Source: a virus
Reading direction: 5' to 3' (one strand)
DNA length: 64,000 nucleotides
Virus record (IMG/VR): IMGVR_UViG_3300038856_000064
Location: 96,001 to 160,000 of that record
Part shown: positions 1 through 64,000 of the stretch, piece after piece
Layout: each line of letters begins with the position of its first letter
Numbering within the stretch: position 1 is the first letter of the stretch
Program-made: the position numbers and the translations under genes
Notes under the pieces: generated by a model
What the model was told of the DNA's origin: nothing
The model's input: only the letters and a program-made list of their open reading frames with translations
Databases searched by the model: none

Positions 1-790
1 CTACCTTACGATTGATTAAGCGCACCTTTTGCTCTGACATACTCCAATACCAGTCATATGCAGTCGCCTCTAAGATACGAGTTATAGCTTCACTTAGTTT
101 GGTTCCATCAAAACTAAAACGAATAGCTGATGCATCACCACCGAGATTTGCCTCTAGGTCTTCCTTGCTGGGGATAGTGTCTAGGTCAAAATCGATCTCC
201 CCCTCGTCAATCGCTAGTTGAATAGCGTCAATAACCTGAGGATATGTACACCCCTGCTCTAGAACCTTTCGATATTCACGAAATAACTCTTCCGAGATAT
301 TACCCTCACTATCCGTAAATCCATCTGTGATTCTTACTCCACGAGCTACTGAAATTACTCCAGACCCAGGATTATCCCCCAAGTCTTCAGTAATTAATTT
401 TATTGCATCTAGACAACGACGGGTATCACGAATGTTAATTTGCAGAAGTGATCCTTGAGAATTGGCACTATACTCTGAGTGTATTATCTCTCCACTAGCA
501 AGGAACTCGCCAACTGTAAATCCTATAATGGAGCCTACTGCCGGAGCCTGACCACTAGCACCATGAAACCCCTTGGGGTCATCACGGGTCGGAACCCAGG
601 TGGTGTTGAATGAATGCGGCTGTGTGTTGAATCCAAATGAGGCATTGATCTGCACTAGAGCCGCCGCAAGGTCATGTCCTGGCTGGTTTGCCGGGACCTG
701 TCCAGACGGAAAAGTAACGACTGGTTGACAATCCCCTAGCCCTAGCCCCTCTATATCAATTTGCTGACCATTTAGATTAAAGTTTGCCAT
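1..790 (-). CDS. Putative tail/baseplate protein, partial (runs off window start)
   Basis: ATG at 790 directly after the stop of 792..1271; reads MANFNLNGQQIDIEGLG...; absent from the ORF track, consistent with no stop in the window; tail-module context. Confidence 0.6.
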   Translation of the reverse strand, partial: MANFNLNGQQIDIEGLGLGDCQPVVTFPSGQVPANQPGHDLAAALVQINASFGFNTQPHSFNTTWVPTRDDPKGFHGASGQAPAVGSIIGFTVGEFLASGEIIHSEYSANSQGSLLQINIRDTRRCLDAIKLITEDLGDNPGSGVISVARGVRITDGFTDSEGNISEELFREYRKVLEQGCTYPQVIDAIQLAIDEGEIDFDLDTIPSKEDLEANLGGDASAIRFSFDGTKLSEAITRILEATAYDWYWSMSEQKVRLINRKV

Positions 791-791
791 C

Positions 792-1271
792 CTAGTTACG
801 GATTAATCCTATCCCGCCATCATTCTTGTGATGAGTCTTTATATCACGATTTTCAACTATCACCCTGCCACTATCATCGTCAACCCAATGAATAGTCAAG
901 ACGTCACCCTTTAGTTCCCCAAACCCCTGCGCCTTCTCTTGGTGACCAGCCCAGTATGGATTGCTAGTTAGCATTTTCCTGATCCTTCTAGAATAGAAAT
1001 AGCCATCAGCCTGTGGCCGTAAGTCAATCTGGGCAGTCTGATTTAGATCTTTTCTGGCAAAAGCCATACTTAAGATTTTGCAATCATTATCTTTACAGAA
1101 TTGCTTCAGCCTTAACCATGAGTTAGGTTTGTCTAAACTGGCATTTTGCTCAGTCTGATAAATTTCGATCCCACAATCTAGAATAACCACCCAAAATCTC
1201 CAGAGGTCGCTCTCCTCCATCTTTGTAGCTAGATGGTATGGGGCGGCCTCTGCGCGTGTGCGCATATCCAT
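792..1271 (-). CDS. Hypothetical protein
   Basis: 159-aa ORF, AGGAGA RBS upstream, co-directional with module. Confidence 0.7.
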   Translation of the reverse strand: MDMRTRAEAAPYHLATKMEESDLWRFWVVILDCGIEIYQTEQNASLDKPNSWLRLKQFCKDNDCKILSMAFARKDLNQTAQIDLRPQADGYFYSRRIRKMLTSNPYWAGHQEKAQGFGELKGDVLTIHWVDDDSGRVIVENRDIKTHHKNDGGIGLIRN

Positions 1272-1285
1272 ATGTATCTCCTGTC

Positions 1286-1954
1286 CTATAGGAATTCAAT
1301 AACTGCGAACAAACCAAAGTCGCTACGTTCGCCAACCGTTTCCGGCGATGCTGATAGTCCGACAAAGAAGTCGTGAATTACCTCAGCAGTATTGCGATCT
1401 AAAAGAAGTAAACGATTATCGATAGCTCCAGCTCCCGCCATTTGAGTCCACGTAGAATCTACTGTAGGCTCATACCCCTGCACCTTTAGGTTGGTAACAA
1501 CACTACTTACGTCATCAACACCGCTAGATGCGTTTAGATTGACCGTATAGACGATACCATTTTGAGTCTGTACCTCACCAACGGTTGACTCAAAACGAAC
1601 CAATAATGTCCCTGATTCAGACGTAACATTGATTAAGGCAGTTTCTCCTAAGCCGCTTACATTTACTGTACTACTAGAAACGTATTTGTGATTAATTAAC
1701 TCGCCGCTTCCAGGAAGTCCGAAAGGATCTGCACCAAGGTTAGTTCCAGACGTATTAGTGATATACGTCTTATCTTGATAGCGATCAACGATAACAGCAA
1801 ACGGAGTCCCCTCTGGACCTCCAGCGCCAAAAAACCCGACATGGTTGGCACCACTGGTGTTACCAGGTGGATCCAATTGCTCAATCGCGACTATGCTCGT
1901 ATGATTGGAGCTAGCAGGCGATCCTGACGGGGCATAAAAGGTTATCGTACTCAC
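1286..1954 (-). CDS. Putative virion (tail) structural protein
   Basis: 222 aa, beta-rich S/G/T/V composition, AAGGAG RBS, late motif at 1984. Confidence 0.65.
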   Translation of the reverse strand: MSTITFYAPSGSPASSNHTSIVAIEQLDPPGNTSGANHVGFFGAGGPEGTPFAVIVDRYQDKTYITNTSGTNLGADPFGLPGSGELINHKYVSSSTVNVSGLGETALINVTSESGTLLVRFESTVGEVQTQNGIVYTVNLNASSGVDDVSSVVTNLKVQGYEPTVDSTWTQMAGAGAIDNRLLLLDRNTAEVIHDFFVGLSASPETVGERSDFGLFAVIEFL

Positions 1955-1983
1955 TTTGAATTCTCCTTACCAATAGAATATAT

Positions 1984-1991
1984 TACACTAA
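1984..1991 (-). promoter_or_regulatory. Putative late promoter motif TTAGTGTA
   Basis: Identical octamer upstream of seven minus-strand genes. Confidence 0.7.
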
Positions 1992-2000
1992 ATCGTACTA

Positions 2001-4187
2001 CTAAACGTCTAAGATCACCGATCTCCCACCAAAAATGCCATCGACAGGGGCAACCTGATTAATATGCGTAATAATAAAAGATGTGTCCATTTTTGCAAAA
2101 TAAACACTACCATCAAATGTCGAAAAATAAAGATAATTAAGACCCGTGGCCTCATCCCAAACTGCTGGACCGAAACTGTTAACGTCAGAAGCCTCAAGAG
2201 GTAAGCTCGGATCAAATGATATTACCGCAGAGGATGCTGGTGATATTGACATTTTATTTGGGATTGTAACTTGGTTGTTCGTTGTAACAGCTAGACGAAC
2301 TTGCCATGTTGGAAAGGAGCCAATAACATATGTGGTTGAGCTATACGATGTAGACGGAACCTGTTGTGTACTTTTAGAAGCTGTGCTAATCGAAGCAAAA
2401 CGATTTACTAGTGGAAATGAACCTGGCTCTCCCCACTGGAAGTATACCAGTCCGTTCACATTTACAAAACCATAGTTCTGCTTCCTCAAAAAGAAAAACG
2501 AAAAAATATTATTCACAGAATAGGTATTCTGAAAATACTTAGTCTGCTGAGTAGTAAAGGTAGGGGACTCTGGTGGATCAAGCTCAATCCAAATAAAGTT
2601 TCCTTCACTATCTGTTCCCTGCCTATATGTATGTTTTTCGTAAGTAATCGTAGCGGCTACCTTGTTGCCCCCGGCAGCGCGATCACCACCTGGTGATACT
2701 ATAGAGTCAATATACCCCCACTGAATGTAACGCTTACGCCAAATAACCTGGTCTGCCGCCATAATGTCACCAACGTCAAAGTTGGTACTTGGGGCTGATC
2801 CAAAAACACTTGGTCGCGGTTCAAGAGCGGAAGTTGAAAAGATAGACCAGTTTACGGGATAAAATCTATTATTTGTCGTAGCCCACTCAAATCTTGAAGA
2901 ATCTCCACCAGCTAATGGAGTAGTAACCCTATCATAAAAATAAACATCATTACCATTAGCATACCCTAATCTACCAGTGATATCAACGCCCCTAGAGTTT
3001 ACTGCACTATCCACAAAGTGACCAAAAACCCTTCTTCCGTTTATCAAGCTACGACCAACTGGTAAGCCATTCGGATTGACTTCATTTAGGTTATATAGTA
3101 AACGATCAACGATATGGACTCCACGATGAGCTATTCCATTCGGATCTATTCCACTTGTTGCATGATAATTACCTGGCCATGTTTGAATAAGCTGTCCGCT
3201 AGTGCCGGCATCAGAGACATCTAGCATATAAACATTATCACTAGAAAGTCCCGCGGGAATATCATATATAGCCTGGCGCCCTGATGCGTTGACACATCCA
3301 CTATTTTGTGTTTCGTAATATAAATTGAGCTGATCTCCTGCGGGAAATCTAGCCCATGGTATATTTTGAACAAAGTCCCCCTCGGTTGCTCCAGTCTGTC
3401 CTGAGCCAGTTAATAGCTTGAGCGTCGTTCCCTCTACTAATGCATCTCCAGTTATCAATGCACCACCAGAAGATGATACATCTAGACCAAGAAGACCATA
3501 CTTTTCTTTATCGAGATCGGTAAATGTAGGAAGTGATCCGTTTGGCAACGCTGCTGGAAAGATTGGCCTGATAGGCAAGTTGGATGTGCCAACTGCTGAA
3601 GCGGTAGGACGTGTAAACGGCTGCCACTGCACTTCATCCATATCAATGTCTTGAAATTGTAATGCACCTAACTCGACTGTCTCACCTGGTATAATTGTGC
3701 TAGATGGTGCTACCGGCACCGTATTGGTCGGAGCAGGATGAACGTAATTTAAGTCCGAGGTTCCAGACGCACTCGTATTATCCAAATCATAAACCGCTCG
3801 ATTACGACGCATATGTGCTTTAAAAAATTCATCAGACGAATACTGAGAATCAGAAGCATGAAGTGCGGTTACGTCCTCTAATAAATCGCGAAGATCTAAA
3901 ATGTAGTCTGCGTAATGTGGCGTGGCTTGTTCGTATCCACTAGCCGAAAGAGTCGGCTCAATATTAATCGATAGCGCCGCATCCTTGTTGATGTAAAGTT
4001 CAATTGGTGAGTCAACTGGATGCGATGCTATCGGAGTGAATAATCTCTTATCTAGAAGCAGTCCAAATGCGGGAATAGAAAAATAGCGCCCCTCATACCC
4101 AACGCGATCCGACTCATCTAGTCGGAATGGTTCACGAGCATAAGGGTACGGACGATAAAGAAATTCAAATCCGCTTACGCCTGTCAT
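2001..4187 (-). CDS. Putative tail/baseplate protein
   Basis: 728-aa ORF, S/G/T/P-rich, overlaps stop of the LamG gene. Confidence 0.65.
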   Translation of the reverse strand: MTGVSGFEFLYRPYPYAREPFRLDESDRVGYEGRYFSIPAFGLLLDKRLFTPIASHPVDSPIELYINKDAALSINIEPTLSASGYEQATPHYADYILDLRDLLEDVTALHASDSQYSSDEFFKAHMRRNRAVYDLDNTSASGTSDLNYVHPAPTNTVPVAPSSTIIPGETVELGALQFQDIDMDEVQWQPFTRPTASAVGTSNLPIRPIFPAALPNGSLPTFTDLDKEKYGLLGLDVSSSGGALITGDALVEGTTLKLLTGSGQTGATEGDFVQNIPWARFPAGDQLNLYYETQNSGCVNASGRQAIYDIPAGLSSDNVYMLDVSDAGTSGQLIQTWPGNYHATSGIDPNGIAHRGVHIVDRLLYNLNEVNPNGLPVGRSLINGRRVFGHFVDSAVNSRGVDITGRLGYANGNDVYFYDRVTTPLAGGDSSRFEWATTNNRFYPVNWSIFSTSALEPRPSVFGSAPSTNFDVGDIMAADQVIWRKRYIQWGYIDSIVSPGGDRAAGGNKVAATITYEKHTYRQGTDSEGNFIWIELDPPESPTFTTQQTKYFQNTYSVNNIFSFFFLRKQNYGFVNVNGLVYFQWGEPGSFPLVNRFASISTASKSTQQVPSTSYSSTTYVIGSFPTWQVRLAVTTNNQVTIPNKMSISPASSAVISFDPSLPLEASDVNSFGPAVWDEATGLNYLYFSTFDGSVYFAKMDTSFIITHINQVAPVDGIFGGRSVILDV

Positions 4188-7100
4188 TCTAAATAATCAA
4201 TCCCATCCGATAAAGAATCTGATACGATACCCCACTGTCCGCTCATGGCCCAAACTGGTGTGTAGTGCCCTGGCATGGTATAGTCATGTGTCCTTACAAA
4301 ATCTATAAATTGAGTGCCAGATGGTACCTCTAGACTGTTCACAAGACTTTCTTGCATGTCGGCAAAATCTGTATACTCTAATATTCCACTAGTTGTATCT
4401 AGTCCAGATAGGGAATGAGTTAAGAATGCCCTGTGAATAGAGCTACCAGTTGTTGGTGTACCAGATAGTGAGATGCCGGGTAGGGTAGCTAGGTATGCTC
4501 CAGAAGTAGATCCAGATGGCAACAATAGGAATGGTCGGGCGCAACTAGTGCGGTATCCATAACTATCCAACACCTCAATCTTAATAGTATACCATCCTGG
4601 CGTATCAAAGACACGAGAAGCCTCATATAAGCCACTAAATGGAACGCCGTCAATCAGAGTACCCTTTTCCGCACCCTTAAAATCAGCAAACGTAAATCGG
4701 ACTTGGGTAATATCCTTGTCGTCTTGTGCAATTCCACTTCCGCGCACTGTCAAGGTATATGGTAACCCTGAAGTTATAGTTCCGACTACTGGAAGCTCTA
4801 GCGTGCATTCTGGTGGCTGAGTAATTCTGATGACACCCAGCTTCGCATCAAAAGAATAGATCTCTGTTTTTTCTACAGCAAGTCTAGCGTCAAAATCGCT
4901 TGAAGTCACTATTTGGAATGTTAGGGTGGCATCAAACTCATTACTTGTCTCACACGAGCCAAACATATAGTGTCCGACTAGTCCACTGACAACGTCCACA
5001 CCACGCATGAAGTGTCCAAAAATTCCACTTTGTGAATCTGCACCATGCAAAAATCCACCAACCAATCCACTAGTTATGATCTTGCCATGAATATAACCAC
5101 CATAAGTGCTGACGGTGCCAGAAACACCACTGATATGACCAGCGGTTAATGCCGTTTGTTCTCCGACACCATACATATACGCGCCTACAAGACCAGAAAC
5201 AATATTCTGCGCTAGTCCCTCAATCCACATACCAACAGTAGTGTCTTCGTTTTGTGTACCAGTATTAAAATTGTAAGAGTTCGCTGCCAAGCCCGAAATC
5301 TCTGGAAGTGTTAAAGCCCTACTAAATAACATCCAGTCATCCAGCAGACCTGAAAACGCACTACCTCCAGCAAGAGCATCTGATTCTGCATCACCCCTTC
5401 CTCCAAGAGCTAATCCAGAATTATTGATAGGAACCTCAACTAGATCAACGAATGATGTCCCCGCATATCGTCCATTTACCATCACGGCAAATTCATCATT
5501 ATCACGATCATATGTTACTGCTAGGTGGTTCCACTGTTGTGGAGCTAGGTCACCATTTTGTGCAGAGGTCGTCACGTCACCAGACGCGACTGCTATAGCC
5601 TGCAAAGAGTCTGATGGGCTATAAATCTTGACACCGGTTGGTGAAGAGTCTGGACCACTACCCTTATTAAGAATTACGTGTTCATCTGTGGCACTAACAG
5701 ATGGAGGGATTACCCATCCTAGGGCAGTCCATGATTGGGATCCAGAGCCAAGGTCTAACCTTTTAGCCTGAGAATTATTAGGTATCGTATCAAAATATTC
5801 TGTCTGACGAACAACAGCTCCGCTCTCGTGAATCGCAGGCTGAACACCTAAGCCGTGACCATCTTCATTGACTGGGAATAGATGATTTTGTTCCCTGCCA
5901 AAATCAATAGCAAATTTACCAGCTCGATCAAATCTCCAGTGGCTAATATTTGCAGGATCAGTATTAGAAACAGAATTTGTCCCTAATGTGTCATTATTAA
6001 AACCAAGACGTCCAACCTTACTTAGCTCATCATGTGATGCCCCACCCGCATATACGAACGGAGCTTGAATTAGTGTTCCGGAAGGAAATCCTTGTTGACG
6101 TCCAGCTACATTGAAAAGGCTAAAACCACTAGGTGTTGATGTATGGAGAGCATCTAGAGAAGTAAGGGAGGGGGAATATCCTACATTTCTTAAAAGGGTG
6201 GCGTCATCGACATCATCAGTATTTACGTAGAGGTTGGCAATAGTCGAGCCTCCGGATGGTCTTACGCTGGCGGCAATAAAGAACGGTGTGTCAAACGGCA
6301 CTTCTTCATTTGCAGTCACTGTATCAATAGATGAATCGCCAATTCTAACATTCAAGAATGGTATATTATCACTTATTCCTAATTGCCAAGAATTATTATC
6401 AGCCTCAGTTCCCCACGATCCCATAATGTGATGGTCGCCATATAGACCACTAGAGCCATTACCCTGAGTCTCTAAGTCGCCTGATGGAAGATACACAAAT
6501 GCACCCGCCGAAAATCCGCTAGATGACATCAATGAAGAGGTAGAGAAGTCTAGTATGGATCCCGTGAATGCGCGCTCAGTTAATACTATAGAGCCACTAA
6601 CATTAACTTGTAGCGAGTTACTGGAGACTGTGCTATTAAGTTCAGTATCAGAGACCTCTACGGCGCCACTTACATTCGTAAGGTGATGTCTATACCAACT
6701 CTGATCATTATAGCGAACACCAGAAACGCCATCCGGATCATATATAACCTCATTACTGTCATCGAAAATCCAATAACCATAAGTTTGTTTGAATGATGTA
6801 CTGAACGGTGAGATGTCAGGTTGTACAACTAGGCCACTAAGGGCAAAGCCAGACATTTCTGGTAGGGTTAATTTGCGTGAAAAGACAGCCCAATCATCAA
6901 ATAGTGGACGACTAGTAGTAGACGTATCATTAATTGCAGCCCACCCAAAGAAAGAATTAGGATCACTAAGTAACATTTCTTTGCTAAGCCCAGACTCTGC
7001 ACCGATTCGCACATCCTCTACTCTGATACGCTTCGCGTCACGGACAGAATATATGACGTTAGTCTTAAAATCAAATACCAAGCCCCACAACTGCCACGCA

Positions 7101-8680
7101 TCCTCTTTAGTTCCAGCAAGACCACCACCAACATTTGCTAATCCGGCTAATGGGCCATTACTAACTGAATCTGAAATTCCACTAGGTGAATATTCAATTC
7201 CTCGTCCACGATCAACTCCTGGACCGGCAGAAAAACCATTAGACCAGTCACCTATGCCCCACGCGGTATGATCGCTGGTGTCGGTGGAAAACCACCCAAG
7301 GGCGCCACCGTAGCGCGTTATAGACCCAGTAGACTGTGGGTTCATCCATCCGATCCACGTCCACTCATGACTAACGTTGATATCTGGGAAAAGATAATTT
7401 ATTCCGGACTCACCCGGAACCCTAGGGAAATCAGTAACAGGAGTAACAGTATTGTCTCGATCTACCTCCGCGTTTGGCCGAATACCGCTACCTCCGCGTA
7501 TGCCAGGAACTGGAGTTACATTCTCCATTAAGACATCTAGAAGATCATTACTATTAGCACTATTGGTTCCCGTTTGATCATCGAATGTCCAATAGGCTAC
7601 TAAGTTTGTAGATGCGGGATTCTCAGGAACAAAGTCTGGGTGTGTTGGGTCGCTAGTTGTTAAGTGATTGATGCCACTATTCATGTAGTGAGCGATACGC
7701 CCCTCTTCCATGTGTCCATCTAAGACGCAAACCCATTCATCTAGAATAGAGTTAGGTGGAATGTGGTGAGTCTCTGTAGCAGTGCCTTCCGCACATAAGG
7801 AGTCTTGAGCAAACGCCCAAATGTTTTCTGTAGCTGTTGTGCGAATGAACCTAGTATCATTGTCATTAAACTCATGAGTCGCGATCTTGGTAAGGCCACT
7901 AACGGTGGTCCCCACAAAAATGTTCACCACTCCACTGCCCTGAACATTGTTATTCCAGCCACCGGGGATCTCATTCTCTCGATGAAACTGAACTGCGACA
8001 AAAGCTGGTTCGTCGACAGGTAGTGGGTATGGGGTTCCGGCAGTATTAACAATAGTTCTAAGCGTATCACCGGCGAATCTATAACGAACAGAGAGCGAAT
8101 AATCTGATGGGCGATAGCTTAAGTTGAATGCTGAAAACGTGCCACCCTGGGCAGAGGCAAACTTATAGTTTCCGAAAATCTGTCTTGCGAATGCAGAGTT
8201 CGTGCCATCATCAGGAGGAACCTGAATCCATCCCATAACAGTAAAGCCAGACGGATATGTCGCAGCGCCCATTGGACATGGCGTGAACCCAAAGTTCGAA
8301 GCGCCAACTCCAGCATCACTGATCTGTTCAGGGTGAAAGAATAATACGTTACCGATATCTCCATTGTCCCAAGTGCTACCTCCAAACTGCGCGCCACTAA
8401 CACTATATGAGGCAAGACCCGACACAGCAGTTAAGTATGTAGTCGTTGACTGTCCACCTCTATACATTAAATGCCACTGGTGTGGTCCAGAGTCAACTAG
8501 CATACCAGACTGATATGACCTATCTAAGCTACCAGTTGCAGTTGGATAATCTTGAACCTTCAGCTCTACCGACCCTGGTGTAGCGCCCTCGTCACCAAAA
8601 CGAAACCACCACATTAATAGCGGATTATCAGACCTCCAATATAGGTCATCACTACCATGAGCTGTCCAAGCGTCTACCAT
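4184..8680 (-). CDS. Large tail protein with tandem LamG/concanavalin A-like domains (candidate receptor-binding protein)
   Basis: Repeated LamG signatures: LVAYWTFDD, WTWIGWM, FDDWAVFSRKLTLPEM, WNHLAVTYD, FSGLLDDWMLFSRALTLPEI; PKD/Ig-like C-terminus. Confidence 0.8.
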   Translation of the reverse strand: MVDAWTAHGSDDLYWRSDNPLLMWWFRFGDEGATPGSVELKVQDYPTATGSLDRSYQSGMLVDSGPHQWHLMYRGGQSTTTYLTAVSGLASYSVSGAQFGGSTWDNGDIGNVLFFHPEQISDAGVGASNFGFTPCPMGAATYPSGFTVMGWIQVPPDDGTNSAFARQIFGNYKFASAQGGTFSAFNLSYRPSDYSLSVRYRFAGDTLRTIVNTAGTPYPLPVDEPAFVAVQFHRENEIPGGWNNNVQGSGVVNIFVGTTVSGLTKIATHEFNDNDTRFIRTTATENIWAFAQDSLCAEGTATETHHIPPNSILDEWVCVLDGHMEEGRIAHYMNSGINHLTTSDPTHPDFVPENPASTNLVAYWTFDDQTGTNSANSNDLLDVLMENVTPVPGIRGGSGIRPNAEVDRDNTVTPVTDFPRVPGESGINYLFPDINVSHEWTWIGWMNPQSTGSITRYGGALGWFSTDTSDHTAWGIGDWSNGFSAGPGVDRGRGIEYSPSGISDSVSNGPLAGLANVGGGLAGTKEDAWQLWGLVFDFKTNVIYSVRDAKRIRVEDVRIGAESGLSKEMLLSDPNSFFGWAAINDTSTTSRPLFDDWAVFSRKLTLPEMSGFALSGLVVQPDISPFSTSFKQTYGYWIFDDSNEVIYDPDGVSGVRYNDQSWYRHHLTNVSGAVEVSDTELNSTVSSNSLQVNVSGSIVLTERAFTGSILDFSTSSLMSSSGFSAGAFVYLPSGDLETQGNGSSGLYGDHHIMGSWGTEADNNSWQLGISDNIPFLNVRIGDSSIDTVTANEEVPFDTPFFIAASVRPSGGSTIANLYVNTDDVDDATLLRNVGYSPSLTSLDALHTSTPSGFSLFNVAGRQQGFPSGTLIQAPFVYAGGASHDELSKVGRLGFNNDTLGTNSVSNTDPANISHWRFDRAGKFAIDFGREQNHLFPVNEDGHGLGVQPAIHESGAVVRQTEYFDTIPNNSQAKRLDLGSGSQSWTALGWVIPPSVSATDEHVILNKGSGPDSSPTGVKIYSPSDSLQAIAVASGDVTTSAQNGDLAPQQWNHLAVTYDRDNDEFAVMVNGRYAGTSFVDLVEVPINNSGLALGGRGDAESDALAGGSAFSGLLDDWMLFSRALTLPEISGLAANSYNFNTGTQNEDTTVGMWIEGLAQNIVSGLVGAYMYGVGEQTALTAGHISGVSGTVSTYGGYIHGKIITSGLVGGFLHGADSQSGIFGHFMRGVDVVSGLVGHYMFGSCETSNEFDATLTFQIVTSSDFDARLAVEKTEIYSFDAKLGVIRITQPPECTLELPVVGTITSGLPYTLTVRGSGIAQDDKDITQVRFTFADFKGAEKGTLIDGVPFSGLYEASRVFDTPGWYTIKIEVLDSYGYRTSCARPFLLLPSGSTSGAYLATLPGISLSGTPTTGSSIHRAFLTHSLSGLDTTSGILEYTDFADMQESLVNSLEVPSGTQFIDFVRTHDYTMPGHYTPVWAMSGQWGIVSDSLSDGIDYLE

Positions 8681-8681
8681 A

Positions 8682-9179
8682 TTATGATTCTAGATGTACT
8701 GTTCCTAAATACGGATCAACAATGTAAGTCTGAATGACATCGTCACTATTATCCAAGCCAACTAATTTAATTGCTACCAGACGATAATCATATGGAGTGG
8801 GACGACATGTCGCGACCCAATCAAACCCCCCACTATCATGATCTAGGTGCTCAAATACGACAGCTAGAGATCCTAGGGCAAAATCTTCATCAGGACAAAA
8901 TCTACATTCATAGGAGTTCCCGTTGTCGCACAAAACTGACACCCTATCTTCTTTTGGGGAATACCCAACAACCATTCCATGATGTTTATGAACACTATTA
9001 ATCGCCGTTCCTACAACCCTTACGGCATTAAGTGTAGTCGGGAAAATGACCTTGCAACTTCTGCTTATCTCAAAGGCGTCATGATAATCTACATATACAC
9101 GAACACCTTTTAGTGCCCCATTATCTCCATATGTAAATGGCTCATAAGTCAGATTATGACTAAAAAGTGTACCTTCCAA
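8682..9179 (-). CDS. Hypothetical protein
   Basis: 165-aa ORF tightly packed against the LamG gene. Confidence 0.6.
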   Translation of the reverse strand: MEGTLFSHNLTYEPFTYGDNGALKGVRVYVDYHDAFEISRSCKVIFPTTLNAVRVVGTAINSVHKHHGMVVGYSPKEDRVSVLCDNGNSYECRFCPDEDFALGSLAVVFEHLDHDSGGFDWVATCRPTPYDYRLVAIKLVGLDNSDDVIQTYIVDPYLGTVHLES

Positions 9180-9198
9180 AATCCTACCCTAATCCTAT

Positions 9199-9233
9199 AA
9201 AAAGCGGCTACCTTCACCAACGAAGGCAGCCGC
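9199..9233 (-). terminator. Rho-independent terminator
   Basis: GCGGCTGCCTTC...GAAGGTAGCCGC stem then TTTTT on minus strand. Confidence 0.8.
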
Positions 9234-9257
9234 CAAAACCGCTATGATTTATTCATA

Positions 9258-9443
9258 TCACGCAATCGTGAATGGGTTCGTTAGTGTGACTTCTGTGACC
9301 GCTAGACGCGACACGAATTGTGCAACACCAACAAAAGCACCATCACTAATACGACGATCGCTGTACTGGAGTAGCGTGCGGGACGCACTCATACGCATAC
9401 GATTGACGTTATTGTTGCTGCTTGCTGCGTTAATAGTTGCCAT
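9258..9443 (-). CDS. Small late protein (61 aa), own promoter and terminator
   Basis: AGGAGG RBS, late motif at 9507, terminator at 9199-9233. Confidence 0.75.
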   Translation of the reverse strand: MATINAASSNNNVNRMRMSASRTLLQYSDRRISDGAFVGVAQFVSRLAVTEVTLTNPFTIA

Positions 9444-9506
9444 GGTTACCTCCTAAATAAAGAACTAGTTCTTTGCTAGCATGGGGGATTATCCCCTAGG
9501 TTGTAA

Positions 9507-9514
9507 TACACTAA
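9507..9514 (-). promoter_or_regulatory. Putative late promoter motif TTAGTGTA
   Basis: Octamer in intergenic gap upstream of 9443. Confidence 0.7.
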
Positions 9515-9527
9515 AACACTAGCTTTT

Positions 9528-10118
9528 CTAATAGAAATCGTAGCTCAGCCTTACACGAAGTAGCCCACTACCACAAACGCCGTATGTTCCTACGGGAAAC
9601 GAGGCATCTAGAAACAATCTTAGATAAATCCACTCAGAGACATTACTGTCATTAAAGCTAGTGATATTGGATCCGCCATCGATACGACGCACGTTAAATT
9701 GGTCCGGAACGGTTTCTGAAAGGGTCTGGCCAGCGCCACTTGGGAAGTTAAAATTAGGGGTCCATACCCCGCTAGTCTGAAATTGTAGATGTGATCCATC
9801 TAGATCTAAAACTGTCCCCGATCCTGCCGGGAGCCAAAGTTTCATATTCGTTACTGCCGAAAGACCAGATGCCTGTAAGTCCCCAAAGTTAGGAAAACAA
9901 AAATTTATGACTGTGATGTCCGACCCAACAAATGGGTCTCCAGCGCCTAGGTTTAGACGTAAGTTATTAAATGCCATTGCGTTAGAGCAACCGACACCCA
10001 CCACCTTGTCAAAGGCAAATCCTCCCGAAACTATATGACGTGTTCCGATAGGATCTGCAAGCTCGGAATTTTTCCAACTAGCAAATCTAATCTCGGGGAG
10101 TGGTAAGGCACTTGTCAT
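9528..10118 (-). CDS. Putative tail protein, paralog of 10128..10658
   Basis: C-terminus VSEWIYLRLFLDASFPVGTYG...YDF aligns with VSQYIYLAVYVDTDVPYGSYG...YDF. Confidence 0.7.
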   Translation of the reverse strand: MTSALPLPEIRFASWKNSELADPIGTRHIVSGGFAFDKVVGVGCSNAMAFNNLRLNLGAGDPFVGSDITVINFCFPNFGDLQASGLSAVTNMKLWLPAGSGTVLDLDGSHLQFQTSGVWTPNFNFPSGAGQTLSETVPDQFNVRRIDGGSNITSFNDSNVSEWIYLRLFLDASFPVGTYGVCGSGLLRVRLSYDFY

Positions 10119-10127
10119 TATATAACC

Positions 10128-10658
10128 TCACGAGAAGTCATAAATCATCTTATATCTAAAGCTTCCTGCCGAACATCCACCGTAACTTCCGTAAGGGACA
10201 TCAGTATCTACATAAACAGCTAGATAAATATATTGACTCACATGTCCGTCAAAGATCCCGCTAATCGTTGGGGCACCACTTGTGCTAATCACATTTTGCG
10301 ATGCTGGCTCAGATACCGGCAGGTCTGCGTCTGTCAACTCAAGCTGAAATCCCGGTCCCTGAAAATGGGTTGCAGTTTTATAGAGAAATCTGTAGCTTCC
10401 AGTATTAAACGCAGTTCCACTATCTAAAAAGAACTTTAGATTATAGATGCCAGATGCATCAGCAAGATCTGTTGCTCTAAAAATTAGAAGCTTTGTTTCA
10501 CTTATAGAACCTGAGGTTGTGGTATTTGTATTCCCAAAATCCAAGCAGCCAGTCACACTAGTATCTAAAACTTTGATTCCACTAGCAGAAATATCACGAA
10601 AACCACTGGGGTCGACGTCTTTTGAGAACTGGATAAATTCTACTGATGGAAAGGCCAT
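10128..10658 (-). CDS. Putative tail protein, paralog of 9528..10118
   Basis: As above; tail-module position. Confidence 0.7.
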   Translation of the reverse strand: MAFPSVEFIQFSKDVDPSGFRDISASGIKVLDTSVTGCLDFGNTNTTTSGSISETKLLIFRATDLADASGIYNLKFFLDSGTAFNTGSYRFLYKTATHFQGPGFQLELTDADLPVSEPASQNVISTSGAPTISGIFDGHVSQYIYLAVYVDTDVPYGSYGGCSAGSFRYKMIYDFS

Positions 10659-12145
10659 TAACTTACTCTCCCAAGTGTAATCTGGCCAGTATCAGATGGC
10701 ACAGAGTCGATAGGTTGTGAGAATGTCCAGGTATATGTAGTCTGTATACTCCTATTAATTCTATCTACTGTCTGGTTACGACCAGTTAGCTTGAGCGCTA
10801 TATAGTCTGCTGGATTAGGTTGTAGTTTAATCATTTCTTGCTCGGCGACCTCGATAGCTCTGTTCGTATTCAACACCTCCTGACCAGTATTTAGTGCTGT
10901 TACATTACACTGAATTGCGTAACTCCCCTCTTGTGTAGTGCACAGCTTTTGAAATATTGGACCATAGGCATTGAACGGAACTCCAATTATTGCATTAGAT
11001 ACAACAGGGTCATTTCTTTGCACTGTGCAGGACAAGTCTTGTATACCACTAGGAAGATTTTCGGTTGGGTTATCAGTATATGTTACACTATATCCAACGG
11101 TTCCGGCACATGGAGTTTGAGTAATTGATATCGCTTGTGGTCTTCCAGTGACTAAAACTCCAGAGCCACCATAGCGATCATAAACTTCTAGCGCGTCGTT
11201 AAGCCATTGTGGACGAACCAAAACATTGAATCCGCTAACAGCATTAGTAAAGCCAGTGCCTCCACTTGATCGACTGGGACCAGCAGGTGCACCATCATTC
11301 GTACGCCCCATACCTCGTACAGTGCCCTGTAGTGTGATAGTGGCAATATTATTTTCATCTAATTGGAATTGAGCAGTGCGCTCATCGGCAAATGGAAGTA
11401 GTCCAGAGACTAATTTAAAGCTTTCAGATACAGAATAGGTTCCGTCTTCAACTCCGACAGTCTCTTCGCGAGAAGTAGTAATCTCATAGAATCTAACGTT
11501 ACTACCGCTCCCAGGCTCTACGTATCCAGGAAATCCCAATGGTGCTGTACTTAGGCCAAGTAAAGATGTCACTCTATCTTTTGCGTTTTGTAACGCATTA
11601 GATGGTAGTCCTGATATTGCTGTATTGACACCTTGAGCGCTGACTGAGTGACTTATGTCAACTAGACACTCCGCCTCGTTTTCAGCATACTGCCAAGTAT
11701 TGGTAAGGTTTGTAACAAGCCCCGAAACGCCACTTGGTGCAGTGGCATCTTCTAAAACAATCGTGTAGTCAAGTCGATTATACTGAATGTCAGCATCAAT
11801 ATCTATCGACGCAACAATAGGAAAAATACCACTCTCAATTGGAGTACCAGCTATTAGACAGGGATGGTTGGCTGTTGCGCTAACCGTAAATTCGAGACTG
11901 TCCGTTGCAAAGGTATCCTCTAGCTCTCTTTGCTTCTGCCTTACGAAATGATAGCCATTACCACTAGTGAGAATTGCACCAGTTAATGTTCTAGTAGTTC
12001 TGATGACCTCTCTATTATCGGAGTCATCACGCTCAATTTGTACAGAGTGTTGGATTAACGGAGACGGTTGTAAAATCTGTCCCCCATATGCAACCTCTAT
12101 AAAGGATGGACTTAAGCCTGGTAATGTAGAGCGTGGATCAGCCAT
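10658..12145 (-). CDS. Putative distal tail/baseplate protein
   Basis: 495 aa immediately downstream of the tape measure gene (usual Dit position); beta-rich. Confidence 0.6.
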   Translation of the reverse strand: MADPRSTLPGLSPSFIEVAYGGQILQPSPLIQHSVQIERDDSDNREVIRTTRTLTGAILTSGNGYHFVRQKQRELEDTFATDSLEFTVSATANHPCLIAGTPIESGIFPIVASIDIDADIQYNRLDYTIVLEDATAPSGVSGLVTNLTNTWQYAENEAECLVDISHSVSAQGVNTAISGLPSNALQNAKDRVTSLLGLSTAPLGFPGYVEPGSGSNVRFYEITTSREETVGVEDGTYSVSESFKLVSGLLPFADERTAQFQLDENNIATITLQGTVRGMGRTNDGAPAGPSRSSGGTGFTNAVSGFNVLVRPQWLNDALEVYDRYGGSGVLVTGRPQAISITQTPCAGTVGYSVTYTDNPTENLPSGIQDLSCTVQRNDPVVSNAIIGVPFNAYGPIFQKLCTTQEGSYAIQCNVTALNTGQEVLNTNRAIEVAEQEMIKLQPNPADYIALKLTGRNQTVDRINRSIQTTYTWTFSQPIDSVPSDTGQITLGRVS

Positions 12146-12156
12146 TTAAGTTCTCA

Positions 12157-15100
12157 CTATAGTGTCGTGGGCGAAATTATGCCCCTCCTAAGGAGTTCTG
12201 TTCTTATGTTCTCTAAAACTTCATTTGCGATTCTTCGAGCTTCATCATTACTAACGAAGCCACCTAGGGATTCGGCAAGTGTCGTGGCAAGTCGCGCGAC
12301 ACCAGCTTCAAAACCAGTAACTGTTACATTCGTCTGTCCCTCGACGTTGATAGTAATTTCAGTTCCATCGCTACCTGCGACAGCGGTTGCTGTTCCAACA
12401 GTACTACCAGAAGAGTCTCGAATTGCTTCTGTCACAGCTAAGTTGCTTTCACTAGTTGTATTTAAATCCTTTAGTTGAGTCACAATATCCTCAAGACGAC
12501 GAACAGTATCATTATTTAGGTCGGAAAGATTGCCACCACCAGCGCCGGGTAATGCGCTACTAGATGCCACGGCAGTATTAACAACCGAAGGACCAGCTTG
12601 CCCCATCATCTGCTGCACCTGCGCCCTATTTCTTCCAGCCTCACGCTGAGCATCGGACAATATCTTACCATCACTCTCCGGCGTTCTGCGAGCATCTGAG
12701 CCGACCTGTGCGTTCGATACGGGAACACCACCAGAATTCATAACCTCCCGAAATGCCTCCGCTACTCTAACGCTGAAGGCATCTGGTAAGCGTGAAACAA
12801 CTGCTTCTCCGACTCGCGTAATTGCACCCGTTACGGCACTAAACCCCTGACGTTGAGTTTGCTCTTGCTGCAATAGCGTGGTATTTAATTGACCCTGTAG
12901 TTCTCCTAACTTACCTCGAAGCTTGTCGCCCTCTTCTTTAACGCGCTCAAGTTGAATCTCAGCAAGATCCTTTTGAGCCTGTGCTTGCTCTAATTGTTCT
13001 TTAGCTGCTATTACCTGTTCTTGAGAAGCAATGAGTTGTTCAGTAGCAATTTGAGCCTGCTGTTCTTGTAGACCAGCAATGCGCTCCTGAATCTCAAAGA
13101 GTGGGTCAACTTGTAGTCCCTCACCACTGACACCTAGAGAAGATGTTTCAATGGCTGTAAGCAACTGATCTGCGGTAAATCCTCCTACTTCACCACCGAC
13201 AGAACGCAACGTCTCAAGAGATGAAACAATCCTTTGTCGAGTCTCTTGTGGTAGTGCCAATAGCTGGGCACCAAGGTCATTAATAGCGCTCTCTCCGAGC
13301 TTCTTAAACTCACCAAAACTTCCACCAAGTAAGTCAGCAACGGCTCCAGCTTCCTGTATCCCGCTGAATAAATCAGCTTGGTCCTGGGTCGAACTAGTAA
13401 AGAAGTTACGAGCTAACTGTGATTGTTCCTGTAGTAGATTATTAAAGAGTGTGAGTTGCTGATTGATGGACTCTCGACGAATTTCAACTAGAGTCTTTTC
13501 GCTCGCCCCCAAGTCTCGTGCCAAACGTTCGGCAGAACGGAATGTGTCTTGTACTGCGCCGATCTCTTGACGTAGCCCACTAAAGCCACCAGTGATCTTT
13601 GTAGTCTCGACAGCAGCTAGAGATAGGCCAAGGTTGTAGCGAGTGGTTGCCATTATGGCGCCGTCCACCGCTTGTAAATAGCTCTCAAAAGCATCGCCGA
13701 CCGCAGCAGTAGCCTCTATGACTGCTCGTTGTGCATCGACCTGCTCTTGGGCATTTCCTACTAGCTCTTGGGAAACCTGCTTGATCGCCTCTCTGCGCTT
13801 CTGAATTATCTGAGCCTCAGCCTGAGCCTGCTCTAATGCAAGCGCCGCCCCACGCTTCTTGATGTCGGATAGTCGCGCCTCCTTCTCTGCCTGGTCAGTT
13901 ATCGTAGCGTTTACTACAGTAGCTTCTGCGGCTAGCTCGGCTTGAGAAACCCTGAATTCTGCACCTAGAGTATTAAGTTCAGCATTAAACTTACTCATTT
14001 CAGATTGATCTACAGAAAGTAACTTACTAATCTCGGCTAGACCAGTAATGCGCTTTTTCTCAAACTCAGCGGCGACCTTCGCAGCATTCGTAGCCTCCTT
14101 AGCCACGGACAACGTATTACGAATTGATGCAATGCGCTGCTTAGCAAGTGACTCTTCTAGCTTGATAGACTCTTGTACGCGCTCATCCTCAAGTGTCTTT
14201 AGCTGATCTAAAACACCAACACGATTTTGCTCTGTGGTCTCAATCGCATTAAGCTTCATAATTTCTGCATCTAGACCAGAAAGACGACTCTGGGATGCGG
14301 CAATGACACCATCCGCAAGGCGTGCCTCTATCTCTCTTTCTGCAACTAGACGACGAATACCCGTTAACTCCTCAGAGATGGCGCGAGCGTTAAGCGCAGT
14401 AACCTCTCGACGACGCTGATCAAGGGCAATAGTTTTTTGCTCTTCGGTTAATCTCTTCTTTAGGGCATCTACCATCGCCTTATTACTGGTTATCGTAGCC
14501 TGCAAGGCTTCTGTATCAAGCTTTGTAAATGTCTTAAGTAATCCGAGAACCCCATCAGTTACCTTCTTAATCTGCTCGTCATTTACTCCAGTAAGATCTA
14601 ATCCTCCGCGTGCATTTTGAAGTGCTGCTCGCTGAGCATCGGGGTCTATAACGCCCTCATCTGCAAGCTTTCGCCCCGTATCAAACAATGTCTTAAATAG
14701 GTCCTTTAGTGCGCCACCAGTAGTTCTTACAGCAGCATCTCTGATCTTGTTGGCATCGCTCTCGTCGATCTCAAATAGTTCAGCTAAGTCAATATTATCT
14801 AAGCCATTTAAGAAATCCTTCATATTACGACCAGAATCCTTAATACGCCGTTCGGCATCTTGAGGTATAATACCCTCTCCTAACTTAGCACGAAGAGCAT
14901 CTAGATTACCAAATTGACGTTCGCCAGGCCCGGCAATAGTCTGGAATTCTACCCTGGCCTTTTGTAAGGCATCTGATTTTTCGAGATCTGCACGACGTGT
15001 TAAAGACTTCGCCGTCTCTGACGCATGCCTAGCGAGGGCATCCGCAAGCTCAATCTGTGGAGTCGTTGCCTTTAGCCTGGTCTCGTTAAGCTTCCCTACC

Positions 15101-18100
15101 TCACGACCGAATTCGGATATAAATTCTCGTAACGCGAATTGTAGCTTGTCTACTGGTTCGTCAAGGAAGCGGTCAAACTTATCTAATGGAAGCTCTAGCC
15201 TAATGCTGCTAAATGCATCAGCAACTCGCTCCTGAGATTTAATAATGCGATCTTGAGCTTTTGCGCTAGCTTCTGCCCCCACATCCTTTCTTATCAGTTC
15301 GCCAATACGCTTTAGAATTTCTGGAGTAGCCTGACCGATACCCTGCGTACCGACATTTTGTCTTTTAGTTGCAAAACTACTAGCCTGATCGACAAGAGAC
15401 TGAAGTTCACCTCTTCCGGCGCTGCTAACAATATTTTCTCCTGAGCCACCCTGCAAGATAGTTTTACCAGTAAGAACATCAGCTAGTGTTTCCCTAACAA
15501 TTTTTTGAGCTTCTTCGCCACCTTGCCCCAGGGCTATCGCAGAAACTGCTTCCTTAAATTTACCAGCCTGCTCTTCTGCTGCACGCGCAATCTGACCACC
15601 AGCGGGAATCAATACATCTAATCCCTCGATAAATCCCTCTACGTCCCTACTAAGCGTTTGCTCTGCCTTCTTAATGGCGTCAGCAGTCAATGGCTTGTTA
15701 CGAACCCTGGATATCTCTTCATCAAAAATTTGACGAACCTGATCCGTAGAAGTTCCGAATGACTCTGCTAGGGATAGGGTTTCTCTTTCCAACTCACGTA
15801 ATGTAGTTTCGCCAATCTCATTAAGGATTGGTGAACTCTTTAGTAATAGATCAGATGCTGATAAGTCTAGTTGCTCTCCAGTGCGTGCCTCAAGCGTCTT
15901 ACTCAATGCTTGAAAAATTCTAGCATTTTGTTCTGCGGCAGATGCAGATCTATCAAAGCTAGCTCGCAAACCTTGCTGGGCACTTTGTCTTGAGCCCTGA
16001 ATCTTTTCTTTTCTTGCCTGTGCCCCACCTGGATCAAATAAATCCTGAAGACGTCCCTCTTCTAGCTTAAGTTCAAAATTCTTGAAAGACTTGAGGTTAC
16101 GCAATGACTCATCTAATTTTTGAGCTACCGCACTCGTAATCTCTCCATTCTCTGTTTGAACAATGCCAAGCTCTATATAACGACGACGTAATTCGTCAGT
16201 TTGATTACCTGCATCACTGAATGTCCTAACTAGTCCAGGGATAGCCCCGGCTAGGGCACCAACCCCAGCACCTATTGCTGTACCTACGCCAGGTATGAAT
16301 GATCCAAGCAATGCTCCTGTGCCGGCGCCACCCAATGCTCCACCACCTATATCAGCAGCAGCACCTAATCCTGTACTTCCCCCTTTATTAAGACCATTAC
16401 TAAGGCTTTGTAACGCTCCACCAGCAACAGAGGCAGCTAGCCCAACAAATGTAATATGTCGAGATGCAAATTGTAATGCCTTACTGGCACCATTAGTAAC
16501 AGAGCCAAAACGCCCCACAGCCTTGGTCGGTTCCTGAATGGCTCTACCAGTTGCTATAATATCTATCCCCTGGCTAGTCATATTGCCACGAGCGCGATTT
16601 GCTACACCTTCCTGGCCTGCTGCCGAGCCTAAATATGCCGCGGCTCGAGCCTTCGCCATGCGCTCAGCCTGCTTTGCAGCAAAGAGCGCAGATGCTGACA
16701 ACCCCTTCATTTGGTTATTAGCTTCGGCAGTTAGCATTGCAGTTCTCTGCATGGCCGTATTCATTCTACCCTCGACAGTCTGAGCTACCATCTTACCTTG
16801 AGCGTCAATCTTCCCCATCCCTACGGCAGCCTTATCCTGGCTATGAATAAAGAAACTAATCGCCCTCTTGATACCTATAAACATAGGAATCAAAACTTTT
16901 GCAGCAAGACCAACAGCTAGGAATCCAGTGAATGTAGATGCTGCTCCCCCCAACGCTCTATCGAGTTGGGCAATAGATGTTGCAACCGCCTCGACCCCTT
17001 TTAGAGCACCAATAAACATTTCACCTAGGACACCTTCTGAAGTAGTCCTAACTAGTTGCTGGAATGCGATCTGCAATCTAGCAATAACATTAGCCAACTT
17101 AGACTGTTCTGCACGCTGCTTACGGGTTGCGTCACCCGTTGCTTCGATTAACTGGTTCGTAACATCTTGGGTCCTTCCGAAGTCTTGTAGGGCGGCACGG
17201 AAAATTTCAACCTGACGAATACCAGCAGCCTTGACCGCAACATCAGCCTGCTCAGACTCTGTGAGTGTCTGAAACGCTACAGCAGTATCCTGTAATACAT
17301 CAAATAGGTTACGCAAATTACCCTGCGTATCGATAGTCTGGACACCGATCGCATTTAGGGCTTTAGTTGCATCAGAAGTCGAACTAGAAATTCTAGATGC
17401 TAGGGTCTTTAATGCAGTACCAACAACATCACCACCACGCTGAGTTCTTTCTTGCAAAACGGAGATTACGGCAGTCGCTTGCTCGATGGTAGCTCCAGTC
17501 GCAAAGATAGAAGCTGCTGAGCGCTTAAAAGCCTGTTGAACATCGGTAGCCTTAGATGCAGTAATATCCTCTGCTTTACCTAATACGTCGAAAAGCTTAG
17601 TCGTCGTGACAAGTTCTTTACTTAAACCACGAACATTAGCTTCTACTTGCTGAATAATCTGAACAAATAACTGGCTTGATTGAGCAGCATCTAGCGTCGT
17701 TCCCTGTAGGCCAGTTAACGCTCTATCGGTAAGTTCGACTACAGTTCCATAGCCGCGACCAGCCAAACCTGCGCGAGCAAACTCTTGAGCAATATTAATT
17801 GTTTGATCTACTGCAACTCCAGTCTTTGATGATAATCCGAATAGATCGTTTCCGACCATTTGTAGCGTCTTATCACTTGTTTGGAGGATCTTGTTTAATT
17901 CAATTAGAGAATCATTAAAGTCAATAACAAATTTGACAGCAGCTTGTACTGCATTCACGACAGTATTAATAGCAATTGCTACACCACGGAAGGCTGCGGC
18001 CTTTCGCCCTACCTCAAATGTTAGATCCTCTAGGTCCTTCATTTTTAGGTTGGCCTTCTCCGTACTGCTAGTTACCTCTTTTATGCCACGAGATAATCGA

Positions 18101-18699
18101 TCAACACCGCCACCACCCGCATCAAATCCGCCAAATCCAGCACCACTACGCGCAGTTGGAGGAACTCGTCCACCACCACCGGCACCAATGTCTGCAACAT
18201 TAACAGTACGTGAGCCGGCTGGAAATGGAAGATTGCCCTTTGCCTTACCAACAGAACCGCTTTGACCTAAGCTCCCCATCGTTTTTACAAGAGAACGCAA
18301 ACCACTATTGACCTGCTTCGTCAACTCGTGCATCCTCTGTAGTGAACCCGCAGACTTGCTAGCCGCTTGACGCTGCGCCTTAAACGGGTCTGTCTTTGTA
18401 CCACCAGCTACATTTGTCTGAATATCTAGTTTGGTTTTCTGAACAGCATTTTGCACAGCTCTACGGATCTTAGACTCTACACCCCTGAGGCTATTCTGAT
18501 TTACCTCTAGCTTAAGCTTATTGAGCTTAATGTTATTAAGCTTGGTCTTAACTTTCTTCGCAGCTTCGCCAGCATCAGACACTAATTTCTTTAATGCCGA
18601 TGTATCTACTTTAAATTTTAAAGTCCCAGCATCAAGATTTCCCTTAACCTCGACACCAGTAATCTTTAATTTTGATTCAATATCAAACTGGTCAGCCAA
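12157..18699 (-). CDS. Tail tape measure protein (TP901-like core)
   Basis: 2180 aa, Ala/Gln/Glu helical; core ERTQRGGDVVGTALKTLASRI...GIRQ; Gly-rich hydrophobic stretch; TTG start with GGAG RBS. Confidence 0.9.
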   Translation of the reverse strand: MADQFDIESKLKITGVEVKGNLDAGTLKFKVDTSALKKLVSDAGEAAKKVKTKLNNIKLNKLKLEVNQNSLRGVESKIRRAVQNAVQKTKLDIQTNVAGGTKTDPFKAQRQAASKSAGSLQRMHELTKQVNSGLRSLVKTMGSLGQSGSVGKAKGNLPFPAGSRTVNVADIGAGGGGRVPPTARSGAGFGGFDAGGGGVDRLSRGIKEVTSSTEKANLKMKDLEDLTFEVGRKAAAFRGVAIAINTVVNAVQAAVKFVIDFNDSLIELNKILQTSDKTLQMVGNDLFGLSSKTGVAVDQTINIAQEFARAGLAGRGYGTVVELTDRALTGLQGTTLDAAQSSQLFVQIIQQVEANVRGLSKELVTTTKLFDVLGKAEDITASKATDVQQAFKRSAASIFATGATIEQATAVISVLQERTQRGGDVVGTALKTLASRISSSTSDATKALNAIGVQTIDTQGNLRNLFDVLQDTAVAFQTLTESEQADVAVKAAGIRQVEIFRAALQDFGRTQDVTNQLIEATGDATRKQRAEQSKLANVIARLQIAFQQLVRTTSEGVLGEMFIGALKGVEAVATSIAQLDRALGGAASTFTGFLAVGLAAKVLIPMFIGIKRAISFFIHSQDKAAVGMGKIDAQGKMVAQTVEGRMNTAMQRTAMLTAEANNQMKGLSASALFAAKQAERMAKARAAAYLGSAAGQEGVANRARGNMTSQGIDIIATGRAIQEPTKAVGRFGSVTNGASKALQFASRHITFVGLAASVAGGALQSLSNGLNKGGSTGLGAAADIGGGALGGAGTGALLGSFIPGVGTAIGAGVGALAGAIPGLVRTFSDAGNQTDELRRRYIELGIVQTENGEITSAVAQKLDESLRNLKSFKNFELKLEEGRLQDLFDPGGAQARKEKIQGSRQSAQQGLRASFDRSASAAEQNARIFQALSKTLEARTGEQLDLSASDLLLKSSPILNEIGETTLRELERETLSLAESFGTSTDQVRQIFDEEISRVRNKPLTADAIKKAEQTLSRDVEGFIEGLDVLIPAGGQIARAAEEQAGKFKEAVSAIALGQGGEEAQKIVRETLADVLTGKTILQGGSGENIVSSAGRGELQSLVDQASSFATKRQNVGTQGIGQATPEILKRIGELIRKDVGAEASAKAQDRIIKSQERVADAFSSIRLELPLDKFDRFLDEPVDKLQFALREFISEFGREVGKLNETRLKATTPQIELADALARHASETAKSLTRRADLEKSDALQKARVEFQTIAGPGERQFGNLDALRAKLGEGIIPQDAERRIKDSGRNMKDFLNGLDNIDLAELFEIDESDANKIRDAAVRTTGGALKDLFKTLFDTGRKLADEGVIDPDAQRAALQNARGGLDLTGVNDEQIKKVTDGVLGLLKTFTKLDTEALQATITSNKAMVDALKKRLTEEQKTIALDQRRREVTALNARAISEELTGIRRLVAEREIEARLADGVIAASQSRLSGLDAEIMKLNAIETTEQNRVGVLDQLKTLEDERVQESIKLEESLAKQRIASIRNTLSVAKEATNAAKVAAEFEKKRITGLAEISKLLSVDQSEMSKFNAELNTLGAEFRVSQAELAAEATVVNATITDQAEKEARLSDIKKRGAALALEQAQAEAQIIQKRREAIKQVSQELVGNAQEQVDAQRAVIEATAAVGDAFESYLQAVDGAIMATTRYNLGLSLAAVETTKITGGFSGLRQEIGAVQDTFRSAERLARDLGASEKTLVEIRRESINQQLTLFNNLLQEQSQLARNFFTSSTQDQADLFSGIQEAGAVADLLGGSFGEFKKLGESAINDLGAQLLALPQETRQRIVSSLETLRSVGGEVGGFTADQLLTAIETSSLGVSGEGLQVDPLFEIQERIAGLQEQQAQIATEQLIASQEQVIAAKEQLEQAQAQKDLAEIQLERVKEEGDKLRGKLGELQGQLNTTLLQQEQTQRQGFSAVTGAITRVGEAVVSRLPDAFSVRVAEAFREVMNSGGVPVSNAQVGSDARRTPESDGKILSDAQREAGRNRAQVQQMMGQAGPSVVNTAVASSSALPGAGGGNLSDLNNDTVRRLEDIVTQLKDLNTTSESNLAVTEAIRDSSGSTVGTATAVAGSDGTEITINVEGQTNVTVTGFEAGVARLATTLAESLGGFVSNDEARRIANEVLENIRTELLRRGIISPTTL

Positions 18700-18719
18700 C
18701 TGCTACTCCAATAAATTAA

Positions 18720-19433
18720 TTAATTAGCAAGCTTCTTACGGGTTGTTTTCTTTCTAGTTGTCTTTTTTTTCGCTGTTCTCTTCTTAGTAACTCTGGGTTT
18801 AGTTTTAGCCTTAGGCTTCTCTGCATCTGCTAAGATCTGCTTCTCTACGCCACGAACATATCCAACTTCCGGAAGGCTGGTAAGCGATTCCTGAAAAGTT
18901 GCACTTGATAATTCAAAGAGCTTTTCCCTAGCAGCTAGCACAACAGGCTCTTCTGCACGATCAATAAAGTCATGATAGTCCTTGAACACCTTTTTATTAG
19001 TGTCAGCATAAACTGTAGCATATGCTATATATGCATCACGACGAATACTGTCAGCTAGCATCTCGCAAGAATTAGATAATACAGCCGCCTTTGCCTCGAT
19101 CAACTTAAGACAATCGCTACGTAGAACACCCATCTCTTGTGCGATAGCCAACCCCTCTTCGTGGGTATTCGACTTCTCTAGTTTGATTTGTAGATCTACA
19201 ATTTGGCGCTGAACTACACCTAGAGTTTCTTCATCTTCCTTGGTCCAAATGCCCAATTCCGACATCTCACGCTCTAACGTGGCCTTCGGAAGAATTCCTC
19301 GTTTCATTAATTGAATATAAGCAATATGATATTCTGTGTCGCATTTCCGCTCTATCTCTACATTTTCAACCAATAATTTAAACTTAGCTGTCTTGCCATC
19401 AACTATTGACTCAAATTCCATTCCATCACTCAT
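18720..19433 (-). CDS. Putative tail assembly chaperone with Lys/Arg-rich C-terminal tail
   Basis: Between tail tube and TMP; helical; ends KKRTAKKKTTRKKTTRKK. Confidence 0.5.
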   Translation of the reverse strand: MSDGMEFESIVDGKTAKFKLLVENVEIERKCDTEYHIAYIQLMKRGILPKATLEREMSELGIWTKEDEETLGVVQRQIVDLQIKLEKSNTHEEGLAIAQEMGVLRSDCLKLIEAKAAVLSNSCEMLADSIRRDAYIAYATVYADTNKKVFKDYHDFIDRAEEPVVLAAREKLFELSSATFQESLTSLPEVGYVRGVEKQILADAEKPKAKTKPRVTKKRTAKKKTTRKKTTRKKLAN

Positions 19434-19962
19434 TTCCTAACCCCTCAAGATATATTTCGCATACAACATCCCGCCATTCACGATAGTCTCCATGGGCAAT
19501 TTTAACACCAGCAATCTGGGCTAGGTCCAAAAATGGCAGCAAGGAATCAACAATATCGTCTAAACCGGCACAGGTATATACTTTCTTATACACTATTCCA
19601 GCACCAACACTGTTACGGATTTTATTCAGAAGATTAAAATCACCAAATATGCGGAATACTGGTATCACATCATCCTCCTCGATAACATCCACCTCAGCAT
19701 CTCCTAATGCCTTGATAATATCTCGGCTAAATGATACTTTTCCAGGAGGAGAATCAGCAACTAGCTGAGTTAATGAGCGAGTAGTATCCCCGGCGGCGTT
19801 AAGAATCTCGCTACGGGCAATTTTTAGATCCGCGCCCGTCAAAACGACCTCCTCCTCGTCTTTTAGATCTCCCAAGTCGCACTGAATCGTATGCTCAATA
19901 CACGCCAAGATACGAACAGCCATTCCACGCAATCTTTTTTGGATTACCTTATCAAACTCCAT
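19426..19962 (-). CDS. Hypothetical protein
   Basis: 178-aa ORF with GGAG RBS. Confidence 0.7.
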   Translation of the reverse strand: MEFDKVIQKRLRGMAVRILACIEHTIQCDLGDLKDEEEVVLTGADLKIARSEILNAAGDTTRSLTQLVADSPPGKVSFSRDIIKALGDAEVDVIEEDDVIPVFRIFGDFNLLNKIRNSVGAGIVYKKVYTCAGLDDIVDSLLPFLDLAQIAGVKIAHGDYREWRDVVCEIYLEGLGNE

Positions 19963-19970
19963 TTTATCTC

Positions 19971-21275
19971 CTAACTGGGTCTAGCCCTACCTTTTTTATC
20001 TTTCGTAAATTCACCTGGTCCGTAATACTTCGTATCTAGACCTAGCGCACTACGGGCCTTATCACCACGCAAGCGCTGCTCCTCCATACCATCTACCCCA
20101 ACACTCGCAAGATGTTTCTGTTCACTTGCAAGCAATTTGCGTACTCTATCTGGATTAGTGGATTGTATTTCCTCTACCTTCTCACTCTTTGTTTTTTCAT
20201 CATAATAGAGGAATACTCCATAAGAACAACTAGGTGGATGAATATGTCCACGTTTATCATGACCGCGAGACTCTGCCTCTTCTAGGATGCCGCATGTGCA
20301 TTCCTGACAATATTCGCCCATAACATTAAAGCCCACCTCGTTGGCGCCAGATTTTTTATCAAGCCTATTGAGCTTCTTATCAAACTCTGACTTCTTTCTC
20401 TCTTGCTCGCGCTTCTTATGCTGTTCCTCTAGCCAACGGTCGAACAACTTGTCATCTTCGATAACGTCATCAGATGGTGCCTCCATAGACTCAAAAGCGG
20501 AGTCATACACTTGGGACCAATATACTAATCTGAACTGATCCAATGTTAAGTCAAACATCTCTCGATCAAATAATGTCCTGACGCCGCGATTCTTTTTGGA
20601 TGCCATCCACTTACATCGCCAAAATCCAGAACGCGCGATACGGCGAATTGATGCCTCATCTGCAATAGATTCATTATAGTAAGTGCGCAGTAATCTGACC
20701 ACTAACCCCGTATCTTGCTCTCTATTCAGATCATCTAGAGTATTCCATACCTGATTCATTTCTGGAAAAGATAACGTCGCACATTTTAGAAAGTAATTGC
20801 CACGTTCGCATTCAGCGGCATATTCTACGCTCGGCAATTCTATATGCTCAGTATATATCTTTTCTAGTAGTCCGATAGACTCAGAAATATGGAATGCTTT
20901 TGTGTTTAGTTTCTTAAACCTTGAGGTGGGCCTTAGTCGCTTTTTCCTACCCTTACTATCAAGCATTTTCGTTTTTTCTTCTAACGACCGCTCCTCAGTA
21001 ATAACAATAAGCTCTTTACGTAATGACTCTAGGTCGCTATCATAATGAACTCGCCACATGCCTGCATGAATAGCATGCTTTTTAAGTTCATCACGGGTCA
21101 TAAGGGTTGAGGTATCCATAAAGTGCTTATGGATATAATTACCAATATTCTTTTCTTCTAATGTAAGTGGACGAAAAACAAATGTTTTCATCTCTCCATT
21201 ATTATCCTTAACCTCTATTATTCTGCGACCCCAGGTCACTGCATCTAGAAGCTCCCCAATATCCTGCTCTTTCAT
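19971..21275 (-). CDS. Putative tail assembly protein
   Basis: Start moved to ATG 21275 (MKEQDIG, GAGAGGA RBS) because the track start lies inside a terminator. Confidence 0.6.
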   Translation of the reverse strand: MKEQDIGELLDAVTWGRRIIEVKDNNGEMKTFVFRPLTLEEKNIGNYIHKHFMDTSTLMTRDELKKHAIHAGMWRVHYDSDLESLRKELIVITEERSLEEKTKMLDSKGRKKRLRPTSRFKKLNTKAFHISESIGLLEKIYTEHIELPSVEYAAECERGNYFLKCATLSFPEMNQVWNTLDDLNREQDTGLVVRLLRTYYNESIADEASIRRIARSGFWRCKWMASKKNRGVRTLFDREMFDLTLDQFRLVYWSQVYDSAFESMEAPSDDVIEDDKLFDRWLEEQHKKREQERKKSEFDKKLNRLDKKSGANEVGFNVMGEYCQECTCGILEEAESRGHDKRGHIHPPSCSYGVFLYYDEKTKSEKVEEIQSTNPDRVRKLLASEQKHLASVGVDGMEEQRLRGDKARSALGLDTKYYGPGEFTKDKKGRARPS

Positions 21276-21310
21276 AACAATCCTCTCTATCCAATCCAAC
21301 CCCAAAGGGT

Positions 21311-21340
21311 AAAGGCCCACCCCTCCTACAGGGGTGAGCC
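21311..21340 (-). terminator. Terminator after tail tube gene
   Basis: GGCTCACCCC-loop-GGGGTGGGCC then TTT. Confidence 0.7.
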
Positions 21341-21354
21341 CAAACTATCATTCA

Positions 21355-22734
21355 TTAGCTATCGTCAAAACTATTTGGGAATGGCGCGGCGCCGATATTG
21401 AATCGATCACTTCCATTCTCAAACACTAGCGTTCTGTGGTTCGGTTGGAACCTATCATGACTAATTGTTAGTGAGTTAAACGAACTAAAGTTGTAGGTGA
21501 CTGTCATGTTGTCGCCACCAGCCTCACCACCACCAACATCGATAGTCGTTAGAACATTCGAGTCACCAACATCTACTTGGAGACCGTCACAGGTACGAAC
21601 GATAATTGTGTTATTGGCAGTTTGGTTAGGACCACAATCAACTTCAGATGTCGCATCGACTAGGTCACCCTGAGATGTGACAACTTCAATCGCAGTTGTA
21701 ACTTCTACAGGAAAGGTTACATACTTGGTGAATGGACGCAGCGAGCCTAGCTCGAAAATGTCATCACGACCAATGTCTGCGGTTACTGTTACTGATTGTA
21801 GGTGCTCAACTACACCACTCGTATTTGAAGTTACGACTAGTTGGGTCAAGGCGTTGCCAGCAGAGTCTACTGCGCCAGAAACACCAACTGCGGCGTATCC
21901 CTTTTCGATTAGCTGCTCAACACTGACACCAGAACCGAGCGGCGAAGTGATACCAGGGATGTCAGACGGAAGAACCGAACGACGGATATCTACTTCCTCA
22001 CGACGCTGGACACCAGAACCGACGATAAGCACGCCGAAGCCTGCTTCACCACCAGCTAGTTCCTGAACGCCACCCAATGGCTCGTGACCGAATACACCAG
22101 ACGGAACACCCTCAGGGGTCTCACTATCAGGTGGAGTCAATGCCGGTGGATAGGTATTAACGGCTTCACCAGGAACACTGGCGTCAAAGTTTGCCCACTT
22201 CTTATCGTTACCGACAAGAGTAATGGATTCGTTTACTGCACCATCGACAGGGAAGGTGTAAGCAACGGTTGATAGATACATACCCGACAAAAGCACTGCC
22301 GAAAGTGGCGAAGCGGTATTTGCACGGAATTGTGTATCTGAATAAATGTTAAGAATAATATCACTGCGATGGAACGCAGTCTTTCCAACTAGATCCGTAA
22401 ACGTGGGATCAGTCAGCATGAACCACAATGGCTTAGTACCGTCGATAATCTTCTCGACAGTTACCTCAACATCCGGCTGACGCTCCGAGTACTCGTAAAG
22501 CTCAACCTGACCAAGCTGGAAAACCGTTTCACGGTTAAAGTTAGTCGACATAGCGACTGACTGTACACCGCGTGGGACTTCCCAAAGGCCAGCTACTTCA
22601 TCTACCGAAGCGGCAGAAAATAGACCGGATGCATATTCGCGCGCGTTAAGTGGTGCCACGCTGTTAGTTGGACCCGCAGCATTATCCTTGATCGCCACCT
22701 GCTCAAGGGCGTAAAAAGTTCTGCGATTTGGCAT
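21355..22734 (-). CDS. Major tail (tube) protein
   Basis: 459 aa, two repeats of a tube-like motif (GVQSVAMSTNFNRETVFQLGQ / HLQSVTVTADIGRDDIFELGS); AGGAGG RBS, own late motif and terminator. Confidence 0.8.
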   Translation of the reverse strand: MPNRRTFYALEQVAIKDNAAGPTNSVAPLNAREYASGLFSAASVDEVAGLWEVPRGVQSVAMSTNFNRETVFQLGQVELYEYSERQPDVEVTVEKIIDGTKPLWFMLTDPTFTDLVGKTAFHRSDIILNIYSDTQFRANTASPLSAVLLSGMYLSTVAYTFPVDGAVNESITLVGNDKKWANFDASVPGEAVNTYPPALTPPDSETPEGVPSGVFGHEPLGGVQELAGGEAGFGVLIVGSGVQRREEVDIRRSVLPSDIPGITSPLGSGVSVEQLIEKGYAAVGVSGAVDSAGNALTQLVVTSNTSGVVEHLQSVTVTADIGRDDIFELGSLRPFTKYVTFPVEVTTAIEVVTSQGDLVDATSEVDCGPNQTANNTIIVRTCDGLQVDVGDSNVLTTIDVGGGEAGGDNMTVTYNFSSFNSLTISHDRFQPNHRTLVFENGSDRFNIGAAPFPNSFDDS

Positions 22735-22795
22735 TAGTTACCTCCTAATTTGCGTGTCTGATCAGATGCATCTTGAGCACTTAAGCTCAGCTTAA

Positions 22796-22955
22796 TTATA
22801 CACTAAACACCCTAAAGCAATGTCGCCTACTGATATTAAATTGCTTGGCAATAACGTCTACAGCCACCCCTTCTTGATTTAGTTGCTTAATTTGGATAAT
22901 ATCATCTAGAGATAATTTTCTTACACATTGCAATTTTGTAAATATACCCAATCAT
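22796..22955 (-). pseudogene. Remnant of a GIY-YIG homing endonuclease
   Basis: Starts MIGYIYKI then stops; another frame gives RKLSLDDIIQIKQLNQEGVAVDVIAKQFNISRRHCFRV (HTH). Confidence 0.6.
22799..22806 (-). promoter_or_regulatory. Putative late promoter motif TTAGTGTA
   Basis: TTAGTGTATAAT upstream of tail tube gene. Confidence 0.7.
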
Positions 22956-24013
22956 CATGACTCGTAATTCACTCCATCAACGCCCTCTAGACCTATATCA
23001 AGCCCAAATGGGGTAGTGGGCATAATGGCATGTATCTGAACAGATAAGCGCACCACAGCCCTCTCAAAGACGTCCTGCTGAGTCGTAGCATCTGAAAAAA
23101 AGGAATCTAAGTCTACTAGCTCAGTTTCCTGAATAAAACCTCTAAACGCCACTGGATTTATTCCAGAAAAGGCTGGACCTGGCAATGGCTGATTTAAAGC
23201 TAATGAGCTATAAGGAACATAATCTGGACTTAGCTCATTCTTCAAGCCAGACAATGGAAATGGCGCTATATTATAATTAATGACCGGAAAGCTTTTTCTA
23301 GCCTGTAGAGACACTAAATCTATTAGATTATCTCTTGTGCTTTCGTCTAATGCCCAGATCTCGCATTTTAATTCATCTGTTAAAACTAAAGACCTATCAC
23401 CTAGTTGATAGTTAGAGTGTGTTCGCCTAACATTCTCAGTAAATATAATGGGAAGTGGTATAACCCTAGTTGATCCAGATGGATAGATTAGTTGTCCGGC
23501 AGTAAATGGATTACTCTTATACTGAGCCTCAAGCGCACCCTCTCTCAACTGATTGTTAAATTGACGCAGATTCAGAATCTGAACATTTTTATATGAAAAC
23601 TCTCCATGAACGGTTGTATCCAGTGGTAATGGACTATCAAAAATAATACGTCCATTTATATAGTCAATGCTATGTGGATAAACTGCATCGTTCTCTAAGC
23701 GAAAGGCGCCGTCAATATAAACACCGCTAGCACGAAACGCAGTTGGCCAATGCCTAAGAATAACGGAGGGATTGAGTGCTGGCGGATTCTGGTATATCCA
23801 GTTACGAAATAGAGATTGCCATACCTGACCAGGCTGATAACCACCTTCTGCTAATATCTCTTGCGCCGTATCCGGTACCAAAAGACTCATGTCGCTACCA
23901 TCATAAAATTGCGTACCACTTGTAACTATATCATAACAACCATCACGAAGCAATTCGGCATCTAGAAACTCACGCCAACTGTGCTTGAGCAAAAATCTCG
24001 GTTTAAAAAACAT
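22955..24013 (-). CDS. Putative tail terminator/neck protein
   Basis: 352 aa directly upstream of tail tube; CEIWALDESTRDNLIDLV is terminator-like. Confidence 0.55.
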   Translation of the reverse strand: MFFKPRFLLKHSWREFLDAELLRDGCYDIVTSGTQFYDGSDMSLLVPDTAQEILAEGGYQPGQVWQSLFRNWIYQNPPALNPSVILRHWPTAFRASGVYIDGAFRLENDAVYPHSIDYINGRIIFDSPLPLDTTVHGEFSYKNVQILNLRQFNNQLREGALEAQYKSNPFTAGQLIYPSGSTRVIPLPIIFTENVRRTHSNYQLGDRSLVLTDELKCEIWALDESTRDNLIDLVSLQARKSFPVINYNIAPFPLSGLKNELSPDYVPYSSLALNQPLPGPAFSGINPVAFRGFIQETELVDLDSFFSDATTQQDVFERAVVRLSVQIHAIMPTTPFGLDIGLEGVDGVNYES

Positions 24014-24014
24014 A

Positions 24015-25010
24015 CTATCCCCTCAATAATGCCTTGATAGAAGTACTCATAACTCGTCGCGTCCAAGTACCAAGATCAAGCTTTTGTTGTAGCCACCACC
24101 TATCCCAAAACCCATTAAACTTTGGACTTGGTGCATAGTCCGCAGTGACGTTTCCAAATGTTTCTGACGGAGACTTGCCGCTCTTACCTGCGCGGTTACT
24201 CATCATAATCGCAGCAAATTCGCCTGCATTACTCCTAGTACGTGAAATACGGATTAATCCTTCAGTAATACTAACCCTACGCAAATTAAGGCCAGTGGAC
24301 GATTTATTACTAGGGCTACGCTTCAAGGATTGGCGAAGATCTCGCACTCTTACTAACGCGAACCCAGGAGTACCGCCACTAGCAAAATGAGGACCAGTAA
24401 CTAGACTTAGCCATGAATAGAACGGTCCCCTTGCTCCACTTTCAAATCTAGATGGATGAGGAGTTAACTTAAGCAACCTAGTCTGATCAAAATTGAATCT
24501 TATCTGTGGACCATCCTTACGAATGATAACATCTACAGTAATTGATTGTAGTAGGGCTGCCTTAAGATTACGAATCGACTCACTAGGATCAGGCAAACCA
24601 ATCTCTCCAGCGCCAGCCTTGCTCTTAATAAATTTTGCGAACCCCTCTTGATCCAGTGGAGTTCCCGGCTTAGCTTGTCCTAAACTACGACCAAGGACTC
24701 TAACGCTTGGATTTCCGGCACCCACCAAGCCCGCTATCACAGATTCCATAGCTATCTTTAGGTGACGCTCCAGCTCGGCTGCTCGTTCTGAAAATATCTT
24801 ACGAAGAACAAGTCGTCGTGCCTGACTTTTGATACTACCCTTATCGTTCGCATCTACCTTAAATGTGAACTGTGCGGATTTGCGCTTGCCTTTAATAGTT
24901 GGCGCTACACCAGGCGCACCCTGAAACGCAGCAGCAGTGACGCGCCTAAGTGACCGTCCCACGCTCTGCATCTCATCATGGAGGGAGATTTCAACCTTAT
25001 TCTTAGCCAT
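24015..25010 (-). CDS. Putative head-tail connector/neck protein
   Basis: Basic 331-aa protein in neck position. Confidence 0.45.
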   Translation of the reverse strand: MAKNKVEISLHDEMQSVGRSLRRVTAAAFQGAPGVAPTIKGKRKSAQFTFKVDANDKGSIKSQARRLVLRKIFSERAAELERHLKIAMESVIAGLVGAGNPSVRVLGRSLGQAKPGTPLDQEGFAKFIKSKAGAGEIGLPDPSESIRNLKAALLQSITVDVIIRKDGPQIRFNFDQTRLLKLTPHPSRFESGARGPFYSWLSLVTGPHFASGGTPGFALVRVRDLRQSLKRSPSNKSSTGLNLRRVSITEGLIRISRTRSNAGEFAAIMMSNRAGKSGKSPSETFGNVTADYAPSPKFNGFWDRWWLQQKLDLGTWTRRVMSTSIKALLRG

Positions 25011-25542
25011 TTTGAACTTCGTTAATTGCCTTCCATTTGCAAATTATATATCTCACGTCGCGGAAACCAATTGGTCGGATTGACTCAAGTACATAGCGTG
25101 AACCATCAATAGTCGCAGATTGACATTCTTCTACGTGCGGACGAGCTTCTAGAACTAATGTTGTGGCGACCTCATCCTTGAGTAATTCGATACCGCCCTT
25201 GTCGTCGGAATCCCTCGGGCCATGCTTAATCTGTGCTACGTATGTCGCGTCACGATGCACAAGCTTTACTGCTGGCGTTCTAGTGGTAGAGATCTGATTC
25301 GGAGCCATACGCCCACCACGACGATCAAATGGATTGTAACGAAGCGCCGGCGTACTTGCTTGTAACCCTGATGAGTCAATCGTCTTTTCTGGAGTTAGGT
25401 GTAAAACGATATTTCGCCCTAGTGCGAAGAAAGCGCTATCAAAAATACCGTGATAGCAATCCTCAAACTCGTTTTGAATTTCAGAAAACGAACCATCATC
25501 AGAAGGTGTACCAAGTGGATTAATATCTCTCTTTTCTACCAT
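25003..25542 (-). CDS. Putative head closure protein
   Basis: 179 aa; ATIDGSRYVLESIRPIG...YIICKW beta-barrel pattern; synteny. Confidence 0.5.
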   Translation of the reverse strand: MVEKRDINPLGTPSDDGSFSEIQNEFEDCYHGIFDSAFFALGRNIVLHLTPEKTIDSSGLQASTPALRYNPFDRRGGRMAPNQISTTRTPAVKLVHRDATYVAQIKHGPRDSDDKGGIELLKDEVATTLVLEARPHVEECQSATIDGSRYVLESIRPIGFRDVRYIICKWKAINEVQNG

Positions 25543-25552
25543 CGTGGCCCCC

Positions 25553-26104
25553 TTATCTAATATTAAGTCTAATTCTACACCAACCCGCCGTCGGAATTAT
25601 AACTGGTTCTGGATTGACGATATATTCTACACCGCCTACCCTCATAGATGATGTCGCCCCTTGTGCCCCAGGAACCTTAATAGTCGGATCATTTAGAGAA
25701 CTGTCAAATGTCCCTATTCTCTTGCTACTCCATGTCGTATTTGCTGTGATTAAGCCGGAGGGGGCAAGATATGCTGGCGCGCCGGGGCGGATTGCGTTTG
25801 GATCAACATGAGGATGTATCGCGTTTGTAACAACCACACCTAGAATGATGTATGGGTAGGATGTAAATGGTGGATAGGCCCTATGCGTATTCCATGGGAC
25901 TACTGCGCGAGATAAATCGACCTCTTCTTGATCGTGTTGCTGCATACCAAGAGGAACGGTATTACTATCTGGATTAGGCTCATAGACCGCATATTGGATG
26001 CCGCTAAGGGTAGCTAATGACAGGATACCCCCACGCTCGACCTGGAACGGGTTTGTGAACTGAACTCTTGTATCAAAGATTTGTTGTTCTGGTCCGATTG
26101 CCAT
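25553..26104 (-). CDS. Capsid-decoration-like protein, paralog of 30128..30610
   Basis: GAPAYLAPSGLI...RIGTF...GWCRIRLN vs GQPAYLAPNGNI...RVGQF...GFAKVRIE. Confidence 0.6.
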   Translation of the reverse strand: MAIGPEQQIFDTRVQFTNPFQVERGGILSLATLSGIQYAVYEPNPDSNTVPLGMQQHDQEEVDLSRAVVPWNTHRAYPPFTSYPYIILGVVVTNAIHPHVDPNAIRPGAPAYLAPSGLITANTTWSSKRIGTFDSSLNDPTIKVPGAQGATSSMRVGGVEYIVNPEPVIIPTAGWCRIRLNIR

Positions 26105-26112
26105 TGACTAAC

Positions 26113-26445
26113 CTAACAGTTGTACTTAATAAACTTGCGTAACTTTCTACGACGTGACTCATTTGATCTTCTAGATGTAAAACCGAATGCCTTACATAAG
26201 TCACACATTTGATCCCAGGATAGCGAACGAATCTGGGAAAACGTAAAAGTGATATTTGGAAACTCGCGTCCAGGAAACATCTTCTCTAGCGTGCGCTTAG
26301 AATATGGAACCTGAATTAATGTGCCTCTATAAGCCTTATATGTCTCCCAAGGAACCTTAACTGGATCATAACGCTCAAGATAGCCATAGATCCTTTTCCC
26401 ATCAATAATCGTTGAGCCATATGGATATGAAAAATGTACGAGCAT
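26113..26445 (-). CDS. Hypothetical basic protein
   Basis: 110 aa, abuts upstream stop. Confidence 0.6.
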   Translation of the reverse strand: MLVHFSYPYGSTIIDGKRIYGYLERYDPVKVPWETYKAYRGTLIQVPYSKRTLEKMFPGREFPNITFTFSQIRSLSWDQMCDLCKAFGFTSRRSNESRRRKLRKFIKYNC

Positions 26446-27384
26446 CTAGCAAATTCCGTAGCCACCTGTGTTATTGCCATAGCCGCCATAACGAGGTATA
26501 GTAACATCGCGTCCGGATGCCCCGGCAAGCCTCCAGCGAAGATCGGAGATTGCTTTACTCAATTCCTCACGGATAGCCGTAAGATTGAATTTGGTCATAT
26601 CTGCACGATGACTAAGGCGACCAACAGCCTTAGAGATGCTAACACCATCTGCGTTGGTTGAAGACACTCCGTCGCTAGCAATGCCAACAAGCCCGCTACC
26701 AAACGAACCGGCGGTAACTTGATTTAATCTAGCGAGAGCAGTTGACTCTCCGGTTAATAGAATCTCTTCCATTTGTAGCACTAATATATCTGCATATGGA
26801 TCAGTGCTTGGGTCGATAGTTCCATTTTCTAAATTAAGAGTTAAAACGGGGGTAGAGGCTCTTGAGTTAAATGCGATAAGCCAAATATAATAGCTTTGTT
26901 CAGATAGTCTCACTAATGCTAGACGACGATTTACTCGACTGATAGCTTTTTTGAGTGTACGGCGCATAAGACCATCTACAAAAATAAGACCATCGGGATC
27001 CCCAACATCGATGCGAACCCTGTCAAATAAACTCTCAACATTATTGTCTGCTGGACTCTGAAATGATGTGGCTAATGTTGCGTCAGCTACACAGAATAAT
27101 TCGGTCGACTGCCCACTCGTTGACGTGGTGGTTATATCCCAAACGATACTCCAATTCTCGCCTAGTTGATATCCAGCGGGGATGATCGCTCCAGATGCAG
27201 TATATACACCAACATCAATCTTGGTCCCAACAGTTTCTGTTACTGCCTCTATTCCGGCGGGATCAAAAATCCTAAATCTAATATCAGTCGGATCTAATGA
27301 TGCGCCATTTTGGCCAGCCGTTACATAGATATCTAGCTCTGTCGCGGCGGTACCAACTGTTAGAATTTTTCCGTCTTGTGACAT
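26446..27384 (-). CDS. Putative head-tail adaptor with N-terminal Ig-like domain
   Basis: RVRIDVGDPD...AISRVN adaptor-like segment; AAGGAGG RBS; late motif. Confidence 0.55.
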   Translation of the reverse strand: MSQDGKILTVGTAATELDIYVTAGQNGASLDPTDIRFRIFDPAGIEAVTETVGTKIDVGVYTASGAIIPAGYQLGENWSIVWDITTTSTSGQSTELFCVADATLATSFQSPADNNVESLFDRVRIDVGDPDGLIFVDGLMRRTLKKAISRVNRRLALVRLSEQSYYIWLIAFNSRASTPVLTLNLENGTIDPSTDPYADILVLQMEEILLTGESTALARLNQVTAGSFGSGLVGIASDGVSSTNADGVSISKAVGRLSHRADMTKFNLTAIREELSKAISDLRWRLAGASGRDVTIPRYGGYGNNTGGYGIC

Positions 27385-27416
27385 CGAGCCTCCTTGATAA
27401 ACTGGTTACTAAATAA

Positions 27417-27424
27417 TACACTAA
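27417..27424 (-). promoter_or_regulatory. Putative late promoter motif TTAGTGTA
   Basis: Octamer between endonuclease stop and adaptor gene. Confidence 0.7.
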
Positions 27425-28954
27425 TTATCGAATAATAAATTCCCACCTCTGCTTTGGTGGAACTATAACCTTAATAAGACCCAGAGAATTCGCATAATTT
27501 GACTCAGACTGGCCAGCAGGAACTCTACACTTACTTTTGTGATATTCGTTACCCTCTTGATCGATATAGATATAATCGGACCTCATTTTATTATCAACTA
27601 GAATAAAATTACAGGCTTTATAGAGGGTGCCGCCATGATGGCGAGGGTCGTGCCAACTTACTACCTTACCGCGATAACCTGTCTTCTTTAACCATCTTAA
27701 GGACCTGGCAACCATCCATGAGGTCGTATTATTGTATGGGTGCGGCAATCTAACTCTGTCAAAAATAGCGCAACGATTGAGACAAACCGACTTTTCATGA
27801 GGATTGGCGACACCGCCAAATGTCACGACACCACAAAGTATATCGTTATAGTAAAACCCAAGACGATGCTTGTCACGTCCAGACGCCGACTTGAGATAAT
27901 GTACGCGACGCAGAAAATCGTCTGCTATAACCTTATTTATTTCCCTAACCTCAAATCTATAGTTATGCTTTATTCGTAAGCAAAGCTTATCCAATACATC
28001 ATCCTTGCTGGTCAATATTATGTAGTTGAATTGATTGTCTTTATAGTATTGAATTTTCTCGGCAAACTTATCTGGCCGCTTGCGCGACTCACCAAGACCG
28101 TCATACTCGACCCATAGATCTTGATTTGGTAAGTAAAAGTCACAAGTCCATTTACGATCTTCACAAACCCTCTTATGCGGTTCGTAATCAATAAAATTCT
28201 GGTACAACAAATCAGCCAATCGCTTCTCTTCTATGGAGTCATAAAATGTATTATCATTACCTAGTTGCCTTTTATCGACATCGATATTAGCCAACTCAAG
28301 TATTTCCTTCCAGCTCTTGTTTGGGAAACGCTTATAATAACACGAATTATTAATATTCTGATTAGAAGATAACTCCTCGTGTTTTAAACGACCTAGTAAC
28401 TCATTGTCTGTTTTCTTAACGCCAGATCGTGATACCTCAAGCCCCGCCTCCCTCAATGCATTTGGCCAACTACCGAATTTTCTACGTATTGTTTCAGCAC
28501 TATACAATGTATTCGCCTGTTTATATTTTTCAATAGTTAGTATTCCGTCACACTCCTTCGATGCACTTATTAGAGCTTCAACTAATTCCTTTTTTGTTGA
28601 GCCATATACCCTATTTGGCTTAATCCCAGCAATTTGAAGTCCCTTAACCCAACTACCGAAATGCCTTTCTACTGCCGTAAGCTTTACCCCTCCCTCTACC
28701 CTAAATAAGTCTGAATTATTGCTACCAGTTTTATCATAGAAGTCTCTAATGGCTTGTATTACCTCCTCATCTGTATAATTTTTTCTAGATGTAGGTAACC
28801 CTGCCTCTACCACAGCATTATTCCAACTACCAAACTCTTTATTCACTATGAAGCGACTATATTTAGTATCAGCTTCATCATATAGCTTTCGAGTAATTTT
28901 ACCATGCTGACTAAAAACACCTTTAATGTCCGATATTATTTCTTGTTTACTCAT
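27425..28954 (-). CDS. Free-standing homing-endonuclease-like protein: FGSW repeats + PD-(D/E)XK/Vsr-like nuclease + Mom-like GNAT domain
   Basis: Repeats FGSWNNAVVEAGL / FGSWVKGLQIAGI / FGSWPNALREAGL; DFYLPNQDLWVEYDG; ADDFLRRVHYL...LCGVVTFG...HGGTLYKACNF; AT-rich. Confidence 0.7.
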   Translation of the reverse strand: MSKQEIISDIKGVFSQHGKITRKLYDEADTKYSRFIVNKEFGSWNNAVVEAGLPTSRKNYTDEEVIQAIRDFYDKTGSNNSDLFRVEGGVKLTAVERHFGSWVKGLQIAGIKPNRVYGSTKKELVEALISASKECDGILTIEKYKQANTLYSAETIRRKFGSWPNALREAGLEVSRSGVKKTDNELLGRLKHEELSSNQNINNSCYYKRFPNKSWKEILELANIDVDKRQLGNDNTFYDSIEEKRLADLLYQNFIDYEPHKRVCEDRKWTCDFYLPNQDLWVEYDGLGESRKRPDKFAEKIQYYKDNQFNYIILTSKDDVLDKLCLRIKHNYRFEVREINKVIADDFLRRVHYLKSASGRDKHRLGFYYNDILCGVVTFGGVANPHEKSVCLNRCAIFDRVRLPHPYNNTTSWMVARSLRWLKKTGYRGKVVSWHDPRHHGGTLYKACNFILVDNKMRSDYIYIDQEGNEYHKSKCRVPAGQSESNYANSLGLIKVIVPPKQRWEFIIR

Positions 28955-29011
28955 ACTAATATTATGTGTCTAGAAGTAATAATCGTGCTCTCTAATTGGC
29001 ATAGACAGGCT

Positions 29012-29039
29012 AAAAGAAAAGGGCTGGCCTGGCCAGCCC
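29012..29039 (-). terminator. Terminator after major capsid gene
   Basis: GGGCTGGC...GCCAGCCC then TTTTCTTTT. Confidence 0.85.
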
Positions 29040-29076
29040 CTAACTTCATATAAGCTACCGACTTAGGATATAAATC

Positions 29077-30108
29077 CTAGAAGGCCCCCAAGAGCACCCG
29101 GCGGTTGTCAAGACATGCGAAACCATGACGCATCCAGCCAAAGATACCCATGCGCTGGTATCTGGTGAGTGCATCGTCATCGTATACCTCAAGCTCTTCC
29201 TTGATTGGCATGACAAAGGAATCGTCTGCTTCACTAAGGTCAAGACCAACACAGAACTGTTCGGTGTTGTTTGGCTTAGTTAGACTGAGAACAGTCTCTA
29301 GGAAGGCATCGTATTCTTGGTCCTGACCAAACTCGGTCATTGCGTGCATGATGACACCGTAGATTTCTGCAAGACCCTTTTCAGAGCTTGTAAAGATCTC
29401 GCGACGAGTAAACTCATCGACACGGCTTGCGTCCCATGCTCGGACGTGCTCCATTGCTTCTAGAGAAACGTAGAGGTCGGTTAGACGCCCTGCGTTTCCG
29501 TTACCACCAGCACCACGAGTCATCGCTGTGTGCATACGGCTTACTAGTTCCTTGGTGAATTCACCAGGATTTGGCGACGTGGTTAGGGTATTGACAGATC
29601 CTGTAAATACCGCAGTGCCACTTGCTCCTACGACCAGACCACGGTCCGCTGCTGCGGCGAGGATAGTGCGCCAGCCATCAGAGTTGATCTTGCGAACAAA
29701 ACCAGCCTCAAATACCTGTAGTGCGCGCTTGACTACGTCCCAACGTGCTTCCTTCATAAATTTGATATCCCAATCAATTGAGTTACCAATCTTGAAGGTA
29801 GGAACGTTGATCTCACTTGCTTCTACTCGACGTTCTGGCAGACGACCCTGCTCAGCTAGAGTATAAGCTGTGTAAGTGTCCTCATCACCCGGACGAACAA
29901 AGTCTAGCGGATAACTAGCCGTTGCTCCGTAAGGAATGACCTGTGGAGTATAGATATCACCCAAGTTGTCAGCATCAAAGATGCCTCGACGTAGGGGTGC
30001 AACTAATTCCTGTGCGAACGACTTTCGTGCAGCCTCTGACATGCCCTGATCGCGGGAGGCCATCGCACGTAGAAGCGTTAGCATCTGCTCATCTTGCTTC
30101 TCATACAT
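29077..30108 (-). CDS. Major capsid protein (HK97-like fold inferred)
   Basis: 343 aa after protease/scaffold and decoration genes, followed by strong terminator; C-terminal GIFGWMRHGFACLDNRRV. Confidence 0.85.
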   Translation of the reverse strand: MYEKQDEQMLTLLRAMASRDQGMSEAARKSFAQELVAPLRRGIFDADNLGDIYTPQVIPYGATASYPLDFVRPGDEDTYTAYTLAEQGRLPERRVEASEINVPTFKIGNSIDWDIKFMKEARWDVVKRALQVFEAGFVRKINSDGWRTILAAAADRGLVVGASGTAVFTGSVNTLTTSPNPGEFTKELVSRMHTAMTRGAGGNGNAGRLTDLYVSLEAMEHVRAWDASRVDEFTRREIFTSSEKGLAEIYGVIMHAMTEFGQDQEYDAFLETVLSLTKPNNTEQFCVGLDLSEADDSFVMPIKEELEVYDDDALTRYQRMGIFGWMRHGFACLDNRRVLLGAF

Positions 30109-30127
30109 AACTTTTTACCTCCGTTGA

Positions 30128-30610
30128 TTATTGTAGTTCGATTCGAACTTTTGCGAAGCCATCGGAATCAACAGCGCTCATAAACTGACCAACACGAGTG
30201 TGATCACTTAGTGCTCCGGATGGCGTCAAGTTACCATTACCAATGTTTCCATTAGGTGCTAGGTAAGCTGGCTGACCCGCAGCAATCGCTACACCACCGT
30301 TCGCTACGACCAAATCTGTCTGTAGCTCACCACGGCGAAGTAACGTTACAACAGTGCCAATGTCGGCAGTGTCGTACTGAGAACGCTCAAGTTCTTTAGC
30401 ATAGTTGAACTCTTCACGAGTATTGAGTAGGACGCCCATCGGATAGATACCAGATCCATCACCAGCAGCAATCTGCACGGCTCCTACAACATCCACCTTA
30501 CCAGCGACACCAGATGCTACAACTAGAGTGCCCGGCTCTGCCGCGCGATCTAGGATAAACTGCATCGTGGTTTCGTGACGGTGGCTTAAGCCTCCACTTT
30601 TCAATGACAT
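30128..30610 (-). CDS. Capsid decoration/cement protein
   Basis: 160-aa Gly-rich protein immediately upstream of MCP. Confidence 0.65.
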   Translation of the reverse strand: MSLKSGGLSHRHETTMQFILDRAAEPGTLVVASGVAGKVDVVGAVQIAAGDGSGIYPMGVLLNTREEFNYAKELERSQYDTADIGTVVTLLRRGELQTDLVVANGGVAIAAGQPAYLAPNGNIGNGNLTPSGALSDHTRVGQFMSAVDSDGFAKVRIELQ

Positions 30611-30612
30611 AA

Positions 30613-32367
30613 TTAGTCCTCCTTGCCTTTCTTGTTGTCGAGAAGGCTGGCCACTAGCTGACCCATTGGCGACTCGCCATTACTTCCCTCGTCAGCGCTT
30701 GCGCCAGCAAGGTTCGGCTCATTGACCTCTTCGAACAATGCTTCGAGGTCCGCACTAGCCGCTAGGCGTGAGCGTGGAACGCGAGGCATGTCAGCGGGAG
30801 CGCGACCATTACGTGGGCGGAGAACCGCACCGCGATCATCGATCGAAGTCTCGCGATCAGAAGGCGAAAGTAGTCCAGCCTCAGCATCTTCTGCTGCCTT
30901 AGACTCTTCTTTCTTATCTTTGTCCTTCTTGTTCTTGAGTTCAAGCATTTTCTTTGCAAAAAGCTTCTTCTCGTCTAGCCACTCATTATAAAGTTCGTCA
31001 GTGGCTTTGGCTAGGCCAGCCTTAACAAACTTGTCGACCTCGTCGTCTTCGAGACCGAGCAACTCAGCAAAGAGATACTCAATTTCGCGCGTGCGAAGAT
31101 CCTGCTTAATTGAATTCAGCTCTGCTTTAAGGGCAGTGTTCTCTTCAATCAAATTCGTGTCTGCCTCAACATCCTTGTTCTCGACAAGTGCATTGGCCAC
31201 TGCCTTGCGACTATCCGCAATCCAAGCGATCTTAGCCGCCCAAACTGCATCACCGGCACCATCCTTGACATCTAGAGCGCGATCGATACGTGCGATCTCT
31301 TCTGGGGTGTCTTGGGTTGCACCTGCATAGGCTGTGTCAACGGCTGCACGAATCTGTTCTAGAGCACTCTTAGCTTCAGCAAGCTCATTCTCTAGGGCTA
31401 CCTTACGGGCTTGTGCGGATTGTAGATCTGCCTCAGTGCGCTTTGCAGCTTCAGCGCGATCACGCGCCTCTAGTGCTTCAGCAACTCCCTGAGCGATATC
31501 ATCCTTGCTCGCGGCAGCGCGGTTTAGATCGTTCATGTTAACCTCCGTGGTTGATTCATTACTAAACAACGTTGTTTGTGTAACGACTTGATCCTGACCC
31601 AAGCCATCACTTTTTGCTTCGACTAACTCCACTTCGGCAAGCGGGTCAAAAGCAAAATGATTGAGAATTAATGAGCGCTTATTTGCTGGACGATCAACAA
31701 AGGCTACACCGCCAAAGCTGACTCCAGATAGTGCTCTACCGATACGCATACCGCTATATTTGCCAGTACCACCATTAGCTCTAAGGTGTCGCTCCAGGAA
31801 AGCGGTTTCTGGCTTGCGGGCAATGCGGTCAAACAACTCTCCAGATTGGGTGTAAAACCCATAATCGTAGTCGTCAAACCAACATTCCATTGATACGAAA
31901 AGATCGCCCTTCTCAATGCGAGAGACGATCTCTTCCGCTGTACTTTTAATATGTGGTAGGTGATGCCAAACAACACCTTGAATAACTAATTCTATGGGCT
32001 GATCATTAATCTCGTCAGCAGTTAGGGCATTACCATCTAGATCACGAGCTTCCACGGCATACATAGCACCAAGGATTTTTTCGTCTCTATGCTGCCAATT
32101 AATTGGCTTCAAAATCGGAGTAGAAATAGCGCGTTTTAATTCGTCGCGCAGAAATCCATCGTCATTATCGTTAAGCCCTTCACTTACTAAGACCGCCTCA
32201 ACGTGCAATAAATCAGCCTGACCTTGTAGCTCATCAACACTTGTCTCTAGTGTTCGCGAGAGCGTGGATAGTGCAGCGGACGCCTTCTTGTGATTAACTT
32301 TAGAAGGTCGTGCCAGCTTTACCTCTCGAAAAGCCAATGCTCGCAATTTTGGTGTCTTATTTCCCAT
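30613..32367 (-). CDS. Prohead protease fused to scaffold
   Basis: NDNDDGF, KPINWQH, VSMEC, FGGVAFVDRPAN protease motifs; coiled-coil C-terminal half. Confidence 0.8.
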   Translation of the reverse strand: MGNKTPKLRALAFREVKLARPSKVNHKKASAALSTLSRTLETSVDELQGQADLLHVEAVLVSEGLNDNDDGFLRDELKRAISTPILKPINWQHRDEKILGAMYAVEARDLDGNALTADEINDQPIELVIQGVVWHHLPHIKSTAEEIVSRIEKGDLFVSMECWFDDYDYGFYTQSGELFDRIARKPETAFLERHLRANGGTGKYSGMRIGRALSGVSFGGVAFVDRPANKRSLILNHFAFDPLAEVELVEAKSDGLGQDQVVTQTTLFSNESTTEVNMNDLNRAAASKDDIAQGVAEALEARDRAEAAKRTEADLQSAQARKVALENELAEAKSALEQIRAAVDTAYAGATQDTPEEIARIDRALDVKDGAGDAVWAAKIAWIADSRKAVANALVENKDVEADTNLIEENTALKAELNSIKQDLRTREIEYLFAELLGLEDDEVDKFVKAGLAKATDELYNEWLDEKKLFAKKMLELKNKKDKDKKEESKAAEDAEAGLLSPSDRETSIDDRGAVLRPRNGRAPADMPRVPRSRLAASADLEALFEEVNEPNLAGASADEGSNGESPMGQLVASLLDNKKGKED

Positions 32368-32378
32368 ACGTATGTTTA

Positions 32379-32386
32379 TACACTAA
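32379..32386 (-). promoter_or_regulatory. Putative late promoter motif TTAGTGTA
   Basis: 11 nt upstream of protease ATG. Confidence 0.7.
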
Positions 32387-32429
32387 GAGTATAGACTTTA
32401 TAAGTGAATTACCTTAATCCTCTAAAAAA

Positions 32430-32651
32430 TCACGACTCTTCAGTGATATAAGTATTGCGTTCTGGAACACTTATGTTATTAGGATCGCTAGAATCATTGC
32501 GAACCTTATCATAACGCCCCTTCGAGCCAGTTGGAAGAACGACATGAGCAGCAGTCTTTACGCTACCAACACAAAACGTAATTCGGCGGATTCTATTTAG
32601 ATCCGGATTCGTTTGACCATCAAATGGGCCTGGATTACTTGAAATTGCCAT
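32430..32651 (-). CDS. Hypothetical protein
   Basis: 73-aa ORF in head operon. Confidence 0.6.
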   Translation of the reverse strand: MAISSNPGPFDGQTNPDLNRIRRITFCVGSVKTAAHVVLPTGSKGRYDKVRNDSSDPNNISVPERNTYITEES

Positions 32652-32661
32652 CTTTTATCCC

Positions 32662-32976
32662 CTAGTATTTATCGACGTCCTTACGGAGACGCAAAGTTTT
32701 CTCGATCTCTATGCCGTCTGATCCAGCCTCTTTAATAGTTATACTGATATTACAGTGTGAATAATCTGGATCATTAGAACACCACATCTCAACACACTTA
32801 AAAGATACTGGTTGTCCGTGGACTAAAAGCATAGTTCCCTCTGGCGTACCATCGCTCATTATCATGATCGGCGGTTGCTCTGTTTTGGATTGAGTTAATT
32901 CAGCACCTAGAATAGAAACTCTGTCTTGTGCCGCTAAGTCTATAGCCGACCTTGACTTATTGATATCTATCGGCAT
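32662..32976 (-). CDS. Hypothetical protein
   Basis: ATG overlaps upstream TGA (TGATG). Confidence 0.6.
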   Translation of the reverse strand: MPIDINKSRSAIDLAAQDRVSILGAELTQSKTEQPPIMIMSDGTPEGTMLLVHGQPVSFKCVEMWCSNDPDYSHCNISITIKEAGSDGIEIEKTLRLRKDVDKY

Positions 32977-33101
32977 CACTTATCCTCGTCTTTCTCAAGC
33001 GAGTCTTCTGCACCCTTTACAACACCCAGAAGCTTTCCAAGAAACTTAATTGCGATACCAATATACTCTTTGGCTTTGCCCAAAATACTAGCTAGTTTCA
33101 T
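32976..33101 (-). CDS. 41-aa amphipathic peptide (below ORF-track cutoff)
   Basis: MKLASILGKAKEYIGIAIKFLGKLLGVVKGAEDSLEKDEDK; GGAGG RBS; fills the gap, overlapping both neighbours. Confidence 0.7.
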   Translation of the reverse strand: MKLASILGKAKEYIGIAIKFLGKLLGVVKGAEDSLEKDEDK

Positions 33102-35517
33102 CACTATCCTCCAAAAGATCGGCATTGATCGCAGCAAATGAATTACACATTAAATCTAGGCGCTCCTCTTTGGTATTAGCCTCGGTCGCCTCAGCTCTAT
33201 AAAGTGCGACAATCTTCTTGCACTTCTCAGTTGCGAAAACAGAATCATCACCCCTCAGTAAATCATACACTAAATCTTCTGTTAATTCAATTGTGGGATC
33301 CAGAGCAGCTAGACCATAAATGATAACTTGGTCGAGTTCTTGTTTCTGTGCCTTGGTAAGTGATCGAGAGTCGCGGATCTCTTGAGCTTTTACAGCTAGA
33401 GAAGTAGCTATATCACTTACTGTTTTGGCTGCGTCTTCCGCAAATGCACGATATTCCTGGAACTTTTTAATCGCGCCCATCCCTTTCGGCTTAGTATTAC
33501 GCTTCTTGGTTTGAGGCTTGCCAGTTTTAGCCGGACGCCCCGCAACGCCAGCAGGCTTAGGTTTAGGTGGCTCAAGGATACCTCGCTTAAATGGTCCTTG
33601 TGATACCATAACAGGCGATCGGAACTTATCATCGTCCTTACGGATATCCTTATTATCTTCTTCCTTGATACCCTTCTCAAATCGCTGACGTTTAAGCTCA
33701 ACAATAAAGTCAGCATCGAAACGTTCAAGTAGTGACTCGTCAGAGAGAATGCCACGATCATATAAGTCCATCAAGAGTTTGCGCTCAGCATTCTCATCAC
33801 GTAGGTTCATAAGTCCCCACTGGATTGATGGCAAACGCCTGAACTTCATTGCATCGGAGATCTTCTTAATCTCAACTCGCAACCAGTCTTCAAGCTTGCA
33901 ACGAATGGTCTCGAGTTTTTCAAGAAGAAGCTTGATAGACATGAACGAGTTAGCGTAGCTACCCTTACCATTCATAACCGTCTCAGATACACCTAGAGCA
34001 GAATAAATATCCTTGTCGACCTGCTCATACTTCTTGGGATCAAAGATGTTTCCTAGGTTGGGCTGTAGCATCTGACCTTCGATAAGGTCATCCCAAACAA
34101 GGTGGTGAGCCTGAGATCCGCCAGCCAAAGCTGCGGCAACACGCTCTAGTTGTTCTGGATCAGGAATAAATCCTTCCTTAACATCGCCTAGCTTAATTAA
34201 GGTGATGGCATGCTTCATTGTCTCAACGGCAGAAATCTCTGCTTGGCGCATCAAGCGCTTGAACATCACCTCTTTATTCGCAGGATAGATCTGTGGGGTT
34301 GCCCAATCTTCATAATCGGCTTTTGTGATATCCTGGATTACGGATAGTCGTGAGGGGTCTAATTTTAGCTCTGCTGCATACGGGGACCCTTGACGTGCAG
34401 GCTGTAAGTTACCCTTAAAAATCTCTGGAACATTAACCTTTGTAGTGCTGATGTCGCTGTAATAACGATAGGACATAAAGCGTGATAGTGGCTTCATATC
34501 GCGACCACTGAGCATCATTACCCAATAGTGTTCATTAGCAAAACGTGATCCACGAGGCTCCATCTGAAGTGGGTTAAGGGAGGTGTATTCCCATGGAATA
34601 ACCGTAGTATTACTGTTATCCTTTTGGCTATCATCTGGGTTGTTTCGTGTCCCAGCCTTACCAAGCATTACCTCGCTAACTTGACCTGCCGTTGCATTTT
34701 TACGACATGCCTGGCTCAACTCTTTGAACTTAGTAAATTGATCACCTACTAGTTCAACAGATATTGTCTTGTCGCGAAGCTTTCTACCACCTTTATCTTC
34801 TAGTTGTAGGACAAGTTCGTTGCCAATAAGTTGCGATGCCTGACCACGCTTCATCGCGGTCTTTTCTGACTGCTTTAATTTAGCTTCCTTGGTCCAGATA
34901 AAAACATTTCCAGTATGAAGAAGATCTACCACAAAACGATGCAGGCGATCCTTCAACTTAACCTTAGTCATCCAGGCTTGATAAAAATTATGAACGGTTT
35001 CATCTTCGTGGACGAGGTCAATACTCTCTACCGAAAAGTCAGCTAGTAAATGAACAATAGTCTGAACTATGCCCTCGGTCTTGTAAAGCAAGATACATTG
35101 AGCGATACGTTGGTGATCTATGTTGTTGCTTCCACCACGACCATAGGTCCACCCTTCTTTACCATGCCCTCCAAATCCCCCAAACGAACCATAACGGGCT
35201 GGATTACTATGTGGGTCCGATGGACTAAATAACCCCTGATTTCCACCTAGCCCACCAAATCCTCCGGCGAACTCAATCGGTGGAGCAAAAAGATCTCCGC
35301 CATACCCATCACCATAAAATCCAAAACCAGCCTTGGCTTGGTTAGATTGAGTCTGTGTTACCACAACCCTGCGATCAGTATCTGCATAGGCTTTACGATA
35401 GATATCCTTTTTATCTGTAAAATTAGCGAGAGGCTCTACGGCTGGAGGGCCATAAGCCTCAGCCGGATCCTGGCTCACCCCTTTTGATCTAACATCCCCT
35501 GGTTCGTGTTTTGGCAT
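33088..35517 (-). CDS. Portal protein
   Basis: 809 aa between terminase and protease; DLLHTGNVF, DIYSALGVS, LYDRGILSDESLL. Confidence 0.85.
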   Translation of the reverse strand: MPKHEPGDVRSKGVSQDPAEAYGPPAVEPLANFTDKKDIYRKAYADTDRRVVVTQTQSNQAKAGFGFYGDGYGGDLFAPPIEFAGGFGGLGGNQGLFSPSDPHSNPARYGSFGGFGGHGKEGWTYGRGGSNNIDHQRIAQCILLYKTEGIVQTIVHLLADFSVESIDLVHEDETVHNFYQAWMTKVKLKDRLHRFVVDLLHTGNVFIWTKEAKLKQSEKTAMKRGQASQLIGNELVLQLEDKGGRKLRDKTISVELVGDQFTKFKELSQACRKNATAGQVSEVMLGKAGTRNNPDDSQKDNSNTTVIPWEYTSLNPLQMEPRGSRFANEHYWVMMLSGRDMKPLSRFMSYRYYSDISTTKVNVPEIFKGNLQPARQGSPYAAELKLDPSRLSVIQDITKADYEDWATPQIYPANKEVMFKRLMRQAEISAVETMKHAITLIKLGDVKEGFIPDPEQLERVAAALAGGSQAHHLVWDDLIEGQMLQPNLGNIFDPKKYEQVDKDIYSALGVSETVMNGKGSYANSFMSIKLLLEKLETIRCKLEDWLRVEIKKISDAMKFRRLPSIQWGLMNLRDENAERKLLMDLYDRGILSDESLLERFDADFIVELKRQRFEKGIKEEDNKDIRKDDDKFRSPVMVSQGPFKRGILEPPKPKPAGVAGRPAKTGKPQTKKRNTKPKGMGAIKKFQEYRAFAEDAAKTVSDIATSLAVKAQEIRDSRSLTKAQKQELDQVIIYGLAALDPTIELTEDLVYDLLRGDDSVFATEKCKKIVALYRAEATEANTKEERLDLMCNSFAAINADLLEDSDETS

Positions 35518-35552
35518 ATCTAATCCTCAATTATATGTATCTCAACCTATAA

Positions 35553-35560
35553 TACACTAA
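35553..35560 (-). promoter_or_regulatory. Putative late promoter motif TTAGTGTA
   Basis: Upstream of portal; overlaps TAG of the preceding ORF. Confidence 0.7.
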
Positions 35561-35760
35561 TTGATGGGACGTTCTACCTTCCATCCATCAGGATAACGCT
35601 CATCCCATTCTCTTTTTAGGCGATCTGATTGTTCTCTTGAGTAGATGATGGCTCTTTTAACCGGCTCACTCTCCGGATGTGGCGGCAACTTATTTCTCGC
35701 GCACAACAAATAACACTCAAGAATGTATGGATAATTTGGCTCGCTGTCTGCATTCATCAA
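35557..35760 (-). CDS. Hypothetical protein
   Basis: 67 aa between terminase and portal. Confidence 0.55.
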   Translation of the reverse strand: MMNADSEPNYPYILECYLLCARNKLPPHPESEPVKRAIIYSREQSDRLKREWDERYPDGWKVERPIN

Positions 35761-38700
35761 TAAATAACTCCTCCCTTTCGATTCATGGGGGTGTACCCCA
35801 TCCCTCGACGCGGGGCATTCTTCAAAATATCTTGTGGTGTCCCACCGTAGGCTTTACCCCAAGATTTCTCATGTCCGTGTCCCTTAATAACTCTGGCTGC
35901 ATGTGCGGCAAGTAGTAAGGCACTATAACGATCTCGACGACGGACATCTAGCCCATCAGGCTGATCACTCAATTTCTGTAATCCAAAACCTTCTGTACCC
36001 TTCTCTGTTACCGTCTGGACAATCGTGCATAATTCATTAGTAAGCTCTTGCATTTCTTTATAGGCACCTAAAGTAATAGGATCTCCATCATCATTTTCCG
36101 TACCATAGAGAAGGTTGTTAATATGCTCGACACACGCGATATGTTCATTATCCTCATAATCAAATTCGGGCACGTCTAATAGTCTTTTTGCATGCTTTTC
36201 CATCACAATATCATCGTCGAGACGTCCAGGAAATATGACATTTTTCATAATAAAGTCACGCTTTAAATTATGATTTGCTGGAACAGCCCAGGTATGGAAG
36301 TTGACCATTTCAAGGATGCGGCGAGCATTTGGGATTGCCTTATAATCATCGCTTGGCTCAATTTCAATAATCGGCTGCTCGCCCTCCCTTAAGTATTTGG
36401 CGCTGGCTAACATTTCTTGAACGGTGTCGCCGCCACCACCTTTATCGCAAGCTATATAAGTAATGTTGGGGAACCTAGCTAATGCATCCTTAATACGATC
36501 AATACTCACTTCCCATTTAGACTTATTCCAACTATCACAATAAACCACTTGGGCTGTTGTACCCACAAGCTTAAGGATGACTAAGCCGAAATTGTCATTC
36601 CAACGAGCAGGGTCGAGTCCCATAACATACTGAAACCCCGGTTCGCCAAACAGTTCATAATGAAATTCCTCAGGGTTTCCTTTACCTGGAGAGGCTGCAT
36701 CAATAATAGAACGTGGGAAAAATCCATTAGTGTCTTTGCTAAATTTACATTCATATTCATGTCCAAAAATAACTGGATCCATAATTGCCTTATGGTTTGC
36801 TACGATATCACTATCTAAGAACCCCTCGGGCATTGCGTGATATGGTAAACTAAATACGGCATACTCGTGCCAAATCTTTTTCCAACGCTCCAGCATCTCA
36901 TCCGTAACACTTATAGTGCCGTCACGACTCTGGCGACGTAACCCCTCTTTGATGACCTGGGGATTCCCATTAGACTTAGCAAAAATATTATAAGCCTCGT
37001 AACGACGAAAGAAGTGACTAAACTGATAGGTCGCAGTTCCTGATAATACTAGTTGGTTACCTCCACCTCGGCGCTCTTCTTCGATCTTGCCTATAATCTC
37101 TTCGTTCGCACCAAGCTTGCGTAAACGCGCTATAAACTCTTGGACAATGACAGCTTCTGAGGGGTCAGCCTTAACAGAAAGGAACGGACCAATTGCTGTG
37201 TCGAATACCTGATCATCAATAGACGCAACTTCATCACAAACCAGAGTAGTATTATGATTCTTTATACCATTCCCGATAAAAGAATGTGACTCTGGAATTT
37301 CAAAATCATAAAGAATATGCTTGCCATCTAGCTTTTCAACACTCCTTATAACCTTTTCTGTTTTTTCTTTACAAAACCTAATATCTAAATCTGCCTTTTT
37401 GTATACCTCAACAAAACGACTTGGTCGAATGGTATTAATAAACTTCATCATCTGCACACCGTTAATACGTAGCATGTATTGCGGATGATCACTTAACTTA
37501 CTTGACCTACTCGTCCTACTACACATAATACCTAGCTTTAGTAATAGAACCTGAACATCCTTTCCTAGTTGCTCACTAGCGGTGTAATAAGAAATTCCTA
37601 AATTGTTTTCTCTAGTCTTATCCTTATATAGATAGGCAGTCCCATCTCCATCAAATAATCCAGTTAGGAATGAAATAACCTCATCTCTTGAACCATTCAA
37701 AATCGCAGCAGGAATCTTTTTAAATCGTGCAGTAGAATAACCTAGGCCGATTTCACTCTCTAGCCATTGACGTTGTTTCAGATTACCAAAATGAATTTCA
37801 TACGACGGTTTGCTTGTCCACCCCCTAGGGTCTTCTCGTGGCGGACAATAATACCTACTAGCTTTGCCAAATTTATCTATTGCAATTTGCTCAACTCTAT
37901 CACAGAATTCTCCTACAGCATTCTTAACAGAAATTCTATACTTATTAGAGCAACATCCTTCAGAAATTACAGCCCCAAGCAACCAAGCTAGATCTACTCC
38001 AAGTTTTTCTTCACTATTAAACTTACCGCCCAACTCTAGTGGCAAAAAATCCTTACTTGGTTGTAGCTTAACAGCATCCTTCCACCCCTTAGTTGTCCAC
38101 AAACGATGAATATCAGAACATACAACCTCATATCCACATTCTGTTGTTATTTTATACGCATCGATAGGACATGTCTTAACGAATTTACTAGGTGCAGCAA
38201 ACTTACCATTACCATAATGAAGTGTTATATCTTCAGGATTATCGACTATGTCTTTAATTCTACGCAAGCCATTATTAGTTTCTACTATAGTTGTTGGCTC
38301 TACGCATGCACGCATTCCTCGGACCTTAGAGCCATCTCCTACGGGAATTCCGGTGATCTCAGTATTATGCCCAACCTTCAAATAAACCTTATCAGTAGCA
38401 AATTTAACACCAAAACTATTACCTGGATGAAACTTGCGGATCGTCTCCTCAATAATTGGACTACTCTTAATAATCTCATCAATATACTGAAAAGTAAACT
38501 TAGCCTGACGAAAACCACCAGAGACGATCACTACCTTTGTCCCTGGAACAAGAAGGCATTTCAAAATACAATAAACCGCAAGCATATATGTTTTGCCAGC
38601 CCCACGACAAGCTAACACCATAGGAAACTTCTTTGCCCACATCATCTGAAGCATCACACTTTGGAAAGGTAATAATCGAAGTGGATCGCCGAACTTATTC

Positions 38701-38840
38701 CGAAATACAAGCTCAACAAATTTAGTCAGACTAATATCGGACACACGATTAACTATATACGGATATTCTTTTTGGTCGTGTATATAGAGACTGTCACGAA
38801 TTTTAGTTTCGTCAGTAATTATTTTAGTTTGGACAGACAT
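35757..38840 (-). CDS. terL: Terminase large subunit (intein-containing)
   Basis: Walker A ACRGAGKT, Walker B LVCDE, nuclease YVMGLDPARWND and DRYSAL. Confidence 0.92.
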   Translation of the reverse strand: MSVQTKIITDETKIRDSLYIHDQKEYPYIVNRVSDISLTKFVELVFRNKFGDPLRLLPFQSVMLQMMWAKKFPMVLACRGAGKTYMLAVYCILKCLLVPGTKVVIVSGGFRQAKFTFQYIDEIIKSSPIIEETIRKFHPGNSFGVKFATDKVYLKVGHNTEITGIPVGDGSKVRGMRACVEPTTIVETNNGLRRIKDIVDNPEDITLHYGNGKFAAPSKFVKTCPIDAYKITTECGYEVVCSDIHRLWTTKGWKDAVKLQPSKDFLPLELGGKFNSEEKLGVDLAWLLGAVISEGCCSNKYRISVKNAVGEFCDRVEQIAIDKFGKASRYYCPPREDPRGWTSKPSYEIHFGNLKQRQWLESEIGLGYSTARFKKIPAAILNGSRDEVISFLTGLFDGDGTAYLYKDKTRENNLGISYYTASEQLGKDVQVLLLKLGIMCSRTSRSSKLSDHPQYMLRINGVQMMKFINTIRPSRFVEVYKKADLDIRFCKEKTEKVIRSVEKLDGKHILYDFEIPESHSFIGNGIKNHNTTLVCDEVASIDDQVFDTAIGPFLSVKADPSEAVIVQEFIARLRKLGANEEIIGKIEEERRGGGNQLVLSGTATYQFSHFFRRYEAYNIFAKSNGNPQVIKEGLRRQSRDGTISVTDEMLERWKKIWHEYAVFSLPYHAMPEGFLDSDIVANHKAIMDPVIFGHEYECKFSKDTNGFFPRSIIDAASPGKGNPEEFHYELFGEPGFQYVMGLDPARWNDNFGLVILKLVGTTAQVVYCDSWNKSKWEVSIDRIKDALARFPNITYIACDKGGGGDTVQEMLASAKYLREGEQPIIEIEPSDDYKAIPNARRILEMVNFHTWAVPANHNLKRDFIMKNVIFPGRLDDDIVMEKHAKRLLDVPEFDYEDNEHIACVEHINNLLYGTENDDGDPITLGAYKEMQELTNELCTIVQTVTEKGTEGFGLQKLSDQPDGLDVRRRDRYSALLLAAHAARVIKGHGHEKSWGKAYGGTPQDILKNAPRRGMGYTPMNRKGGVIY
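37251..38306 (-). mobile_element. Intein with LAGLIDADG endonuclease (352 aa)
   Basis: RA|CVEPTTIVET...; block B CSDIHRLWT; LLGAVISEG and FLTGLFDGDG; ends YDFEIPESHSFIGNGIKNHN|T. Confidence 0.93.
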
Positions 38841-38871
38841 TGCTAATTCCTAATTAATATGAAGGAGGCAA

Positions 38872-39165
38872 CTAGAAGATACCATCCTCTTCCTCTTCAT
38901 CATCCCCAAACGCGCCGCTTAGTGGATTCGCCCCAAAGAATGGATGAAACTCCATAATCTCCGATAAGCGCTTTTGAATCCGATACTTTTGAATTTGGTA
39001 ATAAGCCTGACGAACATGGCGAAGAGCTAATTCATCATCTTGTGCATCCAAGCAAAACTGGTCATAAAGGCGCTTCATTTGGGCGCGAATCTCTAACTCC
39101 TGCTCGGTAAGATCAAAGATCTTGCGCCTGAAATTCTTAACTTTCTGCGTACTAGGTTTACTCAT
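38872..39165 (-). CDS. Hypothetical protein
   Basis: Coupled small ORF upstream of terL. Confidence 0.6.
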   Translation of the reverse strand: MSKPSTQKVKNFRRKIFDLTEQELEIRAQMKRLYDQFCLDAQDDELALRHVRQAYYQIQKYRIQKRLSEIMEFHPFFGANPLSGAFGDDEEEEDGIF

Positions 39166-39460
39166 AGCCGATAACCCCATCCTTTAGTAATATATGTGCA
39201 GCATCAGATGTATCAAGTATGCATAAGTCAAGGATATCGGCCATTTCTTCCGAATCTAATCCTGGTTGGGCGTCCAATAACGATAAAATCTTAGCCTTTA
39301 TGTTGCTCATCAATAAGTCTTGGCACTCTTGTGAACAGTATGGTCTTCCAAAATCTTCTGGTAGCCAGACGACATCTAGAATAGAAACTTCGCTACCGCA
39401 CCCATTGCATTCATAAACTCTATTGCTGTGCATCGCACTGTTCCCTCCACCCTCTCTCAT
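39158..39460 (-). CDS. Small Zn-finger/HTH-like protein
   Basis: CNGC...YCSQEC plus helical tail; start uncertain. Confidence 0.5.
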   Translation of the reverse strand: MREGGGNSAMHSNRVYECNGCGSEVSILDVVWLPEDFGRPYCSQECQDLLMSNIKAKILSLLDAQPGLDSEEMADILDLCILDTSDAAHILLKDGVIGYE

Positions 39461-39746
39461 TCGGATCTATCTCCGCAAATAACGGCACTGTATGTTGTAA
39501 TTTATCTAAGTCATCTAGATGGATTTTCTCTGGATCATTCAAATGATGTGCGGCCTGTTGTTTCGCTATCATCTTTATTGAATCTGATATTATTCTTTTT
39601 GTTTGAGGGTGCATCCAACCGACAACTAGACGATGTTGTGTTAGTTGGGTGATATACTCCTGCTGTTTGCGAATAAGCTTATCCTTTTTGTCCACTAAGT
39701 GCGCCAAGTCGCGCAGCCAGTCACCAGTAGAAGACTCATTCTCCAT
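39420..39746 (-). CDS. Hypothetical protein
   Basis: 108-aa ORF in operon. Confidence 0.55.
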   Translation of the reverse strand: MENESSTGDWLRDLAHLVDKKDKLIRKQQEYITQLTQHRLVVGWMHPQTKRIISDSIKMIAKQQAAHHLNDPEKIHLDDLDKLQHTVPLFAEIDPNERGWREQCDAQQ

Positions 39747-39918
39747 CCTTGACCTCTATACATTTTAAAATTTTAATCTTATTACCATGAAATAGCTTCA
39801 TGTCACAGACTATCTGATCTGGATCCGTTCCCCATACAGGAAGAAAGTAGGTATTCTCACCCAATAAAAAATAAAGATTATACTGCTTTACTTCTTTTAG
39901 TTCTATTTCGTCAAACAT
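39736..39918 (-). CDS. Hypothetical protein
   Basis: ATG at 39918 (MFDEIEL). Confidence 0.5.
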   Translation of the reverse strand: MFDEIELKEVKQYNLYFLLGENTYFLPVWGTDPDQIVCDMKLFHGNKIKILKCIEVKDGE

Positions 39919-39931
39919 TATGATCCCCTGG

Positions 39932-40108
39932 CTATTTCTCGACCCGTTCAATTTCAGGATTATACTTTGCAATACGGTTTGTCAGAGCAACTAGTAAGTC
40001 ACGTTGTTGATCAGAAAGACCTGACTCAGCCCGCATGGCTTCTAATACACCAATATCAGTCAACTCTTTATCCGTTAGACCCTCGAACCATTCTAAATCA
40101 AGTTTCAT
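39932..40108 (-). CDS. 58-aa hypothetical protein (below track cutoff)
   Basis: MKLDLEWFEGLTDKELTDIG...; fills gap in operon. Confidence 0.55.
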   Translation of the reverse strand: MKLDLEWFEGLTDKELTDIGVLEAMRAESGLSDQQRDLLVALTNRIAKYNPEIERVEK

Positions 40109-40635
40109 CTTCTAACTCCTTTTGCTGACGCATTAGTCTCTTGCGGCGCCACTCATATGTTTTAAGCAAAATCTTCTTAGTGATACGCGGGGCATGTTTC
40201 TGTCCCGCAAATATAAACTGGAGCTTGTCTGTTTGGGATAGCGATATCAGCCAACTCTCCACCGCCGCGATACACTGCAACCTCTTATTAGTCCTGCCAA
40301 TAAACGTCCAATTGCGCGGATCAAGAAACTCGGCATAAGTCTGCTCGATAACAACATATCTATATTCGAACGTGCGCATTTTTGCAACACTTCGCATAAA
40401 TACTTCTCTTTTGAGAATTACATTACTGTAAAGTTCCTTACCTCCGCTTTTTTTTTTCTACCACTACAAGATCTGGAATTTCTCGTATGGTATAGTCACC
40501 GGCATCAACTTTTTCCCTAATGTATGCTTTTATATCTTTATCTCCATTAGGATTTTCCTCAAATAGAGGCTTCTTTTCACGAGTGTCAATAATGAGTGTT
40601 GGCTTGACAGGGAGCGATGATTTTGCTCTTGACAT
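40098..40635 (-). CDS. ERCC4/XPF-type nuclease (likely resolvase) split by a frameshift in an A10 run
   Basis: IIDTREKKP...AGDYTI...VVVEKK; deleting one A at 40448-40457 continues SGGKELYSNV...YRYVVIE. Confidence 0.8.
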
Positions 40636-40774
40636 CAATATGCCTCCATGTTTTTTGTTGTCGAATTTTACTAATATTACTATGATCAACATTAAATTGA
40701 TCTGCGATAGTATGATTGTCTAGTCCATCTAGAATCATCTGTTTTATCTGAATCGAGCCATTAGTCAGAAACAT
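40586..40774 (-). CDS. Stand-alone HTH resembling the C-terminal DNA-binding tail of homing endonucleases
   Basis: IQIKQMILDGLDNHTIADQFNVDHSNISKIRQQKTWRHI. Confidence 0.55.
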   Translation of the reverse strand: MFLTNGSIQIKQMILDGLDNHTIADQFNVDHSNISKIRQQKTWRHIDVKSKIIAPCQANTHY

Positions 40775-41021
40775 CTAGAAAGTTAATGAGGTTTTTGTTC
40801 CATGTAGTGCGCGGCTCGGGATTTGTAACCCATGGAGTGGGTGTAATAGGTATAGGCGGAGCATAGTCAATATTCCAGCCCCATATGATCCCCGCGCCAA
40901 AACAGCCATGGCATCTTACTCTAAAAGGCTTCTGAGATACAACTACAGAGCCAACTTGTGCGAGCTTCTTACCTAACTCGCCACGACCCTCGCATATCGG
41001 GCATTTGTGTGGTGTATTCAT
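40761..41021 (-). CDS. DnaJ-type zinc-finger protein
   Basis: CPICEGRG and CHGCFGAG. Confidence 0.65.
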   Translation of the reverse strand: MNTPHKCPICEGRGELGKKLAQVGSVVVSQKPFRVRCHGCFGAGIIWGWNIDYAPPIPITPTPWVTNPEPRTTWNKNLINFLDVSD

Positions 41022-41365
41022 GATCGTTCCGTCTTAGTTCTTACTACTTCTTCACTAACAAGCTCTCCATCAAAGAACACCCTCTTGTGAAAGAAGGATG
41101 GACCTTCACGCGAATCCCATGCTCGCGATAGGTAATTATAACCAGACTCTGCGTCTGTATGACAACCAGTCATCTCCTCCAACACCTTGCGCGCTTCTTT
41201 ATATGATTTTCGTTTTGGGTATTTCTTATTGGGGTCCTTATGTATCTTGATTGGCTTAGATCTTTTTTCAAGTAGGAGGTCAACTAGAATAGCGTTCCTC
41301 CTATCTATCTCCTTGCGATTCCAACGAAGCCTAAACCAATTAATTAGATTCTTGAACATCATCAT
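41018..41365 (-). CDS. Hypothetical protein
   Basis: 115-aa ORF in operon. Confidence 0.55.
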   Translation of the reverse strand: MMMFKNLINWFRLRWNRKEIDRRNAILVDLLLEKRSKPIKIHKDPNKKYPKRKSYKEARKVLEEMTGCHTDAESGYNYLSRAWDSREGPSFFHKRVFFDGELVSEEVVRTKTERS

Positions 41366-42230
41366 CTCCTGTTTGTTCTAATTGTGGAGGCTTCGCGTTC
41401 AGCGGAGCCTCTAGGTATTCATCAAATGCCCCCACGAGCCAAGGGTGGCGCTGCCCATCTGGACCTACCTCTCCGGCAGCCATCCGGCGAAGTTCTTCGT
41501 CGGTGGCCCTATTAATTCGCTTAACGTCATCCACGATAGACTCGCGTCGTGCTTTTTCAGTTAACTGAAGTTGCAAGTCTAGGAATGTATTACGAGTATC
41601 TTTAATTTTGTCTAGGCGCTGCTTACGAGTTAGCTTGAGGTCATTTAGGAGTTCCATATATTCTTTGTGCCACTGCTCCACTTCTTTTTTGTAACTCTCG
41701 CGACCCCCCGCAAAGCGCTTCTTGGCTTTATCCGTATCCGAATCAGTAAGATGCCCCTCCATCTCCATCATCAGATAATTTTCAGCAGTACTCAAAAGAG
41801 CCTGCGCCCTTAAGTACTTAACGTTGCTATAAGAGCAACGAATAAGCATCTCATTTTCGGCCTTTGTAAGGGACTCTTCGTCGGCGTCACCCCGCAAATC
41901 TTTGTATGTGTTTATGAAGAGTCTCTTCTGGTCATCATCCATCATATGCATCAACTCATGCGCAGTAAGAGACCCTGACATTTCTGACGGAAGCTGAATC
42001 GTAGATGAGGGGCGTCCAGGAATAGATAATGGCGTAGAAGTTGCTTGAGGGCTGGTCGGCTGAATAGCTTGCCCTGACCTCTCCTCTCTAACAATCTCAC
42101 CAATGCTACGATACGCAGACTTTACGCCGGGGCGTAACCTCTCTGCAATTTCTTTATATGTAAACCCCTCTTTAGAAAGCCGAACAGCCTCTTTCTTTTC
42201 GTCCGGTGACCATCTGCGTCTTGCATTCAT
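41340..42230 (-). CDS. HTH protein, candidate terminase small subunit
   Basis: N-terminal HTH (WSPDEKKEAVRLSKEGFTYKEIAERL), helical body, LKLTRKQR; upstream of terL. Confidence 0.5.
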   Translation of the reverse strand: MNARRRWSPDEKKEAVRLSKEGFTYKEIAERLRPGVKSAYRSIGEIVREERSGQAIQPTSPQATSTPLSIPGRPSSTIQLPSEMSGSLTAHELMHMMDDDQKRLFINTYKDLRGDADEESLTKAENEMLIRCSYSNVKYLRAQALLSTAENYLMMEMEGHLTDSDTDKAKKRFAGGRESYKKEVEQWHKEYMELLNDLKLTRKQRLDKIKDTRNTFLDLQLQLTEKARRESIVDDVKRINRATDEELRRMAAGEVGPDGQRHPWLVGAFDEYLEAPLNAKPPQLEQTGDDDVQESN

Positions 42231-42232
42231 TA

Positions 42233-43048
42233 TTATATAACCGGATTACGATTACGGTCAGTCTCTACACGCTGGATAGTTCCATCGCAAAACTCAAAAT
42301 TTGTTACAATAACATCGTTCATTATATCATTTGACTGAGTCACCCCTACTACGTCTGGGAAGGATTGCATCCAGATATCCTGAAGTGATGCGAAACTTAG
42401 ACCCACAGTAGGGAAGATACTCTCTATATCTTCGGGGTCACTAGTACGCTGGGGCTCTTCTCCAACACATACCCTTTGTGATTTGCCACCAATACGATAA
42501 ACATCCTCATAAATTTTTTCTGGAGGAAACATATCTTTTATAGCTTGCTTGAATTGCTCCGCAGACAACAACGCCTCCTTGCAAGCGTTTGAAAATGTAA
42601 TTACACCATCACGAAATCGATTGGCAATATCAAAAACATCTAGAGAGTTATCAGGTTGGGGTAGCCTTGGGTGTCGCACGAATCTCTCGTCACAACTCCT
42701 ACAAATGTATTTAAACTCTCCGAATGTATCTCTCGCCACAAATTCACGATGCGCGCATCCTGCCGGAGATTCAGGCTCGGGCTTGATCCTTTGTTTTATA
42801 TCGTCGATATCACCAACTTGGAATATTCCGTTATAATCTATAAAAATTGGCACTCCACAAATACTACCGATATTATATAGTTCACCAACACCAAGTTTTG
42901 CAAGTTCTGCCACGACGTGGCCACGCATTATAACTCTATTAATCGCATCAAAAATATCTTGGTTAGTGATAGAAACGCCACCATAGAGATGTTCTGTCTG
43001 CGGTGGATTAGCTTTCCAAATAGCCGTCCATATTTGTTTATCACTCAT
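42233..43048 (-). CDS. Hypothetical protein
   Basis: Long ORF, ATG overlapping sigma gene stop. Confidence 0.6.
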   Translation of the reverse strand: MSDKQIWTAIWKANPPQTEHLYGGVSITNQDIFDAINRVIMRGHVVAELAKLGVGELYNIGSICGVPIFIDYNGIFQVGDIDDIKQRIKPEPESPAGCAHREFVARDTFGEFKYICRSCDERFVRHPRLPQPDNSLDVFDIANRFRDGVITFSNACKEALLSAEQFKQAIKDMFPPEKIYEDVYRIGGKSQRVCVGEEPQRTSDPEDIESIFPTVGLSFASLQDIWMQSFPDVVGVTQSNDIMNDVIVTNFEFCDGTIQRVETDRNRNPVI

Positions 43049-43769
43049 CGCCCTGCTCCTCAATTATCATCCTAACCTGTTTTTGTATAATCCTTCTATA
43101 GTGCACGGGGACACTATCTATTTTGCCGCCAACCATTTGATCATAATATGGCACTAAAGATTCATCTAGAGAAGATCGGAGGGTGTCGTCCAAGTCGCAT
43201 ACGCCAGTAGTGGACCCGATGCTAAGAGATTCATGAGACGTAAAATCAGAATTCTCCTGATCATCTAGAAAAGAATTATAGCTTAATGGTGCCGCTATTG
43301 CTCTCTTGCGAGCCATCCTGTCTCTGTAAGATACGATGCGATCACAACCAACCTCGTCGATCGCACAACCCTTTGTATCTTTTATGTAATGCTCACAGCG
43401 TAAGCATGGCGGGTTATTATCCAAGTAAACGCCGCGAAATTTATTGTAGAGCCCATTATCTACAACGCGCGCGACAAAGTGGAAGACCGACTTACCAAGT
43501 TTATCAGGATCGAACTTGTGTTCCAGAGCCTCCCAACACATAACACGGATATCCTGTGCGAGGTCTTCTGGGTCAACACCTGGAAAATTATACTTAGTTT
43601 TCTTTATGCTGACTATTGTCTCAACTAGGTCCTGCGCATCATTATAGGCAAGGCCACTAGCTAATGGCTCAGTCTTCGGCTGAGCCACTGTAATCTTCTT
43701 CGCTTGTATATTTATGTCCCTTAGTGGAGTTTTCACGAAGAGCCTCTGCTTCATCCTTGACGTCTGCAT
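43041..43769 (-). CDS. Phage sigma70-family factor (candidate late sigma) with Cys-rich insertion
   Basis: Region-2-like DPEDLAQDIRVMCWEALEHKFDPDK...FVARVVDNGLYNKFR; CLRC...C...C; start uncertain. Confidence 0.7.
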   Translation of the reverse strand: MQTSRMKQRLFVKTPLRDINIQAKKITVAQPKTEPLASGLAYNDAQDLVETIVSIKKTKYNFPGVDPEDLAQDIRVMCWEALEHKFDPDKLGKSVFHFVARVVDNGLYNKFRGVYLDNNPPCLRCEHYIKDTKGCAIDEVGCDRIVSYRDRMARKRAIAAPLSYNSFLDDQENSDFTSHESLSIGSTTGVCDLDDTLRSSLDESLVPYYDQMVGGKIDSVPVHYRRIIQKQVRMIIEEQGDE

Positions 43770-43935
43770 GCGCCTTCGGCTCTATCTCACGAGGCGGCAA
43801 TGCTGGATTAGGCTGTGCGAAACTGCGATCAGCCGCCTTGCCAGTATCGGCATTAATGTTGCGGGCTGGTGTCGTACCTCTAGAGACTGTTACGTTGTTC
43901 TTTGGCTTCTCGCCATCTTTAAATTGTGTTCCCAT
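43669..43935 (-). CDS. Hypothetical protein
   Basis: 88 aa, TAATG coupling to upstream gene; overlaps sigma ORF. Confidence 0.5.
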   Translation of the reverse strand: MGTQFKDGEKPKNNVTVSRGTTPARNINADTGKAADRSFAQPNPALPPREIEPKAHADVKDEAEALRENSTKGHKYTSEEDYSGSAED

Positions 43936-44330
43936 TATAGAATCCTTCTGCTTGCATCCCTAAGAGTTTTCCAATATTTTTCATTATGTTCCGTCAATGC
44001 CTTTCTGGCATCCTTACTGTTAGGTATACAGAATTCTTGCGTTGACTCCTGTAAAATTTGATCGGCCTCTTCTTGAGTCATAATCTCTCCACTTTTGATC
44101 TTAACATGAAGAGGTTGGCGAGGATCATCATGCCTCATCTCGTGTCTACTCTTAGGAAGTAGGCTATCTACTAAACTTGGAAACCCCTCAGCGAGGGCTT
44201 CATATTCTTTATTCCGCTCATATCTTGCAAGGGTACCTTTTAATTCACGTCTAACCAGGGGGTTGGATGAAATCTTCCAAGCCGCAACTAGACGAGAAAA
44301 GAACATATATATATTTTTAAGTAGTTTCAT
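43935..44330 (-). CDS. Hypothetical protein
   Basis: ATG 44330 with GGAG RBS. Confidence 0.6.
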   Translation of the reverse strand: MKLLKNIYMFFSRLVAAWKISSNPLVRRELKGTLARYERNKEYEALAEGFPSLVDSLLPKSRHEMRHDDPRQPLHVKIKSGEIMTQEEADQILQESTQEFCIPNSKDARKALTEHNEKYWKTLRDASRRIL

Positions 44331-44331
44331 C

Positions 44332-44607
44332 TCAACTCCCAGAGTATTGGGTGGCGGATTCGCCAAACCATTTGCTTACCTGCTCGCGGATTTCATTTAA
44401 ATCGCCACACAAAATGACTCCTTCCGCCTCCTCCACAGTCTTAGCAGGATCTCCGCTCTCTACTGTCTCAGGTTTCAAAAATACTAACTTCAAAAAGACT
44501 ACGCCCTCTCCCGCGAGAGGCACGAACGCCTGTCCCTTCATATCAGCCAGGGCTTCTTTTGTACCCTTCAATACTGTTATATTCATAGTTTTACTGTTCC
44601 ATTCCAT
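44332..44607 (-). CDS. Hypothetical protein, first gene of the leftward arm
   Basis: 91-aa ORF. Confidence 0.6.
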   Translation of the reverse strand: MEWNSKTMNITVLKGTKEALADMKGQAFVPLAGEGVVFLKLVFLKPETVESGDPAKTVEEAEGVILCGDLNEIREQVSKWFGESATQYSGS

Positions 44608-44610
44608 TTC

Positions 44611-44618
44611 TACACTAA
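44611..44618 (-). promoter_or_regulatory. Putative late promoter motif TTAGTGTA
   Basis: Octamer at head of leftward arm. Confidence 0.55.
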
Positions 44619-44842
44619 GTCCATATCTATATATTATGGGGAAAATGGCGAATAGTCCAAGTATTTTTTTATGTTCTTATAAAATGCCGCGTAGTTTAGG
44701 TGTTTCGTTTTGTGGGTAGGGAGCGAATGAACTGCTGAAGGATGCCACCGCGGTCTCAGAATGAGACGGGGGCTCGAGAAAGTTGAAAAAACCCCACCCC
44801 TTTGGCACGTCCTTCGCTCTGCCGCTTTTTTCGACCGCAGAC

Positions 44843-44870
44843 TAAAGCTTAGGCTATGCTTGTCCGATAA
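44843..44870 (+). promoter_or_regulatory. Sigma28 (FliA/SigD)-like promoter
   Basis: TAAA-N16-TCCGATAA; ATG 7 nt downstream. Confidence 0.7.
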
Positions 44871-44877
44871 GGTGGTT

Positions 44878-44970
44878 ATGGAACGCACCGCAAACAGTCG
44901 CCTGCTCTTCGCCTTCTGCCTCGGAACCGCTTTCGGTTTCGCGGTGTCGATGTTCGTTGTCTTCGCATAG
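44878..44970 (+). CDS. 30-aa membrane peptide, leaderless
   Basis: MERTANSRLLFAFCLGTAFGFAVSMFVVFA. Confidence 0.55.
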   Translation: MERTANSRLLFAFCLGTAFGFAVSMFVVFA

Positions 44971-44982
44971 GAGCACCTAGAA

Positions 44983-45324
44983 ATGTCGCGCTTCGCAAAT
45001 CGCAAGATCGTCCGCCACGAAAACGTCCTAGTCCAACGGGACGGATTCCGCATCATCGCAGCGGGAATCGGGTTCCGCGTAATGAACCGGGGAACCATGG
45101 TCGCCGAGACCGATTCGATTCTCGACGCCGAAATGATCCTCGACGCCGCGCTGGCGCGCAGGAACTCGCGGTTCGTCGCCGCAATCGCGGCGCAACTTGC
45201 GCGCGAAGAGACGTCATACGATGACATCGAACGTCAATCGGAATTGCAGCGAGAGGAATGCGCCGCAATGCGCGCGAACGGACGCAGCGCGATCGGGTTC
45301 GATGAGAACGGTGGGGCGATCTAA
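44983..45324 (+). CDS. Hypothetical early protein
   Basis: AGGAG RBS, 113 aa. Confidence 0.7.
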   Translation: MSRFANRKIVRHENVLVQRDGFRIIAAGIGFRVMNRGTMVAETDSILDAEMILDAALARRNSRFVAAIAAQLAREETSYDDIERQSELQREECAAMRANGRSAIGFDENGGAI

Positions 45325-45437
45325 TGGGCAACAAGATCATGGAAGACTTCGGAGTATGGTTCGCCAAATGCGCAATCATCGGCTCGATTCCGGGCTTGAT
45401 TGTCTGGACGATCTTCTGGTACTACGGGAACAACTAG
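45324..45437 (+). CDS. 37-aa membrane peptide
   Basis: TAATG coupling; hydrophobic core. Confidence 0.55.
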   Translation: MGNKIMEDFGVWFAKCAIIGSIPGLIVWTIFWYYGNN

Positions 45438-45438
45438 A

Positions 45439-45636
45439 ATGATCCTGATTCCCAAAAAGAGACTGGTGTCGCAAGCTCCGCTCCGATTCGTCGGCACGAC
45501 AACGGAACCGGCGACGGGAGATACCTTCCCGGTGTTCGTAACTCGCGACGGACACTACGTGACACCGGATTCGGGCGAGTTTCTCAAAAACGACTACTGT
45601 CCATGCATGTTCGGCGGAAAGTGGGAAAAGGACTAA
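45439..45636 (+). CDS. Hypothetical early protein
   Basis: ATG right after upstream TAG. Confidence 0.6.
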   Translation: MILIPKKRLVSQAPLRFVGTTTEPATGDTFPVFVTRDGHYVTPDSGEFLKNDYCPCMFGGKWEKD

Positions 45637-45661
45637 AGTAATCCGGACACCTAGCCGATAA
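45634..45661 (+). promoter_or_regulatory. Sigma28-like promoter
   Basis: TAAA-N16-GCCGATAA; ATG 7 nt downstream. Confidence 0.8.
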
Positions 45662-45668
45662 GGGCAGT

Positions 45669-46112
45669 ATGGCAACGGCAACACAAATCAATCTGACCGA
45701 GGCGTTCGACGCGAAGCGCGATGCGTACGCAGTCAGACAAGGCGCGTTCGTCCTAACAGGCGATGTCGTCCTAATCGGCGATGCGCTCGAAACGTGGCAA
45801 TTCATCCGCGGTCTAGGCGGTCGGACGTTCCGCGTAGTCTACGTCTGTAAGGATGGCACGGTCCGAGACTTGATCGGACGACAAGGCGTTCACGACAGCG
45901 AACAAGACGGAGCGGTGCAGGGTATCGGTCACGCGATGACAGACCCGAACCGTCTCAATCTGAGCTTTTGGACCTACGCTCACGGGAAAAAGGTCAACAC
46001 CGGATCGGGCAAGGGATACCGCACCTTGCGCGCGGCTGGCATTCTCGCGATTCGATGCGAAGGTCACGACATTCTGACCCAAGCGGGATACGATGCAATC
46101 CGAGGCAACTAG
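45669..46112 (+). CDS. WYL-like/SH3 beta-barrel phage protein
   Basis: TFRVVYVCKDGTVRDL...SFW...GYRTL. Confidence 0.55.
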   Translation: MATATQINLTEAFDAKRDAYAVRQGAFVLTGDVVLIGDALETWQFIRGLGGRTFRVVYVCKDGTVRDLIGRQGVHDSEQDGAVQGIGHAMTDPNRLNLSFWTYAHGKKVNTGSGKGYRTLRAAGILAIRCEGHDILTQAGYDAIRGN

Positions 46113-46113
46113 A

Positions 46114-46329
46114 ATGCGACTGACAAGCTACGGTACAATCAAGGTCCGAGAGTACGACGTCCGCCACACTAACGGTGGACAGTGGTACGTCTCTCGGGAG
46201 GGACGCGACGTAGGCTATGCCGATACGCTAGCCGACGTCGATGCGTTGATAGCTCACGACGTGGAACACCCGAGGAACACCGTTAGTACGGTGCGGCAAA
46301 CCACGGGCGGATGGCGACAAATCGACTAA
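46114..46329 (+). CDS. Hypothetical early protein
   Basis: ATG after upstream TAG. Confidence 0.6.
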   Translation: MRLTSYGTIKVREYDVRHTNGGQWYVSREGRDVGYADTLADVDALIAHDVEHPRNTVSTVRQTTGGWRQID

Positions 46330-46334
46330 AAAGC

Positions 46335-46362
46335 TCAGGCTTCCGGAGCACCTAGCCGATAA
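46335..46362 (+). promoter_or_regulatory. Sigma28-like promoter
   Basis: TCAG-N16-GCCGATAA; shares CACCTAGCCGATAAGG with the 45634 site. Confidence 0.65.
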
Positions 46363-46385
46363 GGCTAGTAACAGGAGGGAACGCA

Positions 46386-46715
46386 ATGGACAAGGGATAC
46401 GTCTTCAAGCTCGCGCCGGGAATCTTCGGAATCCTCACGTACCGCCCGACGACGGAAACGCTCTGCCGGATCATCGACACCGAAAACGTCTACGTGGCGT
46501 GCGCTATGCTCGCGCAAGAGTTCTCGGGAACGTTCGTGCCGGCGGACTCGGACCAAGTCGCATGGGCGAAGGTCGGCGCCACGTCCTACAGAGTTCTGCG
46601 CGACGCTGCCCGATGCTACAACGGTGGATGGTTACACCGATGGTCTGCCGATACAAGCTGGCAGTGTCCCGATTGCGGAAACTACCAGGACGGATTCCAA
46701 CCGGATCGGAGGTAA
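46386..46715 (+). CDS. Hypothetical early protein with Zn ribbon
   Basis: AGGAGG RBS; CPDCG. Confidence 0.65.
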   Translation: MDKGYVFKLAPGIFGILTYRPTTETLCRIIDTENVYVACAMLAQEFSGTFVPADSDQVAWAKVGATSYRVLRDAARCYNGGWLHRWSADTSWQCPDCGNYQDGFQPDRR

Positions 46716-46719
46716 TCTA

Positions 46720-46821
46720 ATGGGTCTGTACATGATTACCGTTAGCGTCGGCTGGATTCTCGGATGTTTCGGCGCTATTTGGTTTCTGTCGCGAGCGTTC
46801 GCGGTCGGCGATGACGACTGA
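46720..46821 (+). CDS. 33-aa membrane peptide
   Basis: GGAGGT RBS; single TM. Confidence 0.6.
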   Translation: MGLYMITVSVGWILGCFGAIWFLSRAFAVGDDD

Positions 46822-46852
46822 CACCTAGAGCAAATCCCGAGCCAAACCCCTA

Positions 46853-46890
46853 GGGGCGGCACAATCCTCCGGTGTCGCCCCTTTTCTTTT
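46853..46890 (+). terminator. Rho-independent terminator
   Basis: GGGGCGGCAC/GTGTCGCCCC + TTTTCTTTT. Confidence 0.85.
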
Positions 46891-47028
46891 CAGGATCGGA
46901 AAGAATCTTCGATTCTCCCCGATCCTTTTGTACGCTCGCAGATTGGCACAGCCAATCCGCTCGCGCATGCCGCCACATATAGCAAAAGACTTTGACTTCT
47001 CATATCGGGATTACCTATAGCCTTTCGT

Positions 47029-47056
47029 TTGACATCTAGAAAGTTTATGGTATACT
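47029..47056 (+). promoter_or_regulatory. Sigma70-like early promoter, leaderless
   Basis: TTGACA-N16-TATACT with TG extension; ATG at 47062. Confidence 0.8.
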
Positions 47057-47061
47057 GTCAT

Positions 47062-47424
47062 ATGGACATCATCGAATTCCACGGCATCGGAATCGAATTC
47101 ACCTACTACGGAGCCGAACGCTACGGAGCCGAACGCGGGCGCCCCACGTACGCGACCCTCGACGACTACTACGTCTCAAATTGGGACGATTTCGCCGCAC
47201 ATTGGAGTGCAACCCGCTGGTTCGGGCCGACTCTCCAGGCGATGCTCGACACCATCGTTGACGAGTTCGCCGATAAGATCGAACAGGAGGCAATCGACTG
47301 CTCGCAGGAGCCCGAGCCCGAGTACGACCCGTACGAAGACAGCGACTACGACTACGACGATGGTCCGTCATGTACGGGTGGAGACTACTGGCGGAATGAC
47401 GCTGGTGAGTGGAGACTCGGATAA
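47062..47424 (+). CDS. Acidic hypothetical early protein
   Basis: Start moved to ATG just after the -10 box. Confidence 0.7.
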   Translation: MDIIEFHGIGIEFTYYGAERYGAERGRPTYATLDDYYVSNWDDFAAHWSATRWFGPTLQAMLDTIVDEFADKIEQEAIDCSQEPEPEYDPYEDSDYDYDDGPSCTGGDYWRNDAGEWRLG

Positions 47425-47546
47425 TCCGGACATCTAGAGATGCGCGCGGAACACCGCGCCCTCTCGGGCTTGCGGGCGACATATCGGGCGAATATTTGAC
47501 TTCTAAAATTGACTACTAGCAGGTTTTGTGATATCCTTTCACTGAA

Positions 47547-47798
47547 ATGAGCAGAACCAGACGCAAGATTCCCCCGGAATGGTCAGATGCTGAGTGGATC
47601 GATGGTTACGATCCCGCTCGCGACCACGACAGTTACGGGCGACATATCCCGAACTACTTGAAGCGATATATCGGGATCGGATCGGACAACTACGGGTGTG
47701 CCTGTTGCTTTCCGGGTCCGAAGTCTCGTAAAGAGAAGATTCGGTCCGCCAAACGCAAGGAAAAGCGGGAAGCAATGAAACAGATTCTCGACATCTAG
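47547..47798 (+). CDS. Hypothetical basic protein
   Basis: TTGACT-N17-TATCCT promoter at 47509-47537. Confidence 0.65.
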   Translation: MSRTRRKIPPEWSDAEWIDGYDPARDHDSYGRHIPNYLKRYIGIGSDNYGCACCFPGPKSRKEKIRSAKRKEKREAMKQILDI

Positions 47799-47821
47799 AA
47801 AAGATTGTGATATACTTCAGC

Positions 47822-48025
47822 ATGAACGCCACGAAACAGATCGACTGGAATGCGGTCGAAAAACGTGCCGCCGAAATGTCGACGCTTTCGCTCCGCTTCG
47901 CCCTAGTGGACATCCACGAAACTCTCCCCCATGCCGACGATCTCGATAGACTGGACGGTGGCAATCGCGGTGGATACTATCGCGATGAGGCTTCGATCTA
48001 CTGGCGTGAATTGAAAAAACGGTAA
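47822..48025 (+). CDS. Hypothetical early protein, leaderless
   Basis: TCGACA-N17-TATACT at 47788-47816. Confidence 0.65.
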   Translation: MNATKQIDWNAVEKRAAEMSTLSLRFALVDIHETLPHADDLDRLDGGNRGGYYRDEASIYWRELKKR

Positions 48026-48067
48026 GATTCCATTTGACATCTAGATGGTCTGAGGTATCATACTTCT

Positions 48068-48247
48068 ATGACGAACGATACACATAACGGCCTGACCTTC
48101 AAGCAATGGCTTGCGAAGGTCGACGAGATCCTGACTCGCGAAATCGGAATCTCGCATGCAGACATCGCCCGTCACCTAGCAAAAGCAGAGGTACAAGAGC
48201 GTTTCGGATACGAAGCCGATGCGATCGACGATTGCGACTTCGACTAG
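48068..48247 (+). CDS. 59-aa hypothetical protein, leaderless (below track cutoff)
   Basis: TTGACA-N16-TATCAT at 48034-48061; MTNDTHNGLTFKQWLAKVD... Confidence 0.7.
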   Translation: MTNDTHNGLTFKQWLAKVDEILTREIGISHADIARHLAKAEVQERFGYEADAIDDCDFD

Positions 48248-48275
48248 GAACATCGGGTAGATAATTCTGCCCACT

Positions 48276-48308
48276 AGCCTCGGGGAGAAGGGACCCCTGG
48301 GGCTTTTT
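48276..48308 (+). terminator. Terminator
   Basis: AGCCTCGGGG/CCCCTGGGGCT + T run. Confidence 0.7.
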
Positions 48309-48404
48309 GTGTACAGCGCGACAACTCGCGCTTGCCTCCGACATATCGCGAAAGTATTTGACTGCTAAATTTGACTTCTGGGGAAGTTTGTGATACACTT
48401 AGAT

Positions 48405-48776
48405 ATGGAAAAGCTCACAGCGCAAAACGTCGCGGACATCGCCTATCGCTACTATGCGAATGGTGGAAAATCTGGACACACTCCGGGAGACCGTTCGCCT
48501 GATGGGTGCACGTATTTCCGCTCCGATGGCGGTCGGTGTGCGATCGGTGCGGTACTGGATCACTTGGGGTATACTAAAAAGGATCTGGGCGATCACAATG
48601 AGCTGACTACGGTCTCGATGCTTTTCGACGAACTACCCGGTATCCGCGAAAAATTCAGTTGCGATGTCGAATTTCTGGAAAGTCTCCAGCGAGCGCACGA
48701 CGGATCAGAACGCGACGATGAAATTCCGGAACGAATCCGCTGGACTTGTCGCGATCACGGAGTATACTTGAGATAA
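48405..48776 (+). CDS. Hypothetical phage protein, leaderless
   Basis: TTGACT-N17-TACACT at 48371-48399; CTY...RCAIG...LQRAHD. Confidence 0.7.
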   Translation: MEKLTAQNVADIAYRYYANGGKSGHTPGDRSPDGCTYFRSDGGRCAIGAVLDHLGYTKKDLGDHNELTTVSMLFDELPGIREKFSCDVEFLESLQRAHDGSERDDEIPERIRWTCRDHGVYLR

Positions 48777-48824
48777 CTTCAAAGCACCTAGAGGCGGAAC
48801 TAGGCTAAATCCGCATTTCTTTTA

Positions 48825-48937
48825 GGGGTAGATAGGTTTTTGACATCTAGAATACGGTTTGGATACCAGCCGCGAAAAGCCCAACGCAAAAACGCGGTTT
48901 GTCTAGATGGACCCGAGTTCAATTCTCGGCTACTCCA
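48825..48937 (+). ncRNA. Mini-tmRNA 1 (tRNA-like domain only, 113 nt)
   Basis: Acceptor GGGGUAG/CUACUCC-A with G3.U70; stemless D-loop AUAGGUUUUUGA; helix CAUCUAGA/UCUAGAUG; GAC linker; T-arm CCGAG-UUCAAUU-CUCGG. Confidence 0.85.
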
Positions 48938-48944
48938 TAAATTC

Positions 48945-49047
48945 GTTAGAGCGCGACATATTGGAATAGTAAGGTTCGCACAAACTTACTAGGACAATGG
49001 TGCGGGGCGGTGTGCGCCGCAAGTAGGTTCGATTCCTACCTCTAACA
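48945..49047 (+). ncRNA. tRNA-like RNA with acceptor stem and T-arm but non-tRNA core
   Basis: GUUAGAG/CUCUAAC-A; T-arm GUAGG-UUCGAUU-CCUAC; internal hairpin UAGUAAG/CUUACUA. Confidence 0.75.
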
Positions 49048-49059
49048 TAAATTCGGGAA

Positions 49060-49155
49060 GTGTTGAAATAACGACTAGTGGTACCAACCGCTATGGTGTA
49101 AAGTCTTATAAGGGCTGAGCACACCCGAAACTTCTTACACGTTAGCTGTCAACAC
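49060..49155 (+). ncRNA. Structured RNA element of unknown class
   Basis: Closing stems GUGUUGA/UCAACAC and UAACG/CGUUA enclosing further hairpins. Confidence 0.5.
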
Positions 49156-49163
49156 AATTTGAG

Positions 49164-49215
49164 AGCCCTGACCCGAGTAGCTTAGAAATAGGCTTCTGGA
49201 GTTAGGGCTTTTTTT
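49164..49215 (+). terminator. Terminator of first RNA cluster
   Basis: AGCCCTGAC/GTTAGGGCT + T run. Confidence 0.75.
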
Positions 49216-49362
49216 ATCTGATACACCCGAGCCTCTCGGGCATGCTTCCGACATATCGAGAAAAGGTTTGACTTTCTGACACCTAGATAAGAAGTGAGAG
49301 TATACTTTCAACATGACCGAACACAGGAACTCATCGACGAACTGTGGTGAGTGGAATTCAGC

Positions 49363-49390
49363 TTGACAACTAGAACAACTAGGGTATACT
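49363..49390 (+). promoter_or_regulatory. Sigma70-like promoter for second RNA cluster
   Basis: TTGACA-N16-TATACT; followed by 15-codon ORF MRKIKAPTGRRKRAR (49396-49443). Confidence 0.8.
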
Positions 49391-49480
49391 TCTCCATGCG
49401 AAAGATCAAAGCGCCTACTGGCCGTAGGAAAAGGGCGCGATAACATAAATACCTCCTATGCGGCATACCGGGTTTCCGGT

Positions 49481-49529
49481 ACCCCGACGAAAAGAGTAGC
49501 CAGATATATCGGGGTTTGATAACTCTGGC
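49481..49529 (+). ncRNA. H-type pseudoknot
   Basis: ACCCCGA(49481)/UCGGGGU(49509) interleaved with GCCAGA(49499)/UCUGGC(49524). Confidence 0.55.
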
Positions 49530-49534
49530 AATAA

Positions 49535-49602
49535 GGGAGTGACAGGTTTAGGCAACTAGTGAATACTATGTTGTAACGTGGGTTCGATTCCCACCACTTC
49601 CA
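49535..49602 (+). ncRNA. Mini-tmRNA 2 (tRNA-like domain only, 68 nt)
   Basis: GGGAGUG/CACUUCC-A with G3.U70; D-loop ACAGGUUUAG; helix GCAAC-UAGU/ACUA-U-GUUGU; AAC linker; T-arm GUGGG-UUCGAUU-CCCAC. Confidence 0.85.
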
Positions 49603-49682
49603 TAAAGCCCTAGGTGGACGCAAGTCGCATACTAGGTTGATACTGCCGGTTTGGGTTATACCGGAGGAAGGTTCAACCTAGG

Positions 49683-49731
49683 GTGGTAACCTTGACCGGA
49701 CCAAGCTAGATGGTCAAAATAACCACTTTTT
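49683..49731 (+). terminator. Terminator-like hairpin ending second RNA cluster
   Basis: GTGGT..TTGACC/GGTCAA..ACCAC + TTTTT. Confidence 0.55.
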
Positions 49732-49917
49732 ACCTCAGGTGATACACCCGATCCTCTCTGCCATGCCGCGCGCATATCGCAACTATATCAGACACCTCCT
49801 CCCCTCCTCAAGTATATCGCAACCCTGGAGAAAAGTCAAGTATTATTTTGAGAACATCTAGGTGCTTTTCCACCCTGCTTTTCTTGCCATCTTCGACAAG
49901 TCATGTATACTTAGGGC

Positions 49918-50196
49918 ATGAGCAAGAACAACACGAACATCGGGAAGTTTCTCACCGATCTGGCAAGCAAGGCATCTCCGCTGAACGCGCAAGCTATCGC
50001 GGACTTGCAAGACAAGATGCGCGCAGAGAAGGTAGTGGAATTGGAGCGCAGGATCCGTCACGTTCTGAAATGCATCAACACCGAAGTCACCGAACTGCGT
50101 ACCCTCCGCAAGCGTGAGGCGGAGACCAAAAAGCGCATCAAGGATTTGGAGAAGCTCGCGAACGACATCGTCACCGGAAAGGACATCGACGACTAG
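49918..50196 (+). CDS. Coiled-coil early protein, leaderless
   Basis: TTGCCA-N16-TATACT at 49884-49911; 92 aa. Confidence 0.75.
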   Translation: MSKNNTNIGKFLTDLASKASPLNAQAIADLQDKMRAEKVVELERRIRHVLKCINTEVTELRTLRKREAETKKRIKDLEKLANDIVTGKDIDD

Positions 50197-50198
50197 CC

Positions 50199-50261
50199 TG
50201 TTATACTGACGAGATCCGGGCAAAAGGATCGAAACTAGGCATAGCCTAGTCTATAATGCCT
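50199..50261 (+). ncRNA. Hammerhead ribozyme, type I
   Basis: Stem I UGUUAUA/UAUAAUG, core CUGACGA, stem II GAUCC/GGAUC, GAAA, stem III CUAGGC/GCCUAG, GUC site at 50249-50251. Confidence 0.92.
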
Positions 50262-50398
50262 ATAAAATGGGGGTTTGACCAAGTGCTAAGTGCCAAAATG
50301 GTTGAATCCCGTGCCAGTGACATTATCGTTCAATAGTGTCCAGTGCAAAAGCAGACAACTAGAGTCTCGGGTGCCAGTCACCTGAGGCTCTTTCGTTT
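50252..50398 (+). ncRNA. Putative ribozyme-released small RNA with repeated GUGC motifs
   Basis: Three hairpins, GUGC at 50283, 50290, 50311, 50343, 50371; last hairpin is terminator-like. Confidence 0.55.
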
Positions 50399-50715
50399 AT
50401 ACACCGAAACAACTCGCGCTTGCCTGCCAAACATATTTTATATCAGCGAGACTCGCCCCTCCTAAGTATATCATAAGATAGGGGAATGTCAAGAACAACT
50501 AGAATAAATATTAGCACGATACCCTACCGCGCACGTACGCGCGAATATCACAAGATCCGCAATTTGTCAAGCTCGTAAGAGATATTTTCTCAGAATGATT
50601 TCTAGGTGATTTTGGATCCATTCACTTGCTTTTCGTTCGAACTAGGGTATATTGATTGTGGCTAGCGCAACGGAGCGCATAAGCAAACACAAAACCCGAA
50701 CACGAGGATACAAGA

Positions 50716-51261
50716 ATGGACGAACAGAACATCACCACCGACGACGTCGAAAACTTCGATGTCACCGAACAGAACGACGACAGGCAACGACGCGAGCGGA
50801 GAACGCCAGCTCAGATTATCGCCGATTTGGAAGCCGAGATTGCGGCACGAAAGGCCGCTCTGGACGGCAAGATCGATACGAGTACCGAGCACGGTCTCGG
50901 CAAGGCTCTGCGGAACGCACGACGCAAGCGCAATACCGCGCTGAAGGCCGCACAGGTCATCGTCGAAGGAATCCCCGCCAGCGACGGTAAGGGCTGGACT
51001 CGCAAACCGATGTCCGAGACGATCAAAAACACCGAAAAGCGCTTGGAGTCGCAACGCGAGACTCTGAACCGAGCGGAGTACCAGCGCGCCGATCTGCCGA
51101 CGTGGATCGCTCGCCTGGACTCTCTCCTGGAAGCCCTCGAAAGGGGCGACGACGTCGAATTCCCGCGCGATATGCCGCCCCTCGAAAATGAGAAGGACCG
51201 CTCTGCCGAGGAGCACGAGGCGGCTTTCTACGCGAAGAGTCAGGAAGGCGACGACGCCTGA
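50716..51261 (+). CDS. Charged helical early protein
   Basis: 181 aa, GAGGA RBS, promoter TTGCTT-N16-TATATT at 50626, terminator 51270-51305. Confidence 0.75.
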   Translation: MDEQNITTDDVENFDVTEQNDDRQRRERRTPAQIIADLEAEIAARKAALDGKIDTSTEHGLGKALRNARRKRNTALKAAQVIVEGIPASDGKGWTRKPMSETIKNTEKRLESQRETLNRAEYQRADLPTWIARLDSLLEALERGDDVEFPRDMPPLENEKDRSAEEHEAAFYAKSQEGDDA

Positions 51262-51269
51262 TCCCCTGG

Positions 51270-51305
51270 GGGAGTCTCTATAAGGGACTCCCATTCTCTT
51301 TTTTT
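51270..51305 (+). terminator. Terminator
   Basis: GGGAGTCTC/GGGACTCCC + T run. Confidence 0.75.
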
Positions 51306-51322
51306 GTGTGGTATACTTAGGT

Positions 51323-51628
51323 ATGCAAACGACAACTAGACAACGGACCGTATCGCGAATCGGCTTACACCGCGCGACGCAATTCCTCTGGAATGAAACG
51401 CAAGGGCTGATCTTTTCGTGCTACTTTCGCAAGAAGGACGGCACGATGCGCGAGATGGTCTGCCGACGCGGTGTCAAAAAGCATTTACGCGGCGGATCGC
51501 TCCCCTACGACGCAAAGGCAAACAATCTACTGCCAGTGTTCGATATGACTCTCGGCGAGTACCGAACGGTAAATCTCGCCACTCTGGTTTCCTTCAATTT
51601 CGGTGACGAAACTTTCGTTGTAATGTAG
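51323..51628 (+). CDS. WYL-like/SH3 beta-barrel phage protein, leaderless
   Basis: FSCYFRKKDGTMREM...VFDMTLGEYRTVNL; extended -10 TATACT at 51312. Confidence 0.65.
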   Translation: MQTTTRQRTVSRIGLHRATQFLWNETQGLIFSCYFRKKDGTMREMVCRRGVKKHLRGGSLPYDAKANNLLPVFDMTLGEYRTVNLATLVSFNFGDETFVVM

Positions 51629-51660
51629 CGCCCTCATTCTATCATCCGAGAATGCTGGTG

Positions 51661-51712
51661 TGCCGGAGGCGGTTGTTCTTTCCAGAGATCATCCCCGTCT
51701 CCGGCATTTTTT
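51661..51712 (+). terminator. Terminator
   Basis: TGCCGGAGGCGG/CCGTCTCCGGCA + TTTTTT. Confidence 0.8.
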
Positions 51713-51822
51713 GTTTGAAACAGCGCGACAACTCGCGCTATGCCTGCCACATATCGTCCTATAATGAGACACGTTTTGACCACCTAATTTGACATCTAGA
51801 TGATTTTGGGGTATACTAAATC

Positions 51823-52164
51823 ATGCAAGATAAGAACAAATGGCATCGGCGCACTACGGCGTTTATGGGACAAGTCGCAAAGGAACTCGGTATCCCGAGA
51901 AACAAACGCACAATCCACTCAAATAAAGGTGGAAATGCGGTAGGTGGCGAAGTGACGATGAGCGCACCGGAATTCGGTGTATACGTTCACCTAACGTGCC
52001 CAGTCAATTCCTACGGTATGGAAGATCGGATCGGAAGCAACTACGTACGACGAGCAACGGCAGACGATCCCTACGGTACCGCGATCGACAAACAAAACCA
52101 TTTTCTCACTACTCAACTAAACCCGACAGAGATAGCTGATTTTTGTAGAAAGATCGTCACCTAG
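51823..52164 (+). CDS. Hypothetical early protein, leaderless
   Basis: TTGACA-N17-TATACT at 51789-51817. Confidence 0.75.
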   Translation: MQDKNKWHRRTTAFMGQVAKELGIPRNKRTIHSNKGGNAVGGEVTMSAPEFGVYVHLTCPVNSYGMEDRIGSNYVRRATADDPYGTAIDKQNHFLTTQLNPTEIADFCRKIVT

Positions 52165-52187
52165 ATAATCTTGGGGTATACTTACGC

Positions 52188-52379
52188 ATGACTACCCTTT
52201 ACACTCTAGTAGAAATTCGTCCGAACGGACACGAAACCGAGCTTTACCTCGGAACGAAACTGAAGGACGGGACCCGAACCAAGTATACGGTAGATGGTAA
52301 TATTGCCTACCAGACCCAAAAGAAGTGGGAAGAGGCAAATCCAAACTACCGATACGAAGTTAGACTAATGAACATCTAG
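52188..52379 (+). CDS. Hypothetical early protein, leaderless
   Basis: TATACT at 52177, ATG 5 nt later. Confidence 0.65.
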   Translation: MTTLYTLVEIRPNGHETELYLGTKLKDGTRTKYTVDGNIAYQTQKKWEEANPNYRYEVRLMNI

Positions 52380-52386
52380 AGGAATC

Positions 52387-52851
52387 ATGACAGAACGCGT
52401 ACAAGCTGCCAGGAAGATCACGCACGACACTTTGGCCGAATACGATCTATACGATCGGGGTTGGCGATTCAAGCTAACCCGCGGCAAGAACACTCTTGGA
52501 TGGTGCAACTATAAGGATAAGACGATCGGCATTTCGTCTCACCTTATCGAGAACGGCACGATCGAGGAAATCGCAAACACGATCATTCACGAAATTGCCC
52601 ACGCCAGAACTCCCGGCGAGAATCACGGATGGAAGTGGCGAGCAGTCGCTAGGGAAATGGGTCTGAAAAATCCGGGTCCATATACGAAAATCTCTTACGA
52701 ACTACCGCATAAATACGAACTTAGGTGCGGTGTTCATGGCACTATCGAAAAGCGCCACCGACGTAGCAAACCCGAAAAACTTGCTAGGATCTATTGCCGA
52801 AAGTGTGGATCTGGCAGTGTCGGAACCCTTAGGCTTGTGGAGGTCAACTAG
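52387..52851 (+). CDS. SprT-like zinc metalloprotease
   Basis: TIIHEIAHA...HGWKW...C-terminal CRKC. Confidence 0.85.
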   Translation: MTERVQAARKITHDTLAEYDLYDRGWRFKLTRGKNTLGWCNYKDKTIGISSHLIENGTIEEIANTIIHEIAHARTPGENHGWKWRAVAREMGLKNPGPYTKISYELPHKYELRCGVHGTIEKRHRRSKPEKLARIYCRKCGSGSVGTLRLVEVN

Positions 52852-53136
52852 ATGGATATCGACGACATTTTTCCCCCTGAAGATCAATGGAAGCGCGAAG
52901 CAGACTTCCGGCACCATATCGAGCAGAAAAATCAAATGGACGATTTACTCTGCGGCGCTATTGATCCGATCAAGGTCGGTGACCGAGTTATGTATCGAGA
53001 GGATACAAGTCTAGGTGCCGGTACAATCATTCACATTGCCCTATCGAGATACCCTTATAGGGTACGATGGGATGACGATAGTTACGTGGATATTGTAGAC
53101 TGGTACTACGGAGACCAACTAATCAAAGCTACGTAA
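52852..53136 (+). CDS. Small SH3/KOW-like protein
   Basis: IKVGDRVMY...GAGTI...YRVRWD. Confidence 0.55.
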   Translation: MDIDDIFPPEDQWKREADFRHHIEQKNQMDDLLCGAIDPIKVGDRVMYREDTSLGAGTIIHIALSRYPYRVRWDDDSYVDIVDWYYGDQLIKAT

Positions 53137-53324
53137 TGAATAGGCGCGAGACACCGCGCCTACTCTGCCTTGCCGCCCACATATCGCCATATATAGCGAA
53201 GCCTGCCCCTCCCTTCTATTATACCACGGGGAATCAGAAAAGCAACTAGAAAATAAGGAAATCTAAGGTCGGGATTCCTAGGTGCTTCACTTGCCATTCT
53301 CAGCATCGTGCGGTATACTTCGAC

Positions 53325-53495
53325 ATGAGCAAAAAGCATTTCGAGGCAATCGCTAAGCTGGTGCGCGAAGCCGATTACTTGACTGACGACCAACAACGTA
53401 TTCTTGCTAATCAGCTCTCTTACGTGCTGGAAAATAGCAATATGTTGTTTGATCCGGAGCGTTTTATCGAGGCAGCGACGACTAAGGACAACTAG
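53325..53495 (+). CDS. 56-aa phage protein (MSKKHFEAIA...FDPERF type), leaderless
   Basis: Below track cutoff; TTGCCA-N17-TATACT at 53291-53319. Confidence 0.75.
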   Translation: MSKKHFEAIAKLVREADYLTDDQQRILANQLSYVLENSNMLFDPERFIEAATTKDN

Positions 53496-54259
53496 TGAGT
53501 AAACCTGACCTGACGTATATCTCTAAGGGAAACTCTAAGACTGAGTGTTTCTCTTTTGATTTACCCGCAATCGAAACCTGTCCAGGACGAACGCAAGAAT
53601 GCTCTAAGGATTGTTATGCCGCTAGCCTTATGCGGATTTATCCGCAATTGCAGAAGCGGTACCAGGACAACTACAACATTACGTTTCACCCCTCTTTCGT
53701 GCGCTATATGGTGGATAACATTCCACCTAATTGCCAATTCCGTATCCATGTAAGCGGAGACTTTTTCCACGCTGATTACGTTCGTAAATGGATCGAGATT
53801 TGCCGCGCACGTCCCGATGTCACGTTTTACGCTTACACGCGGTCGTGGCGCATTCCGGCTATATGGGATAAAATCCAAGAGCTTCACGCGCTTCCCAACG
53901 TCAACGTAAACCTATCTGTAGATAACGAAACCGGACCGCCGAACCAGCGAGTCTATAAGAATTTTCACGCCGCAAGTCAAATGCGGTGGTGCTATCTGAC
54001 TAAAACGGATAGTGTTCCCGAGTGGATCAACGAAGACGATATCGTGTTCCGCTCGAATCATAACGGGCAACCTGGCAATCACAAGTGGAAGCGCAAGAAA
54101 GCTATCAAGCAAGGGCTCGACCCTAATGAAGTAGCGCCGCTCGTAAAACGTCTAGGTGGTCAAGTTTGCCCATTGGAACAGGGACAAGACGTCCCTAACT
54201 TTTCGTGTGCTAAGTGTCGACTATGTGTCGATAAACCTAAGGTGGTGGCATTTGTCTAA
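53495..54259 (+). CDS. Gp88-like Cys-rich (radical-SAM-related) phage protein
   Basis: FDLPAIETCPG...C...CYA, FRIHVSGDF, FYAYTRSW, CAKCRLC. Confidence 0.75.
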   Translation: MSKPDLTYISKGNSKTECFSFDLPAIETCPGRTQECSKDCYAASLMRIYPQLQKRYQDNYNITFHPSFVRYMVDNIPPNCQFRIHVSGDFFHADYVRKWIEICRARPDVTFYAYTRSWRIPAIWDKIQELHALPNVNVNLSVDNETGPPNQRVYKNFHAASQMRWCYLTKTDSVPEWINEDDIVFRSNHNGQPGNHKWKRKKAIKQGLDPNEVAPLVKRLGGQVCPLEQGQDVPNFSCAKCRLCVDKPKVVAFV

Positions 54260-54354
54260 TGTCTCGCCTTTTTTGGATGGTGATACTACCTATGGAATGA
54301 TGCTGTTGGCATTTATCCTAGGTGTTTTATTTACAACTAGAACAAAATGGAGTG

Positions 54355-54591
54355 ATGATGAAAATCGTTGAAGATGATAAAGTAGGTGTTCCGTTCTCGG
54401 ATATTCCGCCAGGAACCATCTTTGTTTGTGAGGAGGTTTATTACCTCAAAACTTTTGAAGCCGATCGCGACGTCACCGGATACTATACCAATTCGGTAGG
54501 TCTGGAAACTGGCGCTCACGAACATTTTGGCGATGACGTTGTCGTCGATAGCGTGCCTATGTCTCTGAAGATTACCCAGGGGGGAACATGA
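54355..54591 (+). CDS. Hypothetical protein, tandem paralog A
   Basis: VPFSDIPPGTIF...YYLK...LKITQG. Confidence 0.7.
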   Translation: MMKIVEDDKVGVPFSDIPPGTIFVCEEVYYLKTFEADRDVTGYYTNSVGLETGAHEHFGDDVVVDSVPMSLKITQGGT

Positions 54592-54815
54592 AAATTATTG
54601 AAAAAGAAAACGTAGACGTTCCGTTTCTGAATCTGACTCCAGGAACTATCTTTCGTTTTGATGATATCTACTACCTAAAGGTCCACGAAATCCACGATCA
54701 TGTGGGGTCTACTTTCAATGCCATGGTTTTATTCAACGGCACTAGTGAGTATTTCACCAGCGATATTATCGTCGACAAGGTTCCGGGAACTTTGGAAATT
54801 ACTCAAGGCATCTAG
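54588..54815 (+). CDS. Hypothetical protein, tandem paralog B
   Basis: VPFLNLTPGTIF...YYLK...LEITQG. Confidence 0.7.
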   Translation: MKIIEKENVDVPFLNLTPGTIFRFDDIYYLKVHEIHDHVGSTFNAMVLFNGTSEYFTSDIIVDKVPGTLEITQGI

Positions 54816-55010
54816 ATGAAACTCTCACTCAAATTCCTACGCCTCAATGACTATACTCATTGCGAAGAAGAAGTAAAAGAAGGAACGATTTACGGTTTCT
54901 GGCGCATTGTGGAGCATACCGGCGCGGGATGGTTTCCGTGGCCCGGAATTTATGAATCGCGCGAACGTGCGCAAAAGATTCTAGATGCCCATATTTCTCT
55001 GAATAAGTAA
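54816..55010 (+). CDS. Hypothetical protein
   Basis: Abuts upstream TAG. Confidence 0.6.
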   Translation: MKLSLKFLRLNDYTHCEEEVKEGTIYGFWRIVEHTGAGWFPWPGIYESRERAQKILDAHISLNK

Positions 55011-55443
55011 TCTCAAAGGCTGGAACACCCAGCCTACTCTGGCTTGCCCGCCGCCCATATCGCTACATTATAAGACTCCTACAAACGACCCCTAGAACTA
55101 TACCACATATAAGGGAGACCCCTGGCGTACTTTCTGAGTACTCTTATAGTTTTCTTCTAGAGGGTCTTACCTACAGGTGCCGCGCACATTCAACATCGCC
55201 TTGTGTTATTTGTTCTAGATGTCTCTCTCAACCTAACTTAAACTTAAACTTAGTCAAGCACACTAGCTAAGGCGCTGTGTGCGCTGGCATGTTTCGTTGC
55301 GGCTAATACTATTAGTATGTGTCTAGAATTTAAATTCGTGCGTGAAATGTCTTGTTTTCTGATCGTGCGTCTCATTTTGAGAAAATGTGGGGAAAATCAC
55401 GGGAAGTTTGGCTCTAGGTGCATATCTGTGATAGATTACGACC

Positions 55444-55857
55444 ATGATTCAAGCTCTCAGAAACGCTAATCCTGTACAGATATGGATCGCGCAGACATTT
55501 AATACGACCGTGCCCCTGTCCGATGGCAGAACTATTGTTGTGCGGTTCGATTTGTCTAGTTGTGATATTTTTTATGACCCACTAGAAAAGATGAGATTAG
55601 CAAAGGCTTACAGGGTCGAGGAGTCGGTTGTGGATTTTATTCAGATTGAGATGAATGAGATTGGCACGGCGGTTTATGATTCGGGCACAGTATCTATTTA
55701 TATTCTAGATGCTCTGGAGGCAAAAGACTGGAATCGTGCGAATAGTTTACTGGGACTGCTTGCTAAGTCTCTAGTTGCAATTGACTTAGACAAATCTCAA
55801 ATATGGGACAAATGGTTCGACAAAGTATATTCCTACATAAAAGAGAATTCGTCATAG
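55444..55857 (+). CDS. Hypothetical protein
   Basis: 137 aa; TG-extended TAGATT 6 nt before ATG. Confidence 0.65.
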   Translation: MIQALRNANPVQIWIAQTFNTTVPLSDGRTIVVRFDLSSCDIFYDPLEKMRLAKAYRVEESVVDFIQIEMNEIGTAVYDSGTVSIYILDALEAKDWNRANSLLGLLAKSLVAIDLDKSQIWDKWFDKVYSYIKENSS

Positions 55858-56366
55858 TTGGCGATAAATGGGCGAAATGGGGTGGAATTCGTCAGGAGTG
55901 GCGATAATTCGTTGGAAACGCGATTCCTTATTATCTCAGGATAAGGCGTGAGTTAAGTTTAATTGCCCCTCAGCTCCCAAAAACGTTTTCACCCGTTCAT
56001 GTTTCCCCCCTCTATATTTGTTTCTCTTGTTGTTTCTTTGGTTGTACTAGTAATACCTAAGACATCTAGAGGATCTAAGTATAGTTGTAGTAAACTTTTA
56101 TGTCCTTTTTGGTTCTTCCAGATTTATCCCTTTTACGAGGGTATTTATCATGCGTTTTGTGGCGTTCGTGGTAGTATGAACTGACGAACAGCCCGCGCGG
56201 GAACACCTAAACCACCTAGGATAAAATCCTCAAATTTCTCACCCCATCCTGTATATCTGGTGTATACTGACTGTAGCTGAAACAGCACAGGTGAACGTAA
56301 CATGATCGACGCTAAAGAACTCGAAACCGTATTCACTTCTTGTCTTTTTTATGAGGACAACTAGAG

Positions 56367-56600
56367 ATGAATCCACGCTATATCGCCTACGCTAAGGCTC
56401 ATGGTAAAACGCCTGATGCTATGCTAGCCCATGATAAAAAAGAATGGCCCGGTGGCTGTATGACCGGATTTATTCTCTGGATGCGCGAGCAGAAAGGCGC
56501 ATTTCGTAAGGCATCCCCTGAATCATTCTATATGGTAGGTGGGGCGCTTACTGAAATTGCAGACCAGGAAGCTTGGGATAACTTTTTACAGAACCAATAA
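56367..56600 (+). CDS. Hypothetical phage protein
   Basis: GAGGA RBS; MNPRYIAYAKAHG. Confidence 0.7.
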   Translation: MNPRYIAYAKAHGKTPDAMLAHDKKEWPGGCMTGFILWMREQKGAFRKASPESFYMVGGALTEIADQEAWDNFLQNQ

Positions 56601-56615
56601 CAACTAGAAAATAAG

Positions 56616-56828
56616 ATGTATACTACACTTACAGAACTAATTTCCGCGCTTCAGAAACTTGCCGCAGAAGGTCACGGTGATCTTCCCGTGTATGCCACTC
56701 ACGGTGCCTCTGGTGCTTCTGATCCAGTTGGCAGTCCCGATATCCAGAAAACTACCGGAGCGGAGCTTGGGGAGCTTTGTGAGCTTGACGTCGGCACTCC
56801 CTATGTGGATATCTACATCGGCAACTAG
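56616..56828 (+). CDS. Hypothetical protein
   Basis: 70-aa ORF in run. Confidence 0.65.
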   Translation: MYTTLTELISALQKLAAEGHGDLPVYATHGASGASDPVGSPDIQKTTGAELGELCELDVGTPYVDIYIGN

Positions 56829-56957
56829 ATAAAATGGCTTCCGACTTACGCTGTCCATACTGTGACGAAAATCTTGGCAAGGATACAGAAAATCCTCGCT
56901 TAGCTTACTGTTCAACATGTGGTGAAGGGGATATTAAAAATCCTCGGGGATATAAAA

Positions 56958-57347
56958 ATGACAACTAGAGATAATAAAATGGATAAGAAGCAACTACTTG
57001 AGCGTATCGCCTTACTGTTGGGCGAATACGAGGAGCAGGGTGACGGAAAGATCGTCGGATGTTATTTTGAGGATGAGAACGATATTATCCACGAATATAG
57101 CGGACAATCTTTTATGGCATGGGATCCAGGATTCGGGATCGGGAAGGTGAATATCAACTCAAGTCGCCCCGAAGAACTCACCGAAGAGGAAGGGGATAAA
57201 CCAATCCTAAAGAGTCAACATGTGACTATTAAAGCTGGTTCGAACATTGTCGTAAACGGCAGGCGAATGATTCTCGCGGAGGATCAATCTTTCTACCCTT
57301 CTAATTCAGGCGAGGGGATCCGAGTTTTTGCCGAACCGGCGCGATAG
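56958..57347 (+). CDS. Hypothetical protein
   Basis: ORF in run; start uncertain. Confidence 0.6.
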   Translation: MTTRDNKMDKKQLLERIALLLGEYEEQGDGKIVGCYFEDENDIIHEYSGQSFMAWDPGFGIGKVNINSSRPEELTEEEGDKPILKSQHVTIKAGSNIVVNGRRMILAEDQSFYPSNSGEGIRVFAEPAR

Positions 57348-57395
57348 CCTTGAGATATTCATTATTAGGGAGTTAGGGCAACTAGAAATATTAAA

Positions 57396-59447
57396 ATGGT
57401 AAATTTTATCGCACAGAATACCGAGGATTTTACGCCTGCTGTAAAGGCCGTTGTTCAGTTCGTGAAAGAAGAAACTGGCGAATGTCAGTGGATTACTCCA
57501 GCCGTTAGTGGTCCCGGAGGATGCGTCTATGAAGGCGTGGAGCCGGATTGTTTTATGGTCTACGTGGCAGGTAGAAAGGTTAATATTCTGCTTTCGGAAG
57601 ATCCAGATCGGGCAATTAAGCAAGTCAGGGGGATTCAATGACTAAGAATAGACTAGTTATGACTATGGTGTTGTTATTGGCGTCATATAGTGCGGAACCT
57701 ACCCCATCAAAATATGATCTTGGACAGTTGGTTTTGCTAAAAACAGGAGAAATCGGTATAATCGTAGTAGTTAAACCACGCTACAAGTCCTACTGGGTAC
57801 GAACCGTTATGGCGGGTAGGGTATACATCGAAGAATTTGAAATCGAAAAGGTAGTAGATAAATGAATGACAAAATACGAGCCCGCTGCGCCGTGCCTGAT
57901 GCTCCATGGACTAAGTGTTATCTTTGTATGAAACCACTTAAAACCTGCGAAAGGCCATACGATATGAATGGTGACTATATTTGTCCCGTACATACTGATG
58001 GTTCCGAAAACAGTGATGGGTACTGGGTTTGTAATAAGTGTTCTGAACAAGATAGTGACAACTAGATGAAAATCTTGGATATATCTCTGAAGGGTGATAC
58101 GCTCAGGTTTACCGCCGAAATTCGGGGAAGTAAAGTCACCTCATCCGTAAAAGACGTCGGTGAAGATCTATTGTTTGGCAAGCTTGTCAGGCGTATCCAT
58201 GTAAATGACGACTTTCATGCTGGCTTGCGTTGGGCGTTTCGTGATGATATTAATGAGTTGCGAATTTTACTTAACGAGAAACTAAACGAGCAAACTAGAT
58301 GAATATTCTAGATAGATATCGTCCACAATACACACACGATTGTGATGCCTGTCGCTTTATCTTTCGAGAGGGCGAGATGGATCTCTATTGGTGTAATGGC
58401 GCAGGGGGCGGGAGCGTGATCGTCCGGAAGGGCGACGAACCATTTTGTTACTACAGCGCAGACGTAATGACAGTGCTTATGACTGATGCAGATAGTCCCG
58501 TTGTCAAAATTTGTCGAAAAGTTGTTGCATATATCACGAGACATGGTATACTAGATATATCAGTAAACAACGAACAACTAGAAGCCTGGGATCTAGCGTT
58601 TAAAGACTAATGTTTTTTCTTCGATGTCAAAAATGTAAGGATGCTGCGTGCGCAACTTTGGTAGTGACCGAGGGGTCAGTTACTAAACACTATTGGGTTT
58701 GTGTGCATTGCTGGTATAGTCTTACTCCTAGGGAAAATTGGGGAGATATAGAGCTATGATGGTTACTTGGGCAGCAGTAGATATTTCTGATGATGCCATA
58801 AAGACGAGTGCGGGAATCGCAAGCTTTATGATCCTTGTCATTAAGGATTATGAAATTGTGGCACGCTTTCCGTATATGTCAACACTGGAACACGCTAAGA
58901 ACGAGGCAAAACGTCTACTAGACTGTTTCGTTGAAGGGCACTCCATTATCTTGGGAGCGCATTGGGAGACTGAAAAGGTATAAACTAATGACCACTAACT
59001 TTCTAGTTGCTATGACAATCGTGATGATTGTACTTATCGTCTCGTCACTACTTAAAGAACCAGACCAATATAATGAGGTAACGATTCGTGGCGTACAACT
59101 ACATATTGGACTTACCATGATGATGTGGATGAGCCTTTATCATATGCTGGAACTTATTTCTAATGGATGACGAGCATGACTTTTGTTTTAAAAAGAAAGA
59201 TGGCACTTATATCGACGTAGTGCAATTCTTTGATAGCACCTGGGGTATTCTCGTTGGAGAAAAATGGGTACAGGAAGGACTTAAAACTAGAGAAGAAGCT
59301 AGTGCTATCGCATTAGAATTGCTAGGCTTTAAGGACTTGAATAAGCCGCCCTATAATTGCGAAGATTGTTTCTGCACCATAATTTGTTCTAATTGTGAAA
59401 AATGGCCAAGTATGCCATGCTCGGACATTTGTGACCAGTGCTGCTAA
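57396..59447 (+). other. Run of tightly coupled small hypothetical genes
   Basis: 57396-57641, 57638-57865, 57862-58065, 58066-58302, 58299-58610, 58738-58983, 58988-59170, 59163-59447; mostly overlapping or abutting stop/start. Confidence 0.65.
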
Positions 59448-59450
59448 GAT

Positions 59451-60110
59451 ATGTTGTTTACTCCAAAAATAGAAATTATTGGTAATGTAAATGGTAGTTA
59501 TTCTGTAGATAGGCTATCGGAAGAGACTAGTGTTTATGCAGCCAGCCCTAATTTTGTTAGGCAGCACTGCGGGCCAATTGCTAATGATATTCTAGATGCC
59601 GTAAATCCATCCTACTACACCTTATGTGAAGAGCTGGGGATGCTTCCTAATATTGATATTAGGGTTCATCGCCTGAATATCGGTGAATATCCAGCTATCC
59701 CAGGATGGCACTGTGATGGGGTAAAGCGTGAAACTTATCATGGTCAACCTAATCCTGACCAGATTTGTATTCGTGATACTGTATTATGTGTTGTGTCGAT
59801 GGGGAGTATTTCTAATCCAGAAATTATAACAGAGCAACTAGAAATAGATGTTATTAATCAAGGAGATGATTTTAAATTTTGGCAGTATGTAGATAGCAAA
59901 ATCCCACATAATGTGGGTCGAATCGAAATGCCGGATGGACAGATTACCATGATCGGAGAATCAACACTGCATCGCGTTATGCCCGCAAAAGAACGAGGAT
60001 TTCGCTTATTCTTTCGAATGTCTATGTGGCATAATAATTATGTAGGCGATGAAGGTAAGATCGCTAAACAGCAACAAGTCTACTTGCTTCAGGGTGAGAA
60101 TGGATGGTAA
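59451..60110 (+). CDS. 2OG-Fe(II) dioxygenase-like protein
   Basis: PGWHCDG (HxD), distal LHR, RLFFR. Confidence 0.7.
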   Translation: MLFTPKIEIIGNVNGSYSVDRLSEETSVYAASPNFVRQHCGPIANDILDAVNPSYYTLCEELGMLPNIDIRVHRLNIGEYPAIPGWHCDGVKRETYHGQPNPDQICIRDTVLCVVSMGSISNPEIITEQLEIDVINQGDDFKFWQYVDSKIPHNVGRIEMPDGQITMIGESTLHRVMPAKERGFRLFFRMSMWHNNYVGDEGKIAKQQQVYLLQGENGW

Positions 60111-60565
60111 AGCCTCTAAGGCTCTACACCGATGGATCGTTAAATCCTGAAACTTTAGTCGCAGGATGGGCTTATCTTTTAGTTCATGGTGGTTGTGTCT
60201 TACTCGCAGAGTCGGGAACTTGCCATGGTGATTCTAATCACAGCGAATATATGGCAATTATTCAGGGTCTTCTAGCTGTCCCACCTACTACTAGAGTTCA
60301 TGTAATCACTGACAGGAATGACGTTGGCGATATGGTGCAGCACCCGCACCGTCAGAAATGCCGCTCAGGGCGTCTAGCATCCTATCGTAGGGCCATCTGC
60401 AAGATGATCCATCCCAGACACGTCAAGGTTAAGGTAATCGAATCTGGGGGCAGCCACTGGAGCCGTAGGGCAGATGATCTCGCACGACATGCTTGTGGAC
60501 TAGTCACTAAGAATCAAAAGAAGAGAATTAGTAAGAAGCGTAACAAGAAATCTGTTGACAACTAG
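60104..60565 (+). CDS. Ribonuclease HI-like protein
   Basis: LYTDGS, SEYMAIIQGL, VITD, RADDLA. Confidence 0.75.
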   Translation: MVKPLRLYTDGSLNPETLVAGWAYLLVHGGCVLLAESGTCHGDSNHSEYMAIIQGLLAVPPTTRVHVITDRNDVGDMVQHPHRQKCRSGRLASYRRAICKMIHPRHVKVKVIESGGSHWSRRADDLARHACGLVTKNQKKRISKKRNKKSVDN

Positions 60566-60589
60566 ACTAGATGGGGGTATAATGAAGGC

Positions 60590-60844
60590 ATGAACACAAA
60601 GCATATCATTGTGGTCTGGGAACTAATTCCGGAAGAAACCAAGTTTTACAATCTCGTAGTTAGTCAAGAAGACGCGCAGTTAATTGAAGCTGCACATAAC
60701 GACTACGTCAATACCGTAAATGAAACAGGTGCTGCCGAGTGGCTTTCGGAATATCTGGCGGATAAACAGCCTCTGGATATGGATAATGGTCCGTTTGATC
60801 TTACCGGAGAGGTTACGATCGTTCACTCTGGATTTATGATGTGA
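60590..60844 (+). CDS. Hypothetical protein, leaderless
   Basis: TTGACA-N17-TATAAT at 60555-60583. Confidence 0.75.
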   Translation: MNTKHIIVVWELIPEETKFYNLVVSQEDAQLIEAAHNDYVNTVNETGAAEWLSEYLADKQPLDMDNGPFDLTGEVTIVHSGFMM

Positions 60845-61110
60845 AATACATGAGATATCAAGTATTCGATAATGGAAAGCCCGCAGATTCTAGTGGGCAT
60901 AAGGTTCATCCATCTTGGAATAATTCAATCTTTCCAACATATCATGACGCCGTAAGGTATGTTGTTAAGTGGCTGGGGTGGGATTGGTGCAGTTCAGAAG
61001 ATGATATCAATTCCTTAGCTATGTGTATCCGGAAGGATATTCATTATGACTATAGTGGATATGGTGATGTCATCGAAATCCGTGACATTAAGGAAAATGA
61101 AGGGCAATAA
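60841..61110 (+). CDS. Hypothetical protein
   Basis: Coupled ORF. Confidence 0.55.
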   Translation: MKYMRYQVFDNGKPADSSGHKVHPSWNNSIFPTYHDAVRYVVKWLGWDWCSSEDDINSLAMCIRKDIHYDYSGYGDVIEIRDIKENEGQ

Positions 61111-61125
61111 GAAAGAGGTAAAATT

Positions 61126-61506
61126 ATGTTTACAATCAATCAGCTTAGACTCGGTGTTTTAATGATTCTTCTCCTAGTTGTAGGAGGGATGTGGGCCTAC
61201 CCACAATACAACGTTTGGCAGAAGGGCCTATCTGGCCGCGCAAGGCTCGCAGAGGCCGAGCAGAGCCGCCAGATTGCTATCGAGGAGGCTAAGGCAATTA
61301 AGGAGTCGGCACAATTTAAAGCTGACGCTGAAGTCATCCGAGCTAGAGGTGTTGCTGAGGCTAATAGCATTATTGCTGATGGTCTAGGTGGACCAGATGG
61401 TTATCTTCGTTGGTTGTTTATCGAACAATTGGCGGGACGAAATGGTGACACGATCTATATCCCGACAGAGGCTGGACTCCCAATTCTTGAGGCACGAAAT
61501 AAGTAA
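61126..61506 (+). CDS. Membrane-anchored SPFH/band-7-like coiled-coil protein
   Basis: N-terminal TM; AEA repeats; YLRWLFIEQL...IYIPTEAGLPILE. Confidence 0.65.
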   Translation: MFTINQLRLGVLMILLLVVGGMWAYPQYNVWQKGLSGRARLAEAEQSRQIAIEEAKAIKESAQFKADAEVIRARGVAEANSIIADGLGGPDGYLRWLFIEQLAGRNGDTIYIPTEAGLPILEARNK

Positions 61507-61507
61507 T

Positions 61508-62935
61508 ATGAAAATTGAAGTCACTCTCAAGGATCCTGACGGATTTTACCACGCTGTAGATGGTGCTGCAATCGAGGAATCTCTTCGCATTGGCAGTCTA
61601 GATGACTCCATCACAGAAGAAATTCAAGACCAAATCAAAGAAAGTAAGGAATCAGAGATCAACGAATTTCTATCTACCTGGGTAGAATACAACGAATATA
61701 TTACTATTGTCTTTGATACAGAAACTGATACAGCTACCGTAAAGGTGCTAAAGGATAACTAAATGGAATTTAGAACACATTTGCTTTGTGAAAGAACTGG
61801 CCTTCATCATACTCTTAATTTTGTCATTAATAAGGATAAGGAGATTCTTGTTCTGAATAATGACAATAAGATCATCGCCAGACTTTCTTGTGATAGTATG
61901 AATAATGGAGACTATCCAATCGGAAAAGACTCTTTCTTCTTGATGTTTGAGCCGGAGGATGAGCCTGCTCTAGATAAGAATATCGCAACGAGCAGTGAGT
62001 GACAAATATGTGTGAACAATGTTTTCTCAATCCTCTTTATCTCGGTGAATTTTTGCCAGGATTCTATCTAGGTAGGGCACGTCGCGATGGATATGAAGGG
62101 AAGAAGGGTGATTGGTTCTTGGTTAGGTGTAATGATCCCGATATTTACTGGCGTGAGACACCTAGATTAAAAACGTCTTTTAAATCTGATAGCGAATATT
62201 ATAATTCGATTACAACTTTTGCTCAAGATTTAAGCGAAAATGCATTAGATTTTACATTTTCTCACGAGTTGGTTGAAATAGCGACTGAAACTGGTAGCTA
62301 TAATAGGTTACGAGATGGCAACTTTGTGTTCCGTCTGTATGATTTATTGGCTAAATATATCGTTAAGGCCAATCCGGTAGTAGACGAACTAGTTTTTCCA
62401 GAATGGGAAAAAGATCATCCAACAGATCATACTATTGGCAAAGAATGATATCGACTATTATAATCGTGGGGTTTATAACCCTCTTTGTTGTTCTAGATGT
62501 TCTTACTTGTCATCTAGGACTTGAAAATAATTACTACTAGAAAGGAAAATAAAATGGACCCAGCAATTCTACATCTTATCGTTCAAAAGACTATTGAGCT
62601 TATGGTAGCAAGCACACCTACAGCTCAAGCAATCATCGAAGAAATCCATTCTCTAGTTGCCGAACTTCCTGTTGATCCGCCAGAGTGGCCACCCGCAGGA
62701 CAGACTTGGCCTTCTTATTATGCCTCTTATCAGGCTTATCTCGATTTTCTAAATGACAATATGTGATATGAGAGACTATACAATTAGTGGAGTAACTGTT
62801 ACCGCACGTCGTTATCGTACTGCCGTTCGGCGAGTGAGCGGGTATCTACGTGGGGAGTTTGATATCACTGGCGCGACGATTCCTGCTAAGGATCGGACTC
62901 CGCCTGGCACACCTATGCGCAAGAAGAAATGCTAG
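61508..62935 (+). other. Run of small hypothetical genes
   Basis: 61508-61762, 61763-62002, 61999-62448, 62554-62766, 62753-62935. Confidence 0.6.
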
Positions 62936-64000
62936 GACAAACCCTTTACGCGCCCACTAAGACAGGCAATATCAAGACCTGGAAATGTTCTGTAGAGAAT
63001 TCTGTTACGGGTACAGATACGGAACATCCGGACTATCCTTATGCGCCGACCTTTGTCGTGATACAGTCCGCAACCAAGCTAGGTGGAAAAGTTGTCACTC
63101 GCAAAGATCTTATTACCGAAGGCAAAAACCTAGGTAAGAAAAACGAGACCACTCCTTATCAACAAGCGGTAAGCGAGGCAGAGTCTAGGTGTCGGAAGAA
63201 ACTTGATAGTGGTTATTCATTAGAGGTCCCCACCGACGTAAGCAAAGCTGGGTATAATACTTTAGGATTTCCTCAGCCTATGTTGGCTCATAAGATTCAG
63301 GATGTCAAAGATTTAAACTTTCCTGCTTGGTTCCAGCCAAAATTAGATGGTCATCGTGCTCTTACTACCAAGCAAGATGGCAAAATGATTATGTATTCTA
63401 GAAAAGGAAAACTAATCAATACGATGGGGCATATCCTTAGTCATCTAGAAGATAAGATTGAGGAAGGAATGTTTCTTGATGGTGAACTTTATTGTCACGG
63501 TAAACAATTACAAAACATTGGATCACTCATTAAAAAGGAGCAACCTGGATCTGAGCTAGTGAGGTATAACGTTTACGACGTAGTACTTGACGCCCCCTAT
63601 GGAGAGCGTTTTGAAAAATTGCGCCATATTTTAAAGTATAACGGTGAGGATAATCCGCCCGCTTTTTTAGTTCCAACTACTAAAATTCCAGACATGGAAT
63701 ATGCACAAAAACTTACCAAAGAAGCTATAGAAGACGGCTTCGAGGGTGGTATTTTACGCACGTCAGGTGGAGGATATCTAGCTGGTTTTCGTAGTAGGGA
63801 TCTGCTTAAGATTAAGGAGTTCGATGATAGCGAGGCAGAGATTCTGGATGTCATCGAGCGCAAAACTTTCACGACAAATGGTGCGTCACTAAAAACTGCC
63901 AAGTTTGTTTGCAGACATCTAGAGAATAACGTAGAGTTTAGCTGCACCGTTTTCGGTACTATGGAGGAGAAAGACGTTATCTTCCGCGATAAGGAAAAAT
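62929..64000 (+). CDS. lig: ATP-dependent DNA ligase, partial (runs off window end)
   Basis: Translated by hand: PMLAHK, QPKLDGHR (motif I), YSRKGK, FLDGELY, EDGFEGGILR, RSRDLLKIK. Confidence 0.9.
   Translation, partial: MLGQTLYAPTKTGNIKTWKCSVENSVTGTDTEHPDYPYAPTFVVIQSATKLGGKVVTRKDLITEGKNLGKKNETTPYQQAVSEAESRCRKKLDSGYSLEVPTDVSKAGYNTLGFPQPMLAHKIQDVKDLNFPAWFQPKLDGHRALTTKQDGKMIMYSRKGKLINTMGHILSHLEDKIEEGMFLDGELYCHGKQLQNIGSLIKKEQPGSELVRYNVYDVVLDAPYGERFEKLRHILKYNGEDNPPAFLVPTTKIPDMEYAQKLTKEAIEDGFEGGILRTSGGGYLAGFRSRDLLKIKEFDDSEAEILDVIERKTFTTNGASLKTAKFVCRHLENNVEFSCTVFGTMEEKDVIFRDKEK

Follow-up and report, generated by a model that had tools for sequence, protein, structure and literature searches.

Tag-less mini-tmRNAs, tRNA-like paralogues and a hammerhead motif in three putative early RNA cassettes of an uncultivated phage genome

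Phage genomes are known to encode unusual tmRNAs, ribozymes and small RNAs. Mycobacteriophage DS6A carries a CDS-less tmRNA, described as "TLD only" (tmRNA Website; Hudson, Lau and Williams 2014, PMC4131195; PMC11915505). According to PMC4131195, a statement repeated in PMC11915505, a similar molecule strongly inhibits tmRNA in E. coli whether it is chargeable or not, perhaps by titrating SmpB. Both are second-hand sources for this precedent, the primary paper being Mao et al. 2009. Full-length or two-piece tmRNAs are also known from phages, for example Melnitz (PMC9004378), and hammerheads have been described beside genes of phages and prophages (Perreault et al. 2011, PMC3088659). Phage T4 produces the small RNAs RNAC and RNAD, whose roles are unknown, from its tRNA gene region (PMC3014915).

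The window analyzed here is a stretch of 64,000 nt inside a 175-kb uncultivated phage genome; all positions refer to it, and the RNA elements, promoters, terminators and the reading frame ORF92 lie on its plus strand. The part from 48.8 to 50.4 kb is largely non-coding and organized as three promoter-to-terminator units. The first-pass annotation had described ~1.6 kb with one sizeable credible coding sequence, and 49918-50196 was confirmed as the sole such ORF. Its three promoter-to-terminator units were borne out by promoter and terminator scans, the terminator of unit 2 being weaker (z -0.8), and its view of structured RNA genes within an early region of sigma-70-type promoters and leaderless mRNAs was supported. 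A consensus scan of 47.5-51.5 kb detected 15 promoter-like sites, compared to 3.7 expected. The candidate promoter of unit 1 (TGGACT-16-TATACT, 48741-48768) is a consensus match only; it lies within the end of the leaderless ORF upstream. Unit 1 closes with an intrinsic terminator consisting of a long hairpin and U7 (49165-49215; -24.9 kcal/mol, z -4.4). The promoter of unit 2 (TTGACA-16-TATACT, 49363-49390) matches the consensus at 12 of 12 positions, and that of unit 3 (TTGCCA-16-TATACT, 49884-49911) was found by consensus scans. Unit 3 comprises ORF92 and a hammerhead motif, with a terminator flagged at its end by the scan. The same repeated intergenic motif bounds the RNA units and the neighboring protein cassettes.

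Two leaderless mini-ORFs of 17 aa (49313-49366) and 15 aa (49396-49443) are present in the region. The other ORFs of 50-121 aa on both strands matched no PHROG family, and the minus-strand ORFs were rejected as protein-coding for lack of family matches. Rfam at gathering thresholds gave no match for the whole window, and none of 50,697 phage records matched the island in blastn. The hairpin at 48776-48824, in the leader before the first RNA element (E1), was no better than shuffled sequences (z 0.1). A genome-wide scan of both strands for a T-arm with a 7-bp acceptor closure returned 17 matches: nine ARAGORN tRNAs, the three elements E1-E3, four oversized tRNA-like genes in the phage tRNA region and one apparent chance match. 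E1, E2, and E3 each possess a perfect 7-bp acceptor stem, a 5-bp T-stem and a UUCRAUU loop. Each also ends in a discriminator A followed by UAAA, which agrees with the earlier description of three tRNA-like elements ending in CA and then TAAA. The 3' junctions read CAUAAAU at E1 and E2, as in a conserved leader, and CAUAAAG at E3.

E1 (48825-48937, 113 nt) directly follows a 123-codon leaderless ORF, the intervening hairpin being weak. Its match to the Rfam tmRNA model and its orthologues identify it as a genuine tag-less mini-tmRNA. It is composed of a tmRNA tRNA-like domain (acceptor strands GGGGUAG...CUACUCC-A, with G3:U70 and A73), helix 2a (CAUCUAGA/UCUAGAUG) and a 50-nt two-hairpin insert, and CCA is not encoded. 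Against Rfam tmRNA (RF00023), E1 scored 52.2 bits (gathering score 47), with only the model ends matched.

Relatives were located via the terminase, which led to a phage with an 81% identical terminase (G003), and via a 147-aa early protein, which led to a metagenome contig (L146). The E1 orthologues of G003 and L146 scored 51 and 34 bits, respectively, on R1, the covariance model described below, whereas the window copy gave a local match only (23 bits) because of its 50-nt insert. Searches with the flanking proteins (128-aa ORF, 92-aa ORF, and GP88) found no relatives, nor did a search of 5.8 billion proteins, and a DNA pattern for E1 orthologues yielded nothing new among metagenome contigs and G003 only among viral contigs. 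The acceptor, helix 2a, both insert hairpins and the T-stem all pair in the three E1 orthologues despite sequence changes, and all three keep G3:U70. The conservation and covariation proposed earlier as a check were found for E1, as compensatory changes in five helices over three sequences; E2, E4 and the parts of unit 3 have no orthologues in the relatives. In the L146 orthologue of E1, the T-loop is non-canonical, with 6 nt. An A-rich loop, AAAAGCCCAACGCAAAAA, is retained in the E1-type insert and resembles the segment UAAAAAGCCGCAAAAAAUAGUC of E. coli ssrA, which sits immediately before the resume codon. A conserved tag frame in E1 was considered and rejected, as the frames differ among the three orthologues: the GCA AAA... 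frame reaches a UAG stop in the window copy only, and the G003 and L146 frames have no stop inside the RNA. The G003 copy of E1 is an isolated gene flanked by a promoter and a terminator of its own, and in L146 the gene is preceded by a promoter and a leader. The syntenic region of both relatives holds only E1, with no E2, E4, E3, ORF92, hammerhead or downstream RNA.

E3 (49535-49602) is smaller, with 68 nt. It consists of an acceptor (GGGAGUG...CACUUCC-A) with G3:U70 and A73, a D-loop analogue, a capped helix 2 and a T-arm; 27 nt only separate the D-loop analogue from the T-stem, and CCA is not encoded. E3 matched model R1 over its full length with 48.7 bits (E 1.6e-12) and Rfam tmRNA with 42.1 bits, which is under the gathering score of 47 and covers only the two model ends. 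From these matches, E3 is also regarded as a genuine tag-less mini-tmRNA, in a minimal form. In its leader (49396-49534; fold z only -1.05), the leaderless 15-codon mini-ORF (49396-49443) overlaps a conserved hairpin, GCGCC/GGCGC, which is followed by ACAUAAAUACC and two more hairpins. This leader is 74% identical over 96 nt to the L146 leader upstream of the E1-type gene, and the promoter and leader of unit 2 have a homologous counterpart in L146. The structured 3' trailer (49603-49735; fold z -2.6) ends in a weak terminator formed by a hairpin (49680-49729; z -0.8 for the hairpin alone) and U5. No orthologue of the trailer was found in the relatives, and it is described from this single sequence.

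Model R1 was built from 31 mini-tmRNAs on unrelated IMG/VR phage contigs; at least 31 members were identified among ~120 pattern matches examined in IMG/VR. In these 31 sequences, 91% of cells were paired, compared to 62% in shuffles, and the covariation score was 0.71, compared to 0.16 in shuffles and ≤0.15 in slid controls. Helix 2a showed double changes at all eight of its eight pairs. G3:U70 was present in 31 of 31 sequences, although the search filter also permitted A3:U70, the pair present in seven of nine tRNAs that this pattern also picked up. Conserved throughout the class are G3:U70, the D-loop analogue GGUUUCGAC and helix 2a. E1 and E3 have the hallmarks of a tmRNA tRNA-like domain (TLD), namely the 7-bp acceptor, G3:U70, A73, the T-arm and the D-loop analogue, and no anticodon arm. 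An mRNA-like domain with a resume codon and a stopped tag frame is absent from both. Pseudoknots PK1-PK4 are absent as well; the Rfam alignment skips 326 model positions, and the E1 insert is two simple hairpins. With a complete TLD, a short-insert helix 2a, no tag frame and a phage origin, E1 and E3 correspond to TLD-only molecules.

E2 (48945-49047, 103 nt; -37.1 kcal/mol, z -3.5) and E4 (49055-49137; fold z -2.1) form an array with E1. The 7-nt spacer TAAATTC is found at the E1/E2 junction (48938-48944) and again at the E2/E4 junction (49048-49054), and these two junctions are the only occurrences of the 9-mer CATAAATTC in the 175-kb genome. The identical spacers reported at first pass between tandem elements are real at both junctions, and the array has the look of the processed polycistronic precursor suggested there. 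E2 combines a perfect 7-bp acceptor (GUUAGAG...CUCUAAC-A) with a canonical T-arm; it also has a 7-bp hairpin, with GGAC after it, and an additional GC hairpin. D arm and anticodon arm are missing, the core is not that of a tRNA, and the acceptor carries U3:A70 and therefore no alanine identity. ARAGORN at default settings made no tRNA call for E2, the Rfam tRNA model did not match (a tRNA-Sec variable-arm/T-arm fragment with 15 bits was the only Rfam hit), and model R1 recognized the T-arm only (16.5 bits). No E2 orthologue was found in G003 or L146. The possibility that E2 is an insert-bearing tRNA was rejected, as Rfam and ARAGORN were negative; a real insert-bearing tRNA exists elsewhere in the genome. 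E4 is cloverleaf-like, closed by GGGAAGU/ACUUCUU, and recalls E3 in its 5' strand and in the strands of helix 2 (GGGA(A)GUG, ACUAGUG, and CUAUG are common to both). A 21-nt loop takes the position of the T-loop, and Rfam gave no match. E4 is probably a decayed paralogue of E3 and is the weakest of the elements. Together, E2 and E4 look like diverged tandem paralogues, with G3:U70 lost in E2 and the T-loop lost in E4; a MAFFT alignment of E1 to E4 was uninformative.

In unit 3, the ATG of the leaderless ORF92 (49918-50196) lies 6 nt past the -10 box. Its 92-aa product is predicted to be largely coiled-coil and is an ORFan, with no PHROG family and no homologue among 5.8 billion proteins. A motif finder located a type I hammerhead motif at 50199-50261. 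It is made up of stem I (50199-50205 with 50252-50258), the core CUGACGA (50206-50212), stem II with its loop (50213-50230), GAA (50231-50233) and stem III (50234-50250), and C17 at 50251 places the predicted cleavage between 50251 and 50252. All core bases are present (CUGANGA, GAAA, the UH site, G10.1-C11.1, and A15.1-U16.1). The stems have 7/5/7 bp, stem I is open, and the MFE fold likewise contains stems II and III. The motif finder returned one match in the genome, compared to 0.05 per Markov-shuffled genome at lenient stem lengths of 4/3/3. Judged by its bases, this is a complete type I motif, for which the chance expectation is far below one per genome; a loop II pseudoknot (GGGCA / UGCCU) is possible. 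It lies below the Rfam thresholds (RAGATH-1-hammerhead, 19.7-20.2 bits with a gathering score of 56.3; RF00163, no match). The predicted 3' cleavage product is a structured RNA of ~150 nt (50252-50400; fold z -3.9), which ends in a terminator (50361-50391 and a U-rich tract). It contains five GUGC(C/U/A)A motifs, compared to 0.08 expected (genome-corrected p ~7e-5 for a motif chosen post hoc). No orthologue of ORF92, the hammerhead or the downstream RNA was found in the relatives; these parts are described from a single sequence.

The reading that we favor, with little more than even confidence, is that the stretch holds three independent early RNA cassettes, that E1 and E3 are decoys against host tmRNA, and that the hammerhead splits the third transcript. 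The parts are taken as separate cassettes because two relatives carry E1 alone. Host RNA polymerase would transcribe the RNA cassettes early from their sigma-70-type promoters. Host RNase P and 3' processing would then free the RNAs from their precursors, with UAAA(UUC) trailers marking the junctions. CCA would be added, possibly by the phage's own CCA-adding enzyme; a protein of this family is present, and none of the phage's tRNA genes encodes CCA. Host AlaRS would charge E1 and E3 through G3:U70, and both would compete with host tmRNA for host SmpB and, once charged, for EF-Tu. SmpB is not encoded in the phage genome, and host SmpB would therefore be the partner. As an outcome, tagging and degradation of proteins from stalled ribosomes, or trans-translation itself, would be blocked. 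Uncharged E2 may still titrate SmpB or tRNA-processing enzymes, and E4 may be decaying. In unit 3, the hammerhead, 3 nt past the ORF92 stop codon, would cut after C50251 and part the mRNA from the ~150-nt RNA. We infer the SmpB/trans-translation decoy function of E1 and E3. The earlier proposal of RNA decoys against translation quality control stands in so far as E1 and E3 mimic tmRNA with alanine identity, which makes this pathway the obvious target; the part that envisaged one joint system does not. A role against tRNA-targeting defences is unlikely because the RNAs have no anticodon arm.

Decoys are not the only use to which a chargeable mini-tmRNA could be put. Alanine-charged E1 or E3 might, together with SmpB, take over the nascent chain and end translation without a mark for proteolysis. 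This would free ribosomes and spare phage proteins whose mRNAs are damaged or leaderless. The strict G3:U70 in the class and in the three E1 orthologues argues that charging matters, since a pure SmpB sponge needs none, and the A-rich loop of the E1-type insert recalls the ssrA segment near the resume codon. However, the three orthologues share no conserved reading frame or stop codon, the release of a peptidyl-mini-tmRNA is hard to account for, and the phage encodes no peptidyl-tRNA hydrolase. The second-hand account in PMC4131195, moreover, has such a molecule inhibiting tmRNA whether chargeable or not, and we consider tag-less rescue rather unlikely. It is highly improbable that the elements are mere debris, that is, decaying captured tmRNA fragments or attP-type copies of the host ssrA 3' end. 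Fragments of the tmRNA 3' end do occur in phages that use ssrA as their integration site (PMC9004378, PMC10865867), and E4 looks degenerate, but E1 and E3 have both acceptor strands and their own promoters, with compensatory changes across orthologues. For these two, an origin as debris is largely refuted; for E4, it is possible. The genome holds no tyrosine integrase, and an attP origin was rejected. ARAGORN at default settings called a permuted two-piece tmRNA at 48848-49276 with the tag AEHTRNFLHVSCQHNLRALTRVA, to which we give almost no credence. The call pairs the E1 3' strand with GGAAUAG inside E2, with one mismatch and no G3:U70, whereas the 5' strand of E1 itself pairs perfectly with this 3' strand. 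Rfam tmRNA_permuted (RF04321) reached 17.9 bits (gathering score 47), and the tag is atypical, located in E4 and absent from the relatives. Permuted tmRNA and tag were rejected as a mis-parse.

The remaining alternatives concern the locus as a whole. All six elements had been read at first as one co-evolved, RNA-based takeover system against quality control and tRNA-directed defences. They are indeed packed into 1.6 kb of the early region, E1, E2, and E4 share identical spacers, and the phage invests in tRNA biology (16 ARAGORN tRNA calls, some of them atypical, a CCA-adding enzyme and an Rnl1-type RNA ligase). An integrated system was not borne out, as the relatives G003 and L146 have E1 alone and miss the other parts. 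Each unit, furthermore, has a promoter and a terminator to itself and is delimited by the repeated intergenic motif that also bounds the neighboring protein cassettes, and RNAs without an anticodon arm cannot decoy anticodon nucleases. We strongly doubt the one-system reading. A related proposal, which seems quite improbable to us, is a paralogous TLD family with divided labor. Its members, E1 and E3 charged, E2 uncharged and E4 T-loop-less, would titrate different host factors (SmpB, AlaRS/EF-Tu, and end-processing or CCA-end-directed enzymes), and the RNA set free by the hammerhead, with five GUGCCA-like motifs, would act as one more sponge. Jointly, they would constitute an RNA-only early programme against host translation surveillance. 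The tRNA-like elements could, finally, be mainly RNase P/RNase Z signals that define the ends of neighboring early transcripts, a role that such elements play in some polycistronic RNAs. The position of E1 directly after the 123-codon ORF fits this idea, as do the recurrent CAUAAAU (E3, CAUAAAG) and the lack of alanine identity in E2 and E4; E2 nevertheless retains the acceptor/T-arm unit seen by processing enzymes. In G003, however, the isolated E1 gene has nothing to punctuate, and the class-wide conservation of G3:U70, GGUUUCGAC and helix 2a exceeds processing needs; punctuation is given very little probability.

Tag-less mini-tmRNAs look like a common, mostly unannotated class of phage RNA, and ARAGORN missed or mis-called those at this locus. 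A single transcript here offers a natural variant series with charged, apparently unchargeable and T-loop-less members, as far as charging can be predicted, and comparing them could show what an RNA must have in order to interfere with SmpB and tmRNA. If the decoy function of E1 and E3 is true, shutdown of trans-translation would be a routine step of phage takeover, and the locus would provide a compact RNA that inhibits a pathway many bacteria cannot live without. The hammerhead, as predicted from its motif, would add to the cases in which a ribozyme processes transcripts of a phage early region.

Like DS6A, this phage encodes TLD-only tmRNA, and the literature, at second hand, proposes that a DS6A-type molecule inhibits host tmRNA by titrating SmpB. 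Compared by description only, the present locus differs from DS6A in that one genome holds two divergent copies, E1 has a 50-nt two-hairpin insert that is conserved, CCA is not encoded and the genes are arrayed with tRNA-like paralogues. With canonical tmRNA (RF00023), the elements share the acceptor with G3:U70 and A73, the D-loop analogue, helix 2a, the GGAC linker and the T-arm. Unlike canonical tmRNA and the full-length or two-piece tmRNAs of phages, they have no mRNA-like domain, conserved tag frame or pseudoknots 1-4, and their lengths are 68 and 113 nt, compared to ~260-430 nt for canonical or full-length tmRNA. RNAC and RNAD of phage T4 have tRNA-like ends. E2 is similar to them as a phage RNA that lies beside tRNA-type genes and is not a decoding tRNA. 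The hammerhead resembles those reported in PMC3088659 in its full catalytic core, its three stems, the possible pseudoknot between loop II and the 3' tail, and its position between a gene and the next transcript segment. It differs from them as a single copy 3 nt past a stop codon that scores below all Rfam hammerhead thresholds, and in its predicted release of a motif-rich non-coding RNA instead of the separation of two mRNAs. The initial statement that no described system combines these parts holds for the tandem arrangement, which is undescribed, but not for the parts themselves, each kind of which is known in phages (DS6A TLD-only tmRNA, PMC4131195, PMC11915505; hammerheads, PMC3088659). 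New here are the E1-type subfamily, whose two-hairpin insert is conserved, the array in which identical 7-nt spacers link E1, E2 and E4, and the paralogues without alanine identity.

On the plus strand, reading of the sequence placed three tRNA-like elements, E1 (48825-48937), E2 (48945-49047) and E3 (49535-49602). In all three, the 7-bp acceptor stem is perfect, the T-stem has 5 bp with the loop UUCRAUU, and UAAA comes after the discriminator A. The position 3:70 pair is G3:U70, the alanine identity pair, in E1 and E3, and U3:A70 in E2. A scan of the whole genome for acceptor/T-arm closure returned almost only tRNAs, E1-E3 and four oversized tRNA-like genes, and chance was therefore excluded for the three elements. 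The Rfam tmRNA model aligned end to end with E1 (52.2 bits, above the gathering score of 47) and E3 (42.1 bits), skipping 326 central positions. The identical spacers reported in the first-pass annotation are present: TAAATTC joins E1 to E2 and E2 to the next element, and genome-wide CATAAATTC is confined to these two junctions.

IMG/VR was scanned with a pattern that combined a GGTTT box shortly before a T-loop with a UCCA end. At least 118 stretches matched, and filtering for a closed acceptor stem kept, among the matches listed, 31 distinct RNAs of 63-80 nt. All 31 share a GGG-acceptor with G3:U70, GGUUUCGAC, a helix 2a of 6-8 bp, a small AAAGCC hairpin, GGAC and a T-arm. Such mini-tmRNAs lie in many cases in phage tRNA arrays; genes were located between tRNA genes of long arrays (L061:2457-2535 and L009:3685-3764, contig positions), and one viral contig holds two (L075:1298-1374 and L075:3207-3288). 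In the MAFFT alignment of the 31 RNAs, paired cells amounted to 91% vs 62% in shuffles and the covariation score to 0.71 vs 0.16 (slid controls ≤0.15), although the filter itself had selected for the acceptor and for some of the T-stem. Helix 2a was not selected, and double changes occurred at eight of its eight pairs. The covariance model R1, trained on these 31 RNAs and on no window sequence, matched E3 over its full length (48.7 bits, E 1.6e-12), E1 locally (23 bits) and E2 in the T-arm only.

A terminase search yielded three IMG/VR contigs with terminases ~80% identical in amino acids. One of them (G003, 82 kb) carries a syntenic E1 orthologue scoring 51 bits on R1, with a TTGACA-17-TATACT promoter ending 9 nt upstream, an encoded CCA and a terminator directly 3'. 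Searching with a 147-aa early protein gave 11 metagenome contigs, among which L146 holds a third E1-type gene (34 bits); its promoter and leader are 74% homologous to those of the window E3 unit, including a GCGCC/GGCGC hairpin with ACAUAAAUACC after it. Although sequence differs among the three orthologues (T-stems CCGAG/CUCGG, GUGGG/CCCAC and CCGGC/GCCGG), pairing is perfect, or includes single G:U pairs, in the acceptor, helix 2a, both insert hairpins and the T-stem; this makes the E1 type a conserved subfamily of 113 nt. The first-pass annotation had pointed to related phages as the place to look for covariation, and E1 pairing is indeed kept through sequence change in G003 and L146. The second insert hairpin of E1 bears an A-rich loop, AAAAGCCCAACGCAAAAA, resembling UAAAAAGCCGCAAAAAAUAGUC, which in E. 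coli ssrA immediately precedes the resume codon. The three orthologues have neither a reading frame nor a stop in common, and no tag is therefore seen in the E1 type.

E2 (fold z -3.5 against shuffles) comprises an acceptor, an unpaired GG-containing stretch, a 7-bp hairpin, GGAC, an extra GC hairpin and a T-arm. It echoes the mini-tmRNA layout, from which it differs by one more hairpin and by the lack of alanine identity. E2 was rejected as a tRNA by ARAGORN and Rfam. Directly after the second spacer, E4 (49055-49137, plus strand) begins with GGGAAGUG. It has ACUAGUG and CUAUG in common with the E3 helix-2 strands, a closure ACUUCUU and a 21-nt loop at the T-loop position, and is read, with low confidence, as a tandem E3 paralogue undergoing decay. 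A permuted tmRNA called by ARAGORN was discarded; it joined the E1 3' half to a stretch of E2 that is complementary by chance, took its 'tag' from E4, and the Rfam permuted model gave only 17.9 bits.

The IMG/VR virus contig (175,148 bp, GC 44%, estimated completeness 82%), of which the window covers bases 96001-160000, carries genes for structure and packaging, portal and terminase among them, on the minus strand of window 1-45,000. The terminase (35757-38840, minus strand) has 1027 aa, with a matching stretch of only ~2 kb in relatives, and also matches HNH-endonuclease and helicase PHROGs, which suggests that a homing element or intein has been inserted into the gene. Within the same block, a 509-aa protein (27425-28954, minus strand) has PHROG matches to Mom-like DNA modification and HNH/homing endonucleases.

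From ~45.6 kb, the plus strand consists of short cassettes with a common layout of repeated intergenic motif, TTGACA/TATACT-type promoters, small gene and terminator. The motif, ACACC..CTC..GC.TGCC..ACATATCG, lies between the terminator and the promoter that comes next at nine borders of cassettes (46948, 47451, 48313, 49223, 49744, 50401, 51720, 53151 and 55025) and is also kept in G003 and L146. Early mRNAs are systematically leaderless, as first proposed, because an ATG stands exactly 5-6 nt past the -10 box of at least nine promoters, opening ORFs of 56-123 aa (47051-60578, plus strand); this hints at a host with efficient leaderless translation. Leaderless mini-ORFs occur at 49313-49366 (17 codons) and 49396-49443 (15 codons); the latter encodes MRKIKAPTGRRKRAR and has a counterpart of only 10 codons in L146. 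Strong sigma-70-like promoters predicted on the minus strand at 49811-49839 (TTGACT-17-TATACT) and 50465-50492 (TTGACA-16-TATACT) would yield antisense RNA to the E3 trailer and the post-hammerhead RNA, respectively.

Downstream of the leaderless 92-aa ORF92 (49918-50196), a type I hammerhead motif (50199-50261, plus strand) combines CUGACGA, G10.1-C11.1, GAAA, A15.1-U16.1 and C17 with stems of 7, 5 and 7 bp, stem I being open. It was the single genome hit of the motif finder, vs 0.05 per Markov-shuffled genome at much laxer stems; extrapolation, counting nine further base pairs, puts chance near 1e-5. It reaches no Rfam threshold. Hammerheads beside phage genes, often pseudoknot-stabilised, have been described (PMC3088659). 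Cleavage is predicted to follow C50251; the ORF92 mRNA would then end in a cyclic phosphate, and a well-folded RNA of ~150 nt (z -3.9, five GUGC(C/U/A)A motifs) would be released.

The first-pass annotation had joined the RNA elements into one possible RNA-based host-takeover system. This reading is not supported by the relatives, as G003 and L146 contain nothing similar to E2, E4, E3, ORF92, the hammerhead or the post-hammerhead RNA, apart from matches to the repeated intergenic motif; the island is accordingly made up of separate cassettes, in mosaic fashion, and does not form a conserved module. Protein searches brought up essentially no homologues, anywhere, of ORF92 or of the 128-aa ORF upstream.

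ARAGORN found 16 tRNA genes at the contig start, several atypical, and missed two neighbouring genes. One is of the tRNA-Met(CAU) type (genome 311-437, contig positions L149:212-338; 43.9 bits on Rfam tRNA) and has a 62-nt D-loop insertion; the other (genome 157-286, 130 nt) starts like a tRNA, with an acceptor strand and then UA. A GCAGAGUNAACUGC hairpin is common to both inserts. Two oversized RNAs of the tRNA region (genome 11530-11654, 125 nt; genome 14103-14240, 138 nt) have a tRNA-like acceptor and T-arm, one with a second internal T-arm-like hairpin, and are recognised by neither Rfam nor ARAGORN. None of this phage's tRNA genes encodes CCA; together with a CCA-adding-enzyme family protein (PF01743, genome 164692-165063) and a T4 Rnl1-type RNA ligase (genome 5757-6317), they form a toolkit for the maturation and repair of tRNAs. 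SmpB, peptidyl-tRNA hydrolase, RtcB and tyrosine integrase are all absent from the phage genome. Without phage SmpB, the mini-tmRNAs would have to act through that of the host; with no integrase, their origin from attP is unlikely.

Mycobacteriophage DS6A has a 'TLD only' tmRNA (PMC4131195), and a similar molecule is reported to inhibit tmRNA strongly, chargeable or not, perhaps by SmpB titration (PMC4131195; repeated in PMC11915505). E1 and E3 thus join this already known kind of phage RNA as new members, and their function is inferred. New variations on it are seen in the insert of the E1 type, the array linked by spacers and the paralogues that lack alanine identity.

Follow-up and report, generated by a model that had tools for sequence, protein, structure and literature searches.

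Bacteria rely mainly on trans-translation for ribosome rescue and quality control, and the pathway is a drug target. In tmRNA, the pair G3.U70 and the discriminator A73 direct AlaRS, while SmpB binds the elbow formed by the D-loop and the T-loop together with helix 2a. The charged complex is brought by EF-Tu to ribosomes whose A site is empty. An A-rich region precedes the resume codon in the E. coli tmRNA.

The literature holds one phage example of a tmRNA reduced to its tRNA-like domain (TLD), that of mycobacteriophage DS6A (PMC4131195, PMC11915505), which was listed as 'TLD only' by Hudson, Lau and Williams in 2014 (PMC4131195) and corresponds to tmID 11587 of the tmRNA Website (Mao et al. 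2009, as cited in PMC4131195 and PMC11915505). A TLD-like molecule is a strong inhibitor of tmRNA in both chargeable and unchargeable versions, and titration of SmpB may be the cause (PMC4131195); the DS6A form inhibits the endogenous tmRNA in E. coli (2025 tmRNA database paper, PMC11915505). CDS-less tmRNAs also occur in mitochondria and in two plastids; those of mitochondria are retained alongside SmpB and are believed to remain useful on incomplete mRNAs (PMC11915505). A preliminary description of the locus reported here had named DS6A and mitochondria as precedents, and both could be traced, DS6A to PMC4131195 and the mitochondrial and plastid CDS-less forms to PMC11915505.

The mini-tmRNA described here, named e1 (48825-48937, plus strand), was found in a window of 64,000 nt, which is the whole stretch of DNA analysed and covers bases 96001-160000 of a 175,148-bp IMG/VR virus record. 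The record is 82% complete and belongs to an uncultured tailed phage from a sediment metagenome. The minus strand carries terminase, portal and head genes as far as about 43 kb into the window, and this structural block is followed by small plus-strand genes in an early-type region. The sequencing runs that contain the e1 stretch all come from one sediment-metagenome study, with no RNA run among them. Two further RNAs of the locus are referred to as e2 (48945-49047) and e3 (49535-49602), both also on the plus strand.

Like the DS6A RNA, e1 is phage-borne and has a complete TLD with G3.U70, A73, an open D-loop, helix 2a and a T-arm, and it has neither a tag frame nor pseudoknots. However, the interior of the DS6A RNA is only 20 nt long (80 nt in all) and its host is actinobacterial, whereas e1 is 113 nt long with a conserved 50-nt insert of two hairpins. 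Moreover, e1 lies beside two diverged paralogues in an unrelated phage lineage of about 175 kb from sediment and soil metagenomes, and sequence similarity between the two RNAs is limited to the TLD core. We located the DS6A gene at JN698994 28478-28560 (83 nt as matched), where it obtains 43.2 bits on the Rfam tmRNA model RF00023. This value falls between the 42.1 bits of e3 and the 52.2 bits of e1, so e1 and e3 are as well supported by this model as the published example.

In comparison to the bacterial tmRNA (ssrA, RF00023), the TLD and helix 2a of e1 match the consensus nearly position for position, and the expected partners AlaRS, SmpB and EF-Tu are predicted to be shared. About 300 model positions are nevertheless gone, including the resume codon, the tag ORF, helix 5 and PK1-PK4, and e1 cannot template tagging. 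A TLD without a tag frame is also what e1 has in common with the organellar CDS-less tmRNAs (jakobid and other mitochondrial forms, and the plastid form of about 65 nt in Mallomonadaceae; PMC11915505), which are presumed still to be partnered by SmpB. Those are the sole tmRNA of their cell or organelle and arose by reductive evolution, whereas e1 would be a viral accessory beside the full-length tmRNA of the host. The full-length and two-piece phage tmRNAs (Bxz1-like mycobacteriophages, Bacillus phage G and the OM43 phage Melnitz; PMC4131195, PMC9004378) are phage-encoded ssrA derivatives like e1 and are expressed early, as is predicted for e1. They retain the tag ORF and presumably supply extra rescue capacity, whereas e1, without a tag ORF, more likely competes.

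Architecture and identity of e1

The features of e1 are listed below by their positions in the window; the acceptor stem with G3.U70 and the discriminator base were read directly from the sequence.

48825..48937, plus strand: mini-tmRNA e1, 113 nt from G1 to the discriminator A73, very probably a TLD-only (CDS-less) tmRNA
48825-48831 and 48930-48936, plus strand: acceptor stem GGGGUAG / CUACUCC, 7 bp, with G1-C72, G2-C71 and G3.U70
48832..48843, plus strand: D-loop equivalent AUAGGUUUUUGA, 12 nt, unpaired, containing GG
48844-48851 and 48902-48909, plus strand: helix 2a, 8 bp, CAUCUAGA / UCUAGAUG
48852..48901, plus strand: 50-nt insert of two hairpins, in the place where the mRNA-like domain would be
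48856-48867, plus strand: hairpin 1 of the insert, GGU/ACC
48870-48897, plus strand: hairpin 2 of the insert, CCGCG/CGCGG with an A-rich 18-nt loop
48910-48912, plus strand: GAC linker
48913-48929, plus strand: T-arm CCGAG-UUCAAUU-CUCGG, 5 bp with a 7-nt loop of the UUCRANU type
48937, plus strand: discriminator A73

The structural features named in the preliminary description (acceptor pairs, A73, open D-loop, helix 2a, GAC and T-arm) are all present and their coordinates are exact. The D-loop fits the Rfam tmRNA consensus GA..GG.UU.GAC. The constrained tmRNA-like fold has an energy of -37.2 kcal/mol, as compared to -37.3 kcal/mol for the MFE structure, and e1 folds better than shuffled sequences (z = -3.1). 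No pseudoknots (PK1 etc.) are seen in e1, and RNAalifold resolves the insert into two simple hairpins; inspection by eye found candidate loop-loop pseudoknot or kissing pairings within the insert in some members of the family alignment, but these are broken in others. There is no mRNA-like domain, as only 50 nt lie between the two strands of helix 2a, and no frame with a fixed resume codon is conserved. The earlier statement that a pseudoknot and a clear tag ORF are missing thus agrees with the two-hairpin insert and with an indel in an A-run that shifts the frame. A73 is directly followed by UAA and therefore CCA is not encoded, as had been noted.

By direct scoring, e1 obtained 52.2 bits on RF00023 (E = 7e-21), above the gathering score of 47 bits, in an alignment that spans model positions 1-374 with an interior of about 300 positions deleted. 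On R1, a family covariance model built from the 10-sequence alignment A2 (see below), e1 scored 106.9 bits, where background matches reach at most 9 bits. RF00023 gave 14.6 bits for the one ordinary tRNA of the phage that registers and at most about 25 bits for ordinary tRNA-type matches in other phages. Of the two covariance models proposed as a check in the preliminary description, the tmRNA model recognised e1 in direct scoring and the mt-tmRNA model RF02544 had no match at E <= 1 anywhere in the phage. Direct candidate scoring and R1 were the only routes by which e1 was detected. A default-filter cmscan of the whole window against Rfam at the gathering threshold gave no matches, and an E-value cmscan of 48300-49800 with default filters listed e3 but not e1, presumably because the deletion of about 300 positions defeats the filters.

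The tRNA model RF00005 (cut-off 29 bits) had no match to e1 at E <= 1, while it found the tRNAs of the phage at 38-68 bits. No tRNA was called at e1 by ARAGORN, relaxed thresholds included. With no D-stem and no anticodon arm either, the preference for a tmRNA architecture over a degenerate tRNA is upheld. The claim that the 50-nt insert replaces the tag-coding domain is likewise supported by the RF00023 score, by nine covarying orthologues and by the comparison to DS6A. Taken together, it is very likely that e1 is a TLD-only tmRNA.

Several other assignments were tried at this locus and rejected. A tRNA-Ala cloverleaf, with a D-stem, a 5-bp anticodon stem and a 7-nt loop, was given by neither RF00005 nor ARAGORN. 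An ssrA attachment-site fragment does not agree with the presence of both halves of the TLD, nor with orthologues that have a promoter and a terminator of their own. ARAGORN reported a permuted 'tmRNA*' at 48848-49276 with the tag AEHTRNFLHVSCQHNLRALTRVA. This call is an artefact which reuses the T-arm of e1; its tag is drawn from the RNA at 49055..49160 and has no counterpart in related phages, and spurious tmRNA calls of the same program likewise lie over minis in six other contigs. A two-piece tmRNA (RF04321) reached 17.9 bits against a cut-off of 47, and with its candidate 5' strand, GGAAUAG, position 3 would pair as A3-U70 and an A.C mismatch would arise.

The e1 locus, its family and other mini-tmRNAs

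The remaining features of the locus are as follows.

48741..48768, plus strand: sigma-70-like promoter candidate TGGACT-16-TATACT, 9/12 matches, at the end of the upstream ORF
48938..48944, plus strand: 7-nt spacer UAAAUUC separating e1 from e2; it recurs 3' of e2 at 49048-49054
48945..49047, plus strand: e2, tRNA-like, with a perfect acceptor stem of 7 bp (GUUAGAG/CUCUAAC-A) that lacks G3.U70, and with a canonical T-arm
49055..49160, plus strand: third structured RNA of the e1-e2 transcription unit, not tRNA-like, -30.9 kcal/mol, z = -2.2
49161..49218, plus strand: intrinsic terminator of the e1-e2 unit, hairpin of -29 kcal/mol (z = -5.7) followed by U7
49363..49390, plus strand: strong promoter candidate TTGACA-16-TATACT of a second unit (with e3), 11/12 matches
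49535..49602, plus strand: e3, a mini-tmRNA of 68 nt with G3.U70 and A73 present

From the promoter candidate at 48741..48768, transcription is expected to begin near 48775, and G1 would be preceded by a leader of about 50 nt. The region contains more promoter-like sites than expected (12 as compared to 2.3). Judged from the promoter candidate and the terminator, e1 is predicted to be the first RNA of a polycistronic ncRNA unit, and the UAAAUUC spacer is presumed to be a 3' trailer and processing site. The scores of e2 are marginal on R1 (16.4 bits, E = 0.016) and reach 15.2 bits on RF00005; its internal part can be aligned to the 5' half of the family, and e2 is probably a remodelled paralogue of e1. 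On R1, e3 obtained 49.6 bits (E = 9e-11), and its 23.4 bits on RF00005 are below the tRNA cut-off. Helix 2a of e3 has the family sequence CAACUAG / CUA-U-GUUG and is capped by a hexaloop; therefore, e3 is a deletion paralogue of e1 that has lost the two hairpins. G3.U70 is retained in e3 although the neighbouring pair 4-69 has changed to A-U.

Nine orthologues of e1 were identified, two of them in related phages and seven in metagenome contigs. The first two were found by portal-protein synteny and Rfam. The portal protein identified four related phage contigs, and the two large ones among these, G002 (176 kb, complete, with terminal repeats) and G003 (82 kb), each contain a single e1-type gene of 117 nt without paralogues, scoring 72.3 and 68.4 bits on RF00023, respectively. 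For the seven metagenome orthologues, the search used the family pattern of the 5' half and helix 2a only and did not impose the 3' end; U70 was not imposed in nine of the 10 family sequences. In the early region, the phage and G003 share nucleotide similarity only in two coding segments, in an intergenic motif that is repeated, and in e1, where it begins exactly at G1 (48825). The most diverged member of the family is e1, at 52 bits on RF00023, where its two phage orthologues reach 68-72 bits. A blastn search with 48300-50000 against 50,697 phage records gave no match, and no relatives were found through a GP88-like protein or with the exact 3'-end pattern of e1 in IMG/VR. The 5' motif of the family matched once in 185,579 genomes, in a coincidental full-length Bacteroidales tmRNA.

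RNAalifold on A2 (10 sequences) returned de novo the acceptor stem, the open D-loop, helix 2a, the two hairpins and the T-arm. In the 28-pair structure, 94.6% of the pair cells are paired, as compared to 41-51% in slid-partner controls; compensatory changes occur in 11 of the 28 pairs and none of 500 shuffles reached the observed covariation score. Pairing is complete (100%) in the acceptor stem, helix 2a and T-stem of all family members. All seven acceptor pairs are kept in all 10 members, with covariation at pairs 5 and 6, and the same holds for the eight pairs of helix 2a, two of which show compensatory change; in the T-stem such changes are seen at four of the five pairs. The layout of the two-hairpin insert is also kept throughout the family (10/10), and each of its two stems shows compensatory changes. 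G3.U70 and A73 do not vary in any member (10/10), nor do GG and UUU of the D-loop, a region which is unpaired in the RNAalifold consensus fold.

Expression signals are found close to several of the orthologues. In G003, a perfect promoter (TTGACA-17-TATACT) stops 9 nt short of G1, and about 60 nt beyond CCA there is an intrinsic terminator. In two of the metagenome orthologues, TTGACT-17-TATACT/TATAAT lies upstream with its end 7-11 nt from G1, and two others have a terminator downstream, so that with G003 three orthologues carry a terminator. CCA is encoded in nine of the 10 family members, e1 being the sole exception. This is not a sign of decay, because CCA follows none of the 16 ARAGORN-called tRNA genes of the phage and the phage encodes a homologue of a multifunctional CCA addition/repair enzyme (an ORF of 465 aa; NF008137, 196 bits, below the full-length cut-off).

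From these results, e1 is a real, conserved, TLD-shaped gene. The conserved and covarying fold together with the expression signals of the orthologues therefore argues that it is a functional gene for a TLD-only (CDS-less) tmRNA. The e1 family is a new family of 10 members which has an extra conserved domain and falls within the known, barely studied class of phage TLD-only tmRNAs.

A census with strict degenerate TLD patterns shows how widely such RNAs are distributed. Five further minis of 89-109 nt were found in IMG/VR, and the four that were scored reached 58-71 bits on RF00023. Shorter minis of 63-86 nt were present in 71 viral contigs, as 49 distinct sequences, which brings the total in viral contigs to 54 further distinct minis at 76 loci. 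Across these 54, the T-stem cells that the patterns left unconstrained are paired in 215 of 216 cases, with about 30 different stem sequences. No relatives of the portal protein were found in the other mini-bearing contigs, so the minis sit in unrelated elements; tRNA genes lie nearby at only 13 of the 76 loci. Prokaryote assemblies gave four mini matches. One prokaryote contig holds a full-length tmRNA and two minis, and in an Uhrbacteria MAG a full-length tmRNA and a mini are found together. ARAGORN either missed the minis or converted them to false tmRNA calls. The TLD-only kind of phage tmRNA, although published, is common and unannotated in phages.

Possible functions of e1

Trans-translation cannot be completed by an RNA that, like e1, lacks the resume codon, the tag frame and the pseudoknot ring, and this in turn points to competition with the host tmRNA, as in the DS6A experiment. 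Broadly, e1 probably disturbs or redirects ribosome rescue in the host. We infer that e1 is processed, charged and bound by SmpB, with an inhibitory outcome. It would be transcribed early from a sigma-70-type promoter within the small polycistronic ncRNA unit and would be matured by RNase P at G1 and by 3' trimming after A73. CCA would be added by the host enzyme or by the CCA-adding-type enzyme of the phage, and the host AlaRS would charge the RNA with alanine through G3.U70 and A73. The D-loop, the T-loop elbow and helix 2a would provide the SmpB-binding surface. No SmpB was found with the Pfam model in the 82%-complete phage record and therefore any SmpB partner would be that of the host. 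Alanylated e1 may then compete with the host tmRNA for SmpB, EF-Tu and stalled ribosomes, by which ssrA tagging, the linked proteolysis and nonstop-mRNA decay would be suppressed during infection. Taken as a whole, the best explanation is a functional phage TLD-only tmRNA that acts as an alanylated competitor and blocks tagging, to which we assign a probability of roughly 0.55; the competitor mechanism for e1, considered as a separate question, may be taken as an even call.

Some observations sit less easily with a competitor. An artificial TLD inhibits with or without charging (PMC4131195), and charging would be dispensable if SmpB titration were the whole function. The conserved two-hairpin insert of 50 nt has no role in a pure decoy. 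The window's own promoter candidate, with its 9/12 matches, is a weak one.

G3.U70, A73 and CCA are strictly retained, from which it can be argued that e1 must reach the ribosome, and this fits a tag-free rescue equally well. In this main rival, alanyl-e1 with SmpB and EF-Tu would enter stalled ribosomes and take the nascent chain, after which a codon-independent factor would hydrolyse the peptidyl-Ala-RNA, so that ribosomes are recycled and proteins stay unmarked for degradation. Broken mRNAs would be abundant when the phage degrades host mRNA, and the features needed for charging and ribosome entry are those that are strictly kept. The mitochondrial CDS-less tmRNAs, conserved with SmpB and thought helpful on incomplete mRNAs (PMC11915505), point in the same direction. 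A candidate hydrolase is encoded by the phage and by its complete relative G002 in the form of an RF1 homologue of about 195-204 aa, in which the GGQ motif and the codon-recognition loop region are kept and the N-terminal half is missing. However, this truncated RF1 seems to be a trait of the lineage, as its gene lies far from e1 and is absent from an unrelated, 99%-complete phage with a mini-tmRNA. A peptidyl-tRNA hydrolase was not found with the Pfam model in the 82%-complete record, and the sole experiment on a TLD-only RNA gave inhibition and not rescue (PMC4131195, PMC11915505). Tag-free rescue thus appears rather unlikely. It is also conceivable, but speculative and improbable, that the locus as a whole rewires ribosome rescue. 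Alanyl-e1 and alanyl-e3 would then take nascent chains from stalled ribosomes and a phage factor (e.g. the truncated RF1) would release them. The tagging pathway of the host would thereby give way to one that is tag-free or, in the e1 family, adds a vestigial tag of about six residues, and e2 would have been recruited to another partner.

A role outside ribosome rescue, either as a tRNA-shaped decoy for a host defence directed at tRNA or tmRNA or as RNase P/RNase Z punctuation of an early ncRNA, is quite improbable in our view. Some described defence systems contain SmpB-like domains and are predicted to act on RNA (PMC10542128), and nucleases or helicases with SmpB-like OB folds would be candidate targets of such a bait. 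The linkage of e1, e2 and the third RNA by the identical UAAAUUC within one promoter-terminator unit is suggestive of punctuation, and e2 keeps the acceptor stem and the T-arm without G3.U70, which shows that a copy can do without alanine identity. Several orthologues are nevertheless monocistronic, with their own promoter and terminator, which means that they are not mere punctuation, and a processing signal would have no need for the invariant G3.U70, the tmRNA-type D-loop and helix 2a.

That e1 could be a minimal working tmRNA is very doubtful. The 3' half of the insert contains a vestigial frame, x-K-T-(R/G/Q)-(F/L)-(A/V), and a frame of at least six codons ends at the UAG of helix 2a in all 10 members, starting with GCA in e1. 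The loop before it is A-rich, like the region before the resume codon of E. coli tmRNA. Natural tags of two amino acids are also known (PMC11915505). However, the A-run varies by one base (five or six A), which puts GCA out of frame in three members, and covariation of the stems accounts for every amino-acid change in the frame. Moreover, the frame lies inside two helices and only about 8 bp from the TLD, whereas the spacer of helix 2 and PK1 in working tmRNAs is far longer, and e3 and the minis of 63-86 nt are too small for any frame. Non-functional DNA, be it a decaying tRNA-Ala or ssrA pseudogene or an ssrA attachment-site fragment, is hardly credible, as e1 may be the most diverged member and alone in its lack of an encoded CCA, but none of its helices is broken and the changes within them compensate one another instead of being random, both TLD halves are present without a D-stem, anticodon arm or tRNA-model match, its orthologues have their own promoters and terminators, and the loss of CCA matches the tRNA genes of the phage.

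Significance for ribosome rescue

With a single published phage example, DS6A, set against the widespread kind seen in our census, natural TLD-only RNAs may represent ready-made inhibitors, or a bypass, of trans-translation. The presence of three diverged paralogues in one locus, together with a CCA-adding-type enzyme and a truncated RF1, makes this phage a convenient natural series. The series from e1 to e3 is well suited for asking which features of the TLD matter, whether charging is needed and what a phage gains from manipulating ribosome rescue.

Further tRNA-like RNAs at the mini-tmRNA locus

Besides the 113-nt mini-tmRNA (e1), two more tRNA-like RNAs are present at the same locus.

48945-49047: e2, the third tRNA-like RNA; perfect acceptor stem, no G3.U70, canonical T-arm
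49535-49602: e3, the second mini-tmRNA, 68 nt, with G3.U70 and A73

Since the interior of e2 can be aligned to the family of mini-tmRNAs over their 5' half, it is possible that e2 is a remodelled copy of a mini-tmRNA which has gained a new acceptor identity. e3 is a deletion paralogue of e1 in which the helix 2a sequence of the family is retained. A near-consensus promoter (49363-49390) precedes e3, which lies in a separate unit. No counterpart of e3 was found in the two related phages, G002 and G003.

Genes and motifs of the phage

The surroundings of the RNAs contain a repeated motif and a conserved protein.

46948-46987, 47451-47486, 49217-49258, 49740-49821 and 50396-50442: repeated intergenic motif of the ACACCCGAGCCTCTCGGGCATGC...CATATCG type
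51308-51628 and 45669-46112; stretches L009:221-559(-) and L008:328-657(-): WYL_2 (Sm-like SH3 barrel) proteins

The motif is located 3' of terminators and 5' of promoters, and is 75-85% identical between the window phage and G003. WYL_2 proteins are conserved a few genes 3' of the mini-tmRNA in the window phage and both relatives, in approximate synteny, and each is preceded by a coiled-coil protein. Elsewhere in the window, the terminase large subunit (35757-38840 (-)) is split by an intein that carries a homing-endonuclease domain of the LAGLIDADG type. For a proposed hammerhead ribozyme at 50199-50261, Rfam gave no match with E <= 1 in 49600-50500 and none at the gathering threshold in the whole window; a divergent hammerhead may be present at this position.

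Two further genes of the phage are located outside the window.

L114:335-922 (G000:C1:3634-4221 in the whole phage record): truncated RF1 homologue, 195 aa
L115:585-1982 (G000:C1:164584-165981): nucleotidyltransferase with an HD domain, 465 aa

The RF1 homologue, present in the tRNA region, matches RF1 residues ~158-335 with 186 bits; it contains the GGQ motif and has SPT at the PxT position of RF1. The complete relative G002 also carries an RF1 homologue (G002:C1:3156-3473). The truncated protein could be a release factor that is codon-independent or altered in specificity. Top matches of the nucleotidyltransferase are multifunctional CCA addition/repair enzymes, which fits a phage with tRNA genes and mini-tmRNAs lacking an encoded CCA.

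Mini-tmRNAs and full-length tmRNA

ARAGORN reports false full-length or permuted tmRNAs with implausible tags in six stretches (L044, L045, L047, L055, L079 and L102). These calls anchor on the mini-tmRNA 3' end and are a systematic annotation artefact over mini-tmRNAs. The ARAGORN call at window 48848-49276, anchored likewise, was rejected as the same artefact.

Two prokaryote MAGs contain mini-tmRNAs together with full-length tmRNA. The 49-kb contig G011:C2 (CAMZDX010000002.1) has one full-length tmRNA and two mini-tmRNAs of ~110 nt.

G011:C2 6709-7050, 12849-12960 and 19939-20051: full-length tmRNA and two mini-tmRNAs, listed together

G009, an Uhrbacteria (CPR bacterium) MAG, carries a full-length tmRNA and a 108-nt mini-tmRNA (175-kb contig). 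Mini-tmRNAs therefore coexist with complete ssrA genes.

Follow-up and report, generated by a model that had tools for sequence, protein, structure and literature searches.

A 68-nt element in the genome of a large uncultured phage looks like the tRNA-like domain (TLD) of a tmRNA from which everything else has been removed. It lies in an IMG/VR virus record of 175,148 bp that is estimated to be 82% complete, of which bases 96001-160000 were analyzed here (the window, 64,000 nt; all positions refer to it unless another contig is named). A longer mini-tmRNA, which we call copy 1, lies 600 nt upstream of the 68-nt element, copy 2. Is copy 2 a genuine gene or the remnant of one, and what might such a short RNA do for the phage during infection?

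Structure and boundaries of copy 2

The preliminary description had placed a TLD without an mRNA-like part at 49535-49602 (+), with helix 2 capped by a short loop. Folding and alignment to the tmRNA model bear out both statements, and fold and coordinates stand as first described (Table 1). The MFE structure is also the centroid, at -23.6 kcal/mol (z = -2.55), and 2 of 200 shuffled sequences folded equally well. The TLD is complete: a 7-bp acceptor stem (G1-C72, G2-C71, G3.U70, A4-U69, G5-C68, U6-A67 and G7-C66), the discriminator A73, a stemless D-loop with GG, a 5-bp T stem and a 7-nt loop of the form UUCRANU. The interval between acceptor and T stem is 36 nt, made up of unpaired ACAGGUUUAG and a single hairpin of 9 bp, which has one bulged U, closes with GAAU and reads GCAACUAGU-GAAU-ACUA(U)GUUGU. 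This short hairpin closes helix 2a in place of an mRNA-like domain. There is no tag ORF, for which the 23-nt hairpin leaves no space, and there are no pseudoknots.

No D stem, 7-nt anticodon loop or cloverleaf could be formed by folding copy 2. In tRNAs and tmRNAs, the GG of the D-loop is paired with the T loop. The D-loop motif GGUUU does not vary among the 10 sequences of the family or among 96 TLD-only RNAs from unrelated phages (the search patterns demanded GGUUU). The mature 5′ end, and with it the RNase P site, would be at 49535. An attP site or a tmRNA fragment was considered and rejected for copy 2, as the TLD has both its halves in one uninterrupted stretch.

Table 1. Features of copy 2 and its surroundings, in window positions
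Feature	Position	Strand	Remarks
40-nt intergenic repeat D1, one of six	49219..49258	+	Opens the copy 2 cassette; 49740-49779 closes it
Sigma-70-like promoter TTGACA-16-TATACT	49363..49390	+	11/12 consensus; 145 nt upstream of copy 2
Copy 2, acceptor stem 5′ strand GGGAGUG	49535..49541	+	Pairs 7/7 with 49595-49601; aligns to the acceptor columns of Rfam tmRNA and model R1
Copy 2, stemless D-loop analogue with GG	49542..49551	+	Unpaired in MFE fold
Copy 2, helix 2a remnant, 9 bp (G18-U40 to U26-A31), bulged U35, GAAU tetraloop	49552..49574	+	MFE fold
Copy 2, linker AAC preceding T stem	49575..49577	+	Class consensus GGAC; copy 2 is G-U-AAC (R1 alignment)
Copy 2, T arm GUGGG-UUCGAUU-CCCAC	49578..49594	+	Sequence and fold
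Copy 2, acceptor 3′ strand CACUUCC and discriminator A73	49595..49602	+	CCA not encoded; trailer UAAA
Structured 3′ tail, 133 nt, long hairpin	49603..49735	+	MFE -44.5 kcal/mol, z = -2.53
Copy 1, 113-nt mini-tmRNA (TLD, 7-bp helix 2a, two hairpins)	48825-48937	+	CCA not encoded

Model scores and family assignment

The Rfam tmRNA model (RF00023) scores copy 2 at 42.1 bits, with an E-value of 1.1e-14 in a 3.5-kb search and 1.3e-16 genome-wide. The gathering cut-off of this model is 47 bits, and copy 2 was found by E-value reporting. Both ends of the model's 374 positions align to the 68 nt, with a single 326-position deletion between them. The TLD of bacterial tmRNA therefore aligns with copy 2 end to end, whereas the 326 absent positions are the resume codon, the tag ORF and PK1-PK4. 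Copy 2 is not a full tmRNA, since a resume codon, a tag frame with a stop and the pseudoknots are missing and the score lies below 47 bits. Without these mRNA-like parts it cannot support the mRNA step of trans-translation.

A second covariance model, R1, was built from 46 TLD-only RNAs of unrelated phages alone. It gives copy 2 a score of 50.0 bits (E 1.4e-11), copy 1 49.7 bits, the RNA of mycobacteriophage DS6A 56.9 bits, the long forms of this phage lineage 57-62 bits, and the tRNAs of the same phage at most 22.6 bits. The tRNA model (RF00005) gives copy 2 23.4 bits, under its 29-bit cut-off. Copy 2 is far beyond a chance match and is confirmed as a genuine phage RNA gene of the CDS-less (TLD-only) mini-tmRNA type; its phage origin is evident from portal and large terminase genes on the same contig. 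Within the class its R1 score is near the bottom of a range of 45-90 bits. Copy 2 is missed by ARAGORN when run with default settings and by Rfam when its gathering thresholds are applied. At a relaxed threshold, ARAGORN gave a 91-nt call of poor quality in which the acceptor stem is mismatched.

Comparison with known TLD-only RNAs

CDS-less, TLD-only tmRNAs are an already published kind (DS6A; PMC4131195, PMC11915505) and are abundant in phage contigs. The interest of copy 2 lies in the pairing of a long and a short paralogue, the internal-deletion route to the short form, and an altered junction. DS6A was listed as a 'TLD only' tmRNA by Hudson, Lau and Williams in 2014 (PMC4131195; tmRNA Website tmID 11587). 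We place its gene at JN698994 28478-28560, which is unannotated in the record. Its scores are nearly equal to those of copy 2 (43.2 versus 42.1 bits with RF00023, 56.9 versus 50.0 bits with R1). Both RNAs have an acceptor with G3.U70 and A73, a stemless D-loop, a short helix instead of an mRNA-like domain and a T arm, and both are without a tag ORF, pseudoknots and a fully encoded CCA. The DS6A RNA is 80-83 nt long with a two-tier central helix, whereas copy 2 has 68 nt and a single capped helix. The junction is GAC on the 5′ side and GCAC on the 3′ side in DS6A, and GGC/UAAC in copy 2. The temperate actinophage DS6A (60 kb) has a single copy, in contrast to the uncultured 175-kb phage with its longer paralogue. 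Beyond the common fold there is no detectable sequence homology between the two.

CDS-less tmRNAs are also found in organelles, and those of about 65 bp have been reported from the plastids of Mallomonadaceae (PMC11915505). Like copy 2, the organellar forms (jakobid mitochondria, Mallomonadaceae plastids) are about 65 nt and reduced to the TLD (PMC11915505). They are vertical descendants of a full tmRNA and have a dedicated SmpB, whereas copy 2 is viral and its host has a full tmRNA of its own.

As an independent check, IMG/VR was scanned with a loose D-loop/T-arm/UCCA pattern, which yielded at least 120 loci. A 7/7 acceptor stem beginning with GGG, which the pattern did not demand, is present in 118 of these listed loci. 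At least 118 of the IMG/VR matches listed are TLD-only genes of 60-86 nt, and they form two size classes, 60-69 and 75-82 nt. The single capped hairpin of copy 2 also occurs in the 60-69-nt class. G3.U70 is present in all 46 aligned TLD-only phage RNAs, and 11 of 17 pairs have compensatory changes.

The junction with helix 2a is where copy 2 departs from the class. By a consensus computed here, which is not a published definition, the junction is GAC on the 5′ side in 98 of 99 members and GGAC on the 3′ side in 75 of 99. Copy 2 has GGC, found in 1 of 99, and UAAC, found in none of the 99 (xAAC in 4). A C-G pair and a possible G.A pair are retained at this junction in the RF00023 and R1 alignments. 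The GGC/UAAC change could weaken SmpB binding. Paired TLD genes are uncommon, with two in only 1 of 100 other loci (L103, IMGVR_UViG_3300017527_000281). There the two TLD-only genes are at 5-81 and 1317-1392, 1.3 kb apart, with a common acceptor stem, different T stems and one non-canonical T loop.

Probable origin of copy 2 in a family of longer mini-tmRNAs

The preliminary description spoke of two TLD-only RNAs. That name suits copy 2. Copy 1 (RF00023 match 48825-48940, 52.2 bits, above the 47-bit cut-off) is not strictly TLD-only and belongs to a ~115-nt family with two extra hairpins. Its stems, GGGGUAG/CUACUCC in the acceptor and CCGAG/CUCGG in the T arm, read as first quoted.

The portal protein led to four related contigs, two of which have a tmRNA match. 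G002 (complete, 176 kb) has one 117-nt mini-tmRNA with an encoded CCA at G002:C1:33307-33423 (72.3 bits), and G003 (an 82-kb fragment) has another, also 117 nt with CCA, at G003:C1:21105-21221 (68.4 bits). Six further metagenome contigs, found with a family-specific pattern (L022-L025, L030 and L031), have one mini-tmRNA each. The orthologues of copy 1 are 114-117 nt long, score 64-74 bits with RF00023 and are single copy in 8 of 8 related contigs. Large uncultured phages of one lineage thus carry members of the ~115-nt family, with its TLD, 7-8-bp helix 2a and two hairpins. A search of 50,697 GenBank phages gave no match to 48300-50300 by blastn or to a 584-aa structural protein by tblastn, and judged by these searches the lineage is without a cultured relative.

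A tag ORF in the ~115-nt family was considered and rejected: a frame ends at the UAG of helix 2a, but there is no consistent ORF among members. All members keep AAA ACG NNN YUN GYC UAG in one frame, ending in the 3′ strand of helix 2a. In members of the G003 type, a further UAG interrupts this frame six codons before the helix 2a UAG, and the variable codons follow stem covariation.

In the alignment of ten sequences, every acceptor and T-stem pair is formed in all ten, G3.U70 does not vary and double changes occur at 6 of 12 pairs. Between copies 1 and 2, 6 of 12 pairs are changed on both sides and none is broken, and all homologues found retain G3.U70 and A73. The earlier claim that the stems differ while pairing, G3.U70 and A73 are kept thus holds. 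The claim that copy 2 diverged from copy 1 holds in part. The differences are compensatory, but copy 2 is 51% identical to copy 1 and 63-74% identical to the relatives; as the alignment reads, both copies in this phage (G000) diverged from a common ancestor.

Several features tie copy 2 to the longer family. Its T stem (GUGGG/CCCAC) is also that of G002, G003, L022 and L023, while the T stem of copy 1 is found in no other family member. The 5′ strand of helix 2a, CAACUAG, is identical in G002, G003 and L022-L031, and the 5′ half of copy 2 is closer to the ~115-nt family than to any of the 118 other phage TLDs listed. These matches suggest that copy 2 is the family's TLD and helix 2a minus the internal hairpins. 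It is best read as a paralogue of the ~115-nt family in which the ~50-nt two-hairpin insert has been replaced by a GAAU loop. The two forms have a homologous D-loop (GGUUUAG), helix 2a, T arm and G3.U70 acceptor. In copy 2, by contrast, the two internal hairpins (~50 nt) are absent, a U bulges from helix 2a and the junction is altered.

The relatives have the long form only and encode CCA, whereas copy 2 does not. This does not make copy 2 defective. The phage's own 17 listed tRNA genes likewise have no CCA encoded downstream (the acceptor of one ends in CCA by coincidence), and their trailers mostly begin with U. A nucleotidyltransferase of the PolyA_pol/CCA type is also encoded by the phage, outside the window (G000:C1:164692-165063, 69.1 bits).

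No orthologue of copy 2 was found in G002, in the partial G003, in the six metagenome contigs, or in the IMG/VR and metagenome pattern scans, which makes it a lineage-specific singleton. The family 5′ pattern returned long-form orthologues only from IMG/VR and metagenomes, and no second gene of the copy 2 type. Several other pattern matches were set aside. L002 and L003, exact 5′/3′ matches in IMG/VR, are permuted, bacterial-type tmRNAs unrelated to copy 2. These two-piece genes (L002:4217-4238 and L003:10450-10471) have the same acceptor (GGGAGUG/CACUUCC) and T arm (GUGGG/CCCAC) as copy 2, an identity that is probably host-derived or coincidental. Exact-pattern matches L004 and L005 in IMG/VR are chance matches in coding sequence, and L016, L017, L026-L029 and L032-L034 are chance matches of the family 5′ pattern in IMG/VR and metagenomes.

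By synteny, 48945-50800 is an expansion in this phage; G003 has ~430 nt there. A 40-nt repeat bounds cassettes at 49219 and 49740, which suggests that the duplication may have come about by recombination between cassette boundaries.

Selection or decay

A singleton in an expanded region might also be a decaying duplicate, that is, a non-functional, internally deleted remnant of the 113-nt mini-tmRNA that is intact through youth alone. Copy 2 has no orthologue in any relative, its junction departs from the class consensus, its model scores are near the bottom of the class, and it lies in the region that is expanded relative to G003, all of which would fit decay. We nevertheless consider decay unlikely. 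Copy 2 is not young, being 49% diverged from copy 1 and 26-37% from the relatives, and still all 21 of 21 stem pairs, G3.U70, A73, the T loop and the GG of the D-loop are intact. It also lies behind a near-consensus promoter in a cassette of its own.

The chance of such preservation was estimated by placing the observed number of substitutions at random in 200,000 trials, starting from the nearest relatives or from copy 1. All 12 acceptor and T-stem pairs survived in 0.08-0.55% of trials from the nearest relatives and in fewer than 0.01% from copy 1, so that neutral change preserved the 12 pairs in less than 0.6% of simulations. Compared with L022, copy 2 has changed at 4 of 24 stem positions and at 14 of 44 other positions. 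These results support the view that the structure of copy 2 has been under selection, and the initial reading of the covariation as selection on structure is upheld by both the alignment and the simulations.

Genomic context

The portal gene and an intein-containing large terminase gene are on the minus strand. Small early genes are densely packed on the plus strand at ~44-63 kb, where copy 2 lies. The promoter at 49363-49390 likely drives the copy 2 transcript. Promoter-like sites in the region number 15, against 3.9 expected. An extended -35 motif, TTGACAWCTAG, would be expected 2.0 times in the window and is present at 16 sites, most of them in the early region on the plus strand; they include 47029, 48034, 48840, 49363, 51789 and 60555, and the one at 49363 belongs to the promoter upstream of copy 2. 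One such site is inside copy 1, at the junction of D-loop and helix 2a, where the mini-tmRNAs of relatives read UCGACAACUAG.

Copy 2 is the only conspicuous product of its cassette. The D1 repeats, which bound small gene cassettes, are on the plus strand at 47447, 48309, 49219, 49740, 50397 and 53147, just upstream of early promoters, and have the motif ACACC..CUC..GCNUGC..CGACAUAUCG. By blastn, the D1 motif also follows the mini-tmRNA in G003. The leader of copy 2 has two candidate leaderless micro-ORFs, 49314-49364 (+) with 16 codons and 49396-49443 (+) with 15 codons. Both begin 5-6 nt past TATACT -10 boxes, and 49396-49443 encodes the very basic MRKIKAPTGRRKRAR. The 3′ tail of copy 2 ends in a terminator-like hairpin at ~49682-49727 followed by five U. 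No homologue of the tail (49603-49735) was found in the relatives.

A third tRNA-like RNA lies between the two mini-tmRNAs at 48945-49047 (+). It has the acceptor GUUAGAG/CUCUAAC, without G3.U70, and the T arm GUAGG-UUCGAUU-CCUAC, with a long rod and a small hairpin in place of the D and anticodon arms; the tRNA model gives it only 15.2 bits. Its last 29 nt, with the trailer AUAAA, are 83% identical to the 3′ end of copy 2. An ARAGORN call of a 'permuted tmRNA' at 48848-49276 (+), with the 23-aa tag AEHTRNFLHVSCQHNLRALTRVA, is a chimera and not a real gene: its 3′ domain is the T arm of copy 1, and its 5′ domain comes from the interior of the third tRNA-like element. Its GGAAUAG pairs 6/7, against 7/7 for copy 1's own GGGGUAG, and the tag is not recognised.

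These neighbors bear on a further alternative, that copy 2 is some other tRNA mimic: a degenerate tRNA-Ala, a decoy for AlaRS or for a host defence nuclease that targets tRNA, or a site for RNase P/Z processing by which the early transcript is punctuated. Copy 2 clusters with a tRNA-like RNA that has no G3.U70 and a closely similar 3′ end and trailer, is followed by a structured tail and obtains 23.4 bits on the tRNA model. Like tRNA-Ala and the alanine minihelix, it has G3.U70, A73 and G2-C71, the AlaRS identity set, and an acceptor/T-arm coaxial stack. It differs from tRNA-Ala in having neither a D stem nor an anticodon arm, and the latter leaves no target for anticodon nucleases. The stemless GGUUU D-loop and the family-homologous helix 2a are specific to tmRNA, the tmRNA and TLD-only models score about twice as high as the tRNA model, and ARAGORN at default settings calls no tRNA. 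Taken together, this makes any such mimic quite improbable.

A candidate type I hammerhead ribozyme was noticed at 50200-50257 (+), directly after the stop codon of ORF 49918-50196. Its core is intact (CUGACGAG, CGAAAC and GUC), and its stems are GUUAUA/UAUAAU (I), GAUCC/GGAUC (II) and CUAGGC/GCCUAG (III). It scores 21.5 bits with RF00163, whose cut-off is 34 (E 0.0042 when 181 nt are searched), and 20.2 bits with RAGATH-1-hammerhead. Pfam searches of ten neighboring small ORFs gave no functional link (WYL_2, SprT-like, GP88; the rest without a match to known function).

Proposed function

G3.U70 and A73 are the established identity rule for AlaRS, and minihelices are known AlaRS substrates. 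The most likely role of copy 2 is that of an alanine-chargeable decoy of host trans-translation. We think it probable, though by a modest measure, that copy 2 is a genuine CDS-less mini-tmRNA gene that was duplicated within the array of early cassettes, lost its insert and now serves as such a decoy. That copy 2 is expressed, processed, charged and bound by SmpB, and that it affects the host, are predictions from its sequence.

Such a decoy would work in four steps. First, copy 2 would be transcribed early from the promoter upstream. Second, RNase P would cut at 49535 and RNase Z or exonucleases would trim after A49602, and either the host or the nucleotidyltransferase of the phage would add CCA. 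Third, host AlaRS would alanylate the RNA through G3.U70 and A73. For the AlaRS core (PF01411) the phage search gave only a sub-threshold match of 11.6 bits, to which we attach no meaning. Fourth, copy 2 would bind host SmpB and EF-Tu in competition with host tmRNA. No phage SmpB (PF01668) was found in G000, G002 or G003, so copy 2 would have to use that of the host. Having no resume codon, it could not complete trans-translation and would serve as a decoy, dampening both trans-translation and ssrA tagging in the infected host, as reported for the DS6A form.

The precedent for this function is one published E. coli experiment with a similar molecule, as related in PMC4131195 and PMC11915505. 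The tmRNA database paper of 2025 states for E. coli that endogenous tmRNA is inhibited by the DS6A form (PMC11915505). In the accounts given there, which follow Mao et al. 2009, a TLD-only molecule strongly inhibits tmRNA, perhaps by titrating SmpB (PMC4131195, PMC11915505).

Copy 2 might instead rescue ribosomes without tagging. An alanylated TLD would enter stalled ribosomes with SmpB and accept the nascent chain, and a hydrolase, which could be Pth, ArfB or a phage RF-1-domain protein, would resolve the complex. Phage proteins would escape ssrA tagging while ribosomes are freed. The features for charging and EF-Tu binding are complete in copy 2, and the phage encodes a GGQ-type RF-1-domain protein (G000:C1:3841-4158, outside the window, 91.3 bits). 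The CDS-less mitochondrial and plastid tmRNAs are conserved and found together with SmpB (PMC11915505), and a comparable helping role is supposed for such organellar RNAs. Against this, nothing links the RF-1-domain gene, ~141 kb away on the contig, to copy 2, and the published test of a TLD-only molecule, as related in PMC4131195, reported inhibition and not rescue. A rescuer and an inhibitor are inseparable by sequence alone. We regard rescue as a doubtful role for copy 2, and an inhibitory decoy as the better reading.

More speculatively, the two mini-tmRNAs and the third tRNA-like RNA may be an early decoy set with divided labor, in which, for example, the 113-nt form and the 68-nt form, whose junction is altered on the SmpB side, act on different host factors, be it SmpB and AlaRS or EF-Tu, or the SmpBs of two hosts. 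Or the 68-nt RNA, the phage RF-1-domain protein and the CCA-adding enzyme may make up a self-contained tag-free rescue system. Proposals of this kind have little likelihood at present.

Significance

Copy 2 is a further example of a class of phage RNAs that standard annotation (ARAGORN, and Rfam at its cut-offs) misses. It also offers, within one lineage, a natural route by which internal deletion would turn a ~115-nt mini-tmRNA into a TLD-only RNA of 68 nt. Since this route is found within one lineage, the short class may have arisen repeatedly. A long and a short form with different stems and an altered junction in one genome make a natural pair that is well suited to testing what a TLD needs for SmpB binding and for the inhibition or hijacking of trans-translation. 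Finally, the locus adds to the evidence that the early regions of large phages hold clusters of RNA mimics directed at translation.

Follow-up and report, generated by a model that had tools for sequence, protein, structure and literature searches.

Hammerhead ribozymes occur in phages, as the sequence-only reading that this analysis follows up had noted, and phage and prophage examples are described in Perreault et al. 2011 (PMC3088659). The acceptance rules of that study call for three helices, with the N1.1-N2.1, N10.1-N11.1 and 15.1-16.1 pairs free of mispairs. Approximately 40% of hammerheads, spread over all three types, use a pseudoknot between stem I and stem II, and disruption of this pseudoknot lowers activity 20- to more than 100-fold (Perreault et al. 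2011, PMC3088659). The roles of bacterial and phage hammerheads are largely unproven.

Bacterial small RNAs derived from 3'UTRs, such as CpxQ and SroC, are freed from their parent mRNAs by RNase E. The locus described here resembles these RNAs in function only, in that the small RNA would share the terminator of the mRNA and would arise by an endonucleolytic cut just past the coding region. In contrast to RNAs of the CpxQ/SroC type, the cut would be the RNA's own and would leave a 5'-OH instead of a 5'-monophosphate.

With the phage and bacterial type I hammerheads that a pseudoknot between stems I and II stabilises (PMC3088659; Rfam RF00163, clan CL00010), the hammerhead of the window, by which we mean the whole 64-kb stretch of viral DNA that was analysed, shares the core, the junction with an open stem I and a potential pairing of loop II with the 3' tail. 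Like the clustered hammerheads of prophages (Perreault et al. 2011, Figure 3), it lies on the sense strand of a phage transcript, immediately 3' of a small gene, and would likewise cut a longer transcript into defined pieces. Unlike those clusters, the unit has no second ribozyme, and it is short and monocistronic, with its own promoter and terminator.

Results

A complete type I hammerhead follows the stop codon of a small early gene

The motif and the gene upstream of it are:

49918..50196, + strand: ORF92, whose 92-aa orphan product is charged and helical, from the ORF list and its translation, with a TAG stop at 50194-96
50199..50261, + strand: type I hammerhead ribozyme, read from the sequence and recovered with a descriptor and a covariance model

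The hammerhead starts 2 nt past the ORF92 stop and has stems of 5 (plus two G-U), 5 and 7 bp. Stem I pairs UUAUA (50201-05) with UAUAA (50252-56), and two extra G-U pairs are possible, out to 50199/50258. The conserved stretch C3-U4-G5-A6-N7-G8-A9 is present as CUGACGA at 50206-12 and is followed by stem II (50213-30), in which GAUCC (50213-17) and GGAUC (50226-30) enclose the 8-nt loop II, GGGCAAAA. G12, A13 and A14 occupy 50231-33 and lead into stem III (50234-50), where ACUAGGC (50234-40) and GCCUAGU (50244-50) form 7 bp around a 3-nt loop, AUA. Stem III opens with the required A15.1-U16.1 pair (A50234-U50250), and position 17, which may be any base other than G, is C50251, the predicted cleavage site. 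The pairs that flank the core (U50252-A50205, G50213-C50230 and A50234-U50250) are all canonical without a mispair, and stems I, II and III contain 5, 5 and 7 Watson-Crick pairs, in line with the helix rules of Perreault et al. 2011. Stems II and III are closed by loops while stem I is open, so that the 5' and 3' ends exit via stem I, which is the type I topology. In sequence and structure, the motif at 50199-50261 thus agrees throughout with the hammerheads accepted in Perreault et al. 2011 (PMC3088659), and each element of the full core and three stems that had been proposed right after the TAG of 49918..50196 was recovered in its place.

A descriptor comprising the core, GAAA, U-H and the three stems was scanned over both strands of the window and of the complete viral contig (175,148 bp), and found this one site only. 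When the window was shuffled 300 times with its dinucleotide composition preserved, candidates in which every stem reached 3 bp or more arose at 0.023 per window, and the best of them had 13 total stem pairs versus 19 in the real motif. A chance origin of the motif is excluded.

The hammerhead is typical of a viral family and scores below Rfam gathering

At gathering thresholds, Rfam gave no match anywhere in the window. In a narrow search the full Hammerhead_1 model (RF00163, positions 1-45) was aligned at 21.5 bits against a gathering score of 34 (local E 0.0018); this gathering score is an operational threshold and not a structural feature. The comparison with Rfam hammerhead models that the sequence-only reading had proposed therefore stood in one part, the full-length Hammerhead_1 alignment, and failed in the other, as gathering was missed both by RF00163 and by RAGATH-1 (RF03152). 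The latter gave the best Rfam bit score (23.6 versus a gathering score of 56.3) through alignment of the hammerhead part of the model. Membership in RAGATH-1 was rejected, since inclusion of the extra 5' hairpin drops the score to 20.2, far under gathering.

A search pattern that combined the core with stem II matched three viral contigs (L002, L003 and L004), which carry complete type I hammerheads with the same stem II as the window copy and different stems I and III. Since these clear viral hammerheads were likewise missed by Rfam at E<=1 in a 27.6-kb search, the low Rfam score is not peculiar to the window copy. A broader pattern gave at least 119 viral loci, from which the descriptor extracted 132 non-redundant type I hammerheads, the window copy and 131 others. 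From an alignment (A1) of 60 viral type I hammerheads, with the window copy left out, we built a covariance model (R1). It scored window 50201-50264 at 45.4 bits (E 1.8e-11; R1 E-values are rough, the calibration having been shortened), the single match with E<=10 in the window and the single match in the genome. On 30 held-out matches in 15 untrained loci, R1 gave 18.7-60.5 bits, and half of the scores were no lower than 44.5; as 45.4 bits falls within this range, the window copy is typical of the family. Within A1, 98.3% of cells are paired and 11 of 14 pairs show changes on both sides, a covariation that is partly circular because the members were picked by a pairing descriptor. The structural criteria, the full-length Hammerhead_1 match and the R1 score support the first reading of the element, and we conclude that the motif is a genuine, complete type I hammerhead, of a kind long known from phages. 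Judged from its sequence, it is very probably catalytically active.

Stem I starts within 10 nt of the stop codon of the upstream ORF in 91 of 123 viral family members (ORF calls were crude), so a position directly after a stop codon is the norm for such hammerheads. The surroundings on the other side differ: with the same crude ORF calls, the next same-strand ORF begins a median of 57 nt past the cut in the family, compared with 401 nt, and a terminator between, in the window. The window copy is also single in its genome instead of clustered, and is followed by a terminator-ended ncRNA instead of the next gene. Among the viral loci, clusters of 4-7 type I hammerheads were observed at L014, L019/L065/L118, L030, L032 and L037/L076.

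Loop II can pair with the 3' tail

The suggestion that loop II contacts a downstream UGCCU is plausible. GGGCA in loop II (50218-22) can pair with UGCCU at 50257-61 through four Watson-Crick pairs and one G-U pair, a pseudoknot of the type described in PMC3088659 that recurs in related phage hammerheads. The duplex energy of this 5-bp helix is -5.8 kcal/mol; to judge from permuted controls, one match of this length is not rare by chance alone. Complementarities between loop II and the 3' tail were found in L002, L003 and L004 as well, each with its own sequence (GGAC/GUCC, GGUUCC/GGAACC and GGCU/AGCC), and pseudoknots of at least 5 bp were present in 31 of the 132 non-redundant members versus approximately 10 after permutation of the tails. 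The window copy departs from the family in two respects: its tail helix directly abuts stem I (offset 0) where most members have a spacer of 1-3 nt, and its stem I is all A/U where that of the family usually has four G/C-rich pairs. The 5-bp helix fits the pseudoknot design of the family and, taken alone, is modest evidence.

The hammerhead would divide a short early transcription unit

The gene and ribozyme are bracketed by the following predicted features:

49884..49911, + strand: early promoter of the sigma70 type, TTGCCA-16-TATACT, 10/12 matches in a promoter scan
50252..50398, + strand: predicted 3' cleavage product of approximately 147 nt, with three hairpins behind a 5' end that is A/U-rich and single-stranded
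50361..50391, + strand: intrinsic terminator, the nearest one in a terminator scan, composed of a 13-bp hairpin and a U-tract (UUUCGUUUAU after the hairpin)

Genes lie on the minus strand up to approximately 45.2 kb and on the plus strand from 45.7 kb, which places the hammerhead on the sense strand of the early region. The -10 box of the promoter ends 6 nt ahead of the ORF92 ATG, implying a leaderless mRNA. The arrangement TATACT-N5/6-ATG occurs nine times, that of ORF92 among them, every time on the plus strand between 47.0 and 53.4 kb of the window (47051-53327), versus 1.39 expected, and early genes of this phage therefore appear to be leaderless; promoters of the sigma70 kind are three-fold more frequent in the early region than in shuffles. 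ORF92 is annotated as a gene in three public assemblies, which are identical contigs from one sediment sample, and a search of 5.8 billion proteins returned no homologue besides ORF92 itself.

The primary transcript is predicted to be approximately 481 nt long, and the predicted cut would yield a 334-nt mRNA and a 147-nt RNA. The earlier proposal that cleavage after C50251 would split the mRNA from a downstream RNA fits this layout of promoter, ORF and terminator. The 147-nt RNA has a fold energy of -49.9 kcal/mol (z = -4.67), and none of 200 shuffles was equally stable. It carries GUGCCA three times within 82 nt (50290-50382), and its two copies of GUGCCAGU[C/G]AC are the only plus-strand copies in the 175-kb genome. 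From their sequence, these repeats may represent a binding motif in the 3' product of the ribozyme. Rfam searches matched no known family to the 147-nt RNA. Among viral contigs, the pattern GTGCCAGT-N40-70-GTGCCAGT gave no match resembling the small RNA, the pattern being so loose that about a thousand chance matches are expected.

Predicted folds do not favour the hammerhead within the whole transcript

The five A-U pairs that make up stem I have a duplex energy of approximately +0.4 kcal/mol, and the hammerhead secondary structure (-14.9 to -15.9 kcal/mol) is 1-2 kcal/mol less stable than the local fold of minimum free energy. When the whole transcript is folded at equilibrium, the probability is 0 for stem I and 0.22 for stem III, and 50256-61 forms a competing helix with 50180-86, at the end of ORF92; the minimum free energy fold of the whole transcript does not contain the hammerhead structure. 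We count this whole-transcript fold as weak evidence, as nearest-neighbour folding of this kind ignores tertiary contacts and co-transcriptional folding. Speculatively, ribosomes completing ORF92 would open the competing helix, so that cleavage might be coupled to translation.

The transcription unit lies in an optional cassette

L245, a contig of 5.9 kb from a different sample of the same sediment project (PRJEB19235), aligns collinearly with the window and is 95.6-99.5% identical to it, except for a block of 87.5% identity at window 47791-48945. Comparison of the two delimits the following:

49801..49818, no strand assigned: left copy of an imperfect direct repeat, CCCCUCCU(C)AAGUAUAUC, with the L245 junction inside it (L245 BLAST and junction alignment)
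49809..50463, no strand assigned: optional block of approximately 655 bp (BLAST of L245 against the window and junction alignment A2)
50456..50472, no strand assigned: right copy of the direct repeat (L245 BLAST and junction alignment)

In BLAST alignments L245 jumps from window 49818 to 50456. The block that it passes over contains the promoter, ORF92, the hammerhead, the small RNA, the terminator and one copy of a repeated punctuation element. R1 run on L245 with filters off found no hammerhead, the best score being 7.6 bits, and the 181-aa ORF downstream of the block (50716-51261) has a 96% identical homologue on L245. Since L245 does not have the block of approximately 655 bp, the transcription unit is optional and the element dispensable. 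Assembly collapse in L245 is unlikely because the repeat units are only about 70% alike and because L245 shows point changes throughout. The absence of the block from a near-identical relative is a new observation of the present analysis.

The direct repeat measures 17-18 bp, reading CCCCUCCUCAAGUAUAUC at 49801-18 and lacking the extra C in the copy at 50456-72, and belongs to a repeat unit of approximately 100 nt that punctuates the early region. Copies of this punctuation element, 40-100 nt long, were seen at 47447, 48309, 49219, 49740, 50397 and 53147 (window 47447-53186). Their hairpin stem varies from copy to copy (CCCGAG/CUCGGG versus GCGCGA/UCGCGC), and two copies are followed by a minus-strand promoter-like site (49839-49811 and 50492-50465). 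The punctuation repeats coincide with the break points of the cassette insertion or deletion. Around position 3962-3971, L245 also lacks approximately 100 nt corresponding to window 48946-49045, and it has no aligned counterpart for window 47539-47790; from these gaps, the early ncRNA island is mosaic between near-identical phages.

Searches for further relatives of the cassette returned none. A blastn search with 2.5 kb against 50,697 phage records gave no match, and a search of viral contigs for related loci with ORF92, the 181-aa ORF and a GP88-like ORF found none. No orthologue of the hammerhead was found in these searches: the three public assemblies from the same sample are identical, and the sole close relative is without the cassette. 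A pattern scan of metagenomes gave at least 120 matches, none of them cassette-related among the matches listed. Dominant among those listed is a highly repetitive hammerhead family (L247-L325) that has the stem II GAUCC of the window copy, a very short stem III and a stem I of GGCAA/UUGCC; this family has the look of a genomic repeat rather than of a phage gene.

Discussion

We put at roughly two in three the probability that the window contains a functional type I hammerhead which acts inside a short early phage transcript and frees a structured RNA from the ORF92 mRNA. Under this reading, transcription would begin at or near A49918, the A of the leaderless AUG, and would stop at the terminator near 50398. 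Once the RNA has emerged to about 50261, stems II and III would fold locally, and a pseudoknot of 5 bp, joining loop II to the 3' tail, would hold the weak, all-A/U stem I beside stem II. The core would then catalyse transesterification after C50251. One expected product is the 334-nt ORF92 mRNA, which would finish in the stem III hairpin and carry a 2',3'-cyclic phosphate at its 3' end; the other is the highly structured RNA of about 147 nt, which would begin with a 5'-OH at U50252 and retain the terminator. The ribozyme would thereby do for this RNA the job that RNase E does for small RNAs derived from 3'UTRs, with no host nuclease required.

A more specific version of this reading, which we offer tentatively and which as a whole is possible rather than likely, makes the hammerhead the maturation device of a regulatory or sponge RNA of the phage. 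The product would be a nuclease-resistant RNA of approximately 147 nt with a 5'-OH and repeated GUGCCAGU, freed without RNase E from the 3'UTR of an early leaderless mRNA, and the unit of ORF, ribozyme and small RNA would move in and out of phage genomes as a cassette of about 655 bp by recombination at the punctuation repeats.

The 147 nt could also be a mere 3'UTR with no role of its own, in which case an active hammerhead would serve to define where the ORF92 mRNA ends and how stable it is, by stripping the terminator tail to leave a hairpin and cyclic phosphate or by destabilising the message. Control of mRNA processing and stability was proposed by Perreault et al. (PMC3088659) and would suit the short gaps between same-strand genes in which most family members lie (median of 57 nt from cut to next ORF), and the downstream RNA has neither a relative nor a known family in the searches made. 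We nonetheless consider this unlikely, given that the downstream RNA is unusually stable (z = -4.67) and contains a motif found nowhere else on the plus strand of the genome, and that a terminator intervenes, so the transcript includes no downstream gene. Less probable still is a passenger or decaying ribozyme, brought in by a recombining cassette, slow or inactive in vivo owing to its weak stem I and competing folds, and without adaptive role. The cassette is indeed missing from a relative that is 95-99% identical, the hammerhead is the only one in the genome, and stems I and III are disfavoured in the whole-transcript fold. Set against this, the core shows no decay at any position, stems I-III and the pairing potential for the pseudoknot are preserved, the R1 score is family-typical, and the folding calculation omits tertiary contacts and co-transcriptional folding.

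That there is no ribozyme at all, and that the motif is a chance look-alike laid over DNA signals, is extremely improbable. Promoter-like sequences do overlap it (TCGAAA-17-TATAAT at 50229-57 and AGGACA-16-TATACT at 50180-207), and so does a hairpin on the minus strand that resembles a terminator (50252-32). The promoter-like sequences reach no more than 9-10 matches out of 12, a threshold at which shuffles give 7.0 per 7 kb, and on this ground the overlapping sites were rejected as the origin of the motif. Moreover, such signals leave unexplained 11 fixed core bases and 17 Watson-Crick stem pairs, which no shuffle came near, and they do not explain the R1 E-value.

Phage hammerheads are already well known, and another one alone is an expected find. 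What is unusual about the window hammerhead is only its placement in a small optional early-gene cassette. Present once, in an early cassette that is optional, and placed upstream of a structured RNA that ends at a terminator, the hammerhead is by its context a convenient test case and not a new kind of element. As a test case it is clean: the hammerhead is the only one on the contig, the 481-nt unit has a defined start and end, the predicted product is a structured ncRNA, and near-isogenic genomes that carry or lack the cassette occur naturally. Should the released RNA prove functional, it would be a small RNA made by a ribozyme.

The phage itself is distantly related to cultured phages, its portal protein being 24% identical to Bacillus phage portals. 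Several other features of the window were observed in passing. On the minus strand, the terminase large subunit (35757-38840) is unusually long, at 1026 aa, and includes an internal helicase-like match, and a 508-aa ORF (27425-28954) has Mom-like and HNH/homing-endonuclease matches. Within the early region, ARAGORN reports a permuted tmRNA at 48848-49276, the Rfam tmRNA model scores 42.1 bits (gathering 47) at 49535-49605, and two repeats resembling a T-arm and acceptor lie at 49023 and 49578.
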